Assembly (NCBI GenBank): GCA_035548815.1
Contig: DASZSF010000005.1
Coordinates: forward strand, 115,741-179,740
Reading direction: 5' to 3'
Length of the DNA: 64,000 nucleotides
DNA from: Minisyncoccota bacterium
GTDB lineage: Bacteria > Patescibacteriota > Minisyncoccia > Phycocordibacterales > SBAW01
Shown: in pieces, positions 1 through 64,000 of the stretch
How the letters are laid out: each line of letters starts with the position of its first letter
Numbering within the stretch: the stretch's first letter is position 1
Notes under the pieces: model-generated
The model's database searches: none
Told to the model about the DNA's origin: nothing
Seen by the model: only the letters and a program-made list of their open reading frames with translations
Position numbers and translations under genes: made by a program

Positions 1-913
1 TGCCGACATCGTCGTCATGGCAGGCTATGGACAGTCGGCCGTCGCATTCCTCAACAACTTGGTGGAAGCAGTCAACAAAGCGATTCCGACACAAGATGTG
101 AGTGCCTCTGAAATCTCCGCATCTCAAACATCAATTGGTTCTGCGCGTAGTGAAGTAGTGTCTGCGCTCTCGAGCTTGGCAACTGCAAAGACCTCGTACG
201 ACAATGCAGTTGCGAGCGCAGCGACGGCAAGCAATACGGCAGGGCAAGGCACGACCAACAGCATCAGTGCCGCACAGGCTCAAGTAACGCAGGCGCAAGG
301 CGCGCTTGACGCAGCACGTTCGGCGCTTGAAAAAACGATCATCCGTTCGCCGATTTCGGGCACTATTGTGAGCCTCCCTATCACGCGCGGGGGCTACATC
401 ATGGCTGGCACGCAGGTCGCTGTTGTTTCAAACCCGAGTGCGCTCCAGGTTGAAGCCTACGTCACGCCAAGCGATGCAAAGACCATTGCCGTTGGCGGCG
501 CGGCAGTGATAGGGCAGGGCACAAAAGGTGTCATCGTATCTATCGCGCCAGCGCTTGACCCGACTATTGGTAAAATTTTGATCAAGATCGGTATCCCTGG
601 CAGTCAGGCATCGCTCACTGATGGCGATACGTTGTCTGTAATGCTGACGCGCGCAAATCCGGCACAAGTTAAAAAGACCGATGCACCTGCGGGGGCAATT
701 CTCATCCCTATTGTTGCGGCAAAAATAACGCCGCAAGGCCCTGTTGTCTTCCAAGTTACGGCGTCATCAACGTTGCAAAGCATCCCTGTGACTCTGGGCA
801 CTATTTTGGGCGAGCAGGTCACGGTCTCAAGCGGGCTCGCGCCAGAGATGGTGATAGTAGATGATGCTCGCGGACTTTCAGATGGCGAAACAGTCGTTGT
901 CGACTCGCAATAA
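1..913 (+). CDS. RND efflux periplasmic adaptor subunit (HlyD/MFP family), 5'-truncated by window edge
   Basis: ORF 17..913 continues upstream of window; C-terminal beta-barrel/MP-proximal motifs (IIRSPISGTIVSL...GTQVAVVSNPSALQVEAYV) typical of membrane-fusion proteins; sits directly upstream of an RND pump. Confidence 0.75.
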   Translation, partial: ADIVVMAGYGQSAVAFLNNLVEAVNKAIPTQDVSASEISASQTSIGSARSEVVSALSSLATAKTSYDNAVASAATASNTAGQGTTNSISAAQAQVTQAQGALDAARSALEKTIIRSPISGTIVSLPITRGGYIMAGTQVAVVSNPSALQVEAYVTPSDAKTIAVGGAAVIGQGTKGVIVSIAPALDPTIGKILIKIGIPGSQASLTDGDTLSVMLTRANPAQVKKTDAPAGAILIPIVAAKITPQGPVVFQVTASSTLQSIPVTLGTILGEQVTVSSGLAPEMVIVDDARGLSDGETVVVDSQ

Positions 914-919
914 AATAGT

Positions 920-3900
920 ATGTTGTGGTTGTGGAACTTCTTCCTTGAACGTAAACAGTTCAGCTATGTGCTCATAGCGACGCTTGTTATCGCCGGTTTT
1001 TATGCGCTCGCAAAAATTCCAAAAGAAAATGCGCCGTCCATCATCATTCCAAACGGCATTGTAACCGCGGCACTTCCGGGCGCATCTGCTGAAGATATTG
1101 AGCGGCTTGTCACTAACAAGCTCGAAGACCAGATCTCGGGGCTTTCTAACCTAGACACAATTTCCTCAAACTCAAGCGATGGCGTCGCTGTAATAAACGT
1201 GCAGTTTAGCGCATCTGCTGATGTAACCCAGTCCATACAGGACTTGCGTGACGCTGTTGCTAAAGCCGTGCCGAACTTGCCGTCTGATGCGACAACGCCG
1301 CAGGTGAGCAAGGTAGACATTACCAATCAGCCCATTCTTGTTATTTCTATTTCTGGCGACCTGCCGCTGCCAGCATTTTCAGCACTTGGGACAGAAGTAT
1401 CCGATGAGTTGAAAGGCATTCCAGGAGTGTCTGAAGTTGATGTTGCTGGTGTGCCCGACCGCGAAGTTGATGTCATCGTCAGCAAAGAAAAACTCGAGCA
1501 GTACGGCTTGCGTTTGGTGGACATCATCGGCGCTATCTCTTCTGCAAACGCTGCGGCGCCTGCAGGCAGCATTTCGATAAACGGCGTTAACTATACGGTC
1601 AACTTTAAAGGCGGGATTGAAGATCCATCCGAGATCCAAAACATCGCGGTCGGCACCAAAACAGGCGTTCCCATTTATGTGCGTGATATTGCGGTTGTGT
1701 CCGACGGGTTAGCGCCTGCCCGAACATATTCGCGCCTTTCGCTTGCTGGAAAACCGAGCAATCAGGCAATGACGCTCATGGTCTTCAAACAATCTGGAGC
1801 AAGTGTGCAGGGAGTTGCGGATGCGTCAAAGAAAAAAATTGATGAGCTCAAAGCAACATCGCTCAAAGGGCTTGATGTGTTCATTTCGCCCTCAACAGAC
1901 CAGGGCGTGCAGGTTTCAAAACAATTAGGCGACTTGGCTGAAACAGGGCTTGAGACTGTCGTGCTCGTGCTCATTGTGTTGCTTGTAACTATCGGGTGGC
2001 GCGAGTCGGTCGTAGCCGGGCTCGCGATTCCGCTGTCGTTCCTCATCGCTTTCATCGGGCTCTACCTTACAGGCAATACGCTCAACTTTATCTCGCTCTT
2101 CGCGCTCATTTTGGCCGTGGGCATCTTGGTCGACTCAGGAATCGTTGTGACAGAGGCCATCCATGCGCGCCGGCCGCTTCATAAAGACTCTATGGATGCT
2201 GCACGCGCGGCGCTTCGCGACTACGCATGGCCGCTCATTGCAGGCACCATGGCAACAGTGGCTGTGTTCGCGCCGCTCTTCTTTATTTCCGGCATCGTCG
2301 GCAAATTCATTGCTGGCATTCCTTACACGCTCATCTTCGTGCTCTTGGCATCCATCTTCGTAGCGCTCGGCATTGTGCCAATAATCGCAGTGCTCTTTTC
2401 GTCGAGCCAGAAGCGAAATCGTCTGGAGGAAGCACAGGAACGATACACGGAAACTGCAACGCATTGGTACAAAGCAAAGCTGCGCACCATATTGGAAAGC
2501 GCTCGCGCACAGCGTCTCTTTTTGCGCGGCTTGGCTATCCTTTTCGTGCTTTCGCTCGCGCTGCCGTTTACGGGTCTTGTACAGACAACATTTTTCCCGC
2601 AGGATGACCAGGACTTCGTCTATATAAATATTCAAAAGCCGGAAGGCACGACGCTCTCACAGACAGACCTTGCGGTGCGTGAAGTTGAAGAGATCTTGTA
2701 CAAGAACCCTGACATCTCGTCGTTTGAAGCAACCGTAGGACAGAGCTCGGGGCTCACCGGTGCAGGCTCCTCGGGCAGCAATCAAGCGAACATTACCGTC
2801 AACCTGCCGCTTGGCCACAAAAAAACAAGCACTGAAATTTCAAATGAGCTGACAGGGCAGCTCGCGGTCGTGACCGATGCCACCGTGCAGGTGCTTCAGG
2901 CAAACAACGGTCCGTCGTCAGGCGCTCCAGTACAGATCCAGTTCAAGGGAGAAAATCTCGATGATTTAATAGTCGCGGCACAAGCAGGGAAGCGTATGCT
3001 TTCGACCATACCTCACGTGCAGAACATTACTGATACAACGCAGAACAACGGCACTGCGTTCGACCTGACAATAGACCGCGGCAAAGCAACAGCGCTTGGC
3101 CTTTCAACACAAATGGTCGCGCAGACATTGCGCGCGGCAATTCAAGGCACCAAGGCAACGAGCATTACACAGCCGCAAAAAGACATCGACGTCATTGTAA
3201 AGCTCAACCTGAACACTAACTACACCGACCCGTCGGACACATCCCGCACAACAATTGATGCAATAAAGAATCTTTCTATCCAAGGGAACAACGGCCCAGT
3301 GCTTTTGGGTTCTGTGTTGGCCGACACCTTGGGTCAAAGCAACGCAGCAATAGCACATAAAGATAAAGTCCGTATTGAAACAGTATCTGCATATCCTGAC
3401 GACAAGACGACAGCGACTGCGGTTGTTTCCGAATTCCAGAAACGAGAGAGCGAACTCAACCTTCCGCCGGGTGTTACTGTTTCGTACGGTGGTGAAACTG
3501 AAGACGTGAATCAGTCGTTCACCGAAATGTTCATCGCGCTCATTGCGGGGCTCGTGCTGATGTTCATGATTCTCATCATTTCGTTCAACTCTATCCGCCA
3601 CACGCTGCAGCTTTTGCTCATCGTACCGCTGTCGCTCATCGGCGTGCTTGATGGTTTGGCGCTCACCGGCCAGCCAGTGTCGTTTACTTCACTTCTTGGC
3701 ATCATCGCGCTTGGCGGCGTCATCATCAACCACGCCATCATCCTTATGGATTCGATGATCCATCAGTTGCATACGTACCCAGAGAAGTCCCTTGTCGATA
3801 TTGTCGTTGACTCATCCGCAACGCGTTTGCGCCCGATCGTGCTCACAACTATCACGACCGTTGTCGGTATGATTCCACTCGCGCTTTCAAACGCAACCTG

Positions 3901-4030
3901 GGGCCCGCTTGCGTATGCCGTCATGTTCGGCCTGGCCTTCGCTATCTGCCTGACGCTTGTGCTCGTGCCCGTACTCTTCTTCCGCTACTGGACCAACATC
4001 CGCGCGAAAAACGTGGCGGCTTCACGCTAG
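920..4030 (+). CDS. RND family efflux transporter permease (AcrB/HAE1-like), 1036 aa, 12 TM
   Basis: N-terminus FFLERKQFSYVLIATLVIAGFYAL..., two large periplasmic loops, paired TM bundles; length and motif layout typical of AcrB family; 7 nt after adaptor gene. Confidence 0.9.
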   Translation: MLWLWNFFLERKQFSYVLIATLVIAGFYALAKIPKENAPSIIIPNGIVTAALPGASAEDIERLVTNKLEDQISGLSNLDTISSNSSDGVAVINVQFSASADVTQSIQDLRDAVAKAVPNLPSDATTPQVSKVDITNQPILVISISGDLPLPAFSALGTEVSDELKGIPGVSEVDVAGVPDREVDVIVSKEKLEQYGLRLVDIIGAISSANAAAPAGSISINGVNYTVNFKGGIEDPSEIQNIAVGTKTGVPIYVRDIAVVSDGLAPARTYSRLSLAGKPSNQAMTLMVFKQSGASVQGVADASKKKIDELKATSLKGLDVFISPSTDQGVQVSKQLGDLAETGLETVVLVLIVLLVTIGWRESVVAGLAIPLSFLIAFIGLYLTGNTLNFISLFALILAVGILVDSGIVVTEAIHARRPLHKDSMDAARAALRDYAWPLIAGTMATVAVFAPLFFISGIVGKFIAGIPYTLIFVLLASIFVALGIVPIIAVLFSSSQKRNRLEEAQERYTETATHWYKAKLRTILESARAQRLFLRGLAILFVLSLALPFTGLVQTTFFPQDDQDFVYINIQKPEGTTLSQTDLAVREVEEILYKNPDISSFEATVGQSSGLTGAGSSGSNQANITVNLPLGHKKTSTEISNELTGQLAVVTDATVQVLQANNGPSSGAPVQIQFKGENLDDLIVAAQAGKRMLSTIPHVQNITDTTQNNGTAFDLTIDRGKATALGLSTQMVAQTLRAAIQGTKATSITQPQKDIDVIVKLNLNTNYTDPSDTSRTTIDAIKNLSIQGNNGPVLLGSVLADTLGQSNAAIAHKDKVRIETVSAYPDDKTTATAVVSEFQKRESELNLPPGVTVSYGGETEDVNQSFTEMFIALIAGLVLMFMILIISFNSIRHTLQLLLIVPLSLIGVLDGLALTGQPVSFTSLLGIIALGGVIINHAIILMDSMIHQLHTYPEKSLVDIVVDSSATRLRPIVLTTITTVVGMIPLALSNATWGPLAYAVMFGLAFAICLTLVLVPVLFFRYWTNIRAKNVAASR

Positions 4031-4072
4031 TGTTGATGACATTTGCGTGAAGGCTCCTATACTAGAAGCAGG

Positions 4073-4672
4073 ATGAATAAGCTACTTGGTATAGCATTAT
4101 TTTTTCTTGCACTTGTGAGTGTGCCTCATCTGTTGAGCGCTGATGATCCTATTCCCACTATTCCCAATGCCGGTACTATTACCGGAACACGTATTGCAAC
4201 GACAACTGCAGCAGTGCAGTCCAAAGCAGAAGTGAAAGCGCCACTTGTGCCGGTGCGCGTGCGCATTCCGGCAATTAAGCTCAACGATAGAATTGTCCCC
4301 GTTGGCAAGACAAAAGACGGCGCCATGGATGTGCCTTCGGGCAACACGAGCGATATTGGGTGGTACAAATATGGCACCACCCCGGGTGACGTGGGCAGTG
4401 CCGTATTTGATGCGCATGTCTTTGCCGCCTTGGCGAATCTCTACAAGCTCAAAGCCGGGGATGACATATACGTCATGATGTCCGACGGCACCGAGCGGCA
4501 CTTTGTCGTTGAGAAAAGTGTCGTCTACAAACTAGCCGACGTGCCTGCGGCAAAACTTTTTGCGCGCGATGACACAGAGCGTTTGAATTTGATTACCTGT
4601 GAGGGCAAGCTTACGCGCGATCATTCAACCTACGACCATCGTCGTGTGGTATACGCAACGCTCGTCCACTAA
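4073..4672 (+). CDS. sortase family transpeptidase
   Basis: N-terminal TM anchor MNKLLGIALFFLALVSV, catalytic-region motifs HV(F)... LNLITCEG ... R; C-terminal TLVH; class typical of small sortases. Confidence 0.8.
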   Translation: MNKLLGIALFFLALVSVPHLLSADDPIPTIPNAGTITGTRIATTTAAVQSKAEVKAPLVPVRVRIPAIKLNDRIVPVGKTKDGAMDVPSGNTSDIGWYKYGTTPGDVGSAVFDAHVFAALANLYKLKAGDDIYVMMSDGTERHFVVEKSVVYKLADVPAAKLFARDDTERLNLITCEGKLTRDHSTYDHRRVVYATLVH

Positions 4673-4929
4673 ACAGTTTTCTTTTGCCGTGCAAGATAGA
4701 GCGTTGCGGCGCCCGCAGCCAGTGCAGCAGCGCCAAGTGCGCTCCATGTTGCTAGTGCGTCACCACCAGCGCCCGTGTTCGGAACGCCTACCGTTGCACC
4801 GGTTGTATCAGTTGTGCTGGTAGTCGTGGTTGTTTGTGCGAGTGCAACACCCGAACCTGCTACAAGTAATGCGAGCGTTGCTGCGGCGCTTCCTGCAATT
4901 GCTTTGTAACGAATGTTTTGAAGAGTCAT
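4669..4929 (-). CDS. minimal sortase substrate: signal peptide + Thr-rich stretch + VPNTG sorting signal + hydrophobic tail + RQKK
   Basis: ATG at 4929 (MTLQNIRYKAIAGSAAATLALLVAGSGVALAQTTTTTSTTDTTGATVGVPNTGAGG...LYLARQKKTV); LPXTG-type tripartite sorting signal; convergent with sortase, stop codons overlap. Confidence 0.55.
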   Translation of the reverse strand: MTLQNIRYKAIAGSAAATLALLVAGSGVALAQTTTTTSTTDTTGATVGVPNTGAGGDALATWSALGAAALAAGAATLYLARQKKTV

Positions 4930-5067
4930 AGTGATATGTTCTAGCTCGTAAATGAACTCACGTAAGTATATGCACGCACTCCTGTAAGCAGGGTGAGGGA
5001 TGATTGACTCATCCAAAATTCTATTGTTGAGCTTGCTTCATCAAACCTACAGAATTATTATGTACGT

Positions 5068-5673
5068 ATGGATAATGACACGACAAAAAAAACTACTACT
5101 AAAAAAATGGAAGCGATTCCGTATTCTGCAATTGAAAGTGCCGTTGCAGAATTGCCGCCGCGCACCCGCACGCTGCGCTACATCGGTTCTGTAACGCGCA
5201 TGATGAACGAACGCGTGATTGGGCAGATCGAAAAAATGCTCGATAAAAACGCTGGCGAAGAGATCGCTTTGTTTATTACCTCGCCTGGGGGTGCCGCGGG
5301 CGTTGCCATGAGCTTTTATGACACCGTGCGGCACGTTTTAAAGCCAAGGCTCGTAACCATTGGCTCGGGCGAAGTCGACTCGTCAGGGATCATCGTTTTT
5401 TTGGCGGGGATGCGCCGTTTTGTTACGAAACGTACAACATTTTTGTTCCACCCCGCAGGCCGCATGTTTGGTAATCAGCGCTACACAACATCTGAAATGG
5501 CCGCAATGCTTGAAGAAGACCGCTTGAAAGATAAGCATTACGCGAGCGTTGTTGCGGAGAATTCAAAAGGAAAACTCACTGTCGAAGATGTACTCCTCAT
5601 GATGGAGCAACATACCGTTCTTTCTGCGGAAGATTTTGTTGCTGCGGGACTTGCTGATGACATCCTAGAATAG
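5068..5673 (+). CDS. ClpP-like serine peptidase (S14/ClpP-crotonase fold), non-canonical
   Basis: motifs ITSPGGAAG (cf. ClpP INSPGG), VDSSGIIVFLAG (Ser), LFHPAG (His) in ClpP order. Confidence 0.55.
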   Translation: MDNDTTKKTTTKKMEAIPYSAIESAVAELPPRTRTLRYIGSVTRMMNERVIGQIEKMLDKNAGEEIALFITSPGGAAGVAMSFYDTVRHVLKPRLVTIGSGEVDSSGIIVFLAGMRRFVTKRTTFLFHPAGRMFGNQRYTTSEMAAMLEEDRLKDKHYASVVAENSKGKLTVEDVLLMMEQHTVLSAEDFVAAGLADDILE

Positions 5674-5753
5674 TCGACTTAACTTTTCCTTAATGTGCAT
5701 GCCGCTACAGTATGCAGGTGGTCGATATTATTGAGCACCTAACGCAAACGTAT

Positions 5754-6005
5754 ATGGAAAACAACAATAATAATCGAAGTGGTCGCGGTTTTGCAGGTAT
5801 GGATCCGGACAAGCAGCGCGAAATTGCAAGCAAAGGCGGCAAAGCCGCACATGAAAAGGGCACAGCGCACGAGTTTGACTCGCAAGAGGCAGCAGAAGCG
5901 GGCGCAAAGGGAGGAAAAGCATCTCACTCAAACGATTCCAACCACAACGGTTCTAACCGTAACCAGGAACGCGACGAGGATGGACGCTTCATGGATGATG
6001 ATTAA
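5754..6005 (+). CDS. KGG-repeat general stress protein (YciG/Con-10 family)
   Basis: repeats SKGGKAAHEKG / GAKGGKASH, Asn/Asp-rich, no TM; start MENNNNN inside ORF 5712..6005. Confidence 0.6.
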   Translation: MENNNNNRSGRGFAGMDPDKQREIASKGGKAAHEKGTAHEFDSQEAAEAGAKGGKASHSNDSNHNGSNRNQERDEDGRFMDDD

Positions 6006-6081
6006 GACGTTTGAGATTAGGAAACCTGACACAAAACGCCCCATTCGGGGCGTTTTGTAGTATAGTTGATACGGTTTTTCT

Positions 6082-7206
6082 ATGGCAAAAAAAAGCACAA
6101 GCGTCCGCCTAATTGTTATCACGGGCTTAGTTGCGTGCGCTGCAGTCGTGTTGTGTGCTGGGCTTGTATATGCAGGCGGCTACAGCATATTGTTTGCTGT
6201 TCGCTATGGTGGTGCGGGCGATGCAGAAGCGTCGAGCACGCCAACGAACGTTGCTGTCGTGCCAACGCTCGACACGCATGCATATGATGTAAAACTTCTT
6301 CAGCTTGCACATGTCGCAACTTCGTCGCCGTGGTACGAATATTTTTTGACTGGTACTACGACTGCGACAACAACCCTAAAAAAATCTTTGTGGCCGGTTA
6401 AAACGACCTACCCAAACTACGGCGCACTGCTGCCGAACAACCGCATCGTCGCCTACTACGGCAACTTCTACTCCAAAGGCATGGGCGTCTTGGGCGAATA
6501 CCCAGAAGATGTGATGTTGCAGAAATTGAAAGACACGGTTGCGCAATGGCAAGCGGCTGACCCGTCGACTCCTGTTATTCCAGCCATCGACTACATCGAT
6601 GTTACAGCGCAGGGGAGTGCGGGGAAGGACGGCAAGTACCGTTTGCGCATGCCGGACTCACAAATTGATAAAGCGCTGGACCTTGCAAGCAAAGTAAATG
6701 GCATCGTGATTTTGGATATACAGGTGGGCTTGAGCAATTTGCAGTCCGAACTCCCACTTATTGAAAAATACTTGGCAATGCCGAATGTACATTTGGCTAT
6801 CGATCCTGAATTTGCCATGCACAATGACACGCCGCCGGGGCGTGTCATTGGCACGATGAGCTCGGCTGATGTGAACTACGCGGCGAACTTCTTGGCAGAT
6901 TTGGTGAAGAGAAATAATCTCCCGCCAAAGATACTCATCGTCCACCGCTTTACCGAAGAAATGGTAACAGGGTATCAAAACATCAAGCCGTTGTCTGAGG
7001 TACAGATCGTCATGGACATGGACGGCTGGGGCTTTGCCGCAAAGAAAATAAATACTTACAACTCTGTTGTGTATTCAGAGCCCGTGCAGTTTACAGGGTT
7101 CAAGCTCTTCTATAAGAACGACTTGAAGCCTCCAAGCACGGCGATGATGACACCCGAACAAGTGTTGAAGCTCACGCCAGCCCCATCGTTTATCCAATAT
7201 CAATAA
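6082..7206 (+). CDS. hypothetical membrane-anchored exported protein (possible TIM-barrel glycoside-hydrolase-like fold)
   Basis: N-terminal TM (LIVITGLVACAAVVLCAGLVYA), 374 aa, no confident family assignment. Confidence 0.5.
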   Translation: MAKKSTSVRLIVITGLVACAAVVLCAGLVYAGGYSILFAVRYGGAGDAEASSTPTNVAVVPTLDTHAYDVKLLQLAHVATSSPWYEYFLTGTTTATTTLKKSLWPVKTTYPNYGALLPNNRIVAYYGNFYSKGMGVLGEYPEDVMLQKLKDTVAQWQAADPSTPVIPAIDYIDVTAQGSAGKDGKYRLRMPDSQIDKALDLASKVNGIVILDIQVGLSNLQSELPLIEKYLAMPNVHLAIDPEFAMHNDTPPGRVIGTMSSADVNYAANFLADLVKRNNLPPKILIVHRFTEEMVTGYQNIKPLSEVQIVMDMDGWGFAAKKINTYNSVVYSEPVQFTGFKLFYKNDLKPPSTAMMTPEQVLKLTPAPSFIQYQ

Positions 7207-7210
7207 TCCT

Positions 7211-7825
7211 ATGACATACGACACGCTCGCATCTGATGATGCAATTGTAGCAACTATTTCTGCGCTCAAGGAGCGAGGAATCGAAGCTGAAGTAGTGAAT
7301 ACGAGAGGAGACGCGCTCGCGAAAGTGAAAGAACTTATCCCAGCCGGCGCATCTGTTAATAACGGCTCATCCACGACGCTCCAGGAGATAGGTTTGGTAG
7401 ATTATTTGAAGGGTGAAACCCCATGGGTGAACTTGCACGCCAAAGTGCTTGCCGAAAGTGATCCTGCCAAACAGAAGCAACTTCGCCAGGAAGCGTATTT
7501 CGCCGACTACTATTTAGGCAGCGTGCATGCGCTCGCGCAAACAGGGGAGATGGTCATCGCATCCAACACATCAAGCCAGCTTCCACCTCTGCTTACGACA
7601 TCGCAGAATGTTATTCTCGTCGTTAGCACACAAAAGATAATGCCAACACTTAATGAAGCGTTAGCGCGTTTGCGCGAATACGTGGTCCCGCTTGAGGACG
7701 CCCGCATGAAGTCGACAGGCGCCTCAGGTACGATTCTTTCCAAGATTGTTATCTTTGAAAAAGAACCGGCGTTCATGGGACGGAAAGTTTGCGTCATCTT
7801 TATAAAAGAAAAGCTCGGATTCTAA
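7211..7825 (+). CDS. LUD-domain protein (LutC/YkgG-like, DUF162)
   Basis: 204 aa; motifs LGSVHALAQTGEMVIASNTSSQ ... ILVVSTQKI typical of LUD domain. Confidence 0.55.
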   Translation: MTYDTLASDDAIVATISALKERGIEAEVVNTRGDALAKVKELIPAGASVNNGSSTTLQEIGLVDYLKGETPWVNLHAKVLAESDPAKQKQLRQEAYFADYYLGSVHALAQTGEMVIASNTSSQLPPLLTTSQNVILVVSTQKIMPTLNEALARLREYVVPLEDARMKSTGASGTILSKIVIFEKEPAFMGRKVCVIFIKEKLGF

Positions 7826-7869
7826 ACGTAAATTGACAAAAACGGCTCAATATATTATTATGTTGGGCA

Positions 7870-9150
7870 ATGGCGTATCACACCCATGCGCGCTCACATA
7901 CAGGGCGCAAGTTCGGAAAAAAGCCCGCACTGGGGCGTTTTTCTGCTACCCGCCCGCACGGAAGCGGTGGCCGTCCTTCGTTTAAGAAGCGCCCGTTTGG
8001 CGGCGGAAACAGGGGAGGCTCAAAAGGCGGATTCAAAGGAGGTTCCTTCTTTGACCTTTCGCAATTCATCAACAAAGCGGTCATCACTGAAGAAGTCGAG
8101 ACGTTTATCCCGGAACACAAGTTCAGCGACTTCCACATCGAGCCGCGTTTGAAAGAAGCGATTGCAGCGAAGGGCTACATCGCGCCGACTCCCATCCAAG
8201 ACCGCGCAATTCCGCACGTGCTCATAGGGCAGGATGTCGTAGGTATTGCAAACACTGGCACCGGCAAGACGGCAACCTTCCTCATCCCGCTCATCAATAA
8301 AATTTTGAAGAATAAAAACGAGCGCGTGCTCGTCATGGTGCCGACGCGCGAACTTGCGGTGCAAATCGGCGACGAGCTTCGCGGTTTTACGCCGGGGCTT
8401 GGCATCTATGCAGCAATCTGCGTGGGTGGTGCAGGCATTGGCCCGCAAATCGGCGCACTTCGCCGCCGCCCGCAGTTTGTTATCGGTACGCCGGGCCGCC
8501 TTAAAGACTTGATCGAGCGCAAAGCATTGAATCTTTCTACGTTTAACACTGCGGTGCTCGATGAGGCAGATCGCATGCTCGACATGGGCTTCATCAATGA
8601 CATGAAGACCATCCTTGCACTCTTGCCGACGCCGCGCCACACGCTCTTTTTCTCGGCAACGCTTTCGCGCGAAATTGAAGCGCTCATTGGCCAATTCTTG
8701 AAAGAGCCCGTCCGTATATCCGTCAAAACACGTGAGACGTCCGCTTCAATTGATCAGGACGTCGTTCGGGTGCCAAAGGGAGCTGACAAACTTAATGTAT
8801 TGCATGATTTGCTGATCACTCCTGAATTTGAAAAGGTGCTGATCTTCGGCCGCACCAAGCATGGGGTAGAGAAGCTTTCAAAAATCTTGAACCAGCGCGG
8901 CTTTAAGTCGGAATCCATTCATGGCAACAAAACACAGGGCGCCCGCCAGCGCGCACTCGACGCATTTAAGAAAGGCCATATGAATATTTTGGTTGCAACA
9001 GACGTTGCAGCGCGCGGTTTGGATATTTCAGGCGTCTCACACGTCATCAACTACGACCTTCCTGCATCGCGTGAAGACTATGTGCACCGCATCGGCCGTA
9101 CCGGCCGGGCAGGGAAGCGCGGAAAGGCTCTAACCTTTATCGAGGCTTAA
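7870..9150 (+). CDS. DEAD-box ATP-dependent RNA helicase with N-terminal Arg/Gly-rich tail
   Basis: Q-motif region GYIAPTPIQ, Walker A TGTGKTATF, DEAD (VLDEADRMLDMGF), SAT, HRIGRTGRAG. Confidence 0.92.
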   Translation: MAYHTHARSHTGRKFGKKPALGRFSATRPHGSGGRPSFKKRPFGGGNRGGSKGGFKGGSFFDLSQFINKAVITEEVETFIPEHKFSDFHIEPRLKEAIAAKGYIAPTPIQDRAIPHVLIGQDVVGIANTGTGKTATFLIPLINKILKNKNERVLVMVPTRELAVQIGDELRGFTPGLGIYAAICVGGAGIGPQIGALRRRPQFVIGTPGRLKDLIERKALNLSTFNTAVLDEADRMLDMGFINDMKTILALLPTPRHTLFFSATLSREIEALIGQFLKEPVRISVKTRETSASIDQDVVRVPKGADKLNVLHDLLITPEFEKVLIFGRTKHGVEKLSKILNQRGFKSESIHGNKTQGARQRALDAFKKGHMNILVATDVAARGLDISGVSHVINYDLPASREDYVHRIGRTGRAGKRGKALTFIEA

Positions 9151-9175
9151 GCCCTGGCCTTCATCGAAGCATAAT

Positions 9176-9454
9176 ATGAACAAGACAAAGAAGACAAAAT
9201 CAAGGGTCGCGCCAAAGAAGGCCGTGAAGGTGATTGTGAAGAAACCTAGTCTAGCCGAGGTGTCAACAACGCCCCGCCCAAACATGCAGCTTCAAGGTCC
9301 GCATAAAACCTTCCAGCAGGACGGCCACTGGATTGAAAAGCCAAACAAAACCGCCATTCTCATCTGCATCTGCGGCAACCGCTATTTGAAGACGCGTCCT
9401 AAACAAGAAAAATGTTTGCGCTGTGTCTCCGCAACGATGACGCTCCGCCGCTAA
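9176..9454 (+). CDS. hypothetical basic protein with C-terminal CxC...CxxC zinc-ribbon-like motif
   Basis: Lys-rich N-terminus, ICICGNRYLKTRPKQEKCLRCV; followed by terminator. Confidence 0.4.
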   Translation: MNKTKKTKSRVAPKKAVKVIVKKPSLAEVSTTPRPNMQLQGPHKTFQQDGHWIEKPNKTAILICICGNRYLKTRPKQEKCLRCVSATMTLRR

Positions 9455-9481
9455 AACTCCCCTACTCTCGGGGAGTTTTTC
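9455..9481 (+). terminator. rho-independent terminator
   Basis: AACTCCCC-TACTCTC-GGGGAGTT stem followed by TTTTT. Confidence 0.6.
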
Positions 9482-9556
9482 GTATCCACACATGTAGAAT
9501 CCTCGAGCTTGCATTATTATGCCCAGTACCTTAATATAAAAAGGTACTAGAAAACT

Positions 9557-9886
9557 ATGACTAACCAGAATGATTTCAGCGCATTGCGCAAAGGCCTGCT
9601 TGAGCTTGTGGTGCTTAAGGTTATTGCTGCACGCAAGTCGTATGCAGCGGAGATCTTGGCGAAGCTTTCCGGCACCGAATTTGCCACGCAGGAAGGCACG
9701 CTCTACCCCCTGCTTTCCAAACTCCGTCGCGACGGTGCTGTTGACTATGAATGGGTTGAATCAGAGCAAGGCCCGCCGCGAAAATATTATTTTCTGACCG
9801 CGAAGGGCAAAGACCGCAGCGACGAACTCGACACCTATTGGAACACATTACACAAAACAATTAATAATTTGAGCAAAAAATCATGA
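9557..9886 (+). CDS. PadR family transcriptional regulator
   Basis: winged-helix motif LELVVLKVI..SYAAEI...TQEGTLYPLLSKLRRDGAVDYEWVESEQGPPRKYYFLTAKG. Confidence 0.85.
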   Translation: MTNQNDFSALRKGLLELVVLKVIAARKSYAAEILAKLSGTEFATQEGTLYPLLSKLRRDGAVDYEWVESEQGPPRKYYFLTAKGKDRSDELDTYWNTLHKTINNLSKKS

Positions 9887-10809
9887 ACAAGGTAGTAACA
9901 ATACATTTGCATGGCACAGCCTTCGAGATCGAAGAAGGCGCCTACGATGCTCTGCGCCGCTACCTCGACGAGGCCGCGCAAAAACTTGAAGGCAATCCTG
10001 ACCGCGACGAAATTGTCGCAGATCTGGAGCAGGCAATTGCCGACAAGTGCGCGCTCTACCGCACACAGCATAAAACGGTCATCACTTCGGCCGACATGGC
10101 AGCCGTGCTCAAAGAAATGGGTGATGTTGATGTAGAAACTGAAAACGAAAGCGGTGAGAAAAAAGGCGAGGGCGACAATGGCAACAAAAGCCACTCGCAT
10201 ACAGGCCCGACACCTAAGCGCCTGTTCCGTTTGGAAGAAGGCAAAGTTTTCTTTGGTGTATGTTCCGGCCTGGCCGCATACTTTGACGTTGATGCCACGC
10301 TCGTGCGTATCCTCTTCATCATCCTCACGATCATCTCACACGGCGCGGGACTCCTGATTTATTTCTTGATGGTGATATTTGTCCCCCGCGCAGCATCACC
10401 CGCTCAAAAGGCGCAGGCCTATGGCACGGTACTTATAAACGCGAGCGAACTTATGCGCCGCGCACGCATGGAATACGAACACTTCAATGCAGAGGACTGG
10501 AAGGAGGGTACGCGCAAACTCAAAGAAGAAGCACAGCAGTGGAAGCGCCAGTGGCGAAAACAGCGCCGCATGCAGGCTAAGATGCATCACACATACAATC
10601 ACAACTATCAATACAAACAGATGTCCCCCTTCTGGCACGCGGTACATTCCCTGCTTGGGATGCTATGGTTCGCGTTCATCATCTTCTGCGGATGGTTCCT
10701 CTATACGCACGTGCCGGGCGCACACCACGCGATGGACTCAGTAGCTATGTGGGTGGCGCATATTTTTGCCAAGATCGGGCACTTTATAGACGCGCACATA
10801 GGTGCATAA
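9883..10809 (+). CDS. PspC-domain membrane protein (PadR-associated)
   Basis: start overlaps padR stop (ATGA); PspC motif KVFFGVCSGLAAYFDVDATLVRILFIILTII; C-terminal TM. Confidence 0.75.
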   Translation: MNKVVTIHLHGTAFEIEEGAYDALRRYLDEAAQKLEGNPDRDEIVADLEQAIADKCALYRTQHKTVITSADMAAVLKEMGDVDVETENESGEKKGEGDNGNKSHSHTGPTPKRLFRLEEGKVFFGVCSGLAAYFDVDATLVRILFIILTIISHGAGLLIYFLMVIFVPRAASPAQKAQAYGTVLINASELMRRARMEYEHFNAEDWKEGTRKLKEEAQQWKRQWRKQRRMQAKMHHTYNHNYQYKQMSPFWHAVHSLLGMLWFAFIIFCGWFLYTHVPGAHHAMDSVAMWVAHIFAKIGHFIDAHIGA

Positions 10810-10847
10810 GTGTAAAAAGACGATTTTTCCTTTGATATCATGGGTTT

Positions 10848-11315
10848 ATGACCCCTGACCAATTGCCTTCGCTGCGCGGACGCGCCACCGTTACTACTGT
10901 CCTCATCGTCGTTATATTGATAGCTCTGTGCCTCGTGTTGTGGATGTACCGCAATACAGAACCTGTCTCCCGCTTCTTTGGTTCGGACACTGAGACGACA
11001 ACGCCGGGTGTTGCCGCAGGCAACACGGTCGTTTCATACTCATGCGACGAAGACAAAAGCTTGAGTGCTGAATATATTGATGGCGGCCCAGCAAGCTCCA
11101 CCCCAGACGGCCGCCCTGTTCCAACAGGCGCAGTCGAGCTTACCTTCTCCGATGGCACGATGCTCCGCTTGCCGCAAACCCTTTCTGCATCTGGCATCCG
11201 CTACGCAAATGCCGACGAGTCGCTTATTTTTTGGAGCAAAGGGGATACTGCGTTCATCCAGCAAGGCATAGGTACAAGCCAGACCGAAACATACTCCAAC
11301 TGCGTCGCACAGTAG
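10848..11315 (+). CDS. MliC-family protein (membrane-bound lysozyme inhibitor of C-type lysozyme)
   Basis: N-terminal TM anchor; YSCDEDKSLSAEYIDG ... SASGIRYANADESLIFWSKGDTAFIQ ... NC, matching MliC/PliC conserved Cys pair and SxSGxRY...W.KGDEA motif. Confidence 0.75.
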   Translation: MTPDQLPSLRGRATVTTVLIVVILIALCLVLWMYRNTEPVSRFFGSDTETTTPGVAAGNTVVSYSCDEDKSLSAEYIDGGPASSTPDGRPVPTGAVELTFSDGTMLRLPQTLSASGIRYANADESLIFWSKGDTAFIQQGIGTSQTETYSNCVAQ

Positions 11316-11345
11316 TAAGTAAAAAAGAAAATCCTGGTTTCAGTA

Positions 11346-11705
11346 ATGTTGCTTCTTCGACGAAACCGAAAAAACTACCTCAAACACAAAGAACTCGCGC
11401 GGGTGTTGGTGCATGCGCGGATTTTATATTTCAACCAGTTCTATAATGTGCCTCTGCGCAAGATCTTCATCAAAAATCACAAGTCGCGCTGGGGGAGTTG
11501 TTCCGAAAAAGGAAATTTAAATTTCAATTACAAACTCGCTTTCCTCCCACCGCATTTGGTCGATTACATTGTTGTGCACGAACTGTGCCATCTGCACCAT
11601 TTCAATCACTCGCCTTCCTTCTGGGCTTTAGTTGCGCAAACTTTGCCAAATCACAAGGCGCTGCGTTTGGAACTTAGAAGGCTTGAGCAACGACGTATTG
11701 CATAA
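11346..11705 (+). CDS. YgjP-like metallopeptidase (DUF45, HExxH), C-terminal half only; possibly truncated
   Basis: KSRWGSCS...NFNYKLAFLPPHLVDYIVVHELCHLHHFNHSPSFW; N-terminal about 100 aa of family missing. Confidence 0.55.
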   Translation: MLLLRRNRKNYLKHKELARVLVHARILYFNQFYNVPLRKIFIKNHKSRWGSCSEKGNLNFNYKLAFLPPHLVDYIVVHELCHLHHFNHSPSFWALVAQTLPNHKALRLELRRLEQRRIA

Positions 11706-11758
11706 AAAGAAAGCGCCGCTCGGGGAGAGCGGCGGGGAAGTTAAGGAAGGTGCAGGGT

Positions 11759-12217
11759 CTAGATCATGGCGTTCAGGATCCAGAGGCACGTGAGCGTGGT
11801 GACCCCGCCTTGTGTGTAGGCGCAGGCATGGGCGTCATATTCACGTAGCTCCTTCGGGAAGTCAGCTGGGACATCCGTCCGGTCGCGGATTTTGGTCTTG
11901 TCGTCGGCCGAGACCCACTTCCGGTTGATCCACGCCTGGATGATGCGAAGGTTCTTGGGATCACGCCGCCAGGTGGTGGGGCGGCACTCACCGTCGTGAC
12001 AGGGACAGTCTTGGTGCGGGAAGTAGTCCTGATAGTGGTCATGCACCCAGTAGTGCATAAACCCGTCGTCCCCCAGCATCCTGCCATCCCTGTCCCTGCC
12101 GGCTCTATCGACCGCCTGTTCGAGGCTCGTCGGCGCCTGCCCCAGCGTGTGGCGGGGCAACATCAGGCCAGGCAGCATCACGGCTGCGGGCAATGCGAGA
12201 AGCGATCTGCGAAGCAT
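11759..12217 (-). CDS. hypothetical secreted protein, high-GC foreign-looking gene (possible Tat/Sec signal, Cys/His cluster)
   Basis: about 62% GC with GC3-rich codons vs roughly 50% background; MLRRSLLALPAAVMLPGLM signal; HYWVHDHYQDYFPHQDCPCHDGEC. Confidence 0.5.
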   Translation of the reverse strand: MLRRSLLALPAAVMLPGLMLPRHTLGQAPTSLEQAVDRAGRDRDGRMLGDDGFMHYWVHDHYQDYFPHQDCPCHDGECRPTTWRRDPKNLRIIQAWINRKWVSADDKTKIRDRTDVPADFPKELREYDAHACAYTQGGVTTLTCLWILNAMI

Positions 12218-12384
12218 GTGCAACTCCCCTGAAATGCGGTTGGTCGGTCTATCCCTCCGTCTGTAAACTGAAGGCCCGTCTTTTTCTGTGTGTGCAGGCT
12301 ATGTTATTTGTACCAAGCTCATCCGTGGCGTCAAATAGCTGGCACTTCACCCTTTCTTTAGCTCAGCAGTAGTACGGTAAAGAG

Positions 12385-12720
12385 ATGGCAGATATCGTCA
12401 CGCGCGACCAATACTATTACCGCGGCTCGTTTATTGCGGGAATCATCAACACGGTGGTTGGAATCATCGAGCTTTTTTTGCTCATACGCATCGTACTCGA
12501 ACTTTTGGGGGCCAATGCCGCATCTCCTATCGTGGCATGGACCTATGCCGTGAGCAGCACATTTATGGGCCCATTTGTCGGAGCATTCCCTGGACTTTAC
12601 CTCACACAGAATTCTATTCTTGATGTTGTGGCAGTTGTTGCGATGATAGGCTACGCGCTTCTAGGCTGGCTCCTCATCGAACTTCTCGGTTTCATCGTCG
12701 GAACAGTGGAGAGGATTTAG
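12385..12720 (+). CDS. YggT-family small membrane protein
   Basis: 111 aa, 2-3 TM, LLIRIVLELLG... pattern of YGGT family; normal GC. Confidence 0.55.
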   Translation: MADIVTRDQYYYRGSFIAGIINTVVGIIELFLLIRIVLELLGANAASPIVAWTYAVSSTFMGPFVGAFPGLYLTQNSILDVVAVVAMIGYALLGWLLIELLGFIVGTVERI

Positions 12721-12850
12721 TCACTGTTTCGGCCTTGCATCCTTGCTATACATAGGAGTACTATCAGATTTAAGAGGAGAGTTTCATTCGCTCAACTCCG
12801 TGATAGTACACAGCCACATCTTTCTTCTCTCGAGCATAGGGGTTACACAG

Positions 12851-13258
12851 ATGACGAAGTTGATGGGACGCGACGCGATCCTGGGCATGGCCACGGCCGC
12901 GCCCACGGTGAGCAACAAGGACATCCTTCTGGCCGCCGCGGCCCTGATCGAGGCCCGCCTGCCCAACCAGCCCGCGTGGTACCGGTTCCACAGCATCGAG
13001 CGTCTCAAGGTCGGCGCGCAGCGCATGCAGCTGATCGAGGGCACCGTCCTGCAGACCCTCGCCGACGCGGCCACCCAGCTGGGTGCTCCGCTGAAGGTCG
13101 GCAAGAAGAGCAAGAAGACCAACGTCGGCCATGTCGTCGATCGCGGTCTGATGACCCTGGAGCAGGTCCATGGCTTCTCCTGTGGCTGCGGCGACGCGAT
13201 CACGGATGCCGACGCGGCCACCGAGATGCGCAAGGTCGCCGACGCCTGCACCACCTGA
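12851..13258 (+). CDS. hypothetical cytoplasmic protein, high-GC foreign-looking gene
   Basis: about 68% GC, nearly every codon ends in G/C; MTKLMGRDAILGMATAAP...; antisense ORF 12784..13365 judged spurious. Confidence 0.5.
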   Translation: MTKLMGRDAILGMATAAPTVSNKDILLAAAALIEARLPNQPAWYRFHSIERLKVGAQRMQLIEGTVLQTLADAATQLGAPLKVGKKSKKTNVGHVVDRGLMTLEQVHGFSCGCGDAITDADAATEMRKVADACTT

Positions 13259-13286
13259 TCGGCTGACGCCGAGATTCGACTTCGAA

Positions 13287-13320
13287 CCCCCGCCTTGCGC
13301 ACCACGCGAGGCGGGGGATC
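13287..13320 (+). terminator. GC-rich hairpin at end of high-GC islet
   Basis: CCCCCGCCTTGCGC-ACCAC-GCGAGGCGGGGG, weak T tract. Confidence 0.4.
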
Positions 13321-13350
13321 ATCATTTGTATAAAAATGTATACTTAGGGT

Positions 13351-13659
13351 ATGTATACACATCACTACGGGTTTGATACGGGCTGGTTTATGAATATTCC
13401 GATTTGGTCGGTTCCGTTTTTGGGATTGGCATTTTTAGCAGCGATTTGGTCGCTCGCATGGAAGGGCATAGCGCTCTGGCATGCAGGGCGCAATAACGAC
13501 GGCTGGTGGTTTATCGCCATTTTGCTCATCAACTCTGTTGGTATTTTGGAAATCGTCTATCTTTTCTTCGTTCTCAAATTGAAGTTCGAAGAAGTGTTCC
13601 CATTCTTAAGACGCGGGCCTCATCACCCTCCGCACCATCACAACCATCCTCACGCATAG
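13351..13659 (+). CDS. small 2-TM membrane protein with His/Pro-rich C-terminus
   Basis: HHPPHHHNHPHA tail; hypothetical. Confidence 0.4.
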   Translation: MYTHHYGFDTGWFMNIPIWSVPFLGLAFLAAIWSLAWKGIALWHAGRNNDGWWFIAILLINSVGILEIVYLFFVLKLKFEEVFPFLRRGPHHPPHHHNHPHA

Positions 13660-13692
13660 CTCTCATCCTCTTATCCACAGAGTGTTGTGTAT

Positions 13693-13713
13693 CTTGTGTA
13701 TTGCACACACAAG
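13693..13713. promoter_or_regulatory. candidate LexA operator / promoter element upstream of lexA
   Basis: CTTGTGT-ATTGCAC-ACACAAG inverted arms overlapping putative -35; TATAGT -10 at 13721. Confidence 0.3.
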
Positions 13714-13732
13714 AACGTGATATAGTTAGTGT

Positions 13733-14413
13733 ATGAACATCCAAAACTTGCTTACCTTTAAGCAGCAGAGGGTATTAAACGCTGTGCGTGAGTATCTATA
13801 TAAGGAAAATGAGTCTCCGACGCTCGAACAGCTTCGTGCGGAGCTCGGCTTCAGCTCACTCCGAACTGTTACGCAGTATTTGGATATCCTTGAACGCAAG
13901 GGTTATATCGTCCGCCGCAAAAATGCCGCGCGAAATATTGAATTGCGCAATGTTGACGGTGCGTGGGGCACGGTCAGCATCCCCGTTATTGCAAATGTTG
14001 GTTGCGACGACTTGTCTGTCTTTGCGCAGAGCTCAAGCGAGGCCGACGAGTTTTTGGAAGTCGACAAACGTATTGTTGAAGAAGACGACGGCGACATCGT
14101 TGCGGTGCGCGCCATCGGCGACAGTATGAATGATGCGGGCATCAACACTGGTGACTACGTGCTCATCCGCTTTACCAACGACGTGTCAAACGGCGACCGT
14201 GTGGCAGCGATAGTCAACGACATGGTCACGGTAAAAAGGTTGGAACGCCGCGAAGGAATGGTCATTTTGTGGCCCGAATCAAAGGACCCAAAGTACAAGC
14301 CCATTATCTTGAAGGATGACTTCACCATAGCGGGCAAAGTGCTGTGCGTTATCCCGAGCTACCAGATGGAGGTTACCGAGGTGGTGCCGCTCCCGGAAGA
14401 GGACTATCAGTAA
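13733..14413 (+). CDS. lexA: LexA repressor (S24 peptidase)
   Basis: N-terminal wHTH (TLEQLRAELGFSSLRTVTQYLDILERKGYI), S24 Ser (AIGDSMNDAGI) and Lys (VTVKRL); longer-than-usual linker. Confidence 0.85.
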   Translation: MNIQNLLTFKQQRVLNAVREYLYKENESPTLEQLRAELGFSSLRTVTQYLDILERKGYIVRRKNAARNIELRNVDGAWGTVSIPVIANVGCDDLSVFAQSSSEADEFLEVDKRIVEEDDGDIVAVRAIGDSMNDAGINTGDYVLIRFTNDVSNGDRVAAIVNDMVTVKRLERREGMVILWPESKDPKYKPIILKDDFTIAGKVLCVIPSYQMEVTEVVPLPEEDYQ

Positions 14414-14444
14414 TTAATTATTAAGTTTGGTATACTAGAGGCAT

Positions 14445-14645
14445 ATGGCAACAGGACAAATCAAAACATTAACGGACCGGGGCTTTGGCTTCATTACACG
14501 TGAGGGAGGTGATAAGGACCTCTTTTTCCACTCAAAAGAATTGAACGGCGTAGCCTTCGATGAGCTTAAGGTTGGAGACACGCTTTCGTTTGAAATAACG
14601 GATGGCCCGAAAGGGCCGAGCGCCGTCAACGTTTCGCGAGCGTAA
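14445..14645 (+). CDS. csp: cold-shock protein (CspA family)
   Basis: GQIKTLTDRGFGFITREGG...DLFFH RNP motifs. Confidence 0.92.
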   Translation: MATGQIKTLTDRGFGFITREGGDKDLFFHSKELNGVAFDELKVGDTLSFEITDGPKGPSAVNVSRA

Positions 14646-14654
14646 CCCCTTTTC

Positions 14655-15344
14655 GTGGTGCGAAAATTTTTCCATTTCAGCGTACTCATCATATTGTTTG
14701 CGGTACTCTGTGCTACCGCAATAGTGGGGTACATTGATGTCACGAGCGAAAAATATATCTATTTATCAAAAAAAGCGCCACCTGCCGAGGTGGCGCTTGT
14801 GCTTGGCGCGTCAGTGACGTCCCGCGGCGTGCTTTCACCGATTTTAAAAGAGCGTGCCGATATGGCGGCTGCGCTGTATCAAAGCGGTACCGTACGAAAG
14901 ATATTGGTGACGGGCGATAACGGCACGCTCACATATGACGAAGTGTACCCGGTGGGCAAATATTTGCTGGCGCTTGGCATCCCGCAGGACGACATATTTT
15001 TAGACTACGCGGGATTTGATACGTACAGCAGTATGTACCGGGCCCGCGACGTGTTCGGCGTTACGTCGGTGCTCATTGTTACGCAAAAATTCCATCTTTC
15101 GCGGGCAGTCTTCATCGCGCGCTCCCTAGGCTTAGAAGCGTATGGCGTGGATGCGGCGGCCCCGGGTGAACGCTTTTTCACCTTGTCGCTGCGCGAAATC
15201 CCCGCTTCGCTTAAGGCTTCATACGATGTGTGGTTCGGCCGCGTGCCTAAGTATCTGGGCGAGCAGTTTCCCGTATCCGGGAGCGGGGTACCTACCTGGG
15301 TTGGCGGCAGCTCACAGATGATATACTTCGGACATGGCCGATGA
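14655..15344 (+). CDS. SanA/YdcF (DUF218) family membrane protein
   Basis: N-terminal TM; KILVTGDNGTLTYDEVYPVGKYLLALGIPQDDIFLDYAGFDTYSSM; LIVTQKFHLSRA. Confidence 0.7.
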   Translation: MVRKFFHFSVLIILFAVLCATAIVGYIDVTSEKYIYLSKKAPPAEVALVLGASVTSRGVLSPILKERADMAAALYQSGTVRKILVTGDNGTLTYDEVYPVGKYLLALGIPQDDIFLDYAGFDTYSSMYRARDVFGVTSVLIVTQKFHLSRAVFIARSLGLEAYGVDAAAPGERFFTLSLREIPASLKASYDVWFGRVPKYLGEQFPVSGSGVPTWVGGSSQMIYFGHGR

Positions 15345-15714
15345 GTGGAAGGAGAAGCTCACACCCCTGCAGTATCGCGTGCTTCGTGAGCGCGGGACCG
15401 AGGCTCCTTTTTCCGGCGAGCTGTTGCACGAAACGCGTGACGGCATGTACCGATGCGCAGCGTGCGGCAACGCTCTGTTCGCCTCTGACGCCAAATTCGA
15501 TTCAGGCACCGGGTGGCCATCGTTTGACCAAGCATTGCCTGGATCGACAAAAATTGTTCCGGACGACAGCCATGGCATGCAGCGCGACGAAGTCGTATGC
15601 GCGCATTGCGGTTCGCATCTAGGACATGTGTTTGCCGATGGTCCGTCGACCACGGGAGAACGTTACTGCATCAATTCAGTATGCTTGGCGCTTGACCCGA
15701 AGGAAAGTAGGTAA
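15334..15714 (+). CDS. msrB: peptide-methionine (R)-S-oxide reductase MsrB
   Basis: CxxC...CxxC zinc motif (CAACGN ... CAHCGSHLGHVF), GTGWPSF, catalytic RYCINS; start overlaps preceding gene. Confidence 0.9.
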   Translation: MADEWKEKLTPLQYRVLRERGTEAPFSGELLHETRDGMYRCAACGNALFASDAKFDSGTGWPSFDQALPGSTKIVPDDSHGMQRDEVVCAHCGSHLGHVFADGPSTTGERYCINSVCLALDPKESR

Positions 15715-15735
15715 TTTACGAGTAACTACATATTT

Positions 15736-16032
15736 ATGTCTACAGTATCGAAATGGATTATTGGGATTTTGTGCCTCGCCGCGCTTGGCTGGCTCGTATG
15801 GTGGAGCGGCTGGTTGAAGAAGCCCGCAACGCAAACTGCGACCGATACAACAACGCAGGCAACAACCACGGCAGAGAATAACGCGCCTATTAACGGCATG
15901 AGTGCCAACAATGACGCGTCTGACACTGCTATTGCACAGGACACTGCGGCAATAGATGCACAGCTCAAGGCGTACTCAACCGACTCGTCAGACGTCGATT
16001 CGAGCATGAATGATAAGCAGGTAACCCAGTAA
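15736..16032 (+). CDS. hypothetical membrane-anchored Thr/Ala-rich protein
   Basis: N-terminal TM; low complexity. Confidence 0.4.
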   Translation: MSTVSKWIIGILCLAALGWLVWWSGWLKKPATQTATDTTTQATTTAENNAPINGMSANNDASDTAIAQDTAAIDAQLKAYSTDSSDVDSSMNDKQVTQ

Positions 16033-16040
16033 TACATCCC

Positions 16041-16880
16041 ATGACTACTATGCAAAAAATAGCCGTACTTCTTTTGACAGTGTTCGGATTCAGTATGGCC
16101 CTTGCTCCGGCCTTCGTATCTGCGCAAACAGGCGCTGCAGCGGATGCAAGTGTAAACGTTACGACGACAGGTGCATCTGCAGGCGTGGGCGTCCAGATGA
16201 GCGCAAAAGCTATGGCAGATGCAAAGACACGCGCCGACAAAGAACTCGACCGCCGCGTCCAGGCGCTAACCTCACTTAATGCGCGTGTACAGGCAATGCA
16301 GAAAGTAACTGACACGTTCAAGACGAGCTTGGCAACCAATATCGATACGCAGATCTCGGCATTTCAGGCACTTAAAACGAAAATTGATGGTGAAACTGAC
16401 GGCACAACTATTAAAGCCGACGTGCAGTCCATCACTGACTCATACCGAGTATACGCGCTCGTGCTTCCGCAAATTCGTATTGCTGCAGCAGCAGACCGTG
16501 AAGTGACCATTTCGTTCATGATGCAAACCTTGGGCAACAAGCTCGCAGCGCGCATCCAAGCTGCAAGTAATGCGGGCGGTGATGTGAAAGCTCTCACCGA
16601 TACCTTGAACGATTTTGCAACGCAGATCTCAACCGCATCTACGAAAGCACAGGCTGCAGTTGAAGTAAGCGCGCCGCTTGCTCCGGACAATGGCGATAAA
16701 GACACCATGGCTAAGAACAAAGCCGCGCTTGCCGAGGCACGCACCGACCTGAATGCGTCTCACACAGCGTTGGTTGCCGGGCGTAAAGACATCGACACCA
16801 TAGTAAAGGCTCTCGTTAAAGTTGAGGCAGCGGTTCGGGCATCCGCAACGGCTTCGAGCACGACAACGGTAGGTCAGTAA
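16041..16880 (+). CDS. hypothetical secreted Ala-rich coiled-coil protein
   Basis: signal peptide MTTMQKIAVLLLTVFGFSMALAPAFVSAQ. Confidence 0.45.
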   Translation: MTTMQKIAVLLLTVFGFSMALAPAFVSAQTGAAADASVNVTTTGASAGVGVQMSAKAMADAKTRADKELDRRVQALTSLNARVQAMQKVTDTFKTSLATNIDTQISAFQALKTKIDGETDGTTIKADVQSITDSYRVYALVLPQIRIAAAADREVTISFMMQTLGNKLAARIQAASNAGGDVKALTDTLNDFATQISTASTKAQAAVEVSAPLAPDNGDKDTMAKNKAALAEARTDLNASHTALVAGRKDIDTIVKALVKVEAAVRASATASSTTTVGQ

Positions 16881-16884
16881 TCGT

Positions 16885-18021
16885 ATGCGGCGATTACTCG
16901 CCATACTTTGCACAGGCGCACTGACATTGTCCGGTGCGTCTGTTGCGTATGCGCAAGCGAATATCGATCCAAGCGACATTGTTACATTCCCAAAAGCACA
17001 AGTCCTACGGGTTTTACATCAAGAGGTGCGTGAAATTCCAGGTACAGGCACTAACACAAATGCCCAGACCATAGAGGCACAGATACTCTCGGGTCCCGAG
17101 ACAGGCAAAGTCGTCACGATAGATAATGACTTTCTGACGCTTAACAAAGGCGATGTATTTTACATGCGACATGAAGTATACGATGCGGAAAGCATTAACA
17201 CGTACGCAGTGCTCGCGCCGTACCGCCTTCCGCAATTGGCATTGATAGTTGGGCTTTTCTTGCTGTGCCTGTTTGTGTTTGGGGGCAAGCAGGGCATACG
17301 CGGCCTTGTAACGCTTGTTGGCAGTCTTTTGTGTATCGGAGTCGTGCTTGTGCCTGGCATCTTGCACGGATTCTCGCCGCTTTTGCTGAGTGCGTGCGTG
17401 GCGGGGCTTATTGTCGTTCTCGGATCGTATATAACCCATGGCTTCAATAGGACAACTACCGCCGCAGTGGTTGGCATGCTATGCACGGTGCTCATTACCG
17501 GATTGCTCGCGTACATGTTCATTCATGCGGCGCGATTGACTGGTTTCTCGAATGAAGAGGCGACGTATTTAAACTTCAACACCGGAGGTTTGATAGATTT
17601 CCAGGGATTATTGCTCGGTGCCATGATAATCGGATTTTTGGGAGTGCTCTATGACGCAGCGATAAGTCAGGCGATTGCCGTCGAAGAGCTGTTTGCGGTA
17701 GGGAAACATCTTCAAAAATGGGATGTATACCGTCGCGCACAGCGCATAGGTCGCGAACATATCGGCGCATTGGTTAATACGCTTGCCATAGCCTATGTAG
17801 CAGTCTCGATGCCTCTACTTCTTCTAGTTGCCTCATCCGCTCAAAATGTCTGGATGACGCTCAACCAGGAACTATTTGCAGAAGAGATAGTCCGCATGAT
17901 GGTGGGTACGATAGGTATTATTCTTGCAGTGCCCATAACGACCGTGGTCGCAGTATATATACGTTCCACCTGGCCACCATCCAAGTTGCCGCGTCATGTG
18001 CACGGCCATTCGCATTCATAA
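16885..18021 (+). CDS. YibE/F-family multi-TM membrane protein
   Basis: signal + large extracytoplasmic domain then 8 TM with LLGAMIIGFLGVLYDAAISQAIAVEEL. Confidence 0.65.
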   Translation: MRRLLAILCTGALTLSGASVAYAQANIDPSDIVTFPKAQVLRVLHQEVREIPGTGTNTNAQTIEAQILSGPETGKVVTIDNDFLTLNKGDVFYMRHEVYDAESINTYAVLAPYRLPQLALIVGLFLLCLFVFGGKQGIRGLVTLVGSLLCIGVVLVPGILHGFSPLLLSACVAGLIVVLGSYITHGFNRTTTAAVVGMLCTVLITGLLAYMFIHAARLTGFSNEEATYLNFNTGGLIDFQGLLLGAMIIGFLGVLYDAAISQAIAVEELFAVGKHLQKWDVYRRAQRIGREHIGALVNTLAIAYVAVSMPLLLLVASSAQNVWMTLNQELFAEEIVRMMVGTIGIILAVPITTVVAVYIRSTWPPSKLPRHVHGHSHS

Positions 18022-18027
18022 AATAAA

Positions 18028-18048
18028 ACCCTCCGCAAAAGCGGAGGG
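18028..18048 (-). terminator. hairpin terminator (T-tract on minus strand)
   Basis: CCCTCCGC-AAAA-GCGGAGGG; revcomp followed by TTTTATTTTA. Confidence 0.55.
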
Positions 18049-18067
18049 GTAGCGGGTTACACGTTGG

Positions 18068-18496
18068 TCAGCAGTCGATATTGATCTGCCAGCGAACCTG
18101 GTCCTCGACGCTCACCTGCACATCCTCCTTGTCAGGGGAAGCGAGGATGCGGCAGCAGTTGGCGAAGCCGAGCGCCATACCGGCCTCGGCGACCATCAGC
18201 GGCCGGGCCGCATCGGTGCCCAGCAACCGGGCGACCTGCTTGCCCACGACCGAGTCGGGGTTGATGTCGACCATGACGCCGCGGCCGCGGCGCTCATGGC
18301 GGAGCACATCATGCCGGTGTTCCGGGGGCAACGCGTTCCTCACCGTGCAGCAGGGGCAGTCGGTCGACGCAGTCGCCGCGGCAGCTGCCATGATGGCCGC
18401 ATAGCCAAGCTTGGTGTCGGTGCGCATCGCATAGGCGAGCGCCGTGTCCGGCGTATCGCCGGCTTTCAGTCGAAGAAGTGCGCTTGGAAAGGACAT
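18068..18496 (-). CDS. hypothetical Cys-rich protein, high-GC foreign-looking gene, downstream of cooC-like ATPase
   Basis: about 63% GC; AGGGAG RBS 6 nt before ATG 18496; motifs DCPCC, FANCC, C-terminal C. Confidence 0.5.
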   Translation of the reverse strand: MSFPSALLRLKAGDTPDTALAYAMRTDTKLGYAAIMAAAAATASTDCPCCTVRNALPPEHRHDVLRHERRGRGVMVDINPDSVVGKQVARLLGTDAARPLMVAEAGMALGFANCCRILASPDKEDVQVSVEDQVRWQINIDC

Positions 18497-18582
18497 GAAC
18501 ATCTCCCTCTGGAGCTTCCGTTTGTTGGCGAACCTGCCAACGTGCCCTCCGCCATATATTTCGGAGGGCACGTTGACAACCT

Positions 18583-19254
18583 CTATATCGCTGCCTCTAT
18601 GTCGCGGGCGGCTTTCGCGGTATCTGCTTCAAGTCCCAATTCTTTATTTTCAACAAGTATGTGCTTGATGCCGGCAAGCTCTAGTTCGTGGCGTATCTGC
18701 TCGGCAACCCGGCGGCTGTTAACGGTCGGTTCGCGAACGATAACTGCCAAGTCCACGCCTGCCAGAATGCCGGTTGCGACAGGATCGGTGCCCGCGCGTT
18801 CGTCTACTATCACAGCTTCGTTTGATTTGAGCTTTAAGAGAGGCAAGTACACCTTGAGCGGCGCAGCCAGCGAATGACTGCATGCCTCTTGGCTGCGAAC
18901 GCGCTGTGTATGAGGCCCGGCGGTCATAATACGTAGACCGCTGTCCACTTCGACAGATATTTGTGCAGTATATGAGTCCGCAGGGAATATGCTGAACAAG
19001 ATGCCGGCTTCGGTGCCTGTGCGCAATGCATCAGCGTACGTTCCTTCGCGCAGAGCGCCAACATGTTCTTTTATTGCATCCGGATCACGGCCTATATACA
19101 CCGAAGGCTCGATTCCGAGACTGTATGTAAGGTCCATATTATGGTCGGCGTCTATCGCAAGAACGCGCATGCCTAGCCCCTGCAAATGCCGCACCATAGC
19201 TGTTGCCATCGTACTTTTGCCCGATCCTCCTTTTCCCAAAAATGCCAATTTCAT
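18583..19254 (-). CDS. CooC/MinD-like P-loop ATPase (CO-dehydrogenase nickel-insertion accessory family)
   Basis: deviant Walker A LGKGGSGKST, AIDADHNMDL, MinD/ParA fold length. Confidence 0.75.
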   Translation of the reverse strand: MKLAFLGKGGSGKSTMATAMVRHLQGLGMRVLAIDADHNMDLTYSLGIEPSVYIGRDPDAIKEHVGALREGTYADALRTGTEAGILFSIFPADSYTAQISVEVDSGLRIMTAGPHTQRVRSQEACSHSLAAPLKVYLPLLKLKSNEAVIVDERAGTDPVATGILAGVDLAVIVREPTVNSRRVAEQIRHELELAGIKHILVENKELGLEADTAKAARDIEAAI

Positions 19255-19334
19255 AAATGCAAATCACTTGCGTTTGTATACTACCTGAGCATCAAACTTA
19301 TTGCAAGTTTATTGCGTTTGTATATACTTGAGGC
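19255..19334. promoter_or_regulatory. divergent promoter region with 13-bp direct repeat TTGCGTTTGTATA x2 and palindromic cores
   Basis: copies at 19267-19279 and 19310-19322; GTATAC / GTATATAC palindromes; candidate Zur operator and promoter (-35 TTGCAA 19299, -10 TATACT 19321). Confidence 0.35.
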
Positions 19335-19664
19335 GTGGATGATTTTGCAGCAAAACTGCGCGCAGCGGGATTTCGGGCCACGCCTGGTCGCGTCAGGCTC
19401 TTGGAAGTGCTGTGGAGAGCGAGCGGTCCTTTAACTGTCGATGAAATAGGACGGAAGTTAGATCTGAATGTGGTCACCGTCTATCGAGCACTACACGATC
19501 TGTCTGGTAAGGGGTTGGTATTGCGGGGTATAGGAGCTGCTGGGGTTGAGGGGGATATGCGGGGCGACATACGTGCAGCGCATTTTTCTTATCCGAAAGC
19601 GACGCATCACCATCACATGGTCTGTAGCGACTGTGGCTTTAGCAGGGGATGTGCGACATGCTAA
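19335..19664 (+). CDS. Fur-family metalloregulator (Zur-like), short form
   Basis: RATPGRVRLLEVL...PLTVDEI...VTVYRALHDLSGKGLV DNA-binding domain; HHHHMVCSDCG metal site. Confidence 0.8.
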   Translation: MDDFAAKLRAAGFRATPGRVRLLEVLWRASGPLTVDEIGRKLDLNVVTVYRALHDLSGKGLVLRGIGAAGVEGDMRGDIRAAHFSYPKATHHHHMVCSDCGFSRGCATC

Positions 19665-19674
19665 TAAAAATCTT

Positions 19675-20406
19675 ATGATACTTACGTTACTTGCAGCAGC
19701 AGCATTTGCAGCCACCATGATAGGAGGCAGCGTTGCACTTAAGCTCCGCGACCGTCTGCATCTCATTCTTGGATTTAGCGCAGGCGCGGTGATCGCAGTG
19801 GCTTTTTTTGATCTGTTGCCTGAATCGCTCGAGCTTGCTGGCGAGAGATATGCTACTTCAGCCATTACTGCATTCGTGGCGCTTGGATTTTTGCTCTATC
19901 TCTTACTCGACCGCTTACTTGTGCTTCATGGTCATGGGCATTCCGATGATGTTCAAGAAGAGCATGGCTCGCATCATCGTGGGCATGTGCGTGCCGGTTC
20001 ACTTTCAATACATAGTTTTCTTGACGGCGTTGGCATAGGTTTGGCATTTCAGGTCTCTCCGACTGTGGGGCTTATTGTTGCGGCCGCTGTGTTAGCCCAT
20101 GATTTCTCTGATGGCATTAATACCGTCAATGTAGTGGTGCGTCATGGGGGTACGCGTACGCAAGCCATGCGCTGGTTGCTTGCCGATGCGGTAGCTCCTG
20201 TCATCGGCATAATAACCGCATCATTTTTTGTAGTGCCTGCGGCAATCCTCGGGCTTTTGCTCGCACTTTTCTGTGGATTTTTTCTCTATATAGGCGCATC
20301 TGACCTTATACCAGAAAGCCACCATGTGCATCCGACATTTTGGACGACATTTATGACACTTGTCGGCGCGGCAGTGCTCTTCGTTGCTATATCAGTAGCA
20401 GGGTAG
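19675..20406 (+). CDS. zupT: ZIP-family zinc transporter (ZupT-like)
   Basis: HSFLDGVGIGLAF...AVLAHDFSDGINT signature; His-rich loop HGHGHSDDVQEEHGSHHRGH; ATG at 19675, 10 nt after zur stop. Confidence 0.85.
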   Translation: MILTLLAAAAFAATMIGGSVALKLRDRLHLILGFSAGAVIAVAFFDLLPESLELAGERYATSAITAFVALGFLLYLLLDRLLVLHGHGHSDDVQEEHGSHHRGHVRAGSLSIHSFLDGVGIGLAFQVSPTVGLIVAAAVLAHDFSDGINTVNVVVRHGGTRTQAMRWLLADAVAPVIGIITASFFVVPAAILGLLLALFCGFFLYIGASDLIPESHHVHPTFWTTFMTLVGAAVLFVAISVAG

Positions 20407-20427
20407 AGGCCGTGCTAAAGTAAAGAC

Positions 20428-20628
20428 ATGAACGAACAGCTTGACCGATTAGAAATGAAGCTCGCAGAACTTGAAGGGAAGGTTGATACTGTTTTTGCCT
20501 CGGTCGAAAAGATGCGGAAGTACACGATGTGGACAGGCATCATCACTGTCGCTGTCATTGTCATTCCACTCTTGCTTTTGCCGCTCTTTGTTCCGTCTTT
20601 TTTGGCCTCGCAAGGTCTAGGTTTGTAA
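20428..20628 (+). CDS. small membrane protein (hypothetical)
   Basis: 66 aa, coiled-coil then TM. Confidence 0.3.
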   Translation: MNEQLDRLEMKLAELEGKVDTVFASVEKMRKYTMWTGIITVAVIVIPLLLLPLFVPSFLASQGLGL

Positions 20629-20726
20629 GTACTTGCGTTTATTTTAATAAGTGGTATGGTAGCTCGGAGCTTCATTTGAAGCTCATGTTTGTTTGTGCAC
20701 TATTAGTCAGAAAACCCTTATTTTAT

Positions 20727-21764
20727 ATGACATTTCGCCGCATAGCTGCGCTCATCATCGCTCCTGCACTCGTAGTAGGGCTTCCTTTGTTTGCATTGGC
20801 ACAGAACGCCCCATACTCGCAGGTCATTATTTCCACACAGACTATCCCGGGAACTCCGGCACCGTCCATCGCGCCGATTGTCTACGTCAACGCGACGACT
20901 CCTTCAATGGCGGGAATACCGAATGTAAACAATTCGACCATCAGCTATGCGTCGGCATTTAACAACGATGTTCGTACAGTAACCTTCACTCCGGGCAGCT
21001 ACAATGTCGTTGCAACGGTTCCTGCGGGATACTACGCAAGCTACTCTCCAGACTGCACTGGCTTTACGCCGCTTTCAGGTGCTATCCGCAGCTGCACCAT
21101 ATTGCTTTCAAATGTCCCTCCGCAGACTGGTCCTGCATGCCCTCAGGGTTGGGTAAGCAACGGCAGTTTCTGCGTACAGCAAAATGTCCAGTACCAGGGC
21201 TCGACAGCTCCTTCGACCTTGAGCTGCGCACCAAGCTACCAGAGCATCGGCGCAGGACAGGCTGCTACCTTTACCGCAACTGGCGGCACGGGTTCGTATA
21301 ACTGGACGACTGCAACCCGCACGAGCTTAAACGTCGGCCCTTCATACACGACTGTCTTCCAGACTAGTGGGCCGCAGACGGTGATTGTTTCGAGCGGCAC
21401 TCAGACTGCAAACTGCACCATCACTGTTGGTTCAGTAAATGGTCCGATAACCTACTCTGGCTCGGGCACATACACGGGCGGCAACACGTACACGTACGCA
21501 AATGGCAATGGCAGCTACACCTACACGAGCGTTGCTCCTACCAACACAACTGTTGCTACGAACTACACGGGCCCAGTTGTTACCTACACGACTGTTTCGA
21601 ACAACCCTTCAGTAACTGCAAGCTACGTTCCTGCATCATTGCCGAACACTGGCTTTGAACCGCAAAACGGCGCTGCGCTTGCCCTTGCCCTTGTCTTCCT
21701 TATCGGTGCTTCTATCTTCGCTGCTCCGTATGTCCGACAAGCATTTGCTGTTGCCCTCCGCTAA
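20727..21764 (+). CDS. LPNTG-anchored surface protein (sortase substrate)
   Basis: signal peptide MTFRRIAALIIAPALVVGLPLFALAQ; Ig-like Thr/Ser-rich body; C-terminal LPNTG + hydrophobic + RQ. Confidence 0.7.
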   Translation: MTFRRIAALIIAPALVVGLPLFALAQNAPYSQVIISTQTIPGTPAPSIAPIVYVNATTPSMAGIPNVNNSTISYASAFNNDVRTVTFTPGSYNVVATVPAGYYASYSPDCTGFTPLSGAIRSCTILLSNVPPQTGPACPQGWVSNGSFCVQQNVQYQGSTAPSTLSCAPSYQSIGAGQAATFTATGGTGSYNWTTATRTSLNVGPSYTTVFQTSGPQTVIVSSGTQTANCTITVGSVNGPITYSGSGTYTGGNTYTYANGNGSYTYTSVAPTNTTVATNYTGPVVTYTTVSNNPSVTASYVPASLPNTGFEPQNGAALALALVFLIGASIFAAPYVRQAFAVALR

Positions 21765-21765
21765 G

Positions 21766-22428
21766 ATGGGCGTTCCTGTTACATCAACAACGCGCCGTGT
21801 GGGCGAATGGATTTTCATCGCGCTCGGTGCTGCAGCCGTACTCTATGGTCTCGTGAATGTGTTGTCTCGTATTTCAGATCGCCTTGATCTTGATTCAAGT
21901 GTCGTACAAACAGCCTTTGCGCCGCTTGGCACCCTGGGTACGAACTCGATATTGCCGCAAACTGCCACCAGCACGACGCCTATCATTCCGACGCGCATCG
22001 TTATTTCTTCGATCGGTGTAAATGCCGCAGTTGAACGCGTGGGTAAAAAGGCCGATGGCTCGATGGCAACCCCGTCGTCGTTTGAGACGACGGGTTGGTA
22101 TGAACTTGGAGCTAAGCCTGGTGAAGCAGGGAATGCAGTCATCGACGGCCACGTCAACAACGCACTCACGAAAGCGGGTGTGTTTGAACATCTCTCTGAC
22201 GTAAAAATAGGGGACACTATTGCCGTATCTGATGCGAGCGGCCGCACTCTTACCTTCGTGGTTTCTGAAACCGACCAATACAATACTGAAAGCGCTCCTG
22301 CGGCAGAGATCTTTACTGCCTCGGGCACATCACAGCTTGTGCTCATTACCTGCGACGGCCAGTGGGATGCCGCTGCGCACTCCTACGACAAGCGCTTTGT
22401 CGTCTACGCAAAGCTGACAACCCGGTAG
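21766..22428 (+). CDS. sortase family transpeptidase (second copy)
   Basis: TM anchor, HVNN... LVLITCDGQW ... R; paralogous to 4073..4672. Confidence 0.8.
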   Translation: MGVPVTSTTRRVGEWIFIALGAAAVLYGLVNVLSRISDRLDLDSSVVQTAFAPLGTLGTNSILPQTATSTTPIIPTRIVISSIGVNAAVERVGKKADGSMATPSSFETTGWYELGAKPGEAGNAVIDGHVNNALTKAGVFEHLSDVKIGDTIAVSDASGRTLTFVVSETDQYNTESAPAAEIFTASGTSQLVLITCDGQWDAAAHSYDKRFVVYAKLTTR

Positions 22429-22561
22429 CCCGGGCCTTACTTGCATTTTCATACGGGAAATGCTCTACTGAGGGCGTTCGAGTAAGTTCTCCATGTGCCA
22501 TTAGGCGTCAGGAGGGTCGCCTTACGAAGGACAGTATTAACCAACTCGTTTTTCGCACACT

Positions 22562-22813
22562 ATGGCACGCAAATTGTTCGTCGGTGGCCTTCCGTACCGC
22601 ACTACGGGGGATGAGCTCCGTGACGCGTTCGCACAGGCAGGCGAAGTCGTTTCAGCATCGATTGTCACCGATCGCGAAACCGGCCGCTCACGCGGTTTCG
22701 GCTTCGTCGAAATGGCAGATGAATCTGCTGATGCAGCTATTTCTATGTGGAATGGCAAGGACTTCGGTGGCCGCATGCTTACCGTCTCCGACGCACGCCC
22801 TAAGGCTCAGTAA
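22562..22813 (+). CDS. RRM (RNP-1) RNA-binding protein
   Basis: KLFVGGLPY (RNP-2) and RGFGFVEM (RNP-1). Confidence 0.88.
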   Translation: MARKLFVGGLPYRTTGDELRDAFAQAGEVVSASIVTDRETGRSRGFGFVEMADESADAAISMWNGKDFGGRMLTVSDARPKAQ

Positions 22814-22837
22814 GACCTATTGAGTCTCGCAAAAACT

Positions 22838-22861
22838 CCGCCCCAGAAGGGCGGTTTTTTT
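22838..22861 (+). terminator. rho-independent terminator
   Basis: CCGCCC-CAGAA-GGGCGG + TTTTTTT. Confidence 0.65.
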
Positions 22862-22923
22862 GTTACCGCTTTTTCTTTTGGTTTGTTTTGTGTACGATTC
22901 CTTACAGACGCTGTTTGTATAAC

Positions 22924-22951
22924 GCCCGATACTCTCGGGCCTTTTTCTTTT
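22924..22951 (+). terminator. rho-independent terminator (second in tandem)
   Basis: GCCCGA-TACTC-TCGGGC + CTTTTTCTTTT. Confidence 0.55.
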
Positions 22952-23033
22952 ATTTTATCGAAATTTTATGATTATTTCAGTAGGTAATTTGCTATTGTAA
23001 GAATGCTCACAGATACCGCTGTGAATTAAGCAA

Positions 23034-23102
23034 GCCAGCAGTACGGTTACAGTAGTAGGATCGGTAACCTAACTACTAAGGGTTCGACTCCCTTTGCTGG
23101 CT
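23034..23102 (+). ncRNA. tRNA-like element: 7-bp acceptor stem and canonical T-arm but non-canonical D/anticodon core; not called as a tRNA
   Basis: GCCAGCA...AAGGG-TTCGACT-CCCTT-TGCTGGC; core replaced by 25-nt hairpin; flanked by imperfect 25-bp inverted repeats 23045-23069 / 23151-23175. Confidence 0.3.
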
Positions 23103-23181
23103 GTAGGAATCTACTTGACTCAATTAGGCTTTGATATATACTAATTTCGAGGTTACCGATTCTACTGTTGTAAACAAAAGT

Positions 23182-23203
23182 CCCGCTTCGGCGGGATTTT
23201 TGT
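23182..23203 (+). terminator. rho-independent terminator
   Basis: CCCGC-TTCG-GCGGG + ATTTTTGTT. Confidence 0.6.
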
Positions 23204-23215
23204 TACCATAGTCTC

Positions 23216-23938
23216 GTGTTACGAGAGCTTAAAAGCTTCTACAAAAAATCCGGCCGCGCGCATTTGCCGTGGAGGAAAACAAAAGATCCGTACAAAATTT
23301 TGGTGTCTGAATTGATGCTCCAGCAGACGCAAGTTGCGCGGGTCATTCCAAAATACACGGCATTTCTAAAAAAGTTCCCAACCTGGAAAGCGCTTGCGAG
23401 CGCCCCACTGTCGGATGTGCTAAAGGAATGGCAGGGCCTAGGCTACAACCGCCGTGCAAAATTCTTGCAGCAAACGGCAAAAATAGTAACAGAAAAATAC
23501 AAAGGGAAGTTTCCAAAACAGGCGAGCGAGATAGAAGAACTGCCTGGCATTGGGCCTTACACCGCTCGCGCCGTCGCAACCTTTGCATTTAACAGCCCCG
23601 AGATATTCATCGAAACCAACATTCGTACCGTCTTTACCCATCACTTTTTTAATGGACGAGGACAGTCCTCGTCAGTGCACGACAAAGAGATTTTGCCGCT
23701 TATTGAGAGGGAATTGAACAAGTCCAAGATGGAGCCGCGAGATTTTTATGCTGCACTCATGGATTACGGCTCGCACTTGAAAGCGAACGGCATTCGGATA
23801 AATAACAAAAGCAAACACTATACCAAACAGTCAAAGTTCGAAGGCTCCCTGCGCCAAAAACGCGCGGCGGCTCTCCGTGTCGCCCTTGCAAAAGGTGTAT
23901 CCGAAGCCGAACTTCTCAAACTCCTAAATACCAAGTAA
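23216..23938 (+). CDS. HhH-GPD base-excision DNA glycosylase (MutY/Nth-like) lacking the 4Fe-4S Cys cluster
   Basis: LPWRKTKDPYKILVSELMLQQTQV, HhH ELPGIGPYTARAV; no C-terminal Cys motif. Confidence 0.75.
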   Translation: MLRELKSFYKKSGRAHLPWRKTKDPYKILVSELMLQQTQVARVIPKYTAFLKKFPTWKALASAPLSDVLKEWQGLGYNRRAKFLQQTAKIVTEKYKGKFPKQASEIEELPGIGPYTARAVATFAFNSPEIFIETNIRTVFTHHFFNGRGQSSSVHDKEILPLIERELNKSKMEPRDFYAALMDYGSHLKANGIRINNKSKHYTKQSKFEGSLRQKRAAALRVALAKGVSEAELLKLLNTK

Positions 23939-24065
23939 TTATACGGGAGGACTCTCCTCCGTATATTTGCAATTGATATTTTTCTGTTACGTTGTATAGT
24001 TGCAATGGCAATAACCTAGGCTCTTTAACAAGTGTTTGTAGAGAGCCGCAACCCGGAGGCAGCAC

Positions 24066-24905
24066 ATGCTGCTCGTTCGCACGGACATCGTCCGCATCCT
24101 CGCCTATATGGTCGGCTTCGCCGTGGGCGCCAAGCTTTCCGAGCTCTTCACCACGAACTTCCAGTGGTGGGCCGCGTGTATCGGCGCCGCCGTGGGTGGC
24201 GCTGTCGCCTACATCGCGTATGACCTGCGCGAAGTCCGCGACGGCCTGCTGCACGCGTACAGGCGCACCATCAACTGGACGCCGTATCGGCCGTACTGGA
24301 GGGCAGTCTTCGCCATGTGCGGAGGTTTTCTGTCCCTCATTTACACTGTGCTGACGGGCGTCATGATTCTGTTCGTCCCTGAGTTCATGCCACTTGGACA
24401 CATGGCCTGGTTCGGTCTCGCCATGTTCGTCTTCGCCACTGTTTTCGGAATCAGTATGGGATTCCTAGTGGTTCGCGATACGAAGCACGATGTTGGCTAC
24501 GTGGAGCATGGCTACTTCCGTCTGTGCAAGCTGGAGAGTGATGGTGTCGAGCTCAGGCGTACCGTTAATCCTGTGACGGCGGTCAGGTTCCTTCTGTCGC
24601 TCCTGAAGATCGTCGTCGTGGAAGCGCCGGGCCTCATCTGGTTCTTCGTGACCGGGACAGCGGGCCGTATGGCGCGCGGCGCTCGCGCAATCGCGCGCTT
24701 CGCCGTCGAGTTCATCGCCTACATCCACTCGAAGAACCGCGCGATCTGCGCGATGGACGTCATGTTCGGCGTCCTCGTCGGCGCTGCTCTGAGCTACACC
24801 TGGCTGGCGTTCGGCGTCGGCCTGCTCGTTGGGCTCGGCTTCGGCATCGTCCACGAACGGTACCTGGCGCCCAAGCTGCTGGCCTGGGCGACGGCGCGCC
24901 GTTAG
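24066..24905 (+). CDS. hypothetical polytopic membrane protein, high-GC foreign-looking gene
   Basis: about 63% GC; 6-8 TM; no family recognised. Confidence 0.5.
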   Translation: MLLVRTDIVRILAYMVGFAVGAKLSELFTTNFQWWAACIGAAVGGAVAYIAYDLREVRDGLLHAYRRTINWTPYRPYWRAVFAMCGGFLSLIYTVLTGVMILFVPEFMPLGHMAWFGLAMFVFATVFGISMGFLVVRDTKHDVGYVEHGYFRLCKLESDGVELRRTVNPVTAVRFLLSLLKIVVVEAPGLIWFFVTGTAGRMARGARAIARFAVEFIAYIHSKNRAICAMDVMFGVLVGAALSYTWLAFGVGLLVGLGFGIVHERYLAPKLLAWATARR

Positions 24906-24928
24906 TCGGCGGCTTCTGCAAACGCGAA

Positions 24929-24959
24929 GGCCCGGAGAAATCCCGGGCCTTTTTCTTTT
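24929..24959 (+). terminator. rho-independent terminator
   Basis: GGCCCGG-AGAAAT-CCGGGCC + TTTTTCTTTT. Confidence 0.6.
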
Positions 24960-25028
24960 CTTTATTTTTATTTATATCGAGGACGGGTCCTTGATAAACC
25001 TCGAAAAAGAAAACGCCTCCGACTTTCG

Positions 25029-25292
25029 TCAGGGCGTTTGTGTCTGGTCAGCGTAGAGGACGTCCATTTGGACACGGCCGACGTCGACCTGGTTAGTCAC
25101 TTTTGTCGAAATGCGGCCGATTTCCTCCATGGTCATCCCATCGGGAAATTTGATGAAAACGCACGTGAAGTGCTTGCGCGCGTCTCCCATTGTGGCGACT
25201 GCTTTTGGCCCCAGGCCGGTAACAGTACAGCCATAGGGCTCGACTACTGCAGTGACCGCGTCCCACAACTCTTTGTCGTCGGTTTCTCCCAT
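25029..25292 (-). CDS. hypothetical small protein downstream of rnj
   Basis: 87 aa, no family recognised. Confidence 0.4.
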   Translation of the reverse strand: MGETDDKELWDAVTAVVEPYGCTVTGLGPKAVATMGDARKHFTCVFIKFPDGMTMEEIGRISTKVTNQVDVGRVQMDVLYADQTQTP

Positions 25293-25334
25293 CGACAGAA
25301 GCCCTCCTTAGCTTCTACTTGGACTATAGCAACG

Positions 25335-27209
25335 CTATACTCCGAGGACAACGGGGATAACGATTGGGCGTTTGTTTGTCTTTTCGAAGAGGAAGCGGGC
25401 GACGGCGTCGGTGACGTTGTTTTTAACGTAGTCGAAGTTGATAGGCTGCATGCCGCGGGTCGTGTCTTCGATGGTCTTTTTAACAATGAGGCGCGTTTGC
25501 GAAAGCAATTCCTGATTTTCGCGCAAATAGACGAAACCACGCGAGATGATGTCCGGACTCTTGCGCAGGCGGCCGTTTTTCGGGTTGACCGTCGCAATAA
25601 TGACGAACATGCCTTCCTGTGCGAGCACGCTTCTGTCGCGAATGACCACCTCTTGGATGTCGCCGATAGAAAAGCCATCTACCAAACGCAGGCTGTTAGG
25701 GGCATGCTCTTTGAGTCGAGTGATGGTCTGGCCCTCATCGCGGATTTCAATGACGGTGCCATTGTCTGGAATGATGACGTCTTCTTCGCGGCGGCCGCAG
25801 GCTTTCGCGATTTCACCATGCGTGCGGAGCATGTAGTGATAGCCGTGCATTGGCATAAAGAAGCGCGGGTTGACATGCATGTGGATCCACACAAGCTCAT
25901 CCCGGTTTGCGTGGCCCGATGCATGGATGTCCATCGTTTTGCGGTGGATTATCTTAGCGCCTTGGCGCGAAATGTTGTCTTTGAGTTTTTGCACCGAGCG
26001 TTCGTTGCCCGGGATGACCGACGAGGAAAGCAGCACGATGTCGGTCGGTTTTATCTTGATGTATTTGTGCGTCTTCATCGCTATGCGCATGAGCGCGGCG
26101 AATTCGTCACCCTGTGCGCCCGTCGCCAAAACAATAATCTTGCTGTCAGGGAGACTTTCAAGTTCTTGCGGACCGATGAAGGTCTTTTCCGGCAGTTTGA
26201 GCATGCCGAGCTGTTTGACGATGTCGATGTTGACCTTCATTGAGCGCCCTTCGACAAGCACGTGCTTGCCGGCGTTGGCTGCAGTTTCGATGATATGGAT
26301 GAGACGCTCAAGCTGTGACGAGAAGGTGCCAATGATAAGGCGGCCTTTGGTCGACGTGATGACCTCTTCCATGTTCTTGCGAACGGTGCGTTCTGGAAGT
26401 GAGAATCCAGGCTCTTCGCAGTTAGTCGAGTCTGCCATGAGCATCAAGACGTTCATGTCTTTGAAAATTGCCCACTCCTTTTCTTCCGTCTCGGTCGGAA
26501 CGCCGTTGATGTGGTCGAGTTTCAAGTCGCCGGTTGCAACGATGTTGCCGTGCGGGGTTTCGATGATGATACCCATCGAGTCGGGGATGGTGTGCGTCAC
26601 AGAGAAGAAGCGCACTTTTATTTTGCCTGCGCGGACGGTCTCATTCTTTTCAACCTCGTGCATGGTCAAAGGCTTCAGGTTAGGAAATTCCTCCTGGCGC
26701 TTCTTGATCATTATTGATGTTAAAAGGCGTGTGTATACAGGCGGGTAGCCGATACGGTCGATGATATAGGGGATGCCGCCGATGTGATCGAGGTGGCCGT
26801 GGGTGATGAACATGCCGCGGATTTTGTCGCGACGTTCTTCGAGGTAGCGCGTGTTAGGCAAGATGTAGTCGATGCCCGGGGTATCGTCTTCTCGGAATTG
26901 GAAACCGCAGTCGATGATCAAAATGTCATCGCCGTATTCAACGGCCGTCATGTTGCGGCCGATTTCCTCGACGCCGCCAAGCGGAATGATGCGGATATTG
27001 CCTGCTTCAAGCTGTGGAACTGGCTTTTCGTCGCCATTGCCTGCAGTTTGCGGCTCACCATCTTTTATTTCGCGTACCGGGTGAGGTTGATGAGGTTTTG
27101 GACCGCCGCGTCGGTTAAAGTCGTTGCGTCGGCCTCTGTTACGGCCTGCGCCTCTTGCGTGATTTCTTCCCTCGCCGTGCCCCGCTTTGCGGGGTTTCTT
27201 TTCTTCCAT
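25335..27209 (-). CDS. rnj: ribonuclease J (metallo-beta-lactamase/beta-CASP) with N-terminal Arg/Gly-rich extension
   Basis: ITHGHLDHIGG motif, beta-CASP and C-terminal domain order; 80-aa RG-rich N-terminus. Confidence 0.92.
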   Translation of the reverse strand: MEEKKPRKAGHGEGRNHARGAGRNRGRRNDFNRRGGPKPHQPHPVREIKDGEPQTAGNGDEKPVPQLEAGNIRIIPLGGVEEIGRNMTAVEYGDDILIIDCGFQFREDDTPGIDYILPNTRYLEERRDKIRGMFITHGHLDHIGGIPYIIDRIGYPPVYTRLLTSIMIKKRQEEFPNLKPLTMHEVEKNETVRAGKIKVRFFSVTHTIPDSMGIIIETPHGNIVATGDLKLDHINGVPTETEEKEWAIFKDMNVLMLMADSTNCEEPGFSLPERTVRKNMEEVITSTKGRLIIGTFSSQLERLIHIIETAANAGKHVLVEGRSMKVNIDIVKQLGMLKLPEKTFIGPQELESLPDSKIIVLATGAQGDEFAALMRIAMKTHKYIKIKPTDIVLLSSSVIPGNERSVQKLKDNISRQGAKIIHRKTMDIHASGHANRDELVWIHMHVNPRFFMPMHGYHYMLRTHGEIAKACGRREEDVIIPDNGTVIEIRDEGQTITRLKEHAPNSLRLVDGFSIGDIQEVVIRDRSVLAQEGMFVIIATVNPKNGRLRKSPDIISRGFVYLRENQELLSQTRLIVKKTIEDTTRGMQPINFDYVKNNVTDAVARFLFEKTNKRPIVIPVVLGV

Positions 27210-27248
27210 GAATCTGGTGAATCTATCTTCTAATGAATAAAATATTTT

Positions 27249-29000
27249 TTATCGTGCAAACAGCGGCCACACCTGGTCCGTCTCTTTGTGCCAGAGCTGC
27301 GCGCTTAAGAATCTATCGCTAGGTGTCTCGACAAGTCCGAGCGTCACTCCGCGTAGGTCGTTAGGTACAATATACACGAAATCCGGTGCATAGAGAAATA
27401 CGGCAGGAATGTCTTTTTTGAGCTCCGTATTGAACTGTGTATAGAGCGTTGCGCGCTTGCCTTGGTCGCTTGTCTGGCGAAGCTGCTCAAGCAGAGTGTC
27501 GGCAGTTGAGTTTGCGTAGCCGGCAATGTTGAGCCCTGGGTCATTGCGCTGGCTTGAGTGCCAGAAGGCGAACAGGTCGAGCTCACGGCCCACAACTTCG
27601 CCAAACAACAGCGCGTCGTATTTGCGCGGGCGGATGATATTCTGTGAGAGGTCGCCTTGATCGTAAATTTGAATAGTAACGTCGGCGCCTACGCGGCCCC
27701 AGATGGTCTTTACGTAGTCAGCGGCAGCGCGGAGTTCCGGTACGTTGCCTGTGGCAAGCGTAAACTCCAAACGTTCCGTCTTTGCTGTTTTGCCAGAGCC
27801 GGTCGTCTTAATCATGATGCCGTCGGGTCCAAGCTTCCATCCTGCTTTTATGAGCTCGTCCTGCGCTTTGGCAATTGCCATATCAATATCGGTGGTCGTG
27901 CTTTCAGCTTGGCGGCCCAAGATGCTTGGAGGGACGGGGCCGTCAAGCGGCGTGCCGAATCCACCCAGTATTTTTTGCACTAAATCGTCGCGGTCTATCG
28001 CATCGTTCAAGGCTCTTCGTACGGCTGTTTCGCGCAAGACTACAGATTGGTTTTGATTAAAGAAGACACCAAATACGCGGTTGAGCGACGAATGTTCAAC
28101 GCGGAATGCTGAAAGGGCCGACAGTGCTGCGGGCGAGATACCGCTCGCAGCTTCGACTGCGCCGCTTTTGAGGGCGCTGATAAGGTCGCTCTCGTTTTGA
28201 TAAAAGCGGAATGTGATGTCATCCATGTACGGTTTGCCGAGCGCGTATCCGTTGAACGCCACAAGTTTGTACGAAGAGGGGACGCCCGACGATGTGCGCT
28301 CTATTGAGGTAACGCGGAAAGGGCCGGAACCCACAGGCGAGACGTTCAACTCGCTGAACGGAAATTCGTCATCGCTGATATTTTGCCAGAGATTTTTCGG
28401 CAAAATACCAAGCGTTGCATTTTCGATAAACGGAGCATATGGACCTTTGAGCACGAATGTCACGGTGTACGGATCAGAAGAGGATACGACGACACCATCC
28501 CAATTAGCACGGACAGGGCTTTTGAGCGCGGCATCTTGGGTCTTTTGAATAGTAAATATGACATCGTCTGCGGTGATGGGCGTACCGTCATGAAAGGTTG
28601 TATCGTGGCGCAGGTGGAAGGTGTAGGTGCGGCCATCGGATGAAATGTCATAACTTTCTGCGATGTCAGGCACATAGGAACCTTCGGGCGTTGCTTTGAG
28701 GAGGCCTGAATAGACCAAGGCAGAAAGGTCGCGGTCTGCGTCAGAAATTGCCAATACCGGATTTATAAAACGAGGTGCGCCAACGATGCCTTCTGCAAGC
28801 GAGCCGCCATGCGCGGGGACATTTACAAGTAGAGACTGGTTAAGCAAAAATACGAGGCCGACGGCGCTTACGACAAGTAGGGATGCAAAAAATATGAACA
28901 AGGCCCGGCCGCTTGCTGAAAACGAACGGTAGGTATCTTCCGCTTTTTGGATGAACGTGAATCGAGAACGACCCTGTTGTGTGTGCCAAAACGCACGCAT
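27249..29000 (-). CDS. ABC transporter substrate-binding protein, family 5 (peptide/nickel type), orphan
   Basis: N-terminal TM anchor; PEGSYVPDIAESYDISSDGRTYTFHLRHDTTFHDGTPITADDV signature; no adjacent permease genes. Confidence 0.85.
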   Translation of the reverse strand: MRAFWHTQQGRSRFTFIQKAEDTYRSFSASGRALFIFFASLLVVSAVGLVFLLNQSLLVNVPAHGGSLAEGIVGAPRFINPVLAISDADRDLSALVYSGLLKATPEGSYVPDIAESYDISSDGRTYTFHLRHDTTFHDGTPITADDVIFTIQKTQDAALKSPVRANWDGVVVSSSDPYTVTFVLKGPYAPFIENATLGILPKNLWQNISDDEFPFSELNVSPVGSGPFRVTSIERTSSGVPSSYKLVAFNGYALGKPYMDDITFRFYQNESDLISALKSGAVEAASGISPAALSALSAFRVEHSSLNRVFGVFFNQNQSVVLRETAVRRALNDAIDRDDLVQKILGGFGTPLDGPVPPSILGRQAESTTTDIDMAIAKAQDELIKAGWKLGPDGIMIKTTGSGKTAKTERLEFTLATGNVPELRAAADYVKTIWGRVGADVTIQIYDQGDLSQNIIRPRKYDALLFGEVVGRELDLFAFWHSSQRNDPGLNIAGYANSTADTLLEQLRQTSDQGKRATLYTQFNTELKKDIPAVFLYAPDFVYIVPNDLRGVTLGLVETPSDRFLSAQLWHKETDQVWPLFAR

Positions 29001-29036
29001 AAGTTGTAGGCGCCGGGAGGCGCGAATAAGCTCTAG

Positions 29037-29285
29037 TTAGTGTATGACGAGCGCGAGGAGTGCGCACAGTGCGAAGAGCACCGCGATTACAATAGACGTC
29101 CAGAAGAGATATTTCTCCATGCCGCGGCGCGTATGATATGCCGCACTGAAGTTGTCTCCGCCAAACGCGCCGCCCAAGGACGCACCTGTCTGCTGGAGCA
29201 GGATACATATAATGAGGGCGACCGAAAGCACTATCTGTATGTAGGGCAACACGCCCGCTATCGTCATTACCAATAACGCTACCAT
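29037..29285 (-). CDS. secG: preprotein translocase subunit SecG
   Basis: LLQQTGASLGGAFGGDNFSAAYHTRRGMEKYL with two TM. Confidence 0.7.
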   Translation of the reverse strand: MVALLVMTIAGVLPYIQIVLSVALIICILLQQTGASLGGAFGGDNFSAAYHTRRGMEKYLFWTSIVIAVLFALCALLALVIH

Positions 29286-29352
29286 AGAGAAAGGTGGCCT
29301 GCAATAGCGGCGTTCTTGATTTCCAAGCCTTTTGTAGTAGAGTATTTCCACT

Positions 29353-29739
29353 ATGGCAAAAGCTAAAAACAAGAAAAAAGCCCGTTCGACAAGCTCAGGG
29401 CAAGCAGCAAAAAAGAAGGTTAAGGCTCCTGCAAAAGCGTCTGTAAAAAAGAGCGCGTTGGGAACCCCCTATGGCAACCGCGTGCTGGTGAAGCCTGCAA
29501 AAGTTGAGCAGACGACATCATTCGGTCTTATCTTGCCTGACTCGGGCAAGCTCACTCCAGAGACTGGTGTTGTTGTGGCAGTTGGAAACGGCCGACGCAC
29601 GAGCGACGGAAACCTCACTCCTATTGATGTGAACGTTGGCGACACTATTATGTTCAATAAGTACGGCTACGACGAAGTAAAGATCAACGGGGAAGAATAC
29701 TTCCTGATAAGCGAAGACAGTGTCACCTACATATTTTAG
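29353..29739 (+). CDS. groES: co-chaperonin GroES with about 35-aa Lys/Ala-rich N-terminal extension
   Basis: core PYGNRVLVKPAKVEQTTSFGLILPDSGK...VVAVGNG; no in-frame ATG nearer the core (TTG at 29458 possible). Confidence 0.85.
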   Translation: MAKAKNKKKARSTSSGQAAKKKVKAPAKASVKKSALGTPYGNRVLVKPAKVEQTTSFGLILPDSGKLTPETGVVVAVGNGRRTSDGNLTPIDVNVGDTIMFNKYGYDEVKINGEEYFLISEDSVTYIF

Positions 29740-29753
29740 TTCGCCCGAATTAA

Positions 29754-31421
<1,668 letters not shown>

Positions 31422-31449
31422 CATTCCTTATATATAGAAAAGAAGAAGG

Positions 31450-31475
31450 CTCGCGATGGACTCGCGGGCCTTTTG
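31450..31475. terminator. weak bidirectional hairpin between groEL and convergent NYN gene
   Basis: CGCGA-TGGAC-TCGCG then GGCCTTTT. Confidence 0.4.
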
Positions 31476-32003
31476 CTACGACTGCACGTAGCGGAGTGCG
31501 GGGAAGAACGGTTTCATGTCGACCCAGGTGAAGAGGCCGCATGTCAGAAAACGCCGCAGTGTCTTCCCGATGCTAGGAAAGCCTTTGGCGTTGACGCTGT
31601 CGGCTATGAACCAACAAATGCTGACGCCTTCCTTGTGCTGCTCCCACAACGGGCGCAGGTAGCGATGATCAGCGCCAACCATCACTATCCGGCCAACCTT
31701 TGACCGATCCACGGCGTCAATTCTCCTGCATAAATGATGATCATCCTCTTCGCTCAAGGTCCCGGAAGGGATAACCTCAAACCCCTTCTTTCTAAATGCT
31801 TCGCCAATCGGGTTATCGGCCAAATGTGGAAGCATAGTTATGACCGGCGGCAATAGGCGTTTTGACTGAGTTTTGGTATGCAAAAGCGTATAGAGGACGG
31901 CTGCGTCGATTTGGGTTATGCCGTGTTGGGCTGCACATTTGTGCAGAGACGCGCCATCAATGAGCGCGAGGGTTTTACGATCGTCCATAGTCTTGCTCCC
32001 CAT
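31476..32003 (-). CDS. NYN-domain (LabA/DUF88-like) putative nuclease
   Basis: LALIDGASLH ... RIVMVGADHRYLRPL acidic-residue pattern of NYN/PIN-like fold. Confidence 0.6.
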   Translation of the reverse strand: MGSKTMDDRKTLALIDGASLHKCAAQHGITQIDAAVLYTLLHTKTQSKRLLPPVITMLPHLADNPIGEAFRKKGFEVIPSGTLSEEDDHHLCRRIDAVDRSKVGRIVMVGADHRYLRPLWEQHKEGVSICWFIADSVNAKGFPSIGKTLRRFLTCGLFTWVDMKPFFPALRYVQS

Positions 32004-32141
32004 TACTGTTGAGGAATTTCAACTTTCTAGACGCTCTTACTCAACGTACTACGCACCTGCGGCAACCATACTCCTTCATGAAGATAGGATTTATTTGAAA
32101 TGTGGATAAGTTGAAGTAGATGAGGTAACTTGGTACGTATT

Positions 32142-32229
32142 GGAGGCGTCGCATAGTGGTCTAGTGCACACGCTTGGAAAGCGTGCAACCCGCAAGGGTT
32201 CGAGAGTTCGAATCTCTCCGCCTCCGCCA
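32142..32229 (+). tRNA. tRNA-Ser(GGA): tRNA-Ser (anticodon GGA), type II with long variable arm, CCA encoded
   Basis: acceptor GGAGGCG/CGCCTCC, anticodon arm CACGC-TTGGAAA-GCGTG, variable arm AACCC-GCAA-GGGTT, T-arm GAGAG-TTCGAAT-CTCTC, G73, CCA. Confidence 0.88.
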
Positions 32230-32292
32230 GAAGGTTTTAGTATCGGAGGTATGCGAGAGCATACCTCTTTAGAGTACTGCGAAGGCTTACCA

Positions 32293-32322
32293 TTGAACTT
32301 CTAATGTCTTCCACACTATAAT
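32293..32322 (+). promoter_or_regulatory. sigma70-like promoter for DUF4238 gene (leaderless-type spacing)
   Basis: -35 TTGAAC (32293-98), 18-bp spacer, -10 TATAAT (32317-22) 6 nt before GTG start at 32329. Confidence 0.4.
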
Positions 32323-32328
32323 CACGGC

Positions 32329-33297
32329 GTGGCTAAGAAGAATAAAAAGAAAAACAAAGGGCCGCGCGACCAGCATTTTGTCCCGCGTTGTTATCTATCT
32401 GAATTCACCGATCCCAACACCCCTTTAGGCCAAGAGCCTTACGTGTGGGTGTTCGACAAGGACGGCAAGAATCCGCGTAAGCGGGCTCCTAAAAACGTAT
32501 TTACCGAGACCCATTTATATACCTTCGAGTTCAATGGTGAAAAGGATTTCTCCATGGAACAAAGTCTCTCTACTATCGAGGCCAAGTACGCATATATCTT
32601 TAGGCATAAAATCAAACAAAAGAAGCCTCTGACCGAAACGGAACACGCCTACCTATGTGCGTTCGTCGCGGCTCAGATGGTCCGTACGCCGCGCTTTAAG
32701 GAGAACCAAGAGAACTTCATCCAGCAGCTCATCGACCATGGCACTCAGATGGCGCTCGCGCACGGCGTAACCAATTCGCCGCAGGTGCGCCAGTGGCGGG
32801 AGTACAAAAAGGACGCACACAAGATCCAAATGGTGGATAGCATCCCGTACATCGCGAACATACTGCTGCAAATGAGCGTGGCATTTCTCTGCATCAAAGG
32901 TCCGAGCAAACACTGGTTCATTACTTCGGACGACCCTTGCGTATTTTTCAATCCGGATCTTCAATGGCAGCGGTTTTATGGCCCCGGCTTCGGTCAACAA
33001 AACGTGCAGCTCACACTCGCACTCAGTCCGGAGGTAACAGTGATGTTTACGTGGGCGAACTTTCGCGGCTACTCGTATGTGAGCGGCGGCAACGTCGAGA
33101 GTATGCTCAACCGTATGACACGCTTTCACTCAAACAAAGAATTTATATCTCCATACCCCAAGAAAAAGTGGGTCTGGTTTAGTCGCGTGCCGCTCGACCC
33201 GTTCTTCCTCTGGAAGGTAGTGAAGAATGAGACGAAAATACGGCTTCACAAGCTCCGCAACCGATGGCGCTACCGCAAAATGTATGCCAAACGATAA
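32329..33297 (+). CDS. DUF4238-family protein (Rst_DUF4238-type anti-phage defence candidate), GTG start
   Basis: N-terminal HFVPRCYLSEF matches DUF4238 signature; Lys-rich N-tail. Confidence 0.7.
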   Translation: MAKKNKKKNKGPRDQHFVPRCYLSEFTDPNTPLGQEPYVWVFDKDGKNPRKRAPKNVFTETHLYTFEFNGEKDFSMEQSLSTIEAKYAYIFRHKIKQKKPLTETEHAYLCAFVAAQMVRTPRFKENQENFIQQLIDHGTQMALAHGVTNSPQVRQWREYKKDAHKIQMVDSIPYIANILLQMSVAFLCIKGPSKHWFITSDDPCVFFNPDLQWQRFYGPGFGQQNVQLTLALSPEVTVMFTWANFRGYSYVSGGNVESMLNRMTRFHSNKEFISPYPKKKWVWFSRVPLDPFFLWKVVKNETKIRLHKLRNRWRYRKMYAKR

Positions 33298-34171
33298 CAT
33301 CGAACAAAATATAAAAGATATTGTCGAGTCTGGCGCGACCCCAGATGAGAAGATCTCCTCGCTTAACGACCTGATTGCGGGACTCAGCTTTGTGCATCAG
33401 GTCGCAGAAGCTCGACGTGTCGCGGAAGCAGGTGCGCTTATTGCTGCAAAGGCTGGTAAGACGGAAATGGCAGCACAATTTTGCTTTATGCGTGCAAAGG
33501 CGGAGATTGCAGAAGCAGGCAAATTCATCGGCGAGATGAAAAACATTACTATGGCGATCAACTGGTTCGAGTTCGGGCTTGAGGCAGAGAAAAAACGATT
33601 TAAAGAACTTGATGCAAAACTGCAAACCAACTGGGGCATCACTCAAAAGGTTATGAATATGGGGTATGATTTTATCAATAAAAAACCCTACATTGGCGCT
33701 GGTGCTTATTGCCAGCGAACCGCCGGACAGATATATGGCACTTATTACCTCCAGCTAAAGCTACACTATTTCACAACCGGTCATCCGTGGCGCGCGCGTT
33801 TCGGGAATTATGCGCTGTCTCGTTGGGTCGGCATAGATGACTTGTTCATTCTCAGTAAGAAATCTCGCGCTCACCTGCGAAGTGTTAAACGAGACTGTCT
33901 CAAGTCTCTCCATCAAGCAAAGCGTCTGTTTAAACAAATAAAAGCATATGATTACCTTGTTGAGACATACTTTGACCTCGCGCTGGAACACCATTCATTC
34001 AATGACTCTCTCCGCAGTAAGTTTTATCTCTGGTGGGGATGGTTGTTAATGAAATGGCACCGACTTCAGGAGCCACGCCTCGCAGAAAGCTTCGCGTCAC
34101 TTCGCGAATTGCCACTCATCGGAAGCAATCGTGACGGCAGACCTATGGATGAGCTGCAACCGCAGCTGTAA
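33284..34171 (+). CDS. hypothetical alpha-helical protein translationally coupled to DUF4238 gene
   Basis: ATG 33284 overlaps upstream stop by 14 nt; 295 aa, no recognisable domain. Confidence 0.5.
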   Translation: MPNDNIEQNIKDIVESGATPDEKISSLNDLIAGLSFVHQVAEARRVAEAGALIAAKAGKTEMAAQFCFMRAKAEIAEAGKFIGEMKNITMAINWFEFGLEAEKKRFKELDAKLQTNWGITQKVMNMGYDFINKKPYIGAGAYCQRTAGQIYGTYYLQLKLHYFTTGHPWRARFGNYALSRWVGIDDLFILSKKSRAHLRSVKRDCLKSLHQAKRLFKQIKAYDYLVETYFDLALEHHSFNDSLRSKFYLWWGWLLMKWHRLQEPRLAESFASLRELPLIGSNRDGRPMDELQPQL

Positions 34172-34175
34172 TCTT

Positions 34176-35543
34176 CTAATTGTCTTGGTCTATCGTCACA
34201 ATTCCTTTTGTGATTTTGAGCTTTGATTTGAAACATCCCATCAACTCGCGCTTCTCCTGGTCCGTCCCTTCCTTCAGCGTGTACTTCGCATAGGTTTTGA
34301 GATCTACTTCGTCGTGCGTTTTTGAGGCGCTGGACATACCCAACACTGCTCGTTGGAATTTGTTAAAGCGCTTTAGCTCTTCCTCAAACTTGTGCTGAAT
34401 GCCGATGCCATTGAGGTCGATTTGGTCGAGTGCTTTTATCATCTGGTCGATTAGTTCCTCCTCGCGCAGGTAGGTATTCTTGCAGTGCAGATTACGCGCT
34501 CGCCCGCAGCCGTAATAGATATACTTTCGCATCGTACCGTCTTTGAGCTGTTTGTACTTTTCCTCCGCGCTGAACATTGATCCGCACAGTCCGCAGGTGA
34601 CGAGCTTGGTAAACGCGAACTCGTGGCTTTGGCGCACAATGCTATCGCGCTTGAGTTGGGCCTGCACCGCATCAAAGAGTTCTTTGGTGATGAGCGGCTC
34701 GTGCTTGCCCTGATACCAATTGCCGGAGTTTTTCGGGTACTCGAACGTGCCGTAATAGAAATGATTGGTGAGCGTGCGATATACGTTGCCGCAGGTAAGC
34801 GGCTTGTTGCCGGTTGTATGAAAGTTTAAGTCGAACCTAAGCCAGTGGTAGACGCGACGGCCCGACCACTTTTCGTAAGCAACCTTCTCAAACATTTTCT
34901 TGATAACTGGTCCTCGCTCCGGATCGACAATCACCTGACATTTTTTGTCCATCATTTTTTGTGTCAGATATCCAGTGGGCGGCGTAGTTGGCCACAAGCC
35001 CATTTCGACCCTCGTTCGCAAACCGCGCTTAACATTGATTCCACGATTATCGTTTTCGAGCTTCGCTTGTGACCCGAGAATCATCAACAGGAACTTCTCG
35101 TTCGGGTTATTGCGGAAGCTCTGGCTGTATGTCCGAATTTCCTGCAAGCCTCCGGAGTCCATCAAATCCACGACCTTGCCGAGGTCGCCTGCGTTGCGCG
35201 AAATTCTATCAGCTGCCCATGTCAAAATTCCGTTGTATTTGCCAGCTTTGATCTCCTCGATAACTTCATTGAAGACTGGTCGCTGACCCGTCTCTTTTGC
35301 AGAGTGCGATTCGCGCTTCATCGCGACCACCTCTAGGCCTTCTCGCTCGGAGAGCTGTAGCATTTCCTTTATCTGCGAATCAATCGAAAGCACCTGTCGC
35401 TCTTCCGATTCGGTGCTCTTTCTCGCATAGAGGCAATACCTCACTTTTACCGCCTCTGGTACGACCTGTTTGCCAATAATACCCACGGCCCTTGTTGTAG
35501 TTTCCATACCCCAAGGGATGACGCTGACGCCTATGGGAGTCAA
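34176..35543 (-). CDS. large serine recombinase (resolvase/integrase family with recombinase domain and zinc ribbon)
   Basis: catalytic region YARKSTESEERQVLSIDSQ, ...RISRN; C-terminal CGLCGS...YYGCGRARNLHC. Confidence 0.85.
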   Translation of the reverse strand: MTPIGVSVIPWGMETTTRAVGIIGKQVVPEAVKVRYCLYARKSTESEERQVLSIDSQIKEMLQLSEREGLEVVAMKRESHSAKETGQRPVFNEVIEEIKAGKYNGILTWAADRISRNAGDLGKVVDLMDSGGLQEIRTYSQSFRNNPNEKFLLMILGSQAKLENDNRGINVKRGLRTRVEMGLWPTTPPTGYLTQKMMDKKCQVIVDPERGPVIKKMFEKVAYEKWSGRRVYHWLRFDLNFHTTGNKPLTCGNVYRTLTNHFYYGTFEYPKNSGNWYQGKHEPLITKELFDAVQAQLKRDSIVRQSHEFAFTKLVTCGLCGSMFSAEEKYKQLKDGTMRKYIYYGCGRARNLHCKNTYLREEELIDQMIKALDQIDLNGIGIQHKFEEELKRFNKFQRAVLGMSSASKTHDEVDLKTYAKYTLKEGTDQEKRELMGCFKSKLKITKGIVTIDQDN

Positions 35544-35595
35544 GAGCGTCCCCAGAACCTAGCTGTTGGTAACTTAAACAAGCTGGAGCCTATAT

Positions 35596-36123
35596 TTAAA
35601 GATTCTTCAATATAAAATCTGCCCGCTCTTCCGGCGGCAGTACAGGCACGTGTACAACCGGTGATGGCAGTGATTCATAAACTTCAGTAATGAAGTCGTG
35701 GATTTGCTTCTGTGCGGCCGCGTCTTCGGTGCGGGCGTAGTCATTCACTAGCGGCAATGGATCTAAAATGAAAACCTTTTTATATGATGCCTTCCTCATC
35801 GCCAACAGGATTTTGCCGTCTTCGGGGAGATTAGTAAATCGATAATATGCTAAAGCGTCAGGGATTGCCCGATCAAGAAAAACGACTTCGTTCGGTGAAA
35901 GTTCCCGCTCTTGTGCGATCTGCATACCAAGCACACCTTGCTGAAAAGCCAGCTGGTTTTGCCTAATCTCTTCTACAGTTTTACCCGTGATTCGTTGTGT
36001 ATCAATAAAATGCCGTGCATGCTCAATCGTGGTCTTGTAGCCACGTTCTTTGAGAAGGTTTACCGTAGTTGTCTTACCGGAGCCCGGGCCTCCAGTTATT
36101 ACGTACCAGTTCGTTGCGTCCAT
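35596..36123 (-). CDS. P-loop NTPase / predicted kinase (AAA_28/NadR-like)
   Basis: Walker A ITGGPGSGKTT, Walker B VVFLD. Confidence 0.55.
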   Translation of the reverse strand: MDATNWYVITGGPGSGKTTTVNLLKERGYKTTIEHARHFIDTQRITGKTVEEIRQNQLAFQQGVLGMQIAQERELSPNEVVFLDRAIPDALAYYRFTNLPEDGKILLAMRKASYKKVFILDPLPLVNDYARTEDAAAQKQIHDFITEVYESLPSPVVHVPVLPPEERADFILKNL

Positions 36124-36392
36124 TAGCCGATTTTATGTGATCCACTCCAGTTATAGCAATGCGCGAAGCAATATCCCAATACAAAACCAAAAATGACACT
36201 GGCAATAATGCCTTCAACCCACGCCTGTACTGAACCAAGAGGGGCGGCCGTGAACAGAGCGAGCCACATATGTGTGAACTGTGCCCCAGGCAAAATAATC
36301 TGTGCAATGGCACATAGTACGAACGCGACAACCAAGGTGCCAGCGAGTGCGATACCAGTCCGAACCGTCGACAATCGAGTAATGTTTTCCAT
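36123..36392 (-). CDS. small 2-TM membrane protein
   Basis: 89 aa hydrophobic; start overlaps kinase. Confidence 0.4.
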   Translation of the reverse strand: MENITRLSTVRTGIALAGTLVVAFVLCAIAQIILPGAQFTHMWLALFTAAPLGSVQAWVEGIIASVIFGFVLGYCFAHCYNWSGSHKIG

Positions 36393-36424
36393 AAAATTTA
36401 TTAATTTCTAAATAATGTCGGCAA

Positions 36425-36553
36425 CTACTTCTTAGAAATCTGCTGCCAGAGCCAGATTCCCACTAGCACTAGATCAACGAGGACAACAATCCACGTGAGT
36501 AGGCCGAAGACACCTGCGCCGCCCATCATCCCCTCATATCCATAACCCATCAT
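36425..36553 (-). CDS. tiny glycine-zipper membrane peptide (42 aa), below ORF-track cutoff
   Basis: MMGYGYEGMMGGAGVFGLLTWIVVLVDLVLVGIWLWQQISKK read from minus strand. Confidence 0.25.
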   Translation of the reverse strand: MMGYGYEGMMGGAGVFGLLTWIVVLVDLVLVGIWLWQQISKK

Positions 36554-36624
36554 AATATGTAATTGTTATTTTTTTAATAATCTCGACCTAAGCACATGGT
36601 ACCGCTGACGGCCACTTTACACAA

Positions 36625-36641
36625 ATACCCCATGGGGGTAT
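36625..36641. promoter_or_regulatory. CsoR operator (GC-rich pseudo-palindrome) 10 nt upstream of csoR
   Basis: ATACCCC-ATG-GGGGTAT near-perfect inverted repeat, resembling known CsoR operators (TACCC...GGGTA). Confidence 0.6.
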
Positions 36642-36650
36642 CATAAGGTC

Positions 36651-36923
36651 ATGAAAGTAGACGCGAAAAGAAAGGTACTCCGTCGCCTCAGTCTAATCCG
36701 GGGCCAACTCAACGGCCTTATCAAAATGGTAGATGCTGAACGCTACTGCGTCGACATCATTACGCAATCGAGCGCGATTAAGGAGGCACTTTCAGGAGTG
36801 GAAGACGTCATGCTCGAAAACCATCTCACGACGCACGTTATAGACCAGATCAAATCAGGGAGGAGTAAGAAGGCGGTCGAAGAGATATTGAAAGTTTATA
36901 AGTTAGCACAAAAGAAAAAGTGA
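36651..36923 (+). CDS. csoR: copper-sensing repressor CsoR (CsoR/RcnR DUF156 family)
   Basis: VLRRLSLIRGQLNGLIKMVDAERYCVDIITQSSAIKEAL...HLTTH; conserved Cys and His ligands. Confidence 0.85.
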   Translation: MKVDAKRKVLRRLSLIRGQLNGLIKMVDAERYCVDIITQSSAIKEALSGVEDVMLENHLTTHVIDQIKSGRSKKAVEEILKVYKLAQKKK

Positions 36924-36924
36924 T

Positions 36925-37131
36925 ATGAAAAATACCACCGTGCGTTGGGTAATTATTGGTCTACTTATAGTCGCAGGAGTTTATCTCGCTGTTGACCACG
37001 GTCAGCATATTGCGCCCTATTTGCCATTTGCTTTTTTGTCAGGCTGCCTTTTTATGCACCTGTTCGGCCACGGAGCACATGGTCATCATGGGAACCATGG
37101 CGGGCATGAGCATGAAGACGCAAAACAATGA
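36925..37131 (+). CDS. DUF2933-like small membrane protein with His-rich tail (metal-resistance associated)
   Basis: TM then CLFMHLFGHGAHGHHGNHGGHEHED. Confidence 0.5.
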   Translation: MKNTTVRWVIIGLLIVAGVYLAVDHGQHIAPYLPFAFLSGCLFMHLFGHGAHGHHGNHGGHEHEDAKQ

Positions 37132-37967
37132 AAAATATTTTAATCACCAAAGCATCTGGCGAACGTGAGGCATTTTCGGAGTCGAAATTGCGCCGCTCTC
37201 TACAGCGCGTGCACGCACCTTCAAATCTTGTAGACGAAATCGTCGCCCAGATCGAGACTGAATTGAGCGAAGGTATGAATACGTCGGAGATATATCGGAA
37301 AGCGTTTTCTCTGCTCAGGAAAAAAGCGAGACCTGTCGCGGCACGCTACAGTCTTAGAAGCGCACTAATGGAATTGGGACCGACCGGCAGGCCATTCGAG
37401 CGCTTTGTGGGTGAGCTTTTGAAGTCGGAGGGATTTGCCGTAGAAGTAGCGAAGATTGTGCCAGGAGTCTGCATCAAGCATGAAGTTGATGTCGTCGGCA
37501 CCAAAGGAGATCGACATATTATGGTGGAATGCAAATTTCATAATCAACCCGGATTGCGATCGGACGTAAAAATATCGCTCTATGTACAGGCTCGATTTGA
37601 GGATATCGAGCGCCAATGGAAGAAACAACTGCATCACGGAGAGAAATTCCACGAAGTATGGCTTGTCACTAATACGAAACTTACTTCTGATGCCACTGAT
37701 TATGCGAAATGCGTCGGGATGCATGCTATTGGCTGGAATTATCCTGCCACTGGCAGCTTGGAAGAGCTAATTGAGCAGCATAATCTCCATCCTTTGACAT
37801 GTCTAACGCGTCTGAATCGTTTACAGAAACAAGAACTTTTAAAACAAGGGCTCATTCTTTGCACTGATCTCCTAGAGGAACGAGACACTTTGCAGAAAAT
37901 TGTTGGAACTTCCGTGCGTGTAGATGAAATAGTGCAAGAGGTAAAGAAGCTACTAAAAATCGTATGA
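37128..37967 (+). CDS. ATP-cone domain fused to Mrr-like (restriction endonuclease-fold) nuclease domain
   Basis: N-terminal KASGEREAFSESKLRRSLQRV (ATP-cone); central ERFVGELLKSEGFAVEVAKIVPG...HEVDVVGTKGDRHIMVECKFH (Mrr_cat D-x-E-x-K). Confidence 0.65.
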   Translation: MKNILITKASGEREAFSESKLRRSLQRVHAPSNLVDEIVAQIETELSEGMNTSEIYRKAFSLLRKKARPVAARYSLRSALMELGPTGRPFERFVGELLKSEGFAVEVAKIVPGVCIKHEVDVVGTKGDRHIMVECKFHNQPGLRSDVKISLYVQARFEDIERQWKKQLHHGEKFHEVWLVTNTKLTSDATDYAKCVGMHAIGWNYPATGSLEELIEQHNLHPLTCLTRLNRLQKQELLKQGLILCTDLLEERDTLQKIVGTSVRVDEIVQEVKKLLKIV

Positions 37968-38215
37968 AAGAATTAGAACGCCGATCCTTCAATAATTTCA
38001 TGCAGGCGGGGCTCGTTGGATTTACGATGCTCGGCTTCTTACTTACGTCGCTTAAGATGCCCCAATATGGCGTCGTTGCGAATTTAATCTCAGAAGTCTT
38101 CTGGCTATACAGCACGTACAAGGCGTGGAAAGAAGCAAATCAGGTTGGCATGTTTATAAACACCCTGATTGTGACGGCAATCCTCATTTTTGGAGTTATC
38201 AACTATTGGCTCTAG
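37964..38215 (+). CDS. small 2-TM membrane protein
   Basis: 83 aa, overlaps neighbours by 4 nt. Confidence 0.4.
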   Translation: MKELERRSFNNFMQAGLVGFTMLGFLLTSLKMPQYGVVANLISEVFWLYSTYKAWKEANQVGMFINTLIVTAILIFGVINYWL

Positions 38216-38226
38216 CAATATAAATT

Positions 38227-40428
38227 ATGAATCACGACGACCACAAAAATCACAAACACAGAGCCCATGGCATGGAGCAATACACCTGCCCGATGCATCC
38301 TGAAGTAATAAAACATGAGCCGGGCAAATGTCCGGGATGCGGCAAGGATTTGATTCCCAAGGAAAAGGGGGTAGGCGGTGAACATGCCGGGCACGATATG
38401 TCGAAAATGAGCCACATGGATCACGAGGCAGCGATGACGAACCCACAGATGGCGAAGGCAATGGAGGCCGATATGCGCCGCCGGTTCTGGATTTCATTCG
38501 TACTCTCGATACCCATTTTCTTGTATTCGCCCGTCGGCGTGAACCTGTTGAAGCTCCATCTGCCCGCGCCGATACCGGTCAGCTGGATACTCTTCATCCT
38601 CACGACACCGATAGTTTTCTGGACCGGCTCCATATTCATCACGGGCACGTACTACTCGCTCAAAGCCAAGAAGCTCAACATGGCGGTCTTGATCGCGACA
38701 GGCGTCCTTGCCGCGTACCTCTTTAGCGTGCTTCTCACGCTGATACAGCCTGCGAGCGAGACGTTCTACGAAGCCGCCGCGCTTCTTGTCACCTTCGTTC
38801 TTTTTGGGCATTGGATGGAGATGAAATCCCGCAAAGGCACATCGGACTCGCTCCGAGCCCTCTTTGATCTGGTACCGCCTCAGGCCCGAGTCATCCGCGA
38901 CGGAAAAGAGATGAGCATACCGAGCGCGGAAATAATCAAGGGGGACGTCGTCGTGTTGCGTCCTGGCGACAAAGTGCCGGTTGACGGAGAAATCATTGAG
39001 GGTGATTCATCGATCGATGAATCACTTGTGACCGGCGAATCCATCCCTGTCTCGAAGGCGAAAGGAGACAAAATAGTGGGAGGTTCGGTCAACCTCACCG
39101 GCGCGGTGCAATTCAAGGCGACAAAAGTCGGCGCGGATACTGTCTTGGCACAGATCATCAAGATGGTAGAGACTGCACAGAACTCCAAAGCGCCCGGGCA
39201 GCGTATCGCCGACAAGGCTGCCGCCATTCTGGTGGTGGTCGCCATTGGCTCCGGACTTGCCGCATTCTTTGGCTGGTATTTCTTCGGAGGTGCGGGACTT
39301 CTCGCCGCCCTTACCTTTGCCGTATCGACTGTTGTCATTGCATGCCCTGATGCATTAGGGCTCGCGACGCCAACAGCCGTTGCGGTGGGCACCGGCTTGG
39401 GTGCCAAGCACAACATTCTCATCAAAGATGCCGCAACGCTTGAAAATACTTCCAAACTCAATGCTATCGTGCTTGATAAGACAGGTACGCTCACCGAAGG
39501 GAAACCGAAAGTAACCGAGGTTGTTTCCACAAATTCTTATACCAAAGAGGACGTGCTTGCATACGCGTCTGCCGTTGAGCGGAACTCGAATCATCCCATT
39601 AGTCTCGCGATTATCAACGAAGCATCGAAGCGTAGCGTGTCCATCGAGAAGAAAGTCGAGAAATTTGAATCAATCGGCGGTCATGGCGTGCGTGCTGTTG
39701 CCGATGGCAAGACGGTCATTGCGGGCACTGAGCGCTTGATGAAGCAAAGCACTATTGATCTCTCACCACTCAAAAAGGAAATCGACCGTCTGCTTGGCAC
39801 AGGCAACACCATCAGCATCGTCGCGATTGACGGCAAGGTGGCGGGTGCCATCGGCGTCGCAGACACGGTACGTGAATCCGCACAGAAAACAGTATCCAAA
39901 CTAAAAGATATGGGTTTGGAAGTCGTCATGATCACTGGCGATCACGAACAGGTCGCTAAGGCAGTTGCAGGACAGCTTGGGATTGAACGCTACTTCGCAC
40001 AAGTGCTTCCTGAGGAGAAAGCGAAGTACGTGAAGAAGTTGCAAGACGAAGGTAAAAACGTAGCAATGGTCGGTGACGGCATCAACGATGCACCTGCCTT
40101 GGCGCAATCCGATATCGGCATCGCGATTGGTGCAGGCACCGACGTCGCCATCGAGACCGGCAACATCGTCCTGATGAAGTCCGATCCTTACGACATCGTG
40201 GCCGCCATCCGATTGTCTAAAGCAACTGTCACGAAGATGAAACAGAATCTATTTTGGGCTGCTATCTACAATGTTCTCGCAATTCCCGTGGCCGCAGGAG
40301 TTTTCTACTCAAGCTTGGGTTGGTCATTGCGACCTGAAATTTCCGCACTCCTCATGTCCGCTTCCTCAATCATCGTTGCTACAAACGCGGTTCTGCTCAA
40401 ACGGGTGGAGCCGCGCTTGAAGGAATGA
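38227..40428 (+). CDS. copA: heavy-metal (probably copper) P1B-type ATPase; TM6 motif CPD instead of CPC; N-terminal TRASH/YHS-like CPMHP...CPGCG
   Basis: TGES, IACPDALGLATP, DKTGTLT, GDGINDAPAL, 8 TM. Confidence 0.9.
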   Translation: MNHDDHKNHKHRAHGMEQYTCPMHPEVIKHEPGKCPGCGKDLIPKEKGVGGEHAGHDMSKMSHMDHEAAMTNPQMAKAMEADMRRRFWISFVLSIPIFLYSPVGVNLLKLHLPAPIPVSWILFILTTPIVFWTGSIFITGTYYSLKAKKLNMAVLIATGVLAAYLFSVLLTLIQPASETFYEAAALLVTFVLFGHWMEMKSRKGTSDSLRALFDLVPPQARVIRDGKEMSIPSAEIIKGDVVVLRPGDKVPVDGEIIEGDSSIDESLVTGESIPVSKAKGDKIVGGSVNLTGAVQFKATKVGADTVLAQIIKMVETAQNSKAPGQRIADKAAAILVVVAIGSGLAAFFGWYFFGGAGLLAALTFAVSTVVIACPDALGLATPTAVAVGTGLGAKHNILIKDAATLENTSKLNAIVLDKTGTLTEGKPKVTEVVSTNSYTKEDVLAYASAVERNSNHPISLAIINEASKRSVSIEKKVEKFESIGGHGVRAVADGKTVIAGTERLMKQSTIDLSPLKKEIDRLLGTGNTISIVAIDGKVAGAIGVADTVRESAQKTVSKLKDMGLEVVMITGDHEQVAKAVAGQLGIERYFAQVLPEEKAKYVKKLQDEGKNVAMVGDGINDAPALAQSDIGIAIGAGTDVAIETGNIVLMKSDPYDIVAAIRLSKATVTKMKQNLFWAAIYNVLAIPVAAGVFYSSLGWSLRPEISALLMSASSIIVATNAVLLKRVEPRLKE

Positions 40429-40488
40429 GTCGTACCCGGTCGAGGTACGATGAAGGTAGAGATTAAAAAAAAATAAACCAATCAACAT

Positions 40489-40707
40489 ATGAAATTCTCA
40501 AAATTAATGCATGTAGCCAGCGTTGTAGTGGGGTTTGCAGGCGTGTTCGTGTTCATCGTTACCGTTGTCGGGGGCGATGCTAACATCTTCGGTATTACAA
40601 AAATGGACGCACTCGCTTGTGCCGCCATTCTTATACTCATCGCAACTTGGACTCAGATCGCGACTATCCATCACATGATGCTTGAACGCAAAGGTGAACT
40701 TATCTAG
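40489..40707 (+). CDS. small membrane protein
   Basis: 72 aa, 2 TM. Confidence 0.35.
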   Translation: MKFSKLMHVASVVVGFAGVFVFIVTVVGGDANIFGITKMDALACAAILILIATWTQIATIHHMMLERKGELI

Positions 40708-40709
40708 CC

Positions 40710-41354
40710 ATGTGCTTCTCGGCCACAGCAAGCTTCGTAGCAGGTGGAACGTTGTCGGCAGCAGGGGCTCTTACTCTTACTCAAGCGAAAACTAAGAAAG
40801 AGCTCCCATTCGCCGCAATACCGCTCTTGTTTGGCGTGCAACAGACTATCGAAGGATTCGTGTGGCTCTCATTCGGCTCTGCATTCTGGAATGTCGCACT
40901 GACATACGCGTACTCGATGTTCTCGCACGTATTGTGGCCGATATTCGTTCCCATTTCAGTTTTGCTACTAGAGACAGACCCAACCCGAAAGAAGATCCTG
41001 CGATCCTTTTCGGTTATTGGTGCGGCGGTGGGACTATACCTTCTATACTTCATCATCGTTGATCCGGTGACGGCGCATGTCGTTAACCACAGCATCGCGT
41101 ATCACTCGCCGCACTTTTATGCTCTTCCGACAATGTTTCTTTATTTGATCGCGACATGTGGTAGCTGTCTTGCGTCGAGCCATAAAATCATCAAAGTGTT
41201 CGGGGTCGTGCTTCTTACTTCGTTCGCTATCGCCGCGTGGTTCTACACCGAAACATTCTTCTCGGTTTGGTGTTTCTTCGCAGCAATTCTTAGCGTTATC
41301 GTCTGCTGGTATTTCAGGAATAAAAATATGCAAAAATCTCACGTTTCGGTATAA
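40710..41354 (+). CDS. hypothetical 6-TM membrane protein
   Basis: 214 aa hydrophobic. Confidence 0.45.
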   Translation: MCFSATASFVAGGTLSAAGALTLTQAKTKKELPFAAIPLLFGVQQTIEGFVWLSFGSAFWNVALTYAYSMFSHVLWPIFVPISVLLLETDPTRKKILRSFSVIGAAVGLYLLYFIIVDPVTAHVVNHSIAYHSPHFYALPTMFLYLIATCGSCLASSHKIIKVFGVVLLTSFAIAAWFYTETFFSVWCFFAAILSVIVCWYFRNKNMQKSHVSV

Positions 41355-41361
41355 TCGATCT

Positions 41362-41772
41362 ATGCGAAGTTTTTACCCGTATCTAAAGATATTCATTGCG
41401 ACCGCGCTCCTCGCATTTCTTCTCTTTGGCTCTGCGGGAGCGATGCATTTTGGCATGAATATGGGAGCAGATGGCAAGATGGCTCCTTGCCCGTTCTCTG
41501 GCGAAGGGGCGATTTGCACCATGAATCCGCTTGAGCACATCGCCGCATGGCAGAATGCATTTACCACGACAGTCCAAAACGAGCGCGATATTGCTTTTCT
41601 CCTCATCGCCCTCACACTCCTTTTCACCGTCGGCTTTTGGCGAGAGCTTTTTACAAAACGAGACTTACGCTCGTTGCAGAAGTGGCATAGCGTCCTGCGC
41701 GAGGAGTTCAGTATCTTCGACCCGCTCCAAGAAGCGTTTTCAAACGGCATCCTAAATCCAAAAGTATTTTAG
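41362..41772 (+). CDS. hypothetical small membrane/exported protein with CPFSGEGAIC motif
   Basis: ATG 41362 in-frame within ORF 41158..41772. Confidence 0.4.
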   Translation: MRSFYPYLKIFIATALLAFLLFGSAGAMHFGMNMGADGKMAPCPFSGEGAICTMNPLEHIAAWQNAFTTTVQNERDIAFLLIALTLLFTVGFWRELFTKRDLRSLQKWHSVLREEFSIFDPLQEAFSNGILNPKVF

Positions 41773-41812
41773 GTAGGCACTCCTCGCCGCGTCATTCGTC
41801 GCGGATTATTCG

Positions 41813-42547
41813 GTGCTATCTAATCTACTCATGGAAACAACACAAGAATCTAAAAGTATCGTATCGACTCCTGTCGCTATTATCATCGCAGGAGTCATCA
41901 TCGCTGGCGCGGTCATCTTCGCGACAAAGCAACCCGCCGCTCAACCGGCCGCGGCTAACGCTCAACCGCAAGCCCCAGTCGCCGTCGATGTAAGTAAAGT
42001 TAAAACCGACAGCGAGCCGTTCATCGGCAACGCCAATGCGCCCGTAACCATGGCCTACTGGTACGATTACCAATGCCCATTCTGCCAGCGCAACGAAGAG
42101 GATACGATGCCGCAGATCGTTAAAAATTATGTCGATACCGGCAAGCTCAAGGTCGTGTTCAAGGATTACGAATTTCTTGGCCCCGACTCGCAAACGCTCG
42201 GACAGTTTTCCCGCGCCGTATGGGCCGTCGCTCCCGACAAATTCTATCAATGGCACAAAGCCATCTACGACAACCAGGGTACCGAGAATACCGGCTGGGC
42301 GACGCAGAACAAGATTCTCTCGATTACTACTAGTGTGCTTGGTGCCGGCGACACAGCAAAAGTGGCTGCGTTCGTGAAGAGCAATGGAGCCGAGTATCAG
42401 AAAGCAATGGATGCGGATAAAGCTGAAGGCACGGCCATGGGCATCAGCGGCACTCCCGGCGCAATCATCGGCAAGCAGTTAATCTCCGGAGCGCAGCCAT
42501 ACGCGGCATTCCAAGCGGCGATAGATGCGGCTCTGAAAAACCAGTAG
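41813..42547 (+). CDS. DsbA-family thiol:disulfide oxidoreductase (thioredoxin fold)
   Basis: N-terminal TM; CPFC active site in YDYQCPFCQRNEE. Confidence 0.75.
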   Translation: MLSNLLMETTQESKSIVSTPVAIIIAGVIIAGAVIFATKQPAAQPAAANAQPQAPVAVDVSKVKTDSEPFIGNANAPVTMAYWYDYQCPFCQRNEEDTMPQIVKNYVDTGKLKVVFKDYEFLGPDSQTLGQFSRAVWAVAPDKFYQWHKAIYDNQGTENTGWATQNKILSITTSVLGAGDTAKVAAFVKSNGAEYQKAMDADKAEGTAMGISGTPGAIIGKQLISGAQPYAAFQAAIDAALKNQ

Positions 42548-42551
42548 ACCT

Positions 42552-43214
42552 ATGCGTACTCAATATGTTCCTGTCCTCATCATCGCTCTCGCGGTGCTCG
42601 TAGGCGGATATCTTATCGCAAGATCGCATACGCCGGTCGCCAATGCGGAAGTTGCCGCAGAGTATGCAAAGATCCCGACAGCGAGCGGCAAAGCGCTCTT
42701 CATGGCGCAGAGCAAAAATCTGACAGAGAGTGTCGACCCAACCATTGTCGATCTCGATTCCCAGCTCATCACCTGCGCTCCGAATGTTGATAGCTTGCTC
42801 TCAACAAATCCTTCAATCGGCGGCAGTTGTGTTGCGGACGGCATGAATCTTGCTTCGACCACTGGTATGTATTTAGGCGGTCAGTGCTGCGGTCCCATGA
42901 AAGACCTTACGGAGTACAACGAAGAATTAAAAAATCTACAGCAGTACAAAGACATTCCCGACGTGCCGATGAATCCGTACAAGACATCGATTGGGATTGC
43001 GAAGAAATGGATCGACTACGACAACGCCACCATGCTCACACCGCAAGAACAAGTGGTCATGGATCAGGCGATGAAAACGTCGAAAGAAGGTCCGTGCTGC
43101 TGCAAGTGTTGGCACTACTTCGTCAATGAGGGCATCGCAAAAAAAATGATCAAAGATTACCACTACAGTGCGCAGCAAATCGCCGCGTATTGGGATACGT
43201 CGAGTATCTGTTAA
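42552..43214 (+). CDS. hypothetical secreted Cys-rich protein
   Basis: GGQCCGPMKD, EGPCCCKCWHY motifs; in copper cluster. Confidence 0.45.
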   Translation: MRTQYVPVLIIALAVLVGGYLIARSHTPVANAEVAAEYAKIPTASGKALFMAQSKNLTESVDPTIVDLDSQLITCAPNVDSLLSTNPSIGGSCVADGMNLASTTGMYLGGQCCGPMKDLTEYNEELKNLQQYKDIPDVPMNPYKTSIGIAKKWIDYDNATMLTPQEQVVMDQAMKTSKEGPCCCKCWHYFVNEGIAKKMIKDYHYSAQQIAAYWDTSSIC

Positions 43215-43226
43215 CTAAATAACATT

Positions 43227-43682
43227 ATGAAAACAATCATTATTACTACCGCAGCCGCGGTACTGCTTCTTGTTGGCGGCACGTTGTGGTCGAAGAGTAT
43301 CTCAAACAGCGACCCTAATGTCGTCGCCTCAGGCGGCATACATTGGCACCCGCAGCTCACGATCTATATCAAGGGCGTGAAGCAAGATATTCCAGCGAAC
43401 CTCGGCATCGGTCCGCAATTCGCGGGCACCAACGGTTACGATCCGCAAATGCAGATGGCGGCTGTACACACCCACGAGGATCTTCCGCTCATTCATCTCG
43501 AATTCATGAGCGGTCCCGTACGCAAAGAAGATGTCACGCTCGGCCAATTCTTCAAGATATGGGGCAAGGACATGCATTCACTTGGTACGAACATGCGCAT
43601 GATGGTCAACGGTAAAGCGAACACCGATTACGAGAATTACGTCATGCATGATGGAGATAAGATAGAATTGAATTATGACTAA
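43227..43682 (+). CDS. hypothetical membrane-anchored protein (His-containing, possible metal binding)
   Basis: IHWHP, HTHED; no family recognised. Confidence 0.4.
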   Translation: MKTIIITTAAAVLLLVGGTLWSKSISNSDPNVVASGGIHWHPQLTIYIKGVKQDIPANLGIGPQFAGTNGYDPQMQMAAVHTHEDLPLIHLEFMSGPVRKEDVTLGQFFKIWGKDMHSLGTNMRMMVNGKANTDYENYVMHDGDKIELNYD

Positions 43683-45255
43683 GAAATATCTCTACATTGC
43701 CATAATTGCTGTGGTAGTCATTGCCGGCATCGTTCTCTACCAAAAATCTCCGCTTGCCGTATCAGCGTATGTCAGTACCGATGTCGTCGGACTGTCGGAG
43801 GTAAAAGCGCCCGAGACTGTTGAGCTAAAGAATGGCGATACCTACACACTCACAGCAAGTTATGTCTCAAAAAACATCAACGGCATGAACTACCGAATGC
43901 TTGCGTACAATGGATCGATTCCTGGGCCTGTAATCAAAGTTCCGCAAGGAGCACGGGTAACCATCAACTTCAAGAACGATACCGACATGCCGACCCTGCT
44001 CCACTCGCACGGCGTGCGGATGGATAATCAATTTGACGGCTCGCAGACATCGCAAGACCCGATACCGCCGGGCGGCTCGTTCGCGTACACGCTCAAATTC
44101 CCAGACGCTGGTATGTACTGGTACCACCCGCATGTGCGCGAGGACCTTGAGCAGGAACTTGGTCTCTACGGCAACTTTCTGGTCGTGCCAACCGATGGCA
44201 ATTATTGGGACCCTGTAAATCAGGAGGTGCCGCTTACGCTCGATGACATTCTCATCCAGAACGGCAAGATTGATTTGAGCAAACAAGCAGCTGACCACAC
44301 GCTCATGGGCCGCTACGGCAATGTCATGCTCGTGAATGGGCAGACAGATTACTCACTTTCAGCAAAGAAAGGAGAAATCGTCCGCTTCTACATCACTAAC
44401 GTGGCAAACGCTCGGCCGTTCAACTTTGCGATTGAGAGCGCGAAACTCAAGCTGGTCGGTTCTGACGGCGGTGCGTATGAGCAAGACCAATGGAAGGACT
44501 CGGTAGTCATTGGGCCCTCGGAGCGCGCCATCGTCGAAGTCCTTTTTGACAAAAGCGGCACGTTCGCCATCGAAAACAAAACACCGGACCAAACCTATAC
44601 AATTGGCTCCGTAGCGGTGTCTAATGAGTCAGCGTCCGTCTCGTACGCAAAGGAGTTCTCCGTGCTCAAAACGCATACTGCAACAGTAACGAGCATCGAC
44701 CCTCTACGTTCCTACTTCGACAAAGCGCCTGACAAGAAAATTGCCATCTCAATCACCATGAACGGAGCACCCGCACAAATGCAGATGAGTATGGGAGGAG
44801 GCCACATGATGCCGGACGGCACCATGATGGGTGGCTCGATGATGAGCACGAGCCCCGATGGTATCGAATGGAACGACACAAACATGATGTCTGGTGGCAT
44901 GTCTACAACTGATAACGTGAAGTGGACAATCACCGATCAGGATACGGGGAAGGTGAACAGCGATATCAAGTGGACGTTCAAAAAGAATCAACCGGTGAAG
45001 ATTGAAATATACAATGACCCGCATTCAATGCACCCGATGCAGCATCCCATTCACTTCCACGGCCAGCAGTTCTTGGTACTCTCAGTCAACGGAGTAAAAC
45101 AAACAGACTTGGTGTGGAAAGACACCGTGCTCGTGCCGTCTGGTCAAACGGTCGACATTCTTCTATATCCGACAAATCCGGGCACATGGATGGCACACTG
45201 CCACATCGCCGAGCATTTGGAGGACGGGATGATGTTCACGTATACGGTGGAATAG
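43675..45255 (+). CDS. multicopper oxidase (CueO/laccase-like) with Met-rich insert
   Basis: Cu sites HSHG, HPHV, HPIHFHG, HCHIAEHLEDGMM; Met-rich MQMSMGGGHMMPDGTMMGGSMMS. Confidence 0.9.
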   Translation: MTKKYLYIAIIAVVVIAGIVLYQKSPLAVSAYVSTDVVGLSEVKAPETVELKNGDTYTLTASYVSKNINGMNYRMLAYNGSIPGPVIKVPQGARVTINFKNDTDMPTLLHSHGVRMDNQFDGSQTSQDPIPPGGSFAYTLKFPDAGMYWYHPHVREDLEQELGLYGNFLVVPTDGNYWDPVNQEVPLTLDDILIQNGKIDLSKQAADHTLMGRYGNVMLVNGQTDYSLSAKKGEIVRFYITNVANARPFNFAIESAKLKLVGSDGGAYEQDQWKDSVVIGPSERAIVEVLFDKSGTFAIENKTPDQTYTIGSVAVSNESASVSYAKEFSVLKTHTATVTSIDPLRSYFDKAPDKKIAISITMNGAPAQMQMSMGGGHMMPDGTMMGGSMMSTSPDGIEWNDTNMMSGGMSTTDNVKWTITDQDTGKVNSDIKWTFKKNQPVKIEIYNDPHSMHPMQHPIHFHGQQFLVLSVNGVKQTDLVWKDTVLVPSGQTVDILLYPTNPGTWMAHCHIAEHLEDGMMFTYTVE

Positions 45256-45580
45256 TCCTCCTATCCCACCTCAAGACCCTTAAGAGCCTCCTTGTTGGCA
45301 AACCCCCTTCGCAAATCCCTGGGGTCTGCTAGGGTGCAAAGCGATAGCATAAAGTGCTATCATGTTCGTGCACAACTAAATATAAGCCGACCTAACCCCT
45401 CAGGCCTCAAAACCTCAGGATATGGTCGCAAATCCCGCTAGAGATCAAAGGACTCCTGGTCAGAGTCACTCTAGCGGGTCGTATCGGGAAACCGGTACGG
45501 GCTCGGCCGAAAGGTCGGGTCGCGATGGCCAGGAGCCTTTTGATTAGGGCTCACTCCGTCGATAAAACCCGCTAGAATTC

Positions 45581-46516
45581 ATGGAAGAAATCGCCCCCAA
45601 GAAAAAGGGTAACGTTCTCAAATGGATAGGTATCGTGTTAGGCGTTTTGGTACTTCTCGCCATTATCAGCGCAGCTGGTTCCAGTTCCTCGTCTTCGGGC
45701 GGAAGTGCTACTGTGCCGTCCGATACGGGGATTTGTGGTACTAATCCGCAGGCGCTAAAAAAAGAAGCGTTTGTTCCAAATTATAAACAGCTCGCAAAGG
45801 ATCCGAGCGTATCTCAAGGCACCGTTGCCACGTTCACCGGTCAGATAGTGCAGATTGAGCAAAGCGGCAATGAAGGCATCATGCGTCTTTCCGTCACGAA
45901 AGAATCGTACGGTTGGAGTCTTAGCGATATCGTGTACGTAACGTATCATCAGGCGACGAATGCCGTCGACGGTGACGTTGTCTCCGTTACGGGGAAATTA
46001 ACCGGAAGCCAAACATATACGTCGCAGGCAAACTTTCAGATCACTATACCGAGCATTGATGTTTGCACCGTCGATACAAAACCGGTCGTATCAGCTCAAA
46101 CGACAACTCCCAAATCAAAGACGACCACACCGACTCCAAACACTTCTTCAAATCAGTCGAGCCAGCAAACTTACACTACTCCGAGTGGCGCGACAGTGAA
46201 CAATAGCGGTAATGTCGTCACGCCGCCGCCTGCGCCTCCGGCATCGTGGCACACGGTACAGACTTTCAGCGGCCAGACGCAAAAGAACACCGCTCCATTT
46301 ACCATTCAAGGGTCGCAGTGGCGAATTAGCTGGCAAGAAACGGGCGATGGTTACTTTGGTGCCAACGCGCAGAGTCCCGATGGAAGCAACTATTGCTCCA
46401 TCGCCAATCTGGTCGGTTCCGGCTCCGACTCTACGTACTGCTATGGCTCTGGGACGTATTACGTCTCGGTCAATACCGCAAATTCTTGGACGATCACCGT
46501 CGAAGACTACTACTAG
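45581..46516 (+). CDS. hypothetical membrane-anchored Thr/Pro-rich protein
   Basis: TM after Lys-rich N-terminus; low-complexity linker. Confidence 0.45.
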   Translation: MEEIAPKKKGNVLKWIGIVLGVLVLLAIISAAGSSSSSSGGSATVPSDTGICGTNPQALKKEAFVPNYKQLAKDPSVSQGTVATFTGQIVQIEQSGNEGIMRLSVTKESYGWSLSDIVYVTYHQATNAVDGDVVSVTGKLTGSQTYTSQANFQITIPSIDVCTVDTKPVVSAQTTTPKSKTTTPTPNTSSNQSSQQTYTTPSGATVNNSGNVVTPPPAPPASWHTVQTFSGQTQKNTAPFTIQGSQWRISWQETGDGYFGANAQSPDGSNYCSIANLVGSGSDSTYCYGSGTYYVSVNTANSWTITVEDYY

Positions 46517-48231
46517 TGTCCTCGCACTCGCTGTCGCATAAGTTGGCCGTACACCTGTAGATTGTATTGGCTCATTCGTCTCGCCTCATCCTCGGCTTCT
46601 TTGCGTCTCTGTTCGCGGATGACAGCCGTCTCGAGATCAATCTTGCGCTTGCGCCATTGCTCTTGTGCGGAGAACCATTCCTGATTCGGAATCCGTCCTT
46701 GCATCCACGCCTGTCTGACATCGGCGAGCCACAGATCATTCTTTCGCAATTCGTTTTCATCTGCGGTGCCTGATAACGCGGGCTGCGACGGGAATACAAA
46801 TCCCGGCTCTGTGATTTTCGACATTATCATGTGTGCCGCGATGGCGAACGCATCGACAAGATCGTCGTGTCGTTCCGCACCGAAGTTCACGAGTTGGAGA
46901 ATTAGCTCCTCGCACCCGTGCTCGGGGAAAACGATAATACCTTCTTGAATAAGGTGCGTGATGAGCGTCAATCGCTGGCGCTTATCCTGTCCATATACCT
47001 TGAATTCTTCGGCAGGAAAACCGTCATGCCGCAGGTCCTGCGGCATTGCTCTTTGATATTGCACGGATTCGATATAGAGCGAGGTCGGGTGGCCGTTCCC
47101 CAGATAGCGCGAAAGCATTTTGAGCTTCGCACGCGCCTCGGGGAATAGGAGGCGGTCGTTGAGCGGGTATTGGTGTACGTACGCTTTCCACGCGCCTTCT
47201 CTGTTGCGGAAAAGCGAAATTGAGACGGCGGCCGTGCAATCCGCCTTCGTATCTTCCGTGATGGCTAGATCGACGCCGGTTAAAGTGACGAAGAAATCAG
47301 GGTTGCCCTCAATCGAGGGCATGTCCGCGTAGCGTTGAATCCACTCGCGCTTCACGACCGATTCTTCGTCGTCGATGATTTTCAGAAGATACTCTCGCGA
47401 CCACGTCTGTATGCTGGGCACCGTTTTACGAAGGGCTTCAATCGCCGCCGTATCAGGGAATTTCGAGAACCATGCGATCTTGCCATCCTCGATCAACGGA
47501 TACGACTTGAAAATGCCATCAAGCTGATCCTCGTCGATATCACGCCGCAAGCGCATGATGATCCCGTCGTCATGCAATCGTGTGCCGATCACGACGACTC
47601 TGGTGCCAAGGTCGCCCATAGGCACGATGTCTCCAAAAAGTTGTGTGTACAGCTTGTCCCGATTTTCTTTTACCTTCACCGACGTGAGGTCTTCGAGGTC
47701 GTCGAACACCATCAGGTCCGGCCGGAATGAGCCGTGCTTGATGCCACGAATCGATGTGTCGAGCGACACGGCGGTGATACGCGCGTCGTACTTTGGAATG
47801 ACGATGGACGTCTGCCGCCACTCGTCGTCTGGCTCATCGAACGGTCCCAGTTCGCTTTTGAGCAATTCGTTGTCAGTGAGTTCATCGGTGATGTTTTTCA
47901 TCGTTTGTCGCGCCTGCTGCTGCGTCTTGCAGACGATGAGCACGAATTTTTTCTGCTGGACGCCGATGATCGACCAGATAGGAAGGCTCGTGGCCATGAT
48001 CGTGCTTTTGGCGCTGCCACGGAACGCCTCGACGACCAGAAATTTCTTACCTTGATCCTGTGTGAGCGCGAAGAGTTCCTTTTGAAACGGCGCGGTCTTG
48101 TACTTGGCGTGGTGGCCGAGAAATGCATGGAAGAAGAACAGATGACTACGCCGCGCCGCCTCCCGACGCAGCTTCTTGTTCGTTCTGATTTGCTCCAACT
48201 CCGTCGGAGCCTTTTGCTGAATCTTTTTCAT
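46513..48231 (-). CDS. phage terminase large subunit
   Basis: Walker A EAFRGSAKST, Walker B LMVFDDLED, C-terminal RNase-H-like nuclease acidic residues (DLAITEDT ... HDDLVDAF); ATG 48231 preferred over TTG 48285. Confidence 0.8.
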   Translation of the reverse strand: MKKIQQKAPTELEQIRTNKKLRREAARRSHLFFFHAFLGHHAKYKTAPFQKELFALTQDQGKKFLVVEAFRGSAKSTIMATSLPIWSIIGVQQKKFVLIVCKTQQQARQTMKNITDELTDNELLKSELGPFDEPDDEWRQTSIVIPKYDARITAVSLDTSIRGIKHGSFRPDLMVFDDLEDLTSVKVKENRDKLYTQLFGDIVPMGDLGTRVVVIGTRLHDDGIIMRLRRDIDEDQLDGIFKSYPLIEDGKIAWFSKFPDTAAIEALRKTVPSIQTWSREYLLKIIDDEESVVKREWIQRYADMPSIEGNPDFFVTLTGVDLAITEDTKADCTAAVSISLFRNREGAWKAYVHQYPLNDRLLFPEARAKLKMLSRYLGNGHPTSLYIESVQYQRAMPQDLRHDGFPAEEFKVYGQDKRQRLTLITHLIQEGIIVFPEHGCEELILQLVNFGAERHDDLVDAFAIAAHMIMSKITEPGFVFPSQPALSGTADENELRKNDLWLADVRQAWMQGRIPNQEWFSAQEQWRKRKIDLETAVIREQRRKEAEDEARRMSQYNLQVYGQLMRQRVRGH

Positions 48232-48649
48232 GGTTATTTTCTTTATCGTTAGTAACGCTGGTAATCTCCACTGTCTCGCTTTCAAGCATCGCGAGCCCGC
48301 GTTCTACGAGCGCATCCTGCTCAGCGTCCAACGCCTCACGCTCTTCTGGGGTACGCGCGGTGATCTCGAGTTTGTCTTTGAACTTCGGGTTGCGGTGCCG
48401 CAGCCAGAATTGGATCGATGGATAATGGCGCTCCAACATGAGGGAATACAGTTGATTCTCGCCGAGGTCGTTCAGCATCGCCTCGCCCTCGGCGAGCGCG
48501 TCTTCCATTGCTTTGCGGAATTCCTCGTCTTCATCGCGCCACTTGTACACGGTCGAGCGTGCGACGCCAACTTGCTCGACGGCGGCCTGAATATTCGGGA
48601 TCTTTTTCAGATGTTCGAGAAACAAGTCTTTGATGCGATCTTTTTTCAT
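48146..48649 (-). CDS. putative terminase small subunit / HTH DNA-binding protein
   Basis: MKKDRIKDLFLEHLKKIPNIQAAVEQVGVARSTVYKWRDEDEEF HTH; immediately upstream of large terminase, 3' overlap. Confidence 0.5.
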   Translation of the reverse strand: MKKDRIKDLFLEHLKKIPNIQAAVEQVGVARSTVYKWRDEDEEFRKAMEDALAEGEAMLNDLGENQLYSLMLERHYPSIQFWLRHRNPKFKDKLEITARTPEEREALDAEQDALVERGLAMLESETVEITSVTNDKENNHEKDSAKGSDGVGANQNEQEAASGGGAA

Positions 48650-49917
48650 ACACGTTTTGCCTTCAGCTTTGTAAGTGCTTCCCATCGGCGGATGGTGAGG
48701 TCCGCAAAAAGCGGTTCGAGCTCGACCACATATGCACGACGCTTCAACATTTCCGCACTTATCAACGTGCTGCCCGACCCCGAAAAGGAATCGAGAATTA
48801 TGTCGTTCACCTTCGTGCAACGCCTAATTGCTTTCTGGTGGAGTGTCGGGGGCTTCGCGGTTGCGTGCGTGTACTCTTTGCCCGCGAGGCGCTTCACAAG
48901 CCACACGTTGAAGTGGTCGATGATGTCTTCGATGAGGCGATTGCCGGTTCCGATTTCCTTGTTCAGTACCTCGTTGAGGTTCGTGATGTTTTTAGTGAGA
49001 TGAGGTTTGCCGCGCGTCGCGTAGATGCAAGGCTCGTATGCTTTTGAAAACGCGACGCCCGGCGTCGGGTTTTGCCCGTTCTTGATCCACAGGCATACGC
49101 GACGATTTGTGAGCCCCAGTTCGGCGAAGAGTCCCTGCACGAGGCCGATCTGTGATTCATCGTTCCAATAGAAAACATGGGCGTCGTCTTTTGTGACGGC
49201 TAGAGCCGCTTCCATGCTTTGTTTCAAGAATGCGCGGTACTCGTCCGGCGTGCGCGTGTCGTTGACCTCGCCACCGTAATTCGCGCGACCGCCGACGCCG
49301 CGCGAATAATCGATCGAGAGATTATAAATCGGGTCGGAATAAACCATGGAGGCACGCTCGGAGCCGAAGAGTTTTTTGAGTACCGACGGGTCAGTCGCGT
49401 CCCCAACTGCGAGACGGTGAGGTCCGAGTTGATATACCTCACCGACCTTGCTTTTCGGTTTCTTGATGCGAGCGATTTCTTTTTCAACATCGAATCCGTC
49501 ATCTTGCGTCTCCAAAGTGCTGTCCCATGCCGCCGCGATGACCGCATCATCGACGCCGATATCCATGAGGAGTTTTGCGTCGAATGCTTTGAGCTTCTCG
49601 AAATCCCACGATCCGCCGAGAGCGTTAGACGCGACGAGGTAACGGCGCGCCTCGGCTTCGGAGAGCTGGCGCGATGGAATACGGACCGGAATCTTCTCCT
49701 CGCCGCGCCCGAGGAGTTGGAGCGCCTTGATGCGCTGGTGGCCCGCAAGGATGCGGCCATCGCTATTTATTGCGGGAATTTCCGCGAGATTGAAGCGCTC
49801 GATATTGCGCTTCAAGTCTTCGAGCTGCTTGGATGAAATTCTCCTCGGATTTTCATCATGGGGTACGAGATCGTTTACGGTGCGCTCGACCGTGGACCAG
49901 AATAATTTTTTAGCCAT
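48646..49917 (-). CDS. ParB-like nuclease domain fused to N6A/N4C DNA methyltransferase
   Basis: ParB N-domain (RISSKQLEDLKRNIERFNL...GHQRIKAL); MTase motif IV SDPIYN and motif I ILDSFSGSGST. Confidence 0.8.
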   Translation of the reverse strand: MAKKLFWSTVERTVNDLVPHDENPRRISSKQLEDLKRNIERFNLAEIPAINSDGRILAGHQRIKALQLLGRGEEKIPVRIPSRQLSEAEARRYLVASNALGGSWDFEKLKAFDAKLLMDIGVDDAVIAAAWDSTLETQDDGFDVEKEIARIKKPKSKVGEVYQLGPHRLAVGDATDPSVLKKLFGSERASMVYSDPIYNLSIDYSRGVGGRANYGGEVNDTRTPDEYRAFLKQSMEAALAVTKDDAHVFYWNDESQIGLVQGLFAELGLTNRRVCLWIKNGQNPTPGVAFSKAYEPCIYATRGKPHLTKNITNLNEVLNKEIGTGNRLIEDIIDHFNVWLVKRLAGKEYTHATAKPPTLHQKAIRRCTKVNDIILDSFSGSGSTLISAEMLKRRAYVVELEPLFADLTIRRWEALTKLKAKRV

Positions 49918-50008
49918 AGCGGGTATGTGCTAGCGAATAAGCAGGAAGGCAGTACTCCCTCCTACTTACATTGGACGTAGGGTGAACCCGATTTTGGTTG
50001 CGGCCTGT

Positions 50009-50287
50009 TTAATTCAATACGTACGAGGGAAGCTCGTATGCGTACATCTCGTATCGCTCGCGCACGCCAGCCTTCCTCAGCAGGTCCTTTATGCGGTTTT
50101 TCAGGATAGCGCGAACGTAGGTTTTGAGGGACGCCCCATTCTTTCCCTTGAAGTTGATCTTGCGGGTGAGAAGAGTGAGGGCAAGTTCGTCTTTGATGTC
50201 GTCCGCGGTCATCTCCGGAATCCACGTATGTTTCGCGATTCGGTCGATCAGAGGGAGAAATTCAAGACACAGTTCGTTATTCGACAT
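50009..50287 (-). CDS. small sigma-factor-like / phage transcriptional regulator (hypothetical)
   Basis: 92 aa, helical, weak sigma region-4-like. Confidence 0.35.
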   Translation of the reverse strand: MSNNELCLEFLPLIDRIAKHTWIPEMTADDIKDELALTLLTRKINFKGKNGASLKTYVRAILKNRIKDLLRKAGVRERYEMYAYELPSYVLN

Positions 50288-50386
50288 AGCGGGTGGGGCA
50301 GATGATGGTACATGCCCTTACTATAATTATATGAGAAAAACAGCAATTTTATTTAGGCGTCATCAGTTATAGTATGATTACGAATC

Positions 50387-50593
50387 ATGAATGAATCAGC
50401 AACGAGTTCCGGTGAAGGCAGTCCGGCGGTCGAACAGGCGGAAAAGCAAGTGCTGGGAAACCAGAACTACCAGAAGGTAGAAGTCGTACATCGTTTTGCC
50501 GATTCTCATCCGTGGGTCCATCCAGCCCTGTTGGGTGGAATCGCGTTGATCGCTGCGGCTGCAATCATCTTCGTTGTTCGTCGTTCACGCTAG
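50387..50593 (+). CDS. small membrane protein
   Basis: 68 aa, C-terminal TM. Confidence 0.3.
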   Translation: MNESATSSGEGSPAVEQAEKQVLGNQNYQKVEVVHRFADSHPWVHPALLGGIALIAAAAIIFVVRRSR

Positions 50594-51188
50594 TAATAAC
50601 ATGAATCACAACCAACTTTTGCAAAGAGGCCTTCTCCTCGAATATATAACTCTCGCCTGGAACGTAGTTGGCACGGCCGTCGCGGTTTGGGCTGGGATAC
50701 AGGCGGCCTCGCTTTCTTTGTTCGGTTTCGGCATTGATTCAGCCATAGAGATTTTTGCTTCGATAGTTGTCGTGTGGCAACTGAAGGCTATCAACAAAAA
50801 CAACGAGAGATTCGCCCTAAAGCTCATTGGAGGTGCATTCATGGCCCTCTCTCTTTATCTATTGGTGCGGGCGCTTCAGGTTCTCGTTGCAGGAGTGCAT
50901 CCGCAGCCTTCCGTGCTCGGAGCTGCCTGGTTGTTTATAACTGCAATCGCGATGCTCTTGCTGGCCTACGGAAAGCGCAAAATTGGGAAGCAGATACCAA
51001 ATAGGACGCTCATGGAAGAAGCGATCGTGACGTTGATAGACGGCCTGCTTGCTTTAGCACTTCTTGTCGGGGTACTGCTCGATATGTATTTCGGTTTTTG
51101 GTGGGCAGATCCGGTTGCAAGTCTGATTCTTGTATTCTTGGGTGCTCGCGAGGCACTCCATATTTTCAACGGAGAGCATAATCATTAG
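50574..51188 (+). CDS. cation diffusion facilitator family protein, TM domain only
   Basis: DSAIEIFASIVVVW metal-site motif; about 200 aa, lacks cytoplasmic CTD. Confidence 0.6.
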   Translation: MFVVHASNNMNHNQLLQRGLLLEYITLAWNVVGTAVAVWAGIQAASLSLFGFGIDSAIEIFASIVVVWQLKAINKNNERFALKLIGGAFMALSLYLLVRALQVLVAGVHPQPSVLGAAWLFITAIAMLLLAYGKRKIGKQIPNRTLMEEAIVTLIDGLLALALLVGVLLDMYFGFWWADPVASLILVFLGAREALHIFNGEHNH

Positions 51189-51457
51189 GGTCTAATGGCC
51201 TCTCAGAAAACGGACACATGAATGTCCGATTCTTGTGTCTGATTTGTCTACTTTTCAAAAAATAACCCCTTGCTGTCGAGGGCTCGACTCTCCACCGCAA
51301 AAGCAGCTAAAATATCCTTACGGTTACTAGACGATGGGGTACTAACTGCTGACTGCCCGCTGAGATTTTTAAAGAGTGTTTCTATTGACAAAATAGAAAA
51401 TAGTAAGTATTGTTTATTTGATTGGTACAAGTTTGGAATCAACTGCAGGAGTGTGCG

Positions 51458-52009
51458 ATGGCAATTTTCTCAAGAAACGAAGCCAACCGGAACGGCCACA
51501 CCGTTCTGCAAGTGACGAGCCTCGACAGCCGTACGGGCGAGGAAGAACTCGAGCAACTCAAGAAAGCCGGCGTGCCCGTTGAAGGGCCTGTGACGGCCTG
51601 CTTGCAGGCACGCCATTACCGCTATCACAAGCTCGCCGAGGACCACGAGTACACGGTTGTCATCATCCCTGGCTCAAACGTCCCACCGGAGGCGGGGAGT
51701 ACTGTCGAAGGCTTGGCGACATGGGCGTCCAAAACCTACAAGTATGCGCGGGCAAGGGCAGGTATTGCCCTCCGGCTTCGCGACCTGCTCTCGGTTTCGC
51801 CCGAGCTCATGGAAAAGCTGAAGCTGGAGCGGATTATCGTTGTACATGACCCAACTGATACCCGCAAAGAAGGTGCGCGTGTCTTCGGTGTTAGGGTCGA
51901 GGGTGCTGAAGGGTTCCTCGATGCGTATGCCGAGGACGAGACGGCTTATGGCGAAGGCACGGGTTTCGCCTTCATCGACCTCCACCATGTCTGGAGCAAG
52001 CGCTCGTAG
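51458..52009 (+). CDS. hypothetical protein, elevated GC (about 59%)
   Basis: MAIFSRNEANRNGHTVLQVTSLD...; no family recognised. Confidence 0.4.
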   Translation: MAIFSRNEANRNGHTVLQVTSLDSRTGEEELEQLKKAGVPVEGPVTACLQARHYRYHKLAEDHEYTVVIIPGSNVPPEAGSTVEGLATWASKTYKYARARAGIALRLRDLLSVSPELMEKLKLERIIVVHDPTDTRKEGARVFGVRVEGAEGFLDAYAEDETAYGEGTGFAFIDLHHVWSKRS

Positions 52010-52128
52010 TTTTCTCGCTCGACAGTTCTCGGGCTCCGCTATGGCGCGGGGCCTTTTCTTTTTGTGAACCCTTCCAGATTTCTTCAGCGTAAGAAAACCG
52101 CAACACTCGAGTCTTCGTATACATAAGT

Positions 52129-53043
52129 ATGAACAAAACTCTTCTGTGGTACAAACAGCGTGCACGGAGAAATTTTGGCGTGGTAAGCACTACCATGGGC
52201 ATGCTCTTGTTGCTTGTTTCACCGCTTGCTGCATTTGCACAAACCTCACGCACCTCTGCAGGAGATGCAGCACCAGCGTTCGTCGCGGCACAAGGTGCTG
52301 ATGCATCACTCAACTGGGCAGGGTATGTTGCGAACAAAAAGGGGAGTACATATACATCGGTGTCTGCGACATGGACAGTGCCAAAAATTTCAACCGCAAG
52401 CACAACAGGCAACTCCGCTGATGCAACATGGGTCGGCATCGGCGGAGTTTCGTCAGACGATTTGATTCAGGCGGGGACGCAAGCACTCGTAAACAACAAT
52501 CGCGTCACGTATCAAGCGTGGTACGAATTGTTGCCCGACTATCAGACACCAATCGCACTTGCTGTGCATGCAGGCGACTCGGTGAGTGTCTCCATACACG
52601 AAGTATCTGCCAACAATTGGGAAGTGATTTTTATAAACAACACTACGGGTCAAAAATATCAAAAAACATTTTCATACGAATCAGCACGATCGTCTGCTGA
52701 GTGGATACAAGAGATGCCGGTCGGAGGCAGCTCACGTCATCTCAGCTACATTCCCTTGGATGACTTTGGCAGCGTCACATTTGTCGGAGCGAACGCGGTC
52801 GTGGACGGAGTTGCTCATTTGCTTGGCGACCTCGAGGCCACTCCGCTCACAATGCTCGGCACTCGTTCGCAAACGCTCGCAGTGCCATCGAAATTGCATG
52901 CCGACGGATCGAGCTTCTCTGTTGCTCGCACACAAGGAAATAATTTTTCATCAACTGTGCGTACACGTAGTGCGCATCCCATCGATCGAGATGTATATCA
53001 AACCAGCAACGGTACCACTGTCATCAAAGTGATGGTATGGTAA
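52129..53043 (+). CDS. secreted peptidase G1 (eqolisin / scytalidoglutamic peptidase-like)
   Basis: signal peptide; SLNWAGYV, WVGIGG, LIQAGT, YQAWYELLPD, AEWIQEMP in family order. Confidence 0.6.
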   Translation: MNKTLLWYKQRARRNFGVVSTTMGMLLLLVSPLAAFAQTSRTSAGDAAPAFVAAQGADASLNWAGYVANKKGSTYTSVSATWTVPKISTASTTGNSADATWVGIGGVSSDDLIQAGTQALVNNNRVTYQAWYELLPDYQTPIALAVHAGDSVSVSIHEVSANNWEVIFINNTTGQKYQKTFSYESARSSAEWIQEMPVGGSSRHLSYIPLDDFGSVTFVGANAVVDGVAHLLGDLEATPLTMLGTRSQTLAVPSKLHADGSSFSVARTQGNNFSSTVRTRSAHPIDRDVYQTSNGTTVIKVMVW

Positions 53044-53047
53044 CTGC

Positions 53048-53533
53048 ATGAAGCAGAAGAATATACTCATCATATTTGTTTCTCTTGCGGTCATTGTGTG
53101 TGCTGGAATTTTTCTTGCATATTATGTTTCGCATAGAAGCGAACACAGAGGTGTAGTAAACTCGGGACTACCTATGGAAACTGTCAGCATTGGTGGTGTC
53201 CTCATTGACGTCGAAATCGCATCGAACGATGAGCAGCGCGAACTTGGACTTTCCAACCGTGCATCGTTGGCAGAGGGGAAGGGAATGTTGTTTGTATTTG
53301 ATCCGCCTCGGGATGTCGGATTTTGGATGAAGGATATGAACTTTTCGCTCGATATGATTTTTGCAAATACGGACGGCGTGATCCTCAATATTGCGCATGA
53401 TGTATCGCCAGACACCTATCCAAACCAGTTATTCCACTCCGCAGGGGAGGTCAGATACGTTCTTGAGGTACCAGCCGGCTATGCAGAAAAAGAGGGCATT
53501 GCCGTCGGTCAGGTGATTGAAGTTCGAAAGTAA
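53048..53533 (+). CDS. DUF192 (COG1430) family protein
   Basis: MLFVFD...PLDMIFANTDGVILNI...EVRYVLEVPAG signature. Confidence 0.75.
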   Translation: MKQKNILIIFVSLAVIVCAGIFLAYYVSHRSEHRGVVNSGLPMETVSIGGVLIDVEIASNDEQRELGLSNRASLAEGKGMLFVFDPPRDVGFWMKDMNFSLDMIFANTDGVILNIAHDVSPDTYPNQLFHSAGEVRYVLEVPAGYAEKEGIAVGQVIEVRK

Positions 53534-53566
53534 ATTCTCTTTAATATTCTATCTCGAATTGCCGAG

Positions 53567-53607
53567 ATATATTGCAAAATAAAACTTTTTCATAAAAATC
53601 TCGGCAA
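53567..53607. repeat. 10-bp inverted repeat TTGCCGAGAT / ATCTCGGCAA with 21-bp AT-rich spacer upstream of giant gene
   Basis: seen directly; possible operator or hairpin. Confidence 0.3.
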
Positions 53608-53767
53608 CGATAGCGAATAGCGCGTATATATATATTTATCACAGTCCAGGTTCAGAATTCCGACGGGTTTTGTATTCACAGAAGCTATTCATGAAATCTT
53701 AAAAATTTTATCCACATGAAAAGTAGAAAATAGTGTTAAACCATAGGGTTATTTTGTCGTATACTGT

Positions 53768-56700
53768 TTGCAACAGGGCAATCGCGATCGCGATATGCCT
53801 TTTTCTTTTTTACAACCAACAAAAAACACTGTCCCGCATGCGGGACGTTCTTTGTTGTACAAGGGAATAATTCTTGTACTCATGTGCGCACTCACATGTT
53901 CGTCTTTTTCAATTCCTGCACGTGCAGCGGGCGCTCCTCCGACGATTATTTCGTACCAAGGCCGTCTCACCGATGGAAGTGGAAATTTACTTGGAGATTT
54001 GGGCACAACGTACTATCTGAAATTTTCTATTTGGGATAGTCCGACCGTGGGTGCGGGTAATCGTGTGTGGCCAACGACAACAAGCGTTGCAACGACGAGC
54101 GTTACGGTGACGCAAGGCCTCTTCACCGTTAACATTGGCGACACTGCGAACGGATATCCAACTGCGCTTAACTTGAACGTCGCAAACAATACGCAGCTCT
54201 ATTTGCAGGTGGAAGTTTCTGCGGATAACAATTCGTCTGAAACGTTGTCTCCACGCCAGCAACTCACATCGTCCGTATTCTCGCTCCTTTCGAGTGCAGT
54301 TGTCGGTACAACGACACCGTCGCTCTTTGGAACCACAACCCCGATAGGTTCATCGTTCATCACAGCGCAAGCAACAAGCGCGACGTCCATCCCACTGACA
54401 CTTGCAGGCACTTCAGGACAGACAGCGAATCTTTTCCAAGTTTTGAATAATTCTCTTTCGAACTTGTTTTCGATATCCAGCAACGGTACTGTCACCTTTG
54501 CGACGCTGACGTCAGGTTTGCATGCAGCATCACCAAGCGGTGCTGTGTACTCTGCGGCGACATCATCGCTTTCACTGTCGGGACCGTTCTCCGGGTTTGC
54601 ATCGCTCGGCGCACTTGTCGGCGGTTCGAACTCAACGATAACGTGGACCGGCCTTGCAACGACATCACAACCATCATCAAGCAACCTGCTTGTTTCAAAC
54701 GGAGGAGCGGGTGTGTACGGCGTCGCAACATCGACGCTCACTGCGTCGTCGCCACTCACTGGATCATTCACTGTGCTGGGAAGCGGCGGAAGTTTGGGAT
54801 GCCAAACTGCAAACGGTTCGCAAGCAGGATGTCTTTCGTCGGCAGACTGGACGACATTCAACAGCAAATCGAGTTTTGCATACCCGTTCAACATTGCCGG
54901 AAATGCAACCTCAACACTGACACAGTTCAACGGGGGACTTACTGCGTACGCGTCAACAACCATCGGCAACGGCGGCCAAGGCAGTGGCTTGACCATCAAC
55001 GGAGGCGCGACGACAACAGGAAATGCATACGTGAACGGGAACCTTACGGTGGGCACTACGGGAGCACTCGTTGCAAGTGCAGGTAATATAGTTCATCAAG
55101 TTGGTAACTTCCAATTCTACAATTCTACCATTGTCGTTCCAAGCGGTGCCTCTATTATTCCAAGCAACAACATCAGAACGTTTACGTTCTATGGGAACCC
55201 AACCTATTCAACCGGCAACGGTCTGGATTTTACGGCAGGGGACCCGGGTAATGCAGTGACTGTAAGCGCTTCGACAAACTATGGTTCGCCCGATATGAAT
55301 GTATCCATCGCGTTCCTCCCTAAAGGTGCGGGCAACATCGGTATTGCTACCTCCTCGCCCTTCGCCAAACTTTCGGTCGCGGGTTCAGCATACATCGGAG
55401 GCAATCTGACCGCGACGGGCACTCTCGCGGTTGCTGGCATCAGCACGTTTTCGAGCAATATCGGCGTGGGCACGACCTCACCGTGGAAGATGTTGTCAGT
55501 GGGCACGGGCACCACCGGCACTTTCGTCATTGCAACCTCAACCGCAGGCTGCGCACAGTTCAGTGCTTTTGGTGAACTCTACTCGACGGGTTCAAACTGT
55601 GGTGGAGGATCGCTTACAGGTACCACCGGTCAGATTCCGTGGTTCAGCGGCACGAACACCGCAGTGGGCACATCATCGTTGTTCCTCAACTCGTCTACAG
55701 GGAACTTCGGCATTGGAACCACATCGCCGCTTGCGAAACTTGATGTTTTTGGCAACGTAACCTTGTCTGGCTCAAGTCGCTATTTGAACTTCGGCGCGAC
55801 CTCGACCGCCGGTATTGGTTCAACTGGCTATGGTCTTCGTGATAATGCCGGTGTCCTTGAGTTCAAGAACTCCGGTGGTTCATGGCAAGGTGTGTCATCG
55901 GTTGCAACAAGCGGACCGGCCTTCTCCGTGGATAAAAATGGCACTGACCAAACAATTTCAACAGCCACATATACACCTCTCACTTGGTCTCACGAAATCT
56001 TCGACACCAACAACAACTTCGACACGGGGACCGGCCGATTCACTCCAACAGTGCCGGGCAAGTATCTCATTAAGCTCAATGTGTACTGTGGCGCAGTTTC
56101 TAGCTGCTACGCAGGTATCGCAAAAAACGGTTCTGCCCTGGCAAACATAGTTTCGCAGACAGGCTCCCAAGGGAACGTCACCATTGCGACGGCGGTCGCT
56201 ATCGTCGACATGAATGGTACGACGGACTACATCGTAGGCGACGGCTATTCGGATGTAAGCACAACTATTGTTGGTACGGTTATCAATACCAACTTCTCAG
56301 GTGCTCTCATTGCCCCCGTCAGCGCGGGTACGGTCAACGGCACAGGTTCAAATGGTCAGATCACCTTCTGGAACAGTGCAAACTCAGCAACAGGCGACGC
56401 CGACTTCGTCTGGGACAGCACCAACAGCCGCCTTGGCATCGGCACCTCATCGCCATGGGCAAAGCTTTCGGTTGTTACGGATGCAACTACTGGTCCAGGC
56501 AGTGTCGTCGATGCAAGTTCAATCACGGACGGAGTGGGTCTGCGCCTTGAGTTCAATAGCTCAACGATGACCACCAACGGCCGTGTCTTCAGCATTGTCG
56601 ACAAAGCTTTCAACAGCACCTTCTTCGAAGTCAACGAAAACGGTCAGACCGGCATCCGCACCTTCGGCAACCTCGGTAGCAACTTCTCATCACTCACGGT

Positions 56701-58828
56701 TGCAACGGGCTTCGACAGCTTCACGGGCATCTCAGTGCGCGCCAACAGCGGTTCGCAGACTGGCAACTTGCAAGAATGGCAGGATTCGTCAGGCAATCCG
56801 CTGGTGGTTGTGGACCCGACGGGAAAGGTTGGCGTCGGTACCTCAACTCCTCACTGGAACCTCCAAGTCGCCGGCACGCGTCCGTCATTCGCGCTCTCAG
56901 ACACATCGGCAGGCACAAACTTGAAACACTGGGTCTTCTCATCGATGGGCGGCAACCTCTACATCGGTACCTCAACCGATGCGTTCGGCACGTCGAGCCC
57001 TGCAGTCTTCTCAATCTCAAGCACGGGTTCAACGACTGCAGCAAACGGCATCAACATCAACAACGGCTGCTTTGCTATCAAAGGTGCGTGTATCGGCTAC
57101 ACGGTGAAGCTTGCAGCTGTATATGCGACTTCGACTGCGGGTACGAATGCAACAGTCCAGTTCACCGGCGCACCAGGCAGTGCTCCGAGCTTTGCTACAG
57201 GGGCGCCGGGCACGCTCACCCTTCCATCCAACACCTCATATATTGTTGTTGAAACCCGCGGTGGTGGTGGCGGTGGTGGTAACAACGGTAGCACGAGCGC
57301 AATCAAAGCAGCCGGCGGCGGCGGCCAAGGTGGATACTCGCGCGCACTTATCAAAGCGCCTACCGGCACCTACAAGTACACCGTTGGCTTGGGCGGCGCT
57401 GGCGGTACAGGTACCGGAGCAGTAACAGGCACCGCAGGCGGCGCAAGCTGCTTTGGCACTAACGCAACCGCATGTACGTCGTCTTCAGTGCAAGCAGCGG
57501 GCGGTTCAGGAGGCGTTGGAACTAACTCTGCAGGAGCAATTTCAGGGGGCGCTGGCGGTTCGTCGGCAGCGGTAGGTACTGTCGGTGATTACGAAGAAGA
57601 CGGTGCTCCCGGAGGTGACAGCAGTGCAGCAACAAACGGTATCCAAAGCGGTGCCGGAGGCGGCCAAGGCGGAGGTCTCGGACGCACTACTTCAGGCAAT
57701 GGTAACCCTGGTATAAACGGCGGCGGCGGCTCAGGCGGCTTGCTTACAGCAGCAGCTGCTACACAAGAAACCGGCGGCAAGGGCGGCGACGGCGTCCTTA
57801 TCATATCCGTCTACGCAACGTCGTCTGCAAACGCAACAGGCAACGACTATGCTGAAATGTTCCCAGTTTCCGACTCGTCAATTTCTTCAGGCGACATCGT
57901 CGCAGTCGACAACACGACTCCAGTTTCGATGCGCATGGCACGAGGAGGCGAGCATGCGTCGCTTGCAGGCATCGTCTCAACTGCACCAGGCCAGATCCTT
58001 GGCGATGCGTCAGCACCAGGTCAAAAACCGATCGCGTTCTCTGGTCGCGTTCCGACCAAGGTCAACCTGGAGAACGGTCCTATTCATGTCGGTGACCGCA
58101 TCGCGCCGTCATTCGTTGCTGGGGTTGGTAAGAAGGCGGGTCCTCTGGATGACTCGGTCGGTATCGCGCTTGAAGCATACGATGGCACATCTGATTCCAA
58201 TCAGATATTGGTATTCCTCGATCTTCACCAAGGTATTGATATAAGCTCGCTTGCAGGACAGCTCTTCTCGTCCGAAGTGCTTCAGAATATATCAAGCTCT
58301 CTCCCTATTGATTCGACATCAACTTCTGCATCGATGCTCATGGGTACGACTAGCCCTGAAACAGGCACGGACTTTGTTGGCGCCATCTTTGGCGCCATCA
58401 TCGCTCGCATGCAAAACTTCGGGATCTTTATTACAAAAACGGCAACCCACATCACGACCCTTATGGTGAGTCACTTTACGGTCGGCTCGTCTGATGCGCC
58501 TGAAGGGATCACCATTTACGACAGACAAGGCCGCGCAGGGTGTCTTATTGCTGATGATGTAACAACAGGCAAGATGCAATTGCTTGAAGGCATGTGCGGT
58601 ACACAAACCGCGAGCGTAGGAAATGCTACATTGCAAGATGGCGGAGGAAATGACAACGATACTGGCACCAGCACGCCTGCTGTGGAGCCTATTGGCCAAA
58701 ACAGCAGCGACACCGCTACGAGCACGTCTTCTGATATAGGCGCTGGAAGCGACGAGCCTGCGACACCAGACACTCCAAGCGACACGGGCAACTCTGACAT
58801 GGCATCATCAACTGACACCGGAGTCTAG
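53768..58828 (+). CDS. giant (1686 aa) secreted surface protein with Thr/Ser/Gly-rich beta-repeats and phage tail-fibre-like glycine-rich domain
   Basis: signal peptide; YIVVETRGGGGGGGNNG...AAGGGGQGG...GLGGAGGTG glycine-rich segment; conserved C-terminal globular domain. Confidence 0.75.
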   Translation: MQQGNRDRDMPFSFLQPTKNTVPHAGRSLLYKGIILVLMCALTCSSFSIPARAAGAPPTIISYQGRLTDGSGNLLGDLGTTYYLKFSIWDSPTVGAGNRVWPTTTSVATTSVTVTQGLFTVNIGDTANGYPTALNLNVANNTQLYLQVEVSADNNSSETLSPRQQLTSSVFSLLSSAVVGTTTPSLFGTTTPIGSSFITAQATSATSIPLTLAGTSGQTANLFQVLNNSLSNLFSISSNGTVTFATLTSGLHAASPSGAVYSAATSSLSLSGPFSGFASLGALVGGSNSTITWTGLATTSQPSSSNLLVSNGGAGVYGVATSTLTASSPLTGSFTVLGSGGSLGCQTANGSQAGCLSSADWTTFNSKSSFAYPFNIAGNATSTLTQFNGGLTAYASTTIGNGGQGSGLTINGGATTTGNAYVNGNLTVGTTGALVASAGNIVHQVGNFQFYNSTIVVPSGASIIPSNNIRTFTFYGNPTYSTGNGLDFTAGDPGNAVTVSASTNYGSPDMNVSIAFLPKGAGNIGIATSSPFAKLSVAGSAYIGGNLTATGTLAVAGISTFSSNIGVGTTSPWKMLSVGTGTTGTFVIATSTAGCAQFSAFGELYSTGSNCGGGSLTGTTGQIPWFSGTNTAVGTSSLFLNSSTGNFGIGTTSPLAKLDVFGNVTLSGSSRYLNFGATSTAGIGSTGYGLRDNAGVLEFKNSGGSWQGVSSVATSGPAFSVDKNGTDQTISTATYTPLTWSHEIFDTNNNFDTGTGRFTPTVPGKYLIKLNVYCGAVSSCYAGIAKNGSALANIVSQTGSQGNVTIATAVAIVDMNGTTDYIVGDGYSDVSTTIVGTVINTNFSGALIAPVSAGTVNGTGSNGQITFWNSANSATGDADFVWDSTNSRLGIGTSSPWAKLSVVTDATTGPGSVVDASSITDGVGLRLEFNSSTMTTNGRVFSIVDKAFNSTFFEVNENGQTGIRTFGNLGSNFSSLTVATGFDSFTGISVRANSGSQTGNLQEWQDSSGNPLVVVDPTGKVGVGTSTPHWNLQVAGTRPSFALSDTSAGTNLKHWVFSSMGGNLYIGTSTDAFGTSSPAVFSISSTGSTTAANGININNGCFAIKGACIGYTVKLAAVYATSTAGTNATVQFTGAPGSAPSFATGAPGTLTLPSNTSYIVVETRGGGGGGGNNGSTSAIKAAGGGGQGGYSRALIKAPTGTYKYTVGLGGAGGTGTGAVTGTAGGASCFGTNATACTSSSVQAAGGSGGVGTNSAGAISGGAGGSSAAVGTVGDYEEDGAPGGDSSAATNGIQSGAGGGQGGGLGRTTSGNGNPGINGGGGSGGLLTAAAATQETGGKGGDGVLIISVYATSSANATGNDYAEMFPVSDSSISSGDIVAVDNTTPVSMRMARGGEHASLAGIVSTAPGQILGDASAPGQKPIAFSGRVPTKVNLENGPIHVGDRIAPSFVAGVGKKAGPLDDSVGIALEAYDGTSDSNQILVFLDLHQGIDISSLAGQLFSSEVLQNISSSLPIDSTSTSASMLMGTTSPETGTDFVGAIFGAIIARMQNFGIFITKTATHITTLMVSHFTVGSSDAPEGITIYDRQGRAGCLIADDVTTGKMQLLEGMCGTQTASVGNATLQDGGGNDNDTGTSTPAVEPIGQNSSDTATSTSSDIGAGSDEPATPDTPSDTGNSDMASSTDTGV

Positions 58829-59815
58829 TTACATGTTTTGGTATGCGAGCGATGATAGATCCTCGATAATTGAAAGAAGGGACTCAAAATTTGAACCTTG
58901 AGTCATGACGCAGATGATATATGGGTTCGGGTCTTTGTATACGATGCCACAGTCATGAAGTTCGCGGATTGGTCCTGCCGACGATATGGTTTCGCGTTCG
59001 CCAAATTTGTGAGATACGATCACATCTTGCGGCAGCAACGCAGCAAGTCCTTTAAAGGAAGAGCTGCTCATAAGCGAAAGTACCGCCTGCGATGAGTCGC
59101 GATTAAGGTACGAAGCATTATAAAGTATGCGCAGTATACCTGCATACGTCTTGGCGGTCATGTAGTCGACCGTATTTTGGTTGACAGGCAGCGTAATGCC
59201 AAGGTCGACGATTGTTTGCTTGAAAATATCTGGATTTATTTGTGACTGTAAAAGAGTTGCTGCGGCATTGTCCGAGTCTACCATCATCCGCGTAAGAAGA
59301 TCAGATACGGTGTAGGTGCCAGGGCTCAGTGTTTCTGGCGCTGCAAAGTGCTCTATATATTGTGACTTTGCGCCATTGTATGAAAGTTTTGCCGAAAATA
59401 TCGACGGGTCGAGGCTGCGTATTTTGTAGTAGGTGATAAGCAGTGGCAGCTTCATCAGCGAGGCTGGCGTATAGGTTTCGTTTTCGTTACTTGCTGCCCA
59501 CTGCTGGCTTACAAGATCACGAATGAAGATTGAAATGCGTTTTGCTTTGCCTTCTTTTACATACAGATCAGTTGTGGAATCGAGCAATATGTCGAGCGAA
59601 CGCAGACGTTCCGTCGTATCGTCGAGCGTGACACAGCCGATACTGCGACTGATAAGAGGATATTGGTCATGACAGTTATCGCGCGCACGTTTTGCAACGA
59701 CATAGGCGCGCGTGCCGGTTACGACATAGATAAAAAAAAGCAGACCGGCGCCGGCGACAACACCAAGCACGACATAGCGCCAATGAGACTTAATACCACG
59801 TGAGAACTCCTTCAT
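58829..59815 (-). CDS. class A beta-lactamase-like serine hydrolase, membrane-anchored
   Basis: SxxK (ASLMK), SDN (VDSDNAAA), xxG triad (HKFG); N-terminal TM. Confidence 0.75.
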   Translation of the reverse strand: MKEFSRGIKSHWRYVVLGVVAGAGLLFFIYVVTGTRAYVVAKRARDNCHDQYPLISRSIGCVTLDDTTERLRSLDILLDSTTDLYVKEGKAKRISIFIRDLVSQQWAASNENETYTPASLMKLPLLITYYKIRSLDPSIFSAKLSYNGAKSQYIEHFAAPETLSPGTYTVSDLLTRMMVDSDNAAATLLQSQINPDIFKQTIVDLGITLPVNQNTVDYMTAKTYAGILRILYNASYLNRDSSQAVLSLMSSSSFKGLAALLPQDVIVSHKFGERETISSAGPIRELHDCGIVYKDPNPYIICVMTQGSNFESLLSIIEDLSSLAYQNM

Positions 59816-59843
59816 TGGTCTTCAATATACTATACTGTTTAGT

Positions 59844-60890
59844 ATGTCGAGGTTGTTCTTTGCTCTATATATAGTGTTTGCGCTTGTTGCTACGTACACC
59901 GCGAGCGTCCCAGCATATGCGGATGTAACTTCAACGCACTATAGAATTGAAAATCCAACAATTAGTCCCGGCGGCACAGGTTCGTCAGCAAGCTACAAAC
60001 TTTCAGGCACGGCAGGCGAGACTGCGCACAATGGTGGGTCAGCTTCAAGTTATCGATTACAGCTCGGGTTCTTCTCGTTCCCGGTCGTAACAGCGCCGGT
60101 ACTATCGGTGCAGGTCGGAAATGCGAACGGCCGGGCGGATCTTTCGTGGAGCGCCGCCATTCCATATTTGGGATACACGGTTTCGGCGTATAAAGTCGGC
60201 TACGCAACCGCGTCGGGAGGACCCTACACATATATATCGGTAGGCAATGTGCTTGCGTACGATGTGGGGTCGCTGGTGAACGGTACGCCATACTACTTTA
60301 TTGTTACTGCGCTCGACAATGCGAGCATCACAATAGCGACCTCAAGCGAGGTGACCGCGACACCAGTGGCGCCGTCCCTTACATTTGTTATAGACTCAGG
60401 CACTCAAGCATTGCCAAACTTAACGCCAGGCACGCTCACGTCGACCTCGAGTATTTTGAGTATCAAAACGAATAACCCGACAGGCTTTGTCACGACCCTT
60501 GCACGTTCAAACGTAAATAACACGCTGTTATTAAACACGGATTCGAGCGTTGCGATACCCGACAAGACTGACTGGACTGCACCACCAGCCACGACGACAA
60601 ACGGCTCCGCATCGGCGTCAACAACCCAGCCTCTGACACTTCAATTCCGCCTATGGAAGGCTATGACCGATTCGGCAAACTATTCAACAAACTGGTGGGG
60701 AGCTGACGACACAACATCGGGTGCATTATTTGCGGGCATACCATCAACAACGCAAGCGATTTCGAATCGTTCAGTGTCAGCAGTGTCGACGACTACCACT
60801 CGTGTGTTGTATGACCTGAACGTTCCAAACAGCCAAAAGAACGGCACCTATAGCGGCGATGTTGTATATACCGTTACCGTCAATCCATGA
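59844..60890 (+). CDS. secreted protein: FN3-like domain + C-terminal WxL-like domain (paralogue 1)
   Basis: signal peptide; C-terminal TNWWGADD...LFAGI...GTYSGDVVYTVTVNP shared with next gene. Confidence 0.45.
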   Translation: MSRLFFALYIVFALVATYTASVPAYADVTSTHYRIENPTISPGGTGSSASYKLSGTAGETAHNGGSASSYRLQLGFFSFPVVTAPVLSVQVGNANGRADLSWSAAIPYLGYTVSAYKVGYATASGGPYTYISVGNVLAYDVGSLVNGTPYYFIVTALDNASITIATSSEVTATPVAPSLTFVIDSGTQALPNLTPGTLTSTSSILSIKTNNPTGFVTTLARSNVNNTLLLNTDSSVAIPDKTDWTAPPATTTNGSASASTTQPLTLQFRLWKAMTDSANYSTNWWGADDTTSGALFAGIPSTTQAISNRSVSAVSTTTTRVLYDLNVPNSQKNGTYSGDVVYTVTVNP

Positions 60891-60966
60891 TGACATATGG
60901 GGATAAGCAGAATGTGTGAAATAGCTTGTGATATATACTTAATAGGCGATTGAACGTAATGAAATT

Positions 60967-61671
60967 TTGATGAACCCCTTTTCGATTTCTTTTTCATATG
61001 TGCATCGAATTGATAGGACAGACTTTGCCAAGTCGTTTATAGCAACAGCGCTTCTTTTTGGCGTTTTCGTATTAGCCATTCAGGCGTACGCATCGACGGT
61101 AACCCTTTCAGTTGTAGTTCAAACCTCCCTTACCTTTACAAGTACGACCGACAACTTCACCACCATAACGCCAGGGACTCCCGTATACGCCACGACGACT
61201 CTTTCAGTGCTCACGAACGATTCAAGCGGTTATAACGTTACGCTTTCGGGCGACAATAAGAGCACGAGCAATAACAACTTGCAGCTATCGGGCAACACAT
61301 CGGTGCAGATCACCGACCAGACCGAATGGGTACCGAACGCTGCCACATCAAGTCCGGGCAATGCCGTCGCTGTTGCTAGCTTCACGAACTCGGGCAATGT
61401 ACTTGCATTCCGAGTCATGAGCGCTTCGTCGACAAATGGTGCGGGCTTCCTTTCGACGTCATGGTGGGGAACGGCCGACTACTCTTCCTCAAACTCGCTG
61501 TGGGCAGGTATTTCAAGCTCAACTGTAGCTCGTCGTATTGGCAATGCGGGCTCAGGCACGTATAGTTCATCTGCGCATTTAAACAGCGTTCAATACTACT
61601 TGAATGTCTCAAGCAGCCAACAGACCGGTACCTACAACGCACCTATTACCTATACCGCCACAGGCAATTAA
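60967..61671 (+). CDS. secreted WxL-like domain protein (paralogue 2)
   Basis: STSWWGTAD...LWAGI...GTYNAPITYTATGN; signal peptide. Confidence 0.45.
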   Translation: MMNPFSISFSYVHRIDRTDFAKSFIATALLFGVFVLAIQAYASTVTLSVVVQTSLTFTSTTDNFTTITPGTPVYATTTLSVLTNDSSGYNVTLSGDNKSTSNNNLQLSGNTSVQITDQTEWVPNAATSSPGNAVAVASFTNSGNVLAFRVMSASSTNGAGFLSTSWWGTADYSSSNSLWAGISSSTVARRIGNAGSGTYSSSAHLNSVQYYLNVSSSQQTGTYNAPITYTATGN

Positions 61672-61675
61672 CGCT

Positions 61676-62587
61676 ATGGTACTGCGGCGACTGGCATATA
61701 TAACCGCTACAGGCGTCGCCCTCCTTCTATATGGATTTTCATTTGTGCCTGCGCTTGCAGCAACGGGCCTTTCTATACAACCGGTCAAGATAGATCAAAC
61801 ACTTAACCCAGGCGACGTGCTCGATGGCAGCATTTTGCTTTCCAATGCAAGCGATGGTCCGGTAAATGTTGAACTGAGCCTACAGGATTTCGTGCCCACA
61901 GCGGGAGCTGATGGTATTCAGTTCATCGGCCGCACGGAGGGAGTGACGAGTGTCATCGATTGGATCCATGTCGAGACCAAACCAACGTTCTCTCTGGATG
62001 TCGGCGAACAGATTAGCATCCCGTACACCATTACAGCGCCTCAAAATGCTGAACCAGGTAGCCACTTGGGAGTTATTTTGTTCAAAGCTGCACCAAAAAA
62101 CGCTGTGGCAGGCAGTCTTAAGGTTGGTACGCAGGTTGGAACGCTTGTAATGATCGCAATTCCGGGCAACCACCTTGAAAAAGGAAATATACTCGACTTT
62201 ACAGTGCCTCTATTTTCTCAAAAAGGGCCGATCCCATTTGATATAAAATTCCAAAACACCGGCACCGTCCATTTCGAGCCGAAAGGATCGATTGTCATCC
62301 GCAATATGTTTGGGCAGAAGGCTGGCGAAGTGCCCATTACTGGTCAAGTTGCACTTCCAACGAGCGTAAAAGAACTTAAATTCGCATGGAATCCGGGAGC
62401 GTTTGCGCTTGGGCGTTACACTGCGAGCGCAACTATCTACGACGGCGAAGGAGATGCGCTTACGTCCCGTGAAGTGAGTTTCTACGTAGTTCCTGTGTGG
62501 TATATCATCGGATTCCTCGTAGTAATTACATTGATCTACCTCCTCTTGCGCTACCTCAAACGACACGTACGTCTGACCTTGCAATAG
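61676..62587 (+). CDS. DUF916/DUF3324-like cell-surface protein with C-terminal TM anchor (CscA-like)
   Basis: GLSIQPVKIDQTLNPGDVLDGSILLSNASDGPVNVELSLQDF; C-terminal VWYIIGFLVVITLIYLLLRYLKRH. Confidence 0.55.
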   Translation: MVLRRLAYITATGVALLLYGFSFVPALAATGLSIQPVKIDQTLNPGDVLDGSILLSNASDGPVNVELSLQDFVPTAGADGIQFIGRTEGVTSVIDWIHVETKPTFSLDVGEQISIPYTITAPQNAEPGSHLGVILFKAAPKNAVAGSLKVGTQVGTLVMIAIPGNHLEKGNILDFTVPLFSQKGPIPFDIKFQNTGTVHFEPKGSIVIRNMFGQKAGEVPITGQVALPTSVKELKFAWNPGAFALGRYTASATIYDGEGDALTSREVSFYVVPVWYIIGFLVVITLIYLLLRYLKRHVRLTLQ

Positions 62588-62593
62588 ACTGCC

Positions 62594-63181
62594 ATGAATG
62601 GCCCACGCCTTGGCACAGCAATTCTTATTGGTCTGGCATTATGCCTCATGGCATATGGATTTCGCATCATTACAGCGACGGGCACTGTTGATGTTCGGCA
62701 TCTATTGTCGGCCACCGATATGCTGGTGGTATATGTATCTAACCCAAGCTGTGAAGCAAATGCAGGAACCGTGTGCCAGTCAGATCAAAACATGTGTGGG
62801 CAGATCAATTCAGGAATCTTTTTGTGCGACGGGACATGCTCGGCAGTGACTCCGCCTGATTCGCAGTGTCCGGTTGAACCTCCACCAAACACTGGAGGTG
62901 GCGGAGGCGGGGGTGGCGGAGGCCCGATAGTTGCCGTCACACCTCCTACGCCTACTCCTATGACGCCCGAAGATGAAACAGCGCTTCGGTGCACTGAGCG
63001 AAGAAAAATCGGCGACTTTAACTGCAGCGGCAGGGTAGACATACAGGACTTCAGCATCCTTGCATATTGGTTTAAACGACCGCTTACAGACCTGGCATAT
63101 GCGACGGGGGTGGACTTAAATCATGACCAAAAAGCGACTCTCGCGGATTTCAGCATCCTCGCATATTATTGGGGGAAATAG
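62594..63181 (+). CDS. secreted Cys-rich protein with poly-Gly linker and two dockerin-type Ca-binding repeats
   Basis: DFNCSGRVDIQDFSILAYWF and DLNHDQKATLADFSILAYYW match type-I dockerin repeat pattern. Confidence 0.6.
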   Translation: MNGPRLGTAILIGLALCLMAYGFRIITATGTVDVRHLLSATDMLVVYVSNPSCEANAGTVCQSDQNMCGQINSGIFLCDGTCSAVTPPDSQCPVEPPPNTGGGGGGGGGGPIVAVTPPTPTPMTPEDETALRCTERRKIGDFNCSGRVDIQDFSILAYWFKRPLTDLAYATGVDLNHDQKATLADFSILAYYWGK

Positions 63182-63184
63182 AGT

Positions 63185-63736
63185 ATGAAGATATACAGCA
63201 TTTTTGCCACCGTTGCGCTATTCATTCCCGCCGTTGCGTCTGCGGCGACGCTTTCGTTTGATCCGCCTCATGCGCATGTGAAAGCAGGGGACGCTATTTC
63301 GTTTAGCGTTATGTTGAGCGCAGACGACAGTATTAATGCTGTAGGAACTGCGGTGCAGGTCCCTGCGGGACTCTCATTTATTTCCTCTTCCAAGGGAAAT
63401 GTATTTACGCAATGGGTAGAAACTCCCAGTTTTGATGCGAAGACGAGCACTGTTGAATTTTCGGGGATAATGACAGGAGGTTGGACAGGCAAAGACCAAG
63501 TGCTCGCAACTATTACCCTGAAGGCACAGCAGGATGGGGACTATACGCTTGTGTATGACCCTTCGCAGACAGAATTGTATAAGAACGATGGAAAGGCGAC
63601 TCCGGATACGGTGACGTTCGGCACTATAGCGACACCCCTTGCGGGCCGTGTACTTCTTGGCTTGGTCGCTGCGTTCGCCGCCGTACTCTTGTTCTTCTTA
63701 CTGCTGCGACGAAAAGTAATGGTACGATTTGTCTAA
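63185..63736 (+). CDS. cohesin-like domain protein with C-terminal TM anchor
   Basis: ATLSFDPPHAHVKAGDAISFSVMLSADDSINAVGTAVQVPAGLSFIS beta-sandwich pattern; C-terminal TM + RRK. Confidence 0.55.
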   Translation: MKIYSIFATVALFIPAVASAATLSFDPPHAHVKAGDAISFSVMLSADDSINAVGTAVQVPAGLSFISSSKGNVFTQWVETPSFDAKTSTVEFSGIMTGGWTGKDQVLATITLKAQQDGDYTLVYDPSQTELYKNDGKATPDTVTFGTIATPLAGRVLLGLVAAFAAVLLFFLLLRRKVMVRFV

Positions 63737-64000
63737 TGCGATTTCTTCGGCATGCCTGTTTTTGTCTTGTGTTGCTGCTGGCACTGCCAGTTGCGGCACA
63801 CGCTGCAACGCTGACGTTTGGCGGCCCTGTTCAGGTGATGGTCGGCGACATGGTGAGCGTGCCGGTATTGCTTTCAACTTCCGGAAGTGAGAGCGCGAAT
63901 GCCGTCTCTGCAACCATTAGCTACTCGACCAACCTGCTGACACTCGTCTCTATTTCCAAAGCTCAAAGTATTATCACGCTGTGGGCTCAAGAGCCCACTA
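63736..64000 (+). CDS. second cohesin-like protein, 3'-truncated by window end
   Basis: ATG overlaps previous stop (TAATG); ATLTFGGPVQVMVGDMVSVPVLLSTSGSESANAVSATISYSTNLLTLVSIS. Confidence 0.45.
   Translation, partial: MRFLRHACFCLVLLLALPVAAHAATLTFGGPVQVMVGDMVSVPVLLSTSGSESANAVSATISYSTNLLTLVSISKAQSIITLWAQEPT

Follow-up and report, generated by a model that had tools for sequence, protein, structure and literature searches.

An overlapping gene for a predicted TPR-like partner accompanies a clade of DUF4238 genes, in Patescibacteria beside a serine recombinase and tRNA genes

The end of a DUF4238 gene in a Minisyncoccota genome is overlapped by the start of a second open reading frame, and we were interested to see whether the two genes might work together. 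DUF4238 is known from Rst_DUF4238 ("DUF4238-Pers" in DefenseFinder/PADLOC), a single-gene system from a P2-like prophage hotspot whose lone DUF4238 protein defends E. coli against T7 (Rousset et al. 2022; PMC9122126). The preliminary description of this DNA was correct in treating the system as a single gene; the representative in phage pro483 also stands alone. The publications on DUF4238 that we consulted describe neither a partner nor a mechanism. We asked what the overlapping gene is, how widely it accompanies DUF4238, and what the pair may do, starting from the whole 64,000-nt stretch of DNA (the window), whose relevant features are listed in Table 1.

Table 1. Positions of the gene pair and of neighboring features in the window
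Feature	Position	Strand	Details
tRNA-Ser(GGA)	32142..32229	+	Landmark of left cassette edge; ARAGORN; Rfam tRNA, 55.9 bits
Left-junction motif AGTATCGG (32239-32246), then 10-bp hairpin GGAGGTATGC-GAGA-GCATACCTCT	32239..32270	+	
Promoter-like TTGAAC-18 nt-TATAAT	32293..32322	+	Best consensus match in region, 10/12 positions
DUF4238 protein (ORF1), putative effector subunit	32329..33297	+	322 aa; start GTG, stop TAA
Partner protein, predicted TPR-like helical solenoid, putative sensor or regulatory subunit	33284..34171	+	295 aa
Convergent large serine recombinase	34176..35507	-	Open frame reaches TTG 35543; conserved ATG 35507
Conserved ∼60-nt block upstream of recombinase start: GGGATGACGC ... 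GGAGTCAAGAGCGTCC ... GTTGGTAACT	35515..35574		

The two genes and their proteins

ORF1 matches the Pfam family PF14022 (DUF4238) with an E-value of 9e-34 and 117.6 bits against a gathering cut-off of 27, over residues 15–239 and profile positions 2–236 of 281. It has core motifs in common with the validated Rst_DUF4238 representative, pro483 gp11 (H-x-[VL]-x-x-C-Y-L, R-T-P, F-I-T-S-D-[DN]-P, and Y-x-P-G-F-G; 309 aa in gp11, 322 aa in the window). However, the two proteins are only 23% identical, and the PADLOC DUF4238 model, which scores gp11 at 725.5 bits over positions 1–309, gives the window protein a partial match of 37 bits (E = 6e-10; best stretch, residues 169–256). Judged from sequence, the window protein is a distant relative of the validated one, short of a full-length, high-scoring match. 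Their alignment stops at residue 257; the window protein has ∼25 more C-terminal residues, and the region past the alignment includes a long, strongly basic C-terminal helix (residues 291–321). A sequence search against solved structures returned nothing meaningful (best E = 1.1), and since the fold has no relative among solved structures, no catalytic activity can be assigned.

The preliminary description placed the start of the partner at an ATG 14 nt inside the DUF4238 coding sequence and regarded cotranslation of the two genes as almost certain. A re-reading of the open frames bore out this ATG (33284–33286). An alternative in-frame ATG at 33227, with GGAAGG 9 nt upstream, had gone unremarked there; it would yield 314 aa and an overlap of 71 nt, and an upstream ATG is found at the matching position in loci L019 and L011. 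Among the 10 loci that we read in detail, all 10 have an ATG 11–20 nt inside the DUF4238 3′ end, which in five is the sole start codon of the open frame; upstream extensions of the partner frame are not conserved, and called homologues (263–305 aa) have a common start point. Since the internal ATG is kept across loci and the extensions are not, the comparison favors 33284 over 33227. No consistent Shine–Dalgarno sequence precedes the internal ATG across the 10 loci. The conservation of the overlapping ATG makes coupled translation of the pair well supported by comparison.

The partner had been portrayed as a helical protein rich in W, F, and Y, with no recognizable motif or transmembrane segment, and each of these traits held. 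It has no match at E ≤ 0.1 in Pfam, PADLOC, NCBIfam, or PHROGs; its highest 19-residue Kyte–Doolittle mean is 0.8; W, F, and Y make up 12.2% of its residues; and AlphaFold2, the kind of prediction suggested at the outset, gave a confident, all-helical fold. In the model, antiparallel helix pairs wind into a right-handed solenoid that can be superposed on known TPR domains, placing the partner, at the level of prediction, in the TPR-like helical-repeat fold class, a resemblance that the preliminary description had not noticed. TPR repeat sequence models in Pfam and NCBIfam did not match the window partner at E ≤ 0.1; a distant partner (L017) has a weak LapB match in NCBIfam (E = 0.008), and a sequence search of solved structures gave nothing meaningful (best hit STIM1, E = 0.0076). 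TPR-type repeats serve as recognition modules in Avs/STAND NTPases (as TPR sensor arms), in domain III of MalT, and in the RRNPP receptors Rap, PlcR, and AimR. The partner, in contrast, stands alone as a protein of ∼300 aa that has neither an NTPase nor an HTH or enzymatic domain, and its likeness to these proteins is confined to the fold and gives no indication of a ligand.

Partner homologues form 29 clusters of close relatives and, in a search of 1.84 billion representatives (E ≤ 1e-3), a family of 92 clusters at 50% identity. Besides the initiator Met, only W94 and F97 are nearly invariant across the whole family, and the broad alignment has no conserved stretch. An LEHHSFN motif is invariant in the close clade; we considered it as a catalytic or metal site and rejected this, as the motif is missing from the distant L015 and L017 partners. 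An acidic nucleic-acid mimic or antitoxin was likewise rejected, given the median pI of 9.3 of the partner. Both proteins are strongly basic (median pI of 9.6 for DUF4238).

Pairing and inheritance across genomes

The partner lies directly downstream of DUF4238 in 45 of the 46 testable species-level loci of the window clade, and in the remaining locus both genes are degraded. The genes overlap by 8–26 nt in nearly all loci having an intact partner ORF (42 of 44). Paired loci occur in at least seven phyla (Patescibacteria, Acidobacteriota, Binatia, Actinomycetota, Proteobacteria, Aminicenantes, and one archaeon). This survey was seeded with a DUF4238 alignment, and across distant lineages it followed co-occurrence from DUF4238 to the partner; all six neighborhoods seeded with the partner (P0005, P0009, P0014, P0018, P0025, and P0027) have DUF4238 upstream. 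The preliminary description had called for a look at gene neighborhoods elsewhere and would have given up the pairing for a lineage-specific partner that did not co-occur with DUF4238. The pairing held both in the survey and in every partner-seeded look-up, and lineage specificity is decisively contradicted. Distant DUF4238 genes outside the clade have no partner. Rst_DUF4238 is prophage-borne, and its representative pro483 gp11 stands alone between replication and packaging genes, whereas the window clade, also on mobile DNA, has the overlapping partner. The window pair does not lie in the variable hotspot of a P2-like prophage; around it are tRNA-Ser, a serine recombinase, and genes of housekeeping type.

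The partner is a genuine and conserved gene: the size of its family, its predicted fold, and the pairing in 45 of 46 loci refute a chance ORF. The broader proposition, in which the partner is a chance frame or a lineage-specific orphan unlinked to DUF4238, or the overlap is an artifact of a true start at 33227, is extremely improbable. The upstream ATG with its GGAAGG, found also in L019 and L011, could be cited for it, but the same three lines of evidence contradict a chance frame or orphan, half of the loci read in detail offer no start other than the internal ATG, upstream extensions are not conserved, and even a start at 33227 leaves the genes overlapping.

Pairwise identities of DUF4238 and the partner correlate (Spearman 0.63), and the sequences indicate joint inheritance of the two genes. 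In 99.7% of 903 comparisons the partner is the more divergent of the two (mean identity of 27% vs. 49%), and it diverges about twice as fast. This contrast in rate is consistent with a recognition subunit that evolves fast next to an effector under constraint.

The distribution of the clade is very patchy. A pattern-limited scan of 185,579 species genomes found it in 51, scattered over unrelated phyla, and a pattern-limited scan of IMG/VR viral contigs found neither gene of the clade, in contrast to the prophage-borne Rst_DUF4238. Neighbors at some loci, given here as raw examples, include serine recombinases, restriction-modification methylases, AccI endonuclease, HEPN_AbiU2, Shedu SduA_C, GmrSD, HipA, KAP NTPase, and UvrD/GajB-like helicases. 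Several other pairs are flanked by housekeeping genes, and in the window the flanking genes are likewise housekeeping ones (GroES/EL, a copper ATPase cluster) rather than a defense island.

These surroundings bear on whether the pair takes part in conflict at all. It might instead comprise, for instance, an enzyme that processes or modifies nucleic acid, together with an adaptor subunit, and simply happen to be transferred horizontally. Such a function would suit the basic character of both proteins and the housekeeping neighbors, and no biochemical function is known for DUF4238; we nevertheless consider it unlikely, given the very patchy spread over unrelated phyla, the near-identical copies in unrelated contexts (see below), the recurrence of restriction-modification, Abi, and Shedu neighbors, and the anti-phage phenotype of the sole DUF4238 family member tested.

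A probable recombinase cassette beside tRNA genes

A tRNA lies within 400 nt upstream of the pair in seven of 11 other close-clade loci (a tRNA-Gln in one, tRNA-Ser with differing anticodons in six), and in L001 and L025, where no tRNA is present, there is a remnant that resembles the 3′ end of one. The tRNA of the window was the sole match in an Rfam scan. Just past the tRNA end, TTTA[GT]TATCGG is present in the window and in L011, L019, L023, and L025; a degenerate version is found in L001, L004, and L007. The hairpin at the left junction appears in the minimum-free-energy fold; motif and hairpin are possibly a tRNA terminator or part of an attachment site. Farther downstream, promoter-like sites are not more frequent in the region than expected by chance. 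The -10 box of the best one ends 6 nt before the GTG of ORF1, and a TATAAT-like box lies 6–12 nt upstream of the start codon in six of six aligned Patescibacteria loci. With the -10 box only 6 nt from the GTG, the sequence suggests a DUF4238 mRNA that is leaderless or nearly so.

The recombinase facing the pair has Resolvase, Recombinase, and Zn_ribbon_recom domains (Pfam E-values of 1.8e-18, 8.2e-14, and 1.4e-08), the architecture seen in SCC elements (CcrA/B/C) and in XisF of the fdxN element. Its best NCBIfam matches, CcrB and XisF, are far below equivalog cut-offs (112 vs. 900 bits). Orthologues with 55%–75% identity occupy the matching position in L007/8, L009/10, and L011/12; further ones are present in L021–L023, L025, L026, and L061, and in L019 after one extra ORF; L004 has a remnant of ∼100 nt of the recombinase 3′ end. 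Directly upstream of the recombinase ATG begins the conserved noncoding block. In an alignment of seven cassettes, similarity stops right after GTTGGTAACT, at window position 35574; homology between the window and L011 ends at 35575; and L009 and L010 share 99% identity as far as the middle of the equivalent block but are unrelated past it. The block is likely a recombination site and/or promoter, and these breaks in similarity indicate that its outer end marks the right cassette edge.

At the DNA level the L019 pair is 90% identical to that of the window, but it lies between unrelated flanks and near a different tRNA, and the two recombinases share only 67% identity. The pair has been transferred horizontally and is linked to the recombinase and the tRNA, and sequence comparison points to it, in the Patescibacteria subclade, as the cargo of a ∼3.3-kb cassette beside a tRNA 3′ end, a setting absent from the preliminary description. 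SCC/XisF-type islands resemble this cassette in their insertion at a conserved gene's 3′ end (that of a tRNA in this case) and in having a conserved site adjoining the recombinase gene; the window cassette is far smaller, with only two cargo genes. The large serine recombinase would move the cassette, which would lodge beside tRNA 3′ ends in Patescibacteria. Searches for an empty integration site found none (19 metagenome relatives of the flanking AAA_28 gene, none syntenic toward the tRNA), direct repeats around the cassette were none beyond chance, and neither a circular form nor an attL/attR pair was recovered.

A pair of tightly overlapping, jointly inherited genes on a mobile cassette could also be a toxin–antitoxin-like addiction module stabilizing the cassette or island, with DUF4238 as toxin, the partner protein as antitoxin, and defense absent or incidental. 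The overlapping two-gene layout would fit a type II toxin–antitoxin system, similar cassettes are found in unrelated genomic contexts, and a HipA toxin module adjoins the pair in L017. But at most loci outside the Patescibacteria subclade no recombinase accompanies the pair, which thus has no evident element to stabilize; the partner, at 295 aa and TPR-like, shows no detectable DNA-binding domain or labile-antitoxin features; and a related lone DUF4238 is kept in a P2-like phage without an antitoxin and defends against T7. We therefore regard an addiction module as improbable.

Putative function and significance

We propose that DUF4238 and its partner form a two-subunit module, most likely anti-phage and of the abortive-infection type, in which DUF4238 would be the effector and the partner the sensor or regulator; we put the probability of this reading at roughly 55%. 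The position of the partner start within the DUF4238 stop region would favor coupling of translation and production of the two proteins in a fixed ratio. From the gene order we infer that they interact, and the partner may bind DUF4238, possibly through the basic C-terminal helix of the effector. Once bound, it would sense the phage or gate the effector. As both proteins are strongly basic, the target of the pair is probably nucleic acid. More tentatively, and at somewhat less than even odds, the pair could be an undescribed two-component anti-phage system with a recognition subunit of a new family that no model in Pfam, NCBIfam, PADLOC v2, or PHROGs covers, carried in Patescibacteria by a minimal, tRNA-associated serine-recombinase cassette with no other cargo. 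If so, the cassette would be among the smallest self-mobilizing defense cassettes, and this in bacteria whose genomes are very small.

DUF4238 is a validated defense protein, and a partner that is TPR-like and co-inherited with it offers a way into its mechanism, as the partner may reveal what regulates or triggers the effector. The lone and paired DUF4238 clades provide a natural experiment for asking how a single-gene system may gain a sensing subunit of its own. The pair further brings to light an unannotated protein family that current defense-finder tools would miss, and a recombinase cassette of such small size could explain the exchange of defense genes among the reduced genomes of Patescibacteria. 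Should the pair prove to have no part in defense, it would still be a two-gene module that is both mobile and widespread.

A DUF4238 gene with an overlapping partner

ORF1, the DUF4238 gene of the window, matches the Pfam DUF4238 model with an E-value of 9e-34 (117.6 bits; cut-off 27). Direct reading of the sequence confirmed the overlap given in the preliminary description: an ATG at 33284–33286, in the frame ending at 34171, opens a 295-aa partner that shares 14 nt with ORF1. An in-frame ATG at 33227, which went unmentioned there, would give 314 aa and lies 9 nt downstream of a GGAAGG stretch. Comparison favors 33284, since all ten loci read in detail have an ATG 11–20 nt inside the DUF4238 gene end, this ATG is the sole start codon of the open frame in five of them, and extensions of the partner frame upstream of it showed no protein-level conservation across the ten. 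The partner had no match in Pfam, PADLOC, NCBIfam or PHROGs; its sequence contains no hydrophobic segment, and W, F and Y make up 12.2% of its residues, in line with the earlier portrayal of an aromatic-rich protein with no recognizable motif or transmembrane segment.

Features of the window in and around the gene pair
Feature	Position	Strand	Remarks
175-aa protein	31476–32003	−	no Pfam match; between GroEL and the tRNA
tRNA-Ser(GGA)	32142–32229		directly upstream of the pair
ORF1, 322 aa	GTG 32329 to TAA 33295–33297	+	Pfam DUF4238 match
Partner, 295 aa	33284–34171	+	overlaps the 3′ end of ORF1
Large serine recombinase	34176–35507 (ATG 35507)	−	convergent, directly downstream of the pair
Conserved non-coding block, ∼60 nt	35515–35574		upstream of the recombinase ATG; GGGATGACGC ... 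GGAGTCAAGAGCGTCC ... GTTGGTAACT
CsoR-like repressor, His-rich small membrane protein, P-type copper ATPase	36123–40428		right of the cassette; from ORF translations only

Strong resistance to T7 was shown for a single DUF4238 protein from a hotspot in P2-like prophages, whose molecular function was called unknown (Rousset et al., PMC9122126). In the later literature searched, we found no DUF4238 mechanism or partner. The representative of this system, Rst_DUF4238, is gp11 of phage pro483, which we found by tblastn of phage genomes with the window protein as query. It matches the PADLOC "DUF4238-Pers" model over its full length with 725 bits and is a lone gene between a replication gene and a portal gene; like the published work, this agrees with the earlier account of a single-gene system. 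The window protein shares the motifs HF[VL]xxCYL, RTP, FITSD[DN]P and YxPGFG with gp11 at 23% identity, but scores only 37 bits against the same model. The alignment breaks off at residue 257 of the window protein, whose C-terminus has ∼25 extra residues that include a long basic helix. Given the shared motifs and the low score, sequence comparison places the window gene within the Pfam DUF4238 family and outside the Rst_DUF4238 system as currently defined.

In all six Patescibacteria loci aligned (window 32293–32331 and the homologous loci L001, L004, L007, L011 and L019 of other genomes), the DUF4238 start codon, a GTG in the window, L001 and L019, follows a TATAAT-like −10 box by only 6–12 nt. 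Such spacing points to DUF4238 transcripts with little or no leader; a leaderless transcript with a GTG start would be unusual.

Pairing across genomes

A word-indexed search returned 29 clusters of close partner homologs (263–305 aa), those with names all being from Patescibacteria. The profile built from these clusters reached 92 clusters at E ≤ 1e-3 among 1.84 billion representatives, nearly all 270–330 aa long. All six partner-seeded neighborhood look-ups (L001–L013) had an overlapping DUF4238 gene (310–328 aa) directly upstream, and three of three DUF4238 homologs (48%–60% identity) were followed by an overlapping gene of 282–318 aa. Identity to the window partner was 41% for L014 and ∼22% for L015 and L017, which scored 66 and 41 bits against the partner profile.

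With the DUF4238 alignment as query, a scan limited to a single genome for each species yielded 55 loci. In 51 of these, which we refer to as the paired clade, the DUF4238 protein is at least 38% identical to that of the window. An intact partner ORF lies directly downstream in 44 (232–380 bits with a broad partner profile); in one (L031) the partner runs off the contig end (146 bits), in another (L068) both genes are fragmented, and five, where the contig ends before the partner position, were kept outside the pairing count. Four scan loci had a DUF4238 protein at 21%–25% identity and no partner. Most hosts are Patescibacteria; the others are Terriglobia/Acidobacteriota, Binatia, Acidimicrobiia, a Sulfurifustaceae gammaproteobacterium, a deltaproteobacterium, Aminicenantes and one Bathyarchaeia archaeon. 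The preliminary description had asked whether DUF4238 homologs elsewhere carry the same partner: in the window clade they do (the 44 intact loci plus L031), and the pairing extends across phyla, so the partner is not a lineage-specific gene lacking co-occurrence with DUF4238.

The two genes overlap by 17 nt (12 loci), 8 nt (nine), 14 nt (eight), 22 nt (five), 23 nt (three), 20 nt (two), 26 nt (two) or 11 nt (one), with only two loci showing no overlap. Pairwise identities of the two proteins were correlated across loci (Spearman 0.63), and in 99.7% of 903 comparisons the partner had the lower identity (mean 27% vs. 49% for DUF4238). Judged from neighborhoods, species scan, overlaps and this correlation, all at the sequence level, DUF4238 of the window clade has a near-obligate, co-inherited, translationally overlapping partner.

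A tRNA-linked recombinase cassette

In a Patescibacteria subclade the pair travels in a ∼3.3-kb unit with a large serine recombinase beside a tRNA 3′ end. The best NCBIfam matches of the recombinase, CcrB and XisF, fell far below their cut-offs. Orthologs (55%–75% identity) are found at the equivalent place in L007/8, L009/10 and L011/12, and further recombinases lie by the pair in L021–L023, L025, L026 and L061. The L019 recombinase sits after an extra 235-aa ORF (5853–6560, +) that follows the partner; its sole match is a weak one to HEPN_LA2681 (E 0.01, below threshold), and it could be extra cargo. L004 (same as L028) has, after the partner stop and before an unrelated SLAC1 gene, ∼100 nt (6890–6990) that match the 3′ end of the recombinase gene of the window at 70% identity, likely the relic of a lost recombinase and hence of a cassette fixed in place.

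A tRNA lies within 400 nt upstream of the pair in eight of 12 close-clade loci, window included (seven tRNA-Ser with different anticodons and one tRNA-Gln), and in none of the distant loci. In L014 (4430–4931; same as L030) and L023 (3683–3869), two or three tRNA-Ser genes stand in tandem directly before the pair, one of them with the unusual predicted anticodon ACT; these may be copies or partial duplications from repeated cassette insertion. The left junction has the motif TTTA[GT]TATCGG and a hairpin just past the tRNA end, and L001 and L025, which have no tRNA, keep a tRNA-3′-end-like remnant. The conserved block on the right holds a GACGC/GCGTC dyad, and similarity among seven cassettes ends right after GTTGGTAACT, at 35574 in the window. 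L009 (8205–8300) and L010 (5382–5477) are 99% identical up to mid-block and unrelated beyond, though both end in an AGTTGG[TC]AA-like half-site, a pattern of the kind that site-specific recombination at the block would leave.

The L019 pair is 90% identical to that of the window at the DNA level over exactly 32328–34171. Identity of the two recombinases is only 67%, the L019 tRNA is Ser(TGA), and the flanking sequences are unrelated. The comparison shows horizontal transfer and module shuffling. Direct repeats flanking the cassette were absent from the window, consistent with the short crossover core that serine recombinases typically use. A search for an empty integration site recovered none, so the cassette ends are approximate. 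Outside the Patescibacteria subclade the pair has no recombinase in most loci, which makes it the functional unit and the cassette one means of carrying it. An addiction (toxin–antitoxin-like) module serving its carrier element is an unlikely reading, as most loci lack the element and the lone DUF4238 relative needs no antitoxin.

Neighbors, predicted structures and proposed role

Neighbors at individually inspected loci were ParB-methylase, VRR-NUC, UvrD, EcoRI-type methylase, GmrSD/HNH, a second DUF4238, Fic, type I R-M, Shedu SduA_C, Mrr, LexA, HipA and KAP NTPase. Among the two nearest ORFs per side at 43 loci (134 ORFs), we counted nine serine recombinases, four LexA, three UvrD helicases (also matched by PADLOC GajB models), about nine DNA methylases, one AccI endonuclease and two HEPN_AbiU2; the remainder were housekeeping genes. 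These raw counts fit a mobile or defense context. The pair might instead have a conflict-unrelated function and merely happen to be mobile, but its patchy distribution and the recurrence of restriction-modification, Abi and Shedu neighbors make this improbable. A pattern-limited scan of IMG/VR viral contigs found no member of the paired clade.

The LexA-type repressors (LexA_DNA_bind plus Peptidase_S24) lie close to the pair at four loci, not necessarily independent; one, in L044, is on the same contig as L016, where LexA is upstream of the pair (3434–4084), as in L015. They hint at SOS-linked regulation or a prophage-like context. The window's own neighbors are housekeeping genes (GroES/EL, an AAA_28 kinase-like protein, a CsoR/copper-ATPase cluster), and neither the 175-aa protein nor the copper-side genes seem related to the pair.

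Other DUF4238 arrangements were also seen. L007 (10748–12897; same as L008 5813–7971) has a second DUF4238 gene ∼4 kb from the pair, past the EcoRI-type methylase and GmrSD/HNH genes. It is preceded, with a 4-nt overlap, by a gene for a 557-aa protein without Pfam or PADLOC match, so DUF4238 of other clades may pair with other partners. L072 (106–3653), from a Chthoniobacter MAG, has a distantly related DUF4238 gene (25% identity) and, 12 nt past it, a co-directional 845-aa ORF; this may be another two-gene arrangement.

The predicted DUF4238 model (121 sequences; pLDDT 92, pTM 0.87) combines two sheets, the first of them small and N-terminal, with a helical bundle and a long C-terminal helix (291–321). 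With no Foldseek match at E ≤ 1e-3 and no sequence match in the PDB, it is without a solved structural relative in these searches. Residues that are invariant or nearly so include Q15-H16, P19, Y22-L23, R119-T120, H164-K165, S200-D201, P203, N208, W213-Q214 and Y217-G218-P219-G220. The partner has a predicted TPR-like fold, for which structural comparison lists Pins/LGN (15.8 and 15.7), 14-3-3 (15.4), MalT domain III (12.5), Rap (about 12), PlcR (11.7) and the STAND TPR sensor PH0952 (10.7), and matched no TPR sequence model. Besides the initiator Met, only W94 and F97 are nearly invariant family-wide, in NL-x-LA-x-x-W-x-x-F-S-L-E-x-D-K. The motif LEHHSFN, invariant in the close partner clade, is missing from distant partners, which rules it out as a family-wide active site. 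Both proteins are basic (median pI 9.6 for DUF4238 and 9.3 for the partner), and the C-terminal 35 residues of DUF4238 have a median net charge of +8 (+10 in the window).

We favor, at a probability of about 0.55, a two-subunit anti-phage module. DUF4238 would most likely be the effector, since it keeps the core motifs of the lone defense protein. The partner would most likely be the recognition or gating subunit, as it comes from the same message via an overlapping start, diverges at about twice the rate of DUF4238 and is built on a fold typical of sensors that bind peptides or proteins; perhaps it docks on the basic C-terminal helix of the effector. Nucleic acid would be the favored target because both subunits are basic. 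The partner as a chance ORF is refuted.

The DUF4238 domain and its defense role are already known, and TPR-like subunits for recognition are a familiar theme. Within the libraries and literature searched, three things appear new: an obligate partner family without a model in any library, the division of DUF4238 into lone clades and paired ones, and a minimal tRNA-linked serine-recombinase cassette in Patescibacteria. The pair would be no great surprise to a specialist, and with the function we infer for it is a solid, testable candidate.

Follow-up and report, generated by a model that had tools for sequence, protein, structure and literature searches.

A probable CsoR-regulated copper-detoxification operon, likely cargo of a tRNA-adjacent integrative element, in a Patescibacteria genome

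We predict from sequence that positions 36651-45255 of the window analyzed here, a 64,000 nt stretch of a Patescibacteria genome, are probably a 12-gene copper-detoxification operon that is controlled by a CsoR-family repressor and carried as cargo by an integrative element adjacent to a tRNA gene. This kind of operon, coupling copper export and detoxification to a copper-sensing repressor, is already known. Its 12 genes, from csoR to the oxidase in the order given below, are all on the + strand and are separated by intergenic gaps of -8 to +60 nt. The co-oriented genes named in a preliminary description of this DNA (CsoR, DUF2933, ATPase, DsbA, Cys-rich, and Met-rich oxidase) were all found among them. 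The operon and its neighbors are as follows.

35596-36123 (-): AAA_28 NTPase (Pfam), divergent from csoR
36123-36392 (-): DUF5676 protein with two transmembrane segments (Pfam), divergent from csoR
36425-36553 (-): 42-aa Met/Gly-rich membrane peptide, divergent from csoR
36616-36644 (+): promoter-like site TTTACA-17 nt-TATCAT, containing the CsoR box
36651-36923 (+): CsoR-family repressor (PF02583, E 5e-24)
36925-37131 (+): DUF2933 membrane peptide with a His-rich C-terminus (PF11666, E 1e-11)
37128-37967 (+): ATP-cone and Mrr-like nuclease-fold protein (PF03477, PF04471)
37964-38215 (+): 83-aa membrane protein
38227-40428 (+): P1B-type copper ATPase, CPD subtype, CopB-like lineage (E1-E2_ATPase, Hydrolase, and HMBD)
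40489-40707 (+): 72-aa membrane protein
40710-41354 (+): DUF6629 membrane protein (PF20334, E 1e-35)
41362-41772 (+): 136-aa protein with two transmembrane segments and a CPF...C motif
41813-42547 (+): membrane-anchored DsbA-like thiol:disulfide oxidoreductase (Thioredoxin_4, E 9e-26; DSBA, E 1.5e-12)
42552-43214 (+): anchored Cys-rich protein of an uncharacterized family, 9 Cys
43227-43682 (+): anchored His-cluster protein of an uncharacterized family, with invariant H39, H41, H81, H83, H90, and E92
43675-45255 (+): multicopper oxidase with an N-terminal membrane anchor and three Cu-oxidase domains (Pfam)
45389-45521 (+): LOOT RNA, candidate structured RNA (Rfam RF03000; 73.3 bits, E 2.4e-12)

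The operator at 36625-36641, described earlier as near-perfect, proved to be a perfect inverted repeat, ATACCCCATGGGGGTAT (ATACCCC-ATG-GGGGTAT), with arms of 7+7 nt and a 3-nt spacer. It is unique in the window at two or fewer mismatches, with 0.09 occurrences expected from shuffles. The box lies between a -35-like TTTACA at 36616 and a -10-like TATCAT at 36639-36644 and reaches into the latter, leaving 9 nt between its end and the csoR ATG at 36651. Conservation of the box upstream of csoR orthologues, which had been proposed as a check, holds: TACCC-N5-GGGTA precedes csoR in 17 of 17 homologues from related loci with at least 48% identity, and in seven loci the distance from the start of the box to the start codon is exactly 26 nt. 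The CsoR box of Corynebacterium glutamicum, ATACCCCnnnGGGGTAT, as quoted in PMC5057107, is the identical GC-rich inverted repeat.

Alignment of the repressor to the CsoR proteins of Mycobacterium tuberculosis (2hh7) and Thermus thermophilus (3aai) gave the ligand fingerprint x-C33-H58-H62, with Y32 and E78 in the second shell. The canonical x-C-H-C fingerprint was rejected for this regulator, which instead matches the Thermus protein in its C-H-H ligands and in the second-shell residues Y and E. CsoR proteins of the x-C-H-H subgroup are regarded as Cu(I)-sensing (PMC11672702), and responses to Cu, Zn, and Cd have been reported for T. thermophilus CsoR (PMC5057107; PMC11672702). The operon resembles the CsoR-regulated operons of M. 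tuberculosis (cso), Bacillus subtilis (copZA), and C. glutamicum in having a PF02583 repressor as its autoregulated first gene, a promoter-overlapping box, and a downstream P1B copper pump. It differs from them in lacking a CopZ chaperone gene, in having a CPD rather than a CPC pump, in residing in a Patescibacteria bacterium, and in being far longer, its 12 genes adding an oxidase, a DsbA-like protein, and uncharacterized membrane or secreted proteins.

The ATPase scores above the cut-off of the NCBIfam model TIGR01511 (copper IB1; 571.6 bits). Its TM6 motif is C373-P374-D375, the signatures of TM7 (N674-X6-YN-X4-P) and TM8 (P703-X6-M-X2-SS-X5-N) are of the copper type, and its N-terminus (YTCPMHPEV...PGKCPGCG) has 11 His within the first 70 residues. 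CPD is kept in all 120 of the closest homologues. A neighbor-joining tree of 160 motif-labeled sequences, rather than a maximum-likelihood tree on curated references, placed all CPD and CPH (CopB-type) pumps in a single clade with bootstrap 98, and 137 CPC sequences fell outside it. As judged by sequence, the ATPase is nearer to CopB than to CopA. Earlier assignment to a non-classical P1B subgroup is supported in that the CPD pump falls outside the CPC (P1B-1) group in this tree. The CPMHP...CPGCG motif, also cited for that assignment, is not diagnostic; we rejected CPMHP...CPxCG as a mark of such a subgroup, since it is the Pfam HMBD domain and Legionella CopA (3rfu), the archetype of the P1B-1 pumps, has it too.

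The CPD subtype itself is not new. It has been reported in Rhizobiales beside the CPH group, as cluster VIc of Cubillas et al. 2017, for example Xaut_4847 of Xanthobacter autotrophicus Py2 (PMC5552934). Rhizobiales CPD pumps and CopB/P1B-3 are like the window ATPase in the CPD of TM6, YN(X)4P of TM7, and MS-x-SS of TM8, in being sister to or mixed with CPH pumps, and in their frequent location on plasmids. These pumps are only 47-51% identical to the window ATPase, have MSGSS rather than MSASS, and are ~820 rather than ~730 aa long; the HMBD zinc-ribbon-like domain is an addition of the Patescibacteria clade (82 of the 120 closest homologues). Other CPD relatives are known from plasmids of Deinococcota, Actinomycetota, and Alphaproteobacteria. 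Neighboring genes encode a multicopper oxidase, CsoR-family, and HMA proteins on a Meiothermus plasmid, and a multicopper oxidase, an HMA protein, and a second P1B ATPase on a Rhodococcus plasmid. In records that bear the labels of many different Patescibacteria groups the CPD ATPase shows 61-87% identity, and a record labeled Woesearchaeota archaeon has one with 68% identity.

The oxidase has all four copper-ligand motifs and a Met-rich insert (residues 360-413) with 13 Met in 54 residues, compared to 2.8% Met elsewhere in the protein. Like Escherichia coli CueO and other Met-rich cuprous oxidases, it combines these motifs with three cupredoxin domains and a Met-rich segment directly before the C-terminal domain. 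Unlike CueO, a separate CueR-regulated gene whose product is exported by Tat, it would be cotranscribed with the pump and carries a membrane anchor or Sec-type signal at its N-terminus, and it falls far below the equivalog cut-off of the NCBIfam CueO model (157 vs 525 bits, E 7.5e-46).

Among the remaining proteins, the DsbA-like oxidoreductase has the motif C88-P-F-C. All nine Cys of the Cys-rich protein are invariant across 47 homologues (alignment A2), and each of its 339 homologues is named 'hypothetical'; its AF2 model has a pLDDT of 92, and no match was found in Pfam, NCBIfam, or, for the fold, the PDB. The His-cluster protein is a putative extracytoplasmic metal-binding protein (AF2 pLDDT 90; no significant PDB match). 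The 72-aa, DUF6629, and 136-aa genes (40489-41772) recur at other loci as neighbors of the CPD ATPase, homologues of the ATP-cone/Mrr and 83-aa genes are next to the ATPase in L003, L076, and L080, and homologues of the three divergent genes adjoin the CPD ATPase or csoR in L003, L005, L019, and L038. The LOOT RNA, whose score exceeds the gathering score of 46.4, lies 134 nt past the oxidase stop codon, and a second copy lies ~440 nt downstream of an oxidase homologue in L010.

Homology to characterized systems suggests how the operon may work. When copper is absent, a CsoR tetramer would occupy the ATACCCC-N3-GGGGTAT box and would block RNA polymerase, because the box covers the promoter spacer and the -10 element. 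Binding of cytoplasmic Cu(I) to C33, H58, and H62 would release CsoR from the DNA and permit transcription from csoR through the oxidase, on an mRNA that is probably leaderless or nearly so. The CPD-subtype ATPase, with its His-rich, HMBD-bearing N-terminus, would export cytoplasmic copper, and the anchored Met-rich oxidase would oxidize Cu(I) outside the membrane, giving Cu(II), which is less toxic. The DsbA-like protein would maintain disulfides, very probably those of the neighboring 9-Cys protein. Copper might also be bound by the His-cluster protein, the DUF2933 peptide, and the Met-rich peptide.

An operon that senses and exports another metal, such as Cu(II), Zn(II), Cd(II), or Co/Ni, comes into consideration because Asp takes the place of the pump's second Cys and His that of the sensor's second Cys. 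The loss of the soft-ligand CPC in favor of CPD, the match of the x-C-H-H sensor to RcnR (H-C-H-H) at three of four positions, the Zn and Cd responses of the Thermus protein, the close scores of the NCBIfam RicR, RcnR, and FrmR models (each below cut-off), and a CDF transporter gene just beyond the element (50574-51188) would all fit such an operon. We nonetheless consider it unlikely, given a regulator N-terminus (MKVDAK) without the N-terminal His of RcnR-type sensors, the copper-specific second shell, the copper-pump signatures of TM7 and TM8, and a Met-rich cuprous-oxidase-like enzyme as the last gene product. The operator, which we take to be a CsoR-type box (TACCC...GGGTA) and not an RcnR-type box, also counts against it. 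We judge it very unlikely that the ATPase is no more than a CopA (P1B-1) that has diverged, with CPD as a lineage quirk of no classificatory meaning. Its TM7 and TM8 motifs are the exact P1B-1 signature, its top full-length PDB matches are Legionella and Archaeoglobus CopA, and it clears TIGR01511; however, CPD is fixed both in the nearest homologues and in the plasmid relatives, the CPD and CPH clade leaves out the CPC sequences, the HMA (GMxCxxC) domain is absent, and the ATPase shares with CopB a His-rich N-terminus. The isolated ATP-binding domains score 227 bits for CopB versus 221 bits for CopA, there being no full-length CopB structure to compare.

The recombinase and terminase reported as flanks of the copper genes are both present (34176-35543 and 46513-48285, both on the - strand), and the lateral acquisition proposed on this basis is supported and refined by a recurrent element architecture. 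Composition, offered earlier as a test of transfer, gave no signal: the GC content of the island is 0.503 compared to 0.515 for the window, and its tetranucleotide and dinucleotide distances are within the spread of other window segments. Foreign origin is indicated by context, not by composition. The features of the element outside the operon are listed here.

32142-32229 (+): tRNA-Ser(GGA) (ARAGORN; Rfam tRNA, 55.9 bits)
32329-33297 (+): DUF4238 protein, cargo between tRNA and recombinase (PF14022, E 9e-34; PADLOC model DUF4238-Pers, E 6e-10)
~33284-34171 (+): hypothetical protein, cargo between tRNA and recombinase (source-record gene call)
34176-35543 (-): large serine recombinase, integrase (Resolvase, Recombinase, and Zn_ribbon_recom; PHROG 95 integrase, E 4.5e-63)
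45581-46516 (+): secreted or anchored 311-aa protein, convergent with TerL (PHROG 26645)
46513-48285 (-): terminase large subunit, TerL (PHROG 38, E 8e-71; Terminase_6C)
48146-48820 (-): terminase small subunit-like (TerS) HTH protein (PHROG 4044, E 5e-12), true start probably internal
48646-49917 (-): ParB-like N-terminal domain fused to an N6/N4 DNA methyltransferase (PF01555; PHROG 498, PHROG 620)
50030-50290 (-): 87-aa sigma-70 region 2-like protein, first gene of the leftward module (PF04542, E 7e-6)

The tRNA-Ser(GGA) gene probably serves as the attachment site and marks the left end of the element; it and the recombinase gene point toward each other with their 3' ends. By analogy with L095, the right end is probably just past the sigma-70 region 2-like gene; no att-like repeat of the tRNA end was found within the window, and the right boundary is therefore not defined. 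The same module, consisting of ParB-methylase, TerS, TerL, variable cargo, serine recombinase, and tRNA, recurs in ~95 metagenomic loci, in every case lacking capsid genes, with TerL identities of 41-75% and the genes from ParB-methylase to recombinase on a single strand. The Walker A, Walker B, and nuclease acidic residues of TerL are invariant (alignment A1), and homologues of the 311-aa protein occupy the equivalent place after TerL in L089, L090, and L074. TerS is upstream of TerL in 77 of 80 loci and ParB-methylase is present in 63 of 80. A serine recombinase follows TerL in 40 of the 52 loci with at least 3 kb past TerL, across a gap of 0.06-6.9 kb. A convergent tRNA lies 0.1-2.6 kb past the recombinase in at least 15 loci in addition to the window and L009. 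In L009 it is again this tRNA-Ser, at a distance of 113 nt from a recombinase with 69% identity. In L095, a duplication of the tRNA 3' end bounds a 13.2 kb element, the far end being 885 nt upstream of the ParB-methylase gene. Other members of the family carry chiefly defense genes.

The element is similar to phage satellites (PICI, cf-PICI, PLE, PICMI, and marine VEIMEs) in being a small integrative element beside a tRNA, in its integrase and packaging genes, in the LexA/CI-type repressor of some members, in its defense-type cargo, and in having neither capsid nor tail genes within 10 kb. A large serine recombinase also acts as integrase in PLEs and VEIME module 3. It is unlike them in having both TerS and TerL, yet no capsid genes. 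PICIs usually have TerS only, and cf-PICIs have a whole capsid module. Further differences are the conserved ParB-like domain/methyltransferase fusion and the absence of a recognized replication module or known helper phage. The Staphylococcus aureus copB-mco and copXL loci, a horizontally transferred copper hyper-resistance cassette, likewise bring together a CopB-lineage pump and a multicopper oxidase on mobile DNA, but they have different regulators and accessory genes and are carried by SCCmec or plasmids rather than by a terminase/serine-recombinase element (PMC5947656).

Alternatively, the terminase and recombinase could be the remnant of a decayed prophage, and the copper island an independent insertion or old chromosomal locus in the same tRNA-adjacent hot spot, with no mobile unit now. 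Copper genes are rare among the 80 TerL-centered loci: one has hyp137-, DsbA-, and ATPase-like genes, one has a distant CsoR homologue, and three have only ~25%-identical P-type ATPases. Conversely, TerL is within 10 kb in only 4 of 80 ATPase-centered loci. In other genomes with both, copper genes are placed differently relative to the module: past the recombinase (L044, L160) or upstream of the methylase (L052, L074). Instead of being true cargo, they might therefore only share an integration hot spot with it. The lack of att repeats in the window, the unremarkable composition of the island, and L009, in which tRNA-Ser, recombinase, and copper genes occur with no TerL within 18 kb, point the same way. 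Against this, the four-gene set with intact ORFs and invariant catalytic motifs in ~95 loci is a pattern unlike random decay. The module loci have no portal, capsid, or tail family in common, whereas more distant TerL relatives (at most 38% identity) are followed by portal and MuF genes, as in real phages, and the window operon is physically between TerL and the recombinase, which is the variable slot of the family. We regard a prophage remnant as possible but the less probable explanation.

As cargo, the reading we prefer, the operon would sit in the TerL-to-serine recombinase slot of an integrative element of ~18 kb at tRNA-Ser(GGA), and would not have been inherited vertically as a core locus. 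The element family is widespread in Patescibacteria-type metagenomes, and this carrier, which may be undescribed and phage-satellite-like, is the interesting lead of the locus.

The copper operon is made of components of known kinds, namely a CsoR regulon, a CPD-type pump of the CopB lineage and a multicopper oxidase with a Met-rich segment. It consists of 12 co-oriented genes with gaps of -8 to +60 nt. All of the elements listed in a preliminary description of this island are present in the window; we confirm that observation, and its interpretation is supported with corrections. Scans for terminators and promoters inside the operon gave counts equal to chance, and they were therefore not used to subdivide it.

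A near-perfect CsoR operator had been claimed upstream of csoR. The site, ATACCCCATGGGGGTAT at 36625-36641, is in fact a perfect inverted repeat of 7+7 nt with a 3-nt spacer, and it is the sole match in the window at up to two mismatches, where 0.09 matches are expected. This GC-rich, CsoR-type repeat overlaps the promoter-like site of csoR itself: a sigma-70-like site consists of TTTACA at 36616, 17 nt, and TATCAT ending at 36644, with the box filling the spacer and overlapping the -10 hexamer. Because the csoR start codon is at 36651, the transcript would be leaderless or nearly so. The box is the same as that of Corynebacterium glutamicum CsoR as quoted in PMC5057107. We surveyed 80 genome loci that encode close relatives of the ATPase (1.47 Mb) for ATACCCC-N3-GGGGTAT with up to two mismatches. 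The pattern occurred 25 times, about 19 of them directly upstream of a csoR homologue, and in seven loci the box lies exactly 26 nt before the start of that gene. Each of the 17 CsoR homologues at 48% identity or above is preceded by the shorter form TACCC-N5-GGGTA, indicating that the operator is conserved upstream of csoR orthologues.

The regulator belongs to PF02583 (Trns_repr_metal; E 5e-24, 84.9 bits against a cut-off of 22.8), and its best PDB match is Mycobacterium tuberculosis CsoR. In a gapless alignment with that protein, C33, H58 and H62 replace C36, H61 and C65. The canonical x-C-H-C fingerprint is thus absent, with the second Cys changed to His as in Thermus thermophilus CsoR (3aai), and the residues at the ligand positions give the fingerprint x-C-H-H. 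Y32 and E78 occupy the positions of the second-shell residues, which are Y35 (Tyr) and E81 (Glu) in the M. tuberculosis protein, and the N-terminus, MKVDAK, is without the His of RcnR-type proteins. The C-H-H ligand set is common to 16 of 17 CsoR homologues in related loci with at least 48% identity and to 29 of 36 overall. According to a recent review (PMC11672702), CsoR proteins of the x-C-H-H subgroup are probably Cu(I)-sensing but possibly more promiscuous. A second group of C-H-H paralogues, 90 aa long (93 aa in L012) and 36-47% identical, was observed in L006, L009, L010 (at 5180), L012, L027, L030, L050, L055, L068, L069, L073 and L079; L010 holds both types. The TACCC...GGGTA box was not found within the 160 nt searched upstream of this second group.

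The ATPase had been described as carrying CPD in place of CPC in TM6, and this is borne out by C373-P374-D375. Its other motifs are D417KTGT and the P1B-1 signatures NX6YNX4P (TM7, at 674) and PX6MX2SSX5N (TM8, at 703). All of these motifs, CPD included, are kept in 120 of the 120 nearest homologues (75-100% identity), and CPC is found in none. The protein passes NCBIfam TIGR01511; CPC, the TM6 motif of P1B-1, is absent, as is CPH, that of P1B-3. HMBD (PF19335) is the sole N-terminal domain found, and the ATPase gave no match to an HMA domain with GMxCxxC. The N-terminus is His-rich, as in P1B-3/CopB proteins (11 His in the first 70 residues), and TM8 reads MSASS against MSxST in CopB, so that the first half is CopB-like and the last residue CopA-like. 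The proposal that an N-terminal CPMHP...CPGCG motif marks a non-classical subgroup does not hold, since YTCPMHPE...CPxCG is also found in Legionella CopA (3rfu) and therefore defines no subgroup.

A neighbour-joining tree of 160 sequences (694 columns, rooted on Escherichia coli ZntA, with CPH sequences recognised by motif only) united all 14 CPD sequences, one SPD sequence and six CPH sequences in one clade with a bootstrap of 98. This clade leaves out 137 CPC sequences, including that of E. coli CopA and those of the additional, CPC-type pumps in Patescibacteria loci; in this tree the window ATPase is not among the CPC (P1B-1) pumps. The tree agrees with Cubillas et al. 2017 (PMC5552934), where a cluster of CPD pumps is named next to the CPH group; our literature search found no second paper reporting CPD in a P-type ATPase. 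The window ATPase shares CPD and YN(X)4P with their cluster VIc, but has MSASS and a His-rich N-terminus where that cluster has MS-G-SS in TM8 and few N-terminal His. It groups with Xaut_4847, although support inside the CPD group is low (22-49). Among 1.84 billion cluster representatives, the nearest non-identical sequences were CPD proteins; behind them, at 41-49% identity, came CPC proteins with a small number of CPH proteins among them. Plasmid-borne relatives (47-51% identity) include Xanthobacter Py2 Xaut_4847, a Rhodococcus gene and a Meiothermus gene, and these three have CPD. CPD pumps 65-71% identical also occur in records labelled as a Woesearchaeota archaeon (L051), a Gammaproteobacteria metagenome-assembled genome (MAG; L033) and a Bdellovibrionales MAG (L070), which reflects either a crossing between domains or contaminated bins. 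A match to a group I intron, just above the gathering score (51.6 bits), lies upstream of the CPD-pump locus in L078 (4895-5109, plus strand).

The oxidase at the end of the operon retains all four copper-ligand motifs (patterns HxHG, HxH, HxxHxH and HCHxxxHxxxxM), as HSHG at 110, WYHPH at 149, HPIHFHG at 457 and HCHIAEHLEDGM at 508. The Met-rich insert claimed for it corresponds to residues 360-413, with 13 Met in 54 residues, and is a putative counterpart of the Met-rich segment that lies near the T1 site in CueO-like cuprous oxidases. Its relation to CueO is only distant; it scored 157 bits against the CueO equivalog, short of the cut-off of 525. Other products include a DsbA-like protein with a CPFC motif and two proteins of uncharacterised families. 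One, of 220 aa, has nine Cys, all invariant in 47 homologues (model pLDDT 92), and no relative was found in Pfam, NCBIfam or the PDB. The other, of 151 aa, has invariant H39, H41, H81, H83, H90 and E92 (model pLDDT 90) and no significant PDB match. Both families are widespread in Patescibacteria, and the nine-Cys family also occurs in records labelled Pacearchaeota (DPANN) and Nitrosopumilales/Nitrosotalea (Thaumarchaeota). We infer that the two proteins are candidate extracytoplasmic copper handlers and that the nine-Cys protein may be a substrate of the DsbA-like protein. The operon also contains a gene whose link to copper is not obvious (37128-37967, plus strand), which encodes ATP-cone, Mrr-like nuclease and AF1548-like C-terminal domains and overlaps its neighbours by 4 nt; in L003, L076 and L080, a homologue of this gene is found next to the CPD pump.

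The best matches of window proteins are from Patescibacteria, for example Paceibacterota and Kaiserbacteria, and core genes (rnj, a gene for an SBP_bac_5 protein, secG and groES-groEL) lie to the left of the region. The claimed position of the copper genes between a recombinase and a terminase is correct, with a serine recombinase on one side and a TerL module on the other. The features that define this setting are as follows.

Features in and around the putative carrier element
32142-32229: tRNA-Ser(GGA)
32329-34171, plus strand: genes for a DUF4238 protein, with a match to DUF4238-Pers (a PADLOC model for candidate defence genes), and a hypothetical protein of 295 aa
34176-35543, minus strand: large serine recombinase
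36651-45255, plus strand: copper operon, from csoR to the multicopper oxidase gene
46513-48285, minus strand: TerL
50030-50290, minus strand: 87-aa protein that resembles sigma-70 region 2 only, at the head of the leftward terminase module
50574-51188, plus strand: cation-diffusion-facilitator gene, which lies just past the 87-aa gene, beyond the operon, and is a further gene for metal efflux

The DUF4238 gene and its neighbour appear to occupy a second slot for cargo, bounded by the tRNA and the recombinase gene. Three divergent island genes separate the recombinase from the operon, which is followed by a LOOT RNA, a gene for a 311-aa secreted protein and then a minus-strand run of TerL, a TerS-like gene and a ParB-methyltransferase fusion; the small sigma-region-2-like gene comes last. 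The LOOT RNA (Rfam RF03000; 45389-45521, plus strand; 73.3 bits against a gathering score of 46.4) begins 134 nt past the oxidase gene. L010 has another copy with a lower score (54.3 bits; 18041-18175, plus strand), downstream of its oxidase homologue. We considered the RNA as a conserved part of the element or of the copper island and rejected this, as a scan of 16 loci showed it nowhere but in the window and L010, and 15 other related loci lack it. Further to the right, a 1686-aa protein with C1q-like and glycine-rich domains (53768-58828, plus strand) is probably a surface protein.

Lateral acquisition of the island had been suggested in the preliminary description. Gene context supports this, but composition does not: the GC, GC3, tetranucleotide and dinucleotide distances of 36425-45255 are within the spread of other window segments, and we rejected composition as evidence of transfer. 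No attachment site stood out in the window. Direct and inverted repeats over 31.4-53.6 kb, local alignments of the tRNA region with 49.9-51.5 kb and other junctions, and a search for the 3' end of the tRNA with mismatches all yielded nothing above chance. With no repeat of the tRNA end in the window, the right end of the element is only estimated, at about 50.3-50.9 kb. A short-read assembly of SRR12170511 breaks inside the tRNA-Ser gene, the recombinase gene and DUF6629; the contig end of L088 corresponds to window position ~32175, and L001 corresponds to 35329-40836. These breaks may represent strain variants at the island borders, or low coverage only.

The terminase module is not peculiar to this genome. 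Searches of metagenomes with A1, an alignment of six TerL proteins, revealed a recurrent, capsid-less module in about 95 loci, consisting of a ParB-methylase (in some cases with another methylase), TerS, TerL, variable cargo, a large serine recombinase and a convergent tRNA; the window's copy extends from 32230 to about 50350. Several of these loci (L089-L168, L169-L198) are listed as viral contigs in IMG/VR, where single-sequence queries found no close relatives of the window ATPase or TerL; an exact-sequence look-up of the window TerL also had no match. In 80 loci with TerL identity of 41-75%, TerS is upstream in 77 and the ParB-methylase in 63. Among the 52 loci that extend at least 3 kb beyond TerL, 40 have a recombinase downstream of it on the same strand, at a distance of 0.06-6.9 kb; the gap of 10,970 nt in the window is the largest seen. 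Two tandem full-length TerL genes were observed in L074 (16304-19472), L170 (3137-6162) and L198 (3842-6752).

When the ORFs of 99 loci were clustered, the sole common families were the ParB-methylase, TerS, TerL and the recombinase; no portal, capsid or tail family was common to them, and the conserved clusters included no replication family (primase or Rep). Likewise, the window has no portal, major capsid or tail genes between 30 and 64 kb, so the genes that accompany the terminase of a tailed prophage are missing. Portal and MuF genes after TerL, as in real phages, occur only in more distant TerL relatives (IMG/VR, at most 38% identity). Next in frequency, in 13 loci, comes a family of LexA/CI-like S24 repressors, encoded upstream of the methylase in divergent orientation; its presence suggests that those members could be induced in an SOS-linked manner. 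The window element has no S24 repressor of its own; the gene at 13733-14413 (plus strand; LexA_DNA_bind and Peptidase_S24) is the host LexA. Genes carried as cargo by other members encode, among other products, type I restriction-modification subunits, a SMODS nucleotidyltransferase, a nuclease resembling NucS and a DUF4352 protein.

At least 15 loci have a tRNA gene 0.1-2.6 kb past the recombinase, in most cases for Ser and in the rest for Gln, Glu, Asp or Asn; its orientation is convergent in every case, as it is in the window and L009. Attachment sites were also sought in 12 other loci, of which L095 offered a clear case and L120 a possible one. In L095, the 3' end of tRNA-Ser(GCT) is duplicated (6664-6711 and 19875-19922; 21 nt exact, ~48 nt imperfect); the repeat sits 885 nt upstream of the methylase gene and bounds an element of 13.2 kb. 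L095 and L096 are parts of one 313-kb contig (JACCDG010179493.1) with two elements at two different tRNA-Ser genes, the second having tRNA-Ser(TGA) ~2 kb past the recombinase.

The element family shares with phage satellites an integrase, a site-specific location and the absence of virion structural genes. One interpretation, which we offer tentatively and with more doubt than conviction, is that the carrier belongs to an undescribed family of phage-satellite-like elements of Patescibacteria (CPR) that package themselves with the help of foreign capsids and carry cargo. Such an element would have a core of only the ParB-like/DNA-methylase fusion, TerS, TerL and the large serine recombinase, would integrate at tRNA 3' ends, those of tRNA-Ser genes in most cases, and would use its own terminase to enter the capsids of a helper phage. 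Its cargo would occupy defined slots and would usually be restriction-modification or defence genes; here it would be a complete 12-gene copper-resistance operon. Alternatively, the copper genes and the terminase module may merely share one integration hot spot. TerL, TerS and the ParB-methylase lie within 10 kb of the CPD pump in L044, L052, L058 and L074, and the recombinase is there as well except in L058. Beside the pump, L064 has only the methylase and L009 only the recombinase. A 609-aa ORF at the far end of L009, considered as a hidden TerL, proved not to be one. In favor of a shared hot spot, the copper genes of other genomes lie outside the TerL-recombinase slot. Copper genes are rare among TerL-centred loci. 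If the satellite interpretation is true, the carrier would be a vehicle that moves metal resistance between ultra-small bacteria. Such a role would agree with the pump identities, which are 61-87% across records labelled as different CPR groups and 68% in one labelled as a DPANN archaeon.

Patescibacteria have minimal genomes, and to our knowledge their metal homeostasis has hardly been described. Judged from its sequence, the operon is a well-supported example of predicted CsoR-controlled copper defence in this group. It draws attention to two abundant uncharacterised families, the nine-Cys and His-cluster proteins, that have confident structure models without solved relatives. The little-studied CPD pumps form a large, conserved and widely exchanged clade, which makes them a good target for studying the role of the transport-site Asp in metal selectivity. 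The larger point, and the part most worth following, is the carrier element. In the literature searched, we found no description of a copper operon as cargo of a capsid-less terminase/serine-recombinase element in CPR. According to a 2025 preprint (10.1101/2025.02.15.638363), the existence of satellites for viruses of CPR bacteria is unknown, and the element family would be a concrete candidate for them. If the carrier is such a satellite, it would give resistance and defence genes a means of spreading between CPR bacteria.

What the first reader, a model, noticed from the sequence alone, without database searches (positions are those of the whole stretch)
46513..50287. Orphan phage packaging and methylation module without structural genes
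Small and large terminase genes, a ParB-nuclease::DNA-methyltransferase fusion and a sigma-like regulator are co-oriented with overlapping ends. No portal, capsid or tail genes follow; the next gene is convergent. Terminase-plus-ParB-MTase cassettes without virion genes are characteristic of phage satellites/PICI-like elements or decayed prophages. They may hijack helper-phage capsids. Together with the tRNA-Ser island and copper cargo, this could be one composite element of roughly 18 kb.
Basis: inference. Interest (0 to 1): 0.6.

Follow-up and report, generated by a model that had tools for sequence, protein, structure and literature searches.

The report
Capsid-less terminase island at tRNA-Ser
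The four genes are the conserved core of a roughly 19-kb mobile island inserted next to a tRNA-Ser gene; islands of this kind (DNA methylase, small and large terminase, a serine recombinase, swappable cargo, never a capsid gene) turn up in genomes across the ultra-small Patescibacteria and probably travel in the capsids of other phages.

Summary
On the minus strand at 46513-50287 lie a sigma-70 region-2-only gene, a ParB-N::N6/N4 DNA methyltransferase, TerS and TerL. TerL is followed by a convergent gene and no virion genes.

This is not a decayed prophage. In 80 other species' genomes, mostly named Patescibacteria, MTase-TerS-TerL is adjacent and co-oriented wherever enough DNA is present. 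In a rough TerL tree these loci form one clade with no portal. The sister clade consists of true phages (TerL-portal-protease-HK97 capsid).

A large serine recombinase lies downstream of TerL in 60 loci, always on the same strand. Variable cargo sits between them: copper genes here, restriction-modification or metal-uptake genes elsewhere. The first tRNA beyond the recombinase always points its 3' end at the element (23/23 loci, mostly tRNA-Ser). The window matches this layout: tRNA-Ser 32142-32229, recombinase 34176-35543, copper cargo, then the cassette.

Its right end is unproven.

Best reading: a new, phylum-wide family of capsid-less, satellite-like integrative elements that carry their own complete terminase. 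Encapsidation, excision and a helper phage are inferred, not shown. A LOOT RNA is a recurrent part of these elements.

The parts
32142..32229 (+). tRNA-Ser(GGA); probable integration target and left boundary. Its 3' end faces the element.
   Evidence: ARAGORN and Rfam. The same tRNA-Ser -> DUF4238 -> p314 -> recombinase layout is in L167 and L169. In 23/23 related loci the first tRNA beyond TerL/recombinase has this orientation.
32236..32246 (+). 11-nt motif TTTAGTATCGG, 7 nt after the tRNA; candidate left junction sequence.
   Evidence: TTTAKTATCGG (K = G or T; G in the window and L169, T in L167) lies just after the tRNA-Ser (7 to 9 nt) in the window, L167 and L169, although the tRNA isoacceptor and outer flanks differ. 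It occurs once in the window; one occurrence is not beyond chance on its own.
32329..33297 (+). DUF4238 protein (candidate defence gene); terminal module of the island.
   Evidence: Pfam DUF4238 9e-34; PADLOC DUF4238-Pers 6e-10. 97% aa identity to L167 and 83% to L169, in the same position.
33227..34171 (+). 314-aa protein of unknown function, convergent with the recombinase; terminal module.
   Evidence: No family hit. Homologues at 96% and 71% sit in the same position in L167 and L169. Together with DUF4238 it is 90% identical at DNA level to L167, while the adjacent recombinase is only 67% identical.
34176..35543 (-). Large serine recombinase; the element's integrase.
   Evidence: Pfam Resolvase + Recombinase + Zn_ribbon_recom; CcrB/XisF-like; catalytic motif YARKST present. 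91%, 85% and 77% identical to the recombinases downstream of TerL in L165, L164 and L005. A recombinase of this family lies downstream of TerL in 60 loci, on the same strand in 60/60.
35596..36123 (-). AAA_28 P-loop NTPase; cargo or accessory gene.
   Evidence: Pfam AAA_28 2e-34. No homologue in the other loci.
36651..37131 (+). CsoR-like metal-sensing repressor (36651-36923) and a His-rich 68-aa membrane protein (36925-37131); start of the copper cargo.
   Evidence: ORFs. The CsoR-like protein has homologues in 5 other element loci. The CsoR assignment is from reading the sequence and from cluster c14, not from a family scan.
37128..37967 (+). ATP-cone + Mrr-like nuclease-fold protein; cargo.
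   Evidence: Pfam ATP-cone and Mrr_cat.
38227..45255 (+). Copper cargo: P-type ATPase with HMBD (38227-40428), DUF6629 (40710-41354), DsbA-like thioredoxin (41813-42547), two unknown genes (42552-43682), multicopper oxidase (43675-45255).
   Evidence: Pfam. CopA homologues occur next to 9 other elements.
45389..45521 (+). LOOT RNA, a structured RNA 60 nt upstream of the 311-aa gene.
   Evidence: Rfam RF03000, 73.3 bits against a gathering score of 46.4. The same RNA was found once in each of 25 sources out of 96 searched (the window and 24 related loci), always in the element zone. 97% of cells are paired and 20/24 pairs have compensatory changes.
45581..46516 (+). 311-aa membrane-anchored protein, convergent on TerL; recurrent accessory gene.
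   Evidence: phrog_26645 9e-23. It is in the same BLAST cluster as proteins in 14 loci next to TerL or the recombinase. A cluster member (L082) has Pfam tRNA_anti-like 3.6e-22; the window protein itself has no Pfam hit.
46513..48198 (-). Large terminase (TerL), ATPase plus nuclease.
   Evidence: phrog_38 8e-71. Motifs conserved. 865 homologues, many on contigs of 0.1-0.75 Mb. Under 27% identical to any deposited phage.
48146..48649 (-). Small terminase (TerS) with an HTH.
   Evidence: phrog_4044 1.1e-11 and six further TerS/terminase PHROGs. A homologue was found directly upstream of TerL in 80/80 genome loci.
48646..49917 (-). ParB-N::N6/N4 DNA methyltransferase.
   Evidence: A homologue is upstream of TerS in all 77 loci with enough DNA, often followed by a second MTase of about 255 aa.
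50009..50287 (-). 92-aa protein with sigma-70 region 2 only; probable regulator of the cassette.
   Evidence: Pfam Sigma70_r2. A gene of the same size and domain sits in the same position in L003 and L312-L314. More distant elements have unrelated small genes here.
50387..51188 (+). 68-aa membrane protein and CDF cation-efflux protein, in a variable slot between the cassette and the conserved block. Membership of the element is uncertain.
   Evidence: Pfam Cation_efflux 5e-14. Relatives carry different genes in this position.
51206..51360 (-). Conserved non-coding block holding an invariant 17-mer GTAGACAAATCRGACAC, a second direct copy and one inverted copy of ATCGGACA; candidate right-end cis site (att, pac or operator).
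   Evidence: 77-85% identical to L003, L164, L165 and L166, where coding DNA is about 70-75% identical. Homology to relatives stops beyond it. Also found in metagenome contigs L170 and L239 next to the cassette. No covariation and no Rfam hit.

Best explanation
**What it is.** The cassette is the conserved core of an integrative mobile element of about 19 kb, roughly 32.23-51.36 kb in the window. It sits against the 3' end of tRNA-Ser(GGA).

**Family layout** (written in cassette orientation):
- a small regulator (here a sigma region-2 protein);
- a ParB-N::MTase, often with one or two further orphan methylases;
- TerS, then TerL;
- a cargo slot, often holding a LOOT RNA and a small membrane protein;
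- a large serine recombinase;
- sometimes a terminal module (here the 314-aa gene and DUF4238);
- a tRNA gene pointing at the element.

**Proposed mechanism.**
1. The serine recombinase integrates and excises the element at tRNA 3' ends. The tRNA association is shown by layout; catalysis is inferred.
2. When a tailed phage infects the cell, the element's TerS binds a site on the element and its TerL cuts the DNA. TerL then pumps it into procapsids made by that phage, docking on the phage portal (inferred).
3. The methylases pre-methylate the DNA so that it survives restriction in the next cell (inferred).
4. The cargo slot carries adaptive genes. Here that is a copper-resistance set (CsoR-like repressor, P-type ATPase, DsbA-like protein, multicopper oxidase). 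Elsewhere it is restriction-modification, metal uptake, or ABC transporter and two-component genes (shown).

In short, it works like a phage satellite that brings its own complete terminase but no capsid.
For: **A maintained module, not debris**
- TerS is next to TerL in 80/80 other genome loci. ParB-MTase is present in 77/77 loci with enough upstream DNA. All genes are co-oriented.
- The loci come from 80 different species-representative genomes. Several lie inside contigs of 0.3-0.7 Mb or complete chromosomes.
- ATPase and nuclease motif columns are invariant.

**Capsid-less as a lineage trait**
- In an NJ TerL tree of 152 sequences, all loci with MTase/TerS/recombinase form one clade containing no portal.
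- The sister clade has TerL followed by portal+MuF, protease and HK97 major head protein.
- Structural proteins of that clade find nothing in 1.49 Mb of the window plus genome loci.
- The upstream 10 kb in relatives holds host genes such as purine synthesis, gatCA and PilM.

**Integrative and mobile**
- The recombinase is downstream of TerL in 60 loci, on the same strand in 60/60, and directly adjacent in 23. The median gap is 1 kb and the largest 8.3 kb.
- The closest relatives (TerL 68-76% identical) have the same layout but different flanks and different cargo.
- The nearest downstream tRNA faces the element in 23/23 loci (Ser 13, Gln 6, Glu 3).
- Repeats of the tRNA-Ser 3' end, 13-15 nt long, lie upstream of the cassette in L064 and L049. 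L057 has a tRNA-like remnant.
- The window shows mosaicism: DUF4238+p314 are 90% identical at DNA level to L167, but the neighbouring recombinase only 67%.

**Not a known defence system.** TerL and TerS have no PADLOC hit.

**Contig sizes fit the picture.** The sister phages' portal family occurs almost entirely on phage-sized contigs (mostly under 42 kb, one of 84 kb). The element's TerL occurs on contigs up to 750 kb.
Against: - There is no direct evidence of excision, circular forms or encapsidation. No contig had circular overlap. The one apparent case, L033, is a toxin-gene repeat.
- No att repeat and no second tRNA fragment were found in the window. The right boundary rests only on a conserved block that occurs in the closest relatives alone.
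- No helper phage is identified, and the host of the sister phage clade is unknown.
- No replication gene was recognised, so how packaging substrate is made is open.
- Only +/-10 kb around each TerL was examined. Virion genes elsewhere in these genomes cannot be excluded.
- Serine recombinases targeting tRNA genes are unusual (my knowledge). No tyrosine recombinase was seen, but two element genes have unknown function.
- TerL and recombinase divergence are uncorrelated (rho 0.05). Modules are therefore exchanged, and some TerL-recombinase pairings may be neighbours rather than one unit.
- The tree is neighbour-joining without support values.
- About 20 record titles name non-Patescibacteria taxa; I could not check them.
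Confidence: 0.6

Rival explanations
1. Decayed prophage. The cassette is what remains of a tailed prophage whose structural genes were deleted, and the copper genes are unrelated neighbours.
For: - The genes are of phage origin. The trio ParB-MTase/TerS/TerL also exists in a true phage that has a portal (L156).
- No att repeats were found in the window.
Against: - The same portal-less arrangement with intact genes occurs in 80 other species and forms one clade. Independent decay would not stop at the same point each time.
- Catalytic motifs are invariant.
- The recombinase, the cargo slot and the tRNA orientation are all regular.
Confidence: 0.04
2. Dispersed phage-like system. The cassette is the packaging module of a GTA-like or split prophage whose head and tail genes lie elsewhere in the chromosome, so no helper phage is needed.
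For: - Only +/-10 kb around each TerL and 64 kb of this genome were seen.
- Gene transfer agents with split loci are known (my knowledge).
- The module is widespread and old, as a domesticated system would be.
Against: - Flanks and cargo differ between close relatives, and the unit is bounded by a recombinase and a tRNA. That pattern fits an island rather than a fixed chromosomal locus.
- No structural-gene homologue of the nearest phage clade occurs in 1.49 Mb.
- The portal family of that clade does not occur on long chromosomal contigs.
- Patescibacterial genomes of about 1 Mb leave little room for a hidden 15-kb structural cluster (my knowledge).
Confidence: 0.12
3. Defence or interference island. 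The terminase pair and methylases mainly serve the host by sabotaging the packaging of incoming phages or by modifying DNA. The island spreads by other routes such as natural transformation, which Patescibacteria are thought to use.
For: - Cargo is rich in restriction-modification and candidate defence genes: type I and III R-M, SNF2+MTase pairs, DUF4238-Pers.
- Known satellites interfere with helper packaging (PMC10690885; bioRxiv 10.1101/2024.04.22.590561, title and abstract listed).
Against: - TerL and TerS match no PADLOC model.
- A full, catalytically intact TerS+TerL pair kept with an integrase for this long is more simply explained by self-packaging.
- Interference and satellite transfer are not mutually exclusive.
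Confidence: 0.12
4. Helper-independent use of the terminase. TerS/TerL process or move the element's DNA without any capsid, for example by cutting replicated concatemers or exporting DNA.
For: - No helper phage is known.
- The minimal elements (4-5 genes, about 5-6 kb, e.g. L025) have no recognisable replication or transfer gene.
Against: - No precedent is known to me for a capsid-independent terminase.
- The proteins keep the ordinary phage TerL architecture, and their sister clade consists of ordinary phages.
Confidence: 0.05

Closest known systems
Capsid-forming PICIs and the Streptomyces satellites MulchRoom/MiniFlayer
   Same: These satellites carry both TerS and TerL and so package their own DNA (PMC10690885). 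MiniFlayer's TerL was a weak hit (23% identity) to the window TerL.
   Different: They also encode portal, major capsid protein, protease or scaffold, and head-tail connectors, and take only tails from the helper. None of those genes is present here. The integrase type and the ParB-MTase also differ.
SaPI-type PICIs
   Same: Integrated islands of 10-20 kb that are mobilised by helper phages. Some redirect packaging with their own TerS. They carry adaptive or defence cargo and have a regulatory region at one end (PMC10690885, PMC10085698).
   Different: PICIs rely on the helper's TerL. They typically use tyrosine integrases and carry a primase-replicase module and capsid-size or interference genes. 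No such genes were recognised here. The host phyla differ as well.
PICMIs (phage-inducible chromosomal minimalist islands of Vibrionaceae)
   Same: Very small gene content and no capsid-remodelling genes (PMC10803314, abstract listed). From my own recollection of that paper, and not checked here, PICMIs also encode a TerS and depend on the helper for replication. The smallest members of the present family are likewise 4-5 genes.
   Different: From my recollection, PICMIs lack TerL, a ParB-MTase and a serine recombinase. They are confined to Vibrionaceae.
PLEs of Vibrio cholerae and serine-recombinase VEIMEs
   Same: Satellites or virion-encapsidated islands that integrate with a large serine recombinase (PMC6002521, PMC9618062).
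   Different: No TerL is listed among the shared VEIME gene modules, which do include TerS homologues (PMC9618062); the absence of TerL from PLEs is from my own knowledge. PLEs integrate in integron repeats and carry their own replication initiator (also my knowledge). There is no sequence relationship to the present family.
Tailed phages of the sister TerL clade (IMG/VR contigs L096, L101, L119 and others)
   Same: Closest TerL relatives outside the element clade, 31-40% identical. Some carry an MTase next to the terminase.
   Different: They have a different TerS cluster. Portal+MuF, protease and HK97 capsid follow TerL. No serine recombinase is adjacent. Their contigs are phage-sized.

Membership tests
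Intact or defective tailed prophage | Portal, major capsid and tail genes contiguous with the terminase | tested here: not met
   There are none in the window or in +/-10 kb of 80 related loci. The nearest phages have them directly after TerL.
Phage large terminase (TerL) | N-terminal Walker A/B ATPase plus C-terminal RNase H-like nuclease with conserved acidic residues | tested here: met
   phrog_38 8e-71 over residues 31-547 of the 590-aa ORF. Motif columns are invariant in 24 sequences. Pfam Terminase_6C falls 0.1 bit below its cut-off. Enzymatic activity was not tested.
Phage small terminase (TerS) | Small HTH DNA-binding protein encoded immediately upstream of TerL | tested here: met
   phrog_4044 1.1e-11 plus six further TerS/terminase PHROGs. 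The position is conserved in 80/80 loci. Pfam Sf6_terminase is below its cut-off. Oligomeric ring structure was not tested.
Large serine recombinase | Resolvase catalytic domain with active-site serine, recombinase domain and zinc ribbon | tested here: met
   All three Pfam domains are above their cut-offs. The YARKST motif can be read in the sequence.
Phage satellite (general) | Lacks virion genes of its own but has a means of directing its packaging | tested here: met
   TerS and TerL are present and no virion genes were found.
Phage satellite (general) | Induced by, and packaged in particles of, a helper phage | not testable with these tools
   No virion-fraction data, no helper identified and no circular contigs.
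Phage satellite (general) | Site-specific integration with defined att sites | tested here: inconclusive
   The family shows a regular tRNA orientation (23/23) and 13-15-nt tRNA-Ser repeats in L049 and L064. No repeat was found in the window itself.
PICI (SaPI type) | Primase/replicase module with its own origin | tested here: not met
   No primase, helicase or Rep domain was found in any window element gene scanned or in the recurring gene clusters. A novel replication protein among the unknown genes cannot be excluded.
PICI (SaPI type) | Uses the helper's TerL (element encodes TerS, Rpp or cos only) and has a tyrosine integrase | tested here: not met
   The element encodes its own TerL and a serine recombinase.
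Capsid-forming PICI / MulchRoom-type satellite | Own major capsid, portal, protease and connector genes together with TerS/TerL | tested here: not met
   TerS/TerL are present, but no capsid module was found in any clade member.
Gene transfer agent | Chromosomal head-tail gene cluster, vertically inherited at a fixed locus, without integrase | tested here: not met
   There is no head-tail cluster within reach. The element has a recombinase, a tRNA boundary, and variable flanks and cargo. The rest of the genomes was not examined.
Known anti-phage defence systems (PADLOC) | Match of the core proteins to a defence-system model | tested here: not met
   TerL, TerS, the sigma-like protein and the recombinase have no hit. 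Only generic MTase models and DUF4238-Pers hit.
LOOT RNA (Rfam RF03000) | Score above the family's gathering threshold, with a conserved structure | tested here: met
   73.3 bits against 46.4. In 25 copies, 97% of cells are paired and 20/24 pairs show compensatory changes.

The most novel reading that the evidence does not exclude
Patescibacteria carry an old, phylum-wide lineage of capsid-less satellites. These elements keep a complete TerS/TerL motor, integrate at tRNA genes with a serine recombinase, and have a LOOT-RNA-led accessory gene and a swappable cargo slot. If this is right, they would be a main vehicle for exchange of metal-resistance and defence genes among these ultra-small bacteria. 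They would also be the first satellite type that replaces the helper's whole terminase while using the helper's capsid.
Probability: 0.4. Interest if true: 0.85.

Novelty: new variant of a known kind. Interest (0 to 1): 0.72.

Why it matters
Very little is known about phages and mobile elements of Patescibacteria. [quoted passage not shown]

A recognisable island type found in at least 423 of the scanned species-representative genomes would help in several ways:
- It gives a handle on how these reduced-genome bacteria trade copper resistance, restriction-modification and other adaptive genes.
- It points indirectly to the phages they must depend on.
- It explains many 'orphan terminase' viral calls in Patescibacteria bins and in IMG/VR.

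For satellite biology, the family fills an empty combination: a full terminase with no capsid. It raises a testable question, namely how a foreign TerL docks on a helper portal.

It also gives the orphan LOOT RNA a genomic home, and it suggests a serine-recombinase family that targets tRNA genes, which could be useful as an integration tool.

Tried and rejected
**att and junction searches**
- Direct and inverted repeats across 31.4-54 kb, and targeted searches between the two ends, found nothing beyond chance.
- A second copy of the tRNA-Ser 3' end, allowing up to 3 mismatches, was not found.
- The 11-mer next to the tRNA has no inverted copy in the window.
- DNA downstream of the recombinase stop codon was aligned between the window and three relatives. 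Homology ends at the stop codon, so no junction could be read.

**Circular or excised forms**
- Only L033 has terminal overlap (44 nt), and that is a repeat between RHS-type toxin cassettes.

**The conserved 17-mer**
- Scans of metagenome and viral contigs returned mostly chance matches (120 and 22 stretches). Only L170, L181 and L239 carry the full block. L181 has no cassette genes and remains unexplained.
- Treated as an RNA, the right-end block shows no covariation and has no Rfam match.

**Corrected assumptions**
- I first assumed the ~440-aa gene after TerL in relatives was a portal. It is the serine recombinase.
- A portal protein (P0173) and a close TerL relative (P0004) both lie on contigs of 16,556 nt. 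I checked, and they are different contigs.

**Other negative results**
- TerL/recombinase co-divergence showed essentially no correlation (rho 0.05), so the modules reshuffle.
- Seven literature searches bearing on the element family (six term searches, plus the LOOT RNA search) and six papers read turned up no description of this element type. The library lacks most subscription journals, so absence is not proof.

Full report
**1. Observation**

The window is part of NCBI assembly GCA_964570245.1, contig CAZMXM010000007.1 (283 kb). Four co-oriented genes lie on the minus strand at 46513-50287:
- a 92-aa protein with sigma-70 region 2 only (50009-50287);
- a 423-aa ParB-like N-domain fused to an N6/N4 DNA methyltransferase (48646-49917);
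- a 167-aa HTH protein matching small-terminase PHROGs (48146-48649);
- a 561-aa large terminase (46513-48198).

MTase/TerS and TerS/TerL overlap by 4 nt and 53 nt. TerL ends against a convergent 311-aa gene.

I found no portal, capsid or tail gene in the window. The evidence is Pfam or PHROG scans of 40 ORFs (39 of 150 aa or more, plus the sigma-like gene). In addition, tblastn with the structural proteins of the nearest phages found nothing.

**2. The cassette is conserved, not debris**

The window TerL is under 27% identical to any deposited phage. It nevertheless has 865 homologues in metagenome-derived proteins, many on contigs of 0.1-0.75 Mb.

A scan of one genome per species found at least 423 genomes encoding a relative. 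I fetched 80 of them (L005-L084). Most record titles name Patescibacteria lineages: Saccharibacteria, Paceibacteria, Woese-, Peri-, Dojka-, Levy-, Kuenenbacteria and WWE3. About 20 carry other names that I could not check.

Every one of the 80 has a TerS homologue directly upstream of TerL. All 77 with enough upstream DNA have a ParB-type MTase upstream of TerS. About half have a second MTase of about 255 aa in between. The Walker A/B and nuclease columns are invariant in a 24-sequence alignment.

**3. Capsid-less as a lineage**

I clustered the ORFs of all loci. The ~440-aa gene that most often follows TerL is not a portal. It is a large serine recombinase.

A scan of IMG/VR returned 79 more loci. 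In a neighbour-joining TerL tree of 152 sequences (rough, without support values), all loci with MTase/TerS/recombinase form one clade in which no member has a portal. That clade includes all the genome loci and about 17 IMG/VR contigs.

Its sister clade has TerL 31-40% identical to the window. There TerL is followed by portal fused to a Mu-F domain, a head protease and an HK97-type major head protein, so these are ordinary tailed phages. That portal family occurs on phage-sized contigs (mostly under 42 kb, one of 84 kb) and never on chromosome-sized ones.

Loss of the virion module therefore appears to have happened once, and the remainder has been maintained since. That rules out independent prophage decay.

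**4. An integrative island with a cargo slot**

The recombinase lies downstream of TerL in 60 clade loci. It is on the same strand in 60/60 and directly adjacent in 23. The median gap is 1 kb and the largest 8.3 kb.

The closest relatives (TerL 68-76% identical: L003, L164, L165, L166, L312) share the layout but have different flanks. Where the recombinase is in reach, the genes between TerL and the recombinase also differ:
- L164: a MutH-like nuclease, a C5 methylase and an IS element;
- L165: Zn/Mn uptake genes and Fur.

In L166, ABC transporter and two-component genes follow TerL, but no recombinase lies within the fetched DNA.

Across the family, recurring cargo includes type I and III restriction-modification, SNF2+MTase pairs, DGR parts and copper genes. 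CopA occurs at 9 loci and CsoR at 5.

In the window the recombinase is at 34176-35543 on the cassette strand. It is 91% and 85% identical to those of L165 and L164. The 11 kb between it and TerL holds the copper set.

**5. Left boundary: a tRNA gene**

Homologues of the 314-aa gene that abuts the recombinase led to L167 and L169. Both show tRNA-Ser -> DUF4238 -> 314-aa gene -> recombinase (on the opposite strand) -> cargo, exactly as in the window. Their outer flanks are unrelated: GroEL here, S20/RuvA/Mur ligase in one, RuvX/tRNA-binding protein in the other. An 11-nt motif follows the tRNA in all three.

In 60 clade loci scanned with ARAGORN, 23 have a tRNA beyond TerL or the recombinase. 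In all 23 the nearest one lies on the strand opposite to the cassette, so its 3' end faces the element. Thirteen are tRNA-Ser, six Gln and three Glu.

Repeats of the tRNA-Ser 3' end lie upstream of the cassette in L064 (13 nt) and L049 (15 nt). L057 has a 24-nt repeat beside a tRNA-like remnant.

The window shows the tRNA layout but no repeat. Serine recombinases need little sequence identity at their sites (my knowledge), so this is not contradictory. It does leave the crossover point unknown.

**6. Right side**

At 51206-51360, between a CDF efflux gene and a 195-aa gene, lies a non-coding block. It is 77-85% identical to L003, L164, L165 and L166, which is more conserved than the coding DNA. 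It holds an invariant 17-mer plus one further direct copy and one inverted copy of ATCGGACA.

Homology to relatives ends beyond the block. It shows no covariation and no Rfam match. It looks like a protein-binding DNA site (att, pac or operator), and I take it as the provisional right end.

The genes between the block and the cassette differ among relatives. The block is absent from L312-L314.

**7. Mechanism**

What is shown:
- the gene set and its conservation;
- monophyly of the portal-less loci (in a rough tree);
- the link to the recombinase;
- the tRNA orientation;
- cargo variability and mosaicism.

What is inferred:
- the recombinase moves the island in and out of tRNA genes;
- TerS and TerL package the island's own DNA into procapsids supplied by an infecting phage;
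- the methylases protect the DNA on arrival in a new cell.

The alternatives are a dispersed GTA-like system, a defence island that spreads by other means, and a capsid-independent use of the terminase. None is excluded, and they are weighted in the report sections. TerL and TerS match no known defence model.

**8. Comparison with known systems**

- SaPI-type PICIs and VEIMEs carry at most a TerS (PMC10690885, PMC9618062). From my recollection, not checked here, the same holds for PICMIs (PMC10803314).
- cf-PICIs and MulchRoom/MiniFlayer carry TerS and TerL, but together with their own capsid genes (PMC10690885).
- PLEs and one VEIME module use serine recombinases (PMC6002521, PMC9618062).

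The combination seen here matches none of them: a full terminase, no capsid, a ParB-MTase, a serine recombinase and a tRNA target. I found no description of it in the paper library. That library lacks most subscription journals.

I file it as a new variant of a known kind (phage satellite or integrative island), not as a member of any named family.

**9. Side finding: LOOT RNA**

Rfam's LOOT RNA lies at 45389-45521, 60 nt upstream of the 311-aa membrane-protein gene. A model built from seven copies found one copy in each of 25 sources out of 96 searched (the window and 24 related loci). The copies always lie in the element zone. They usually sit 55-130 nt upstream of a small gene that often encodes an N-terminally membrane-anchored protein, and lie either next to TerL or flanking the recombinase. 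The structure is strongly supported: 97% of cells are paired and 20/24 pairs show compensatory changes.

**10. Verdict**

It is corrected in the details: not PICI-like, not decayed.
- That this is an integrative island family is well supported; I put it at about 0.85.
- The helper-capsid mechanism is plausible but untested, at about 0.5.
- The stated confidence of 0.6 is for the combined statement.

Noticed in passing
window 45389-45521 (+); also L003 12830-12943, L165 12728-12860, L062, L072, L075, L077 and 18 more loci: LOOT RNA (Rfam RF03000, function unknown) is a recurrent component of this element family. One copy was found in each of 25 sources out of 96 searched (the window and 24 related loci). 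It usually lies 55-130 nt upstream of a small gene that often encodes a membrane-anchored protein, and is placed next to TerL or the recombinase. Covariation is strong, and G-U pairs fit an RNA read towards that gene.
   Followed up: yes
window 51206-51360: A non-coding block more conserved than the neighbouring genes, with an invariant 17-mer and three copies of ATCGGACA (two direct, one inverted). It also occurs in metagenome contig L181 (3390-3406), which has none of the cassette genes. That case is unexplained.
   Followed up: partly
L035, L044, L047, L050, L088 (around 10001-13000 in each): Some elements, mostly in Peribacteria-named genomes, carry two TerL genes in tandem (for example 537 and 520 aa).
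   Followed up: no
L004 17486-18951; L312 3753-5139; L030; L064 15159-16511: Parts of diversity-generating retroelements (reverse transcriptase plus bAvd) sit within a few kb of several elements. They may be cargo or close neighbours.
   Followed up: no
window 32328-34171 versus L167 9045-10888: The DUF4238 gene and the 314-aa gene are 90% identical at DNA level to a MAG (REEB120). That MAG's recombinase next door is only 67% identical, and the one TerL found in it (on another contig) is only 54% identical in protein. This suggests recent exchange of this two-gene module between elements.
   Followed up: partly
window 36651-37131: A CsoR-like repressor and a His-rich 68-aa membrane protein precede the copper ATPase. 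The copper cargo therefore looks like a self-contained regulated unit, and similar CsoR/CopA sets sit beside other elements (L018, L027, L041, L054, L079).
   Followed up: partly
L033 1-349 and 16443-17330: RHS/YD-type polymorphic toxin cassettes flank this element. A 44-nt repeat between them mimics a circular contig.
   Followed up: yes
window 53768-58828 (+): A 1686-aa protein with C1q and glycine-rich domains lies just outside the island. It has no PHROG match and is probably a cell-surface protein.
   Followed up: partly
window 920-4030 (+): A 1036-aa protein gives a full-length match (2.9e-183) to phrog_7301, a phage protein family of unknown function. It is far from the island and was not examined further.
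   Followed up: no
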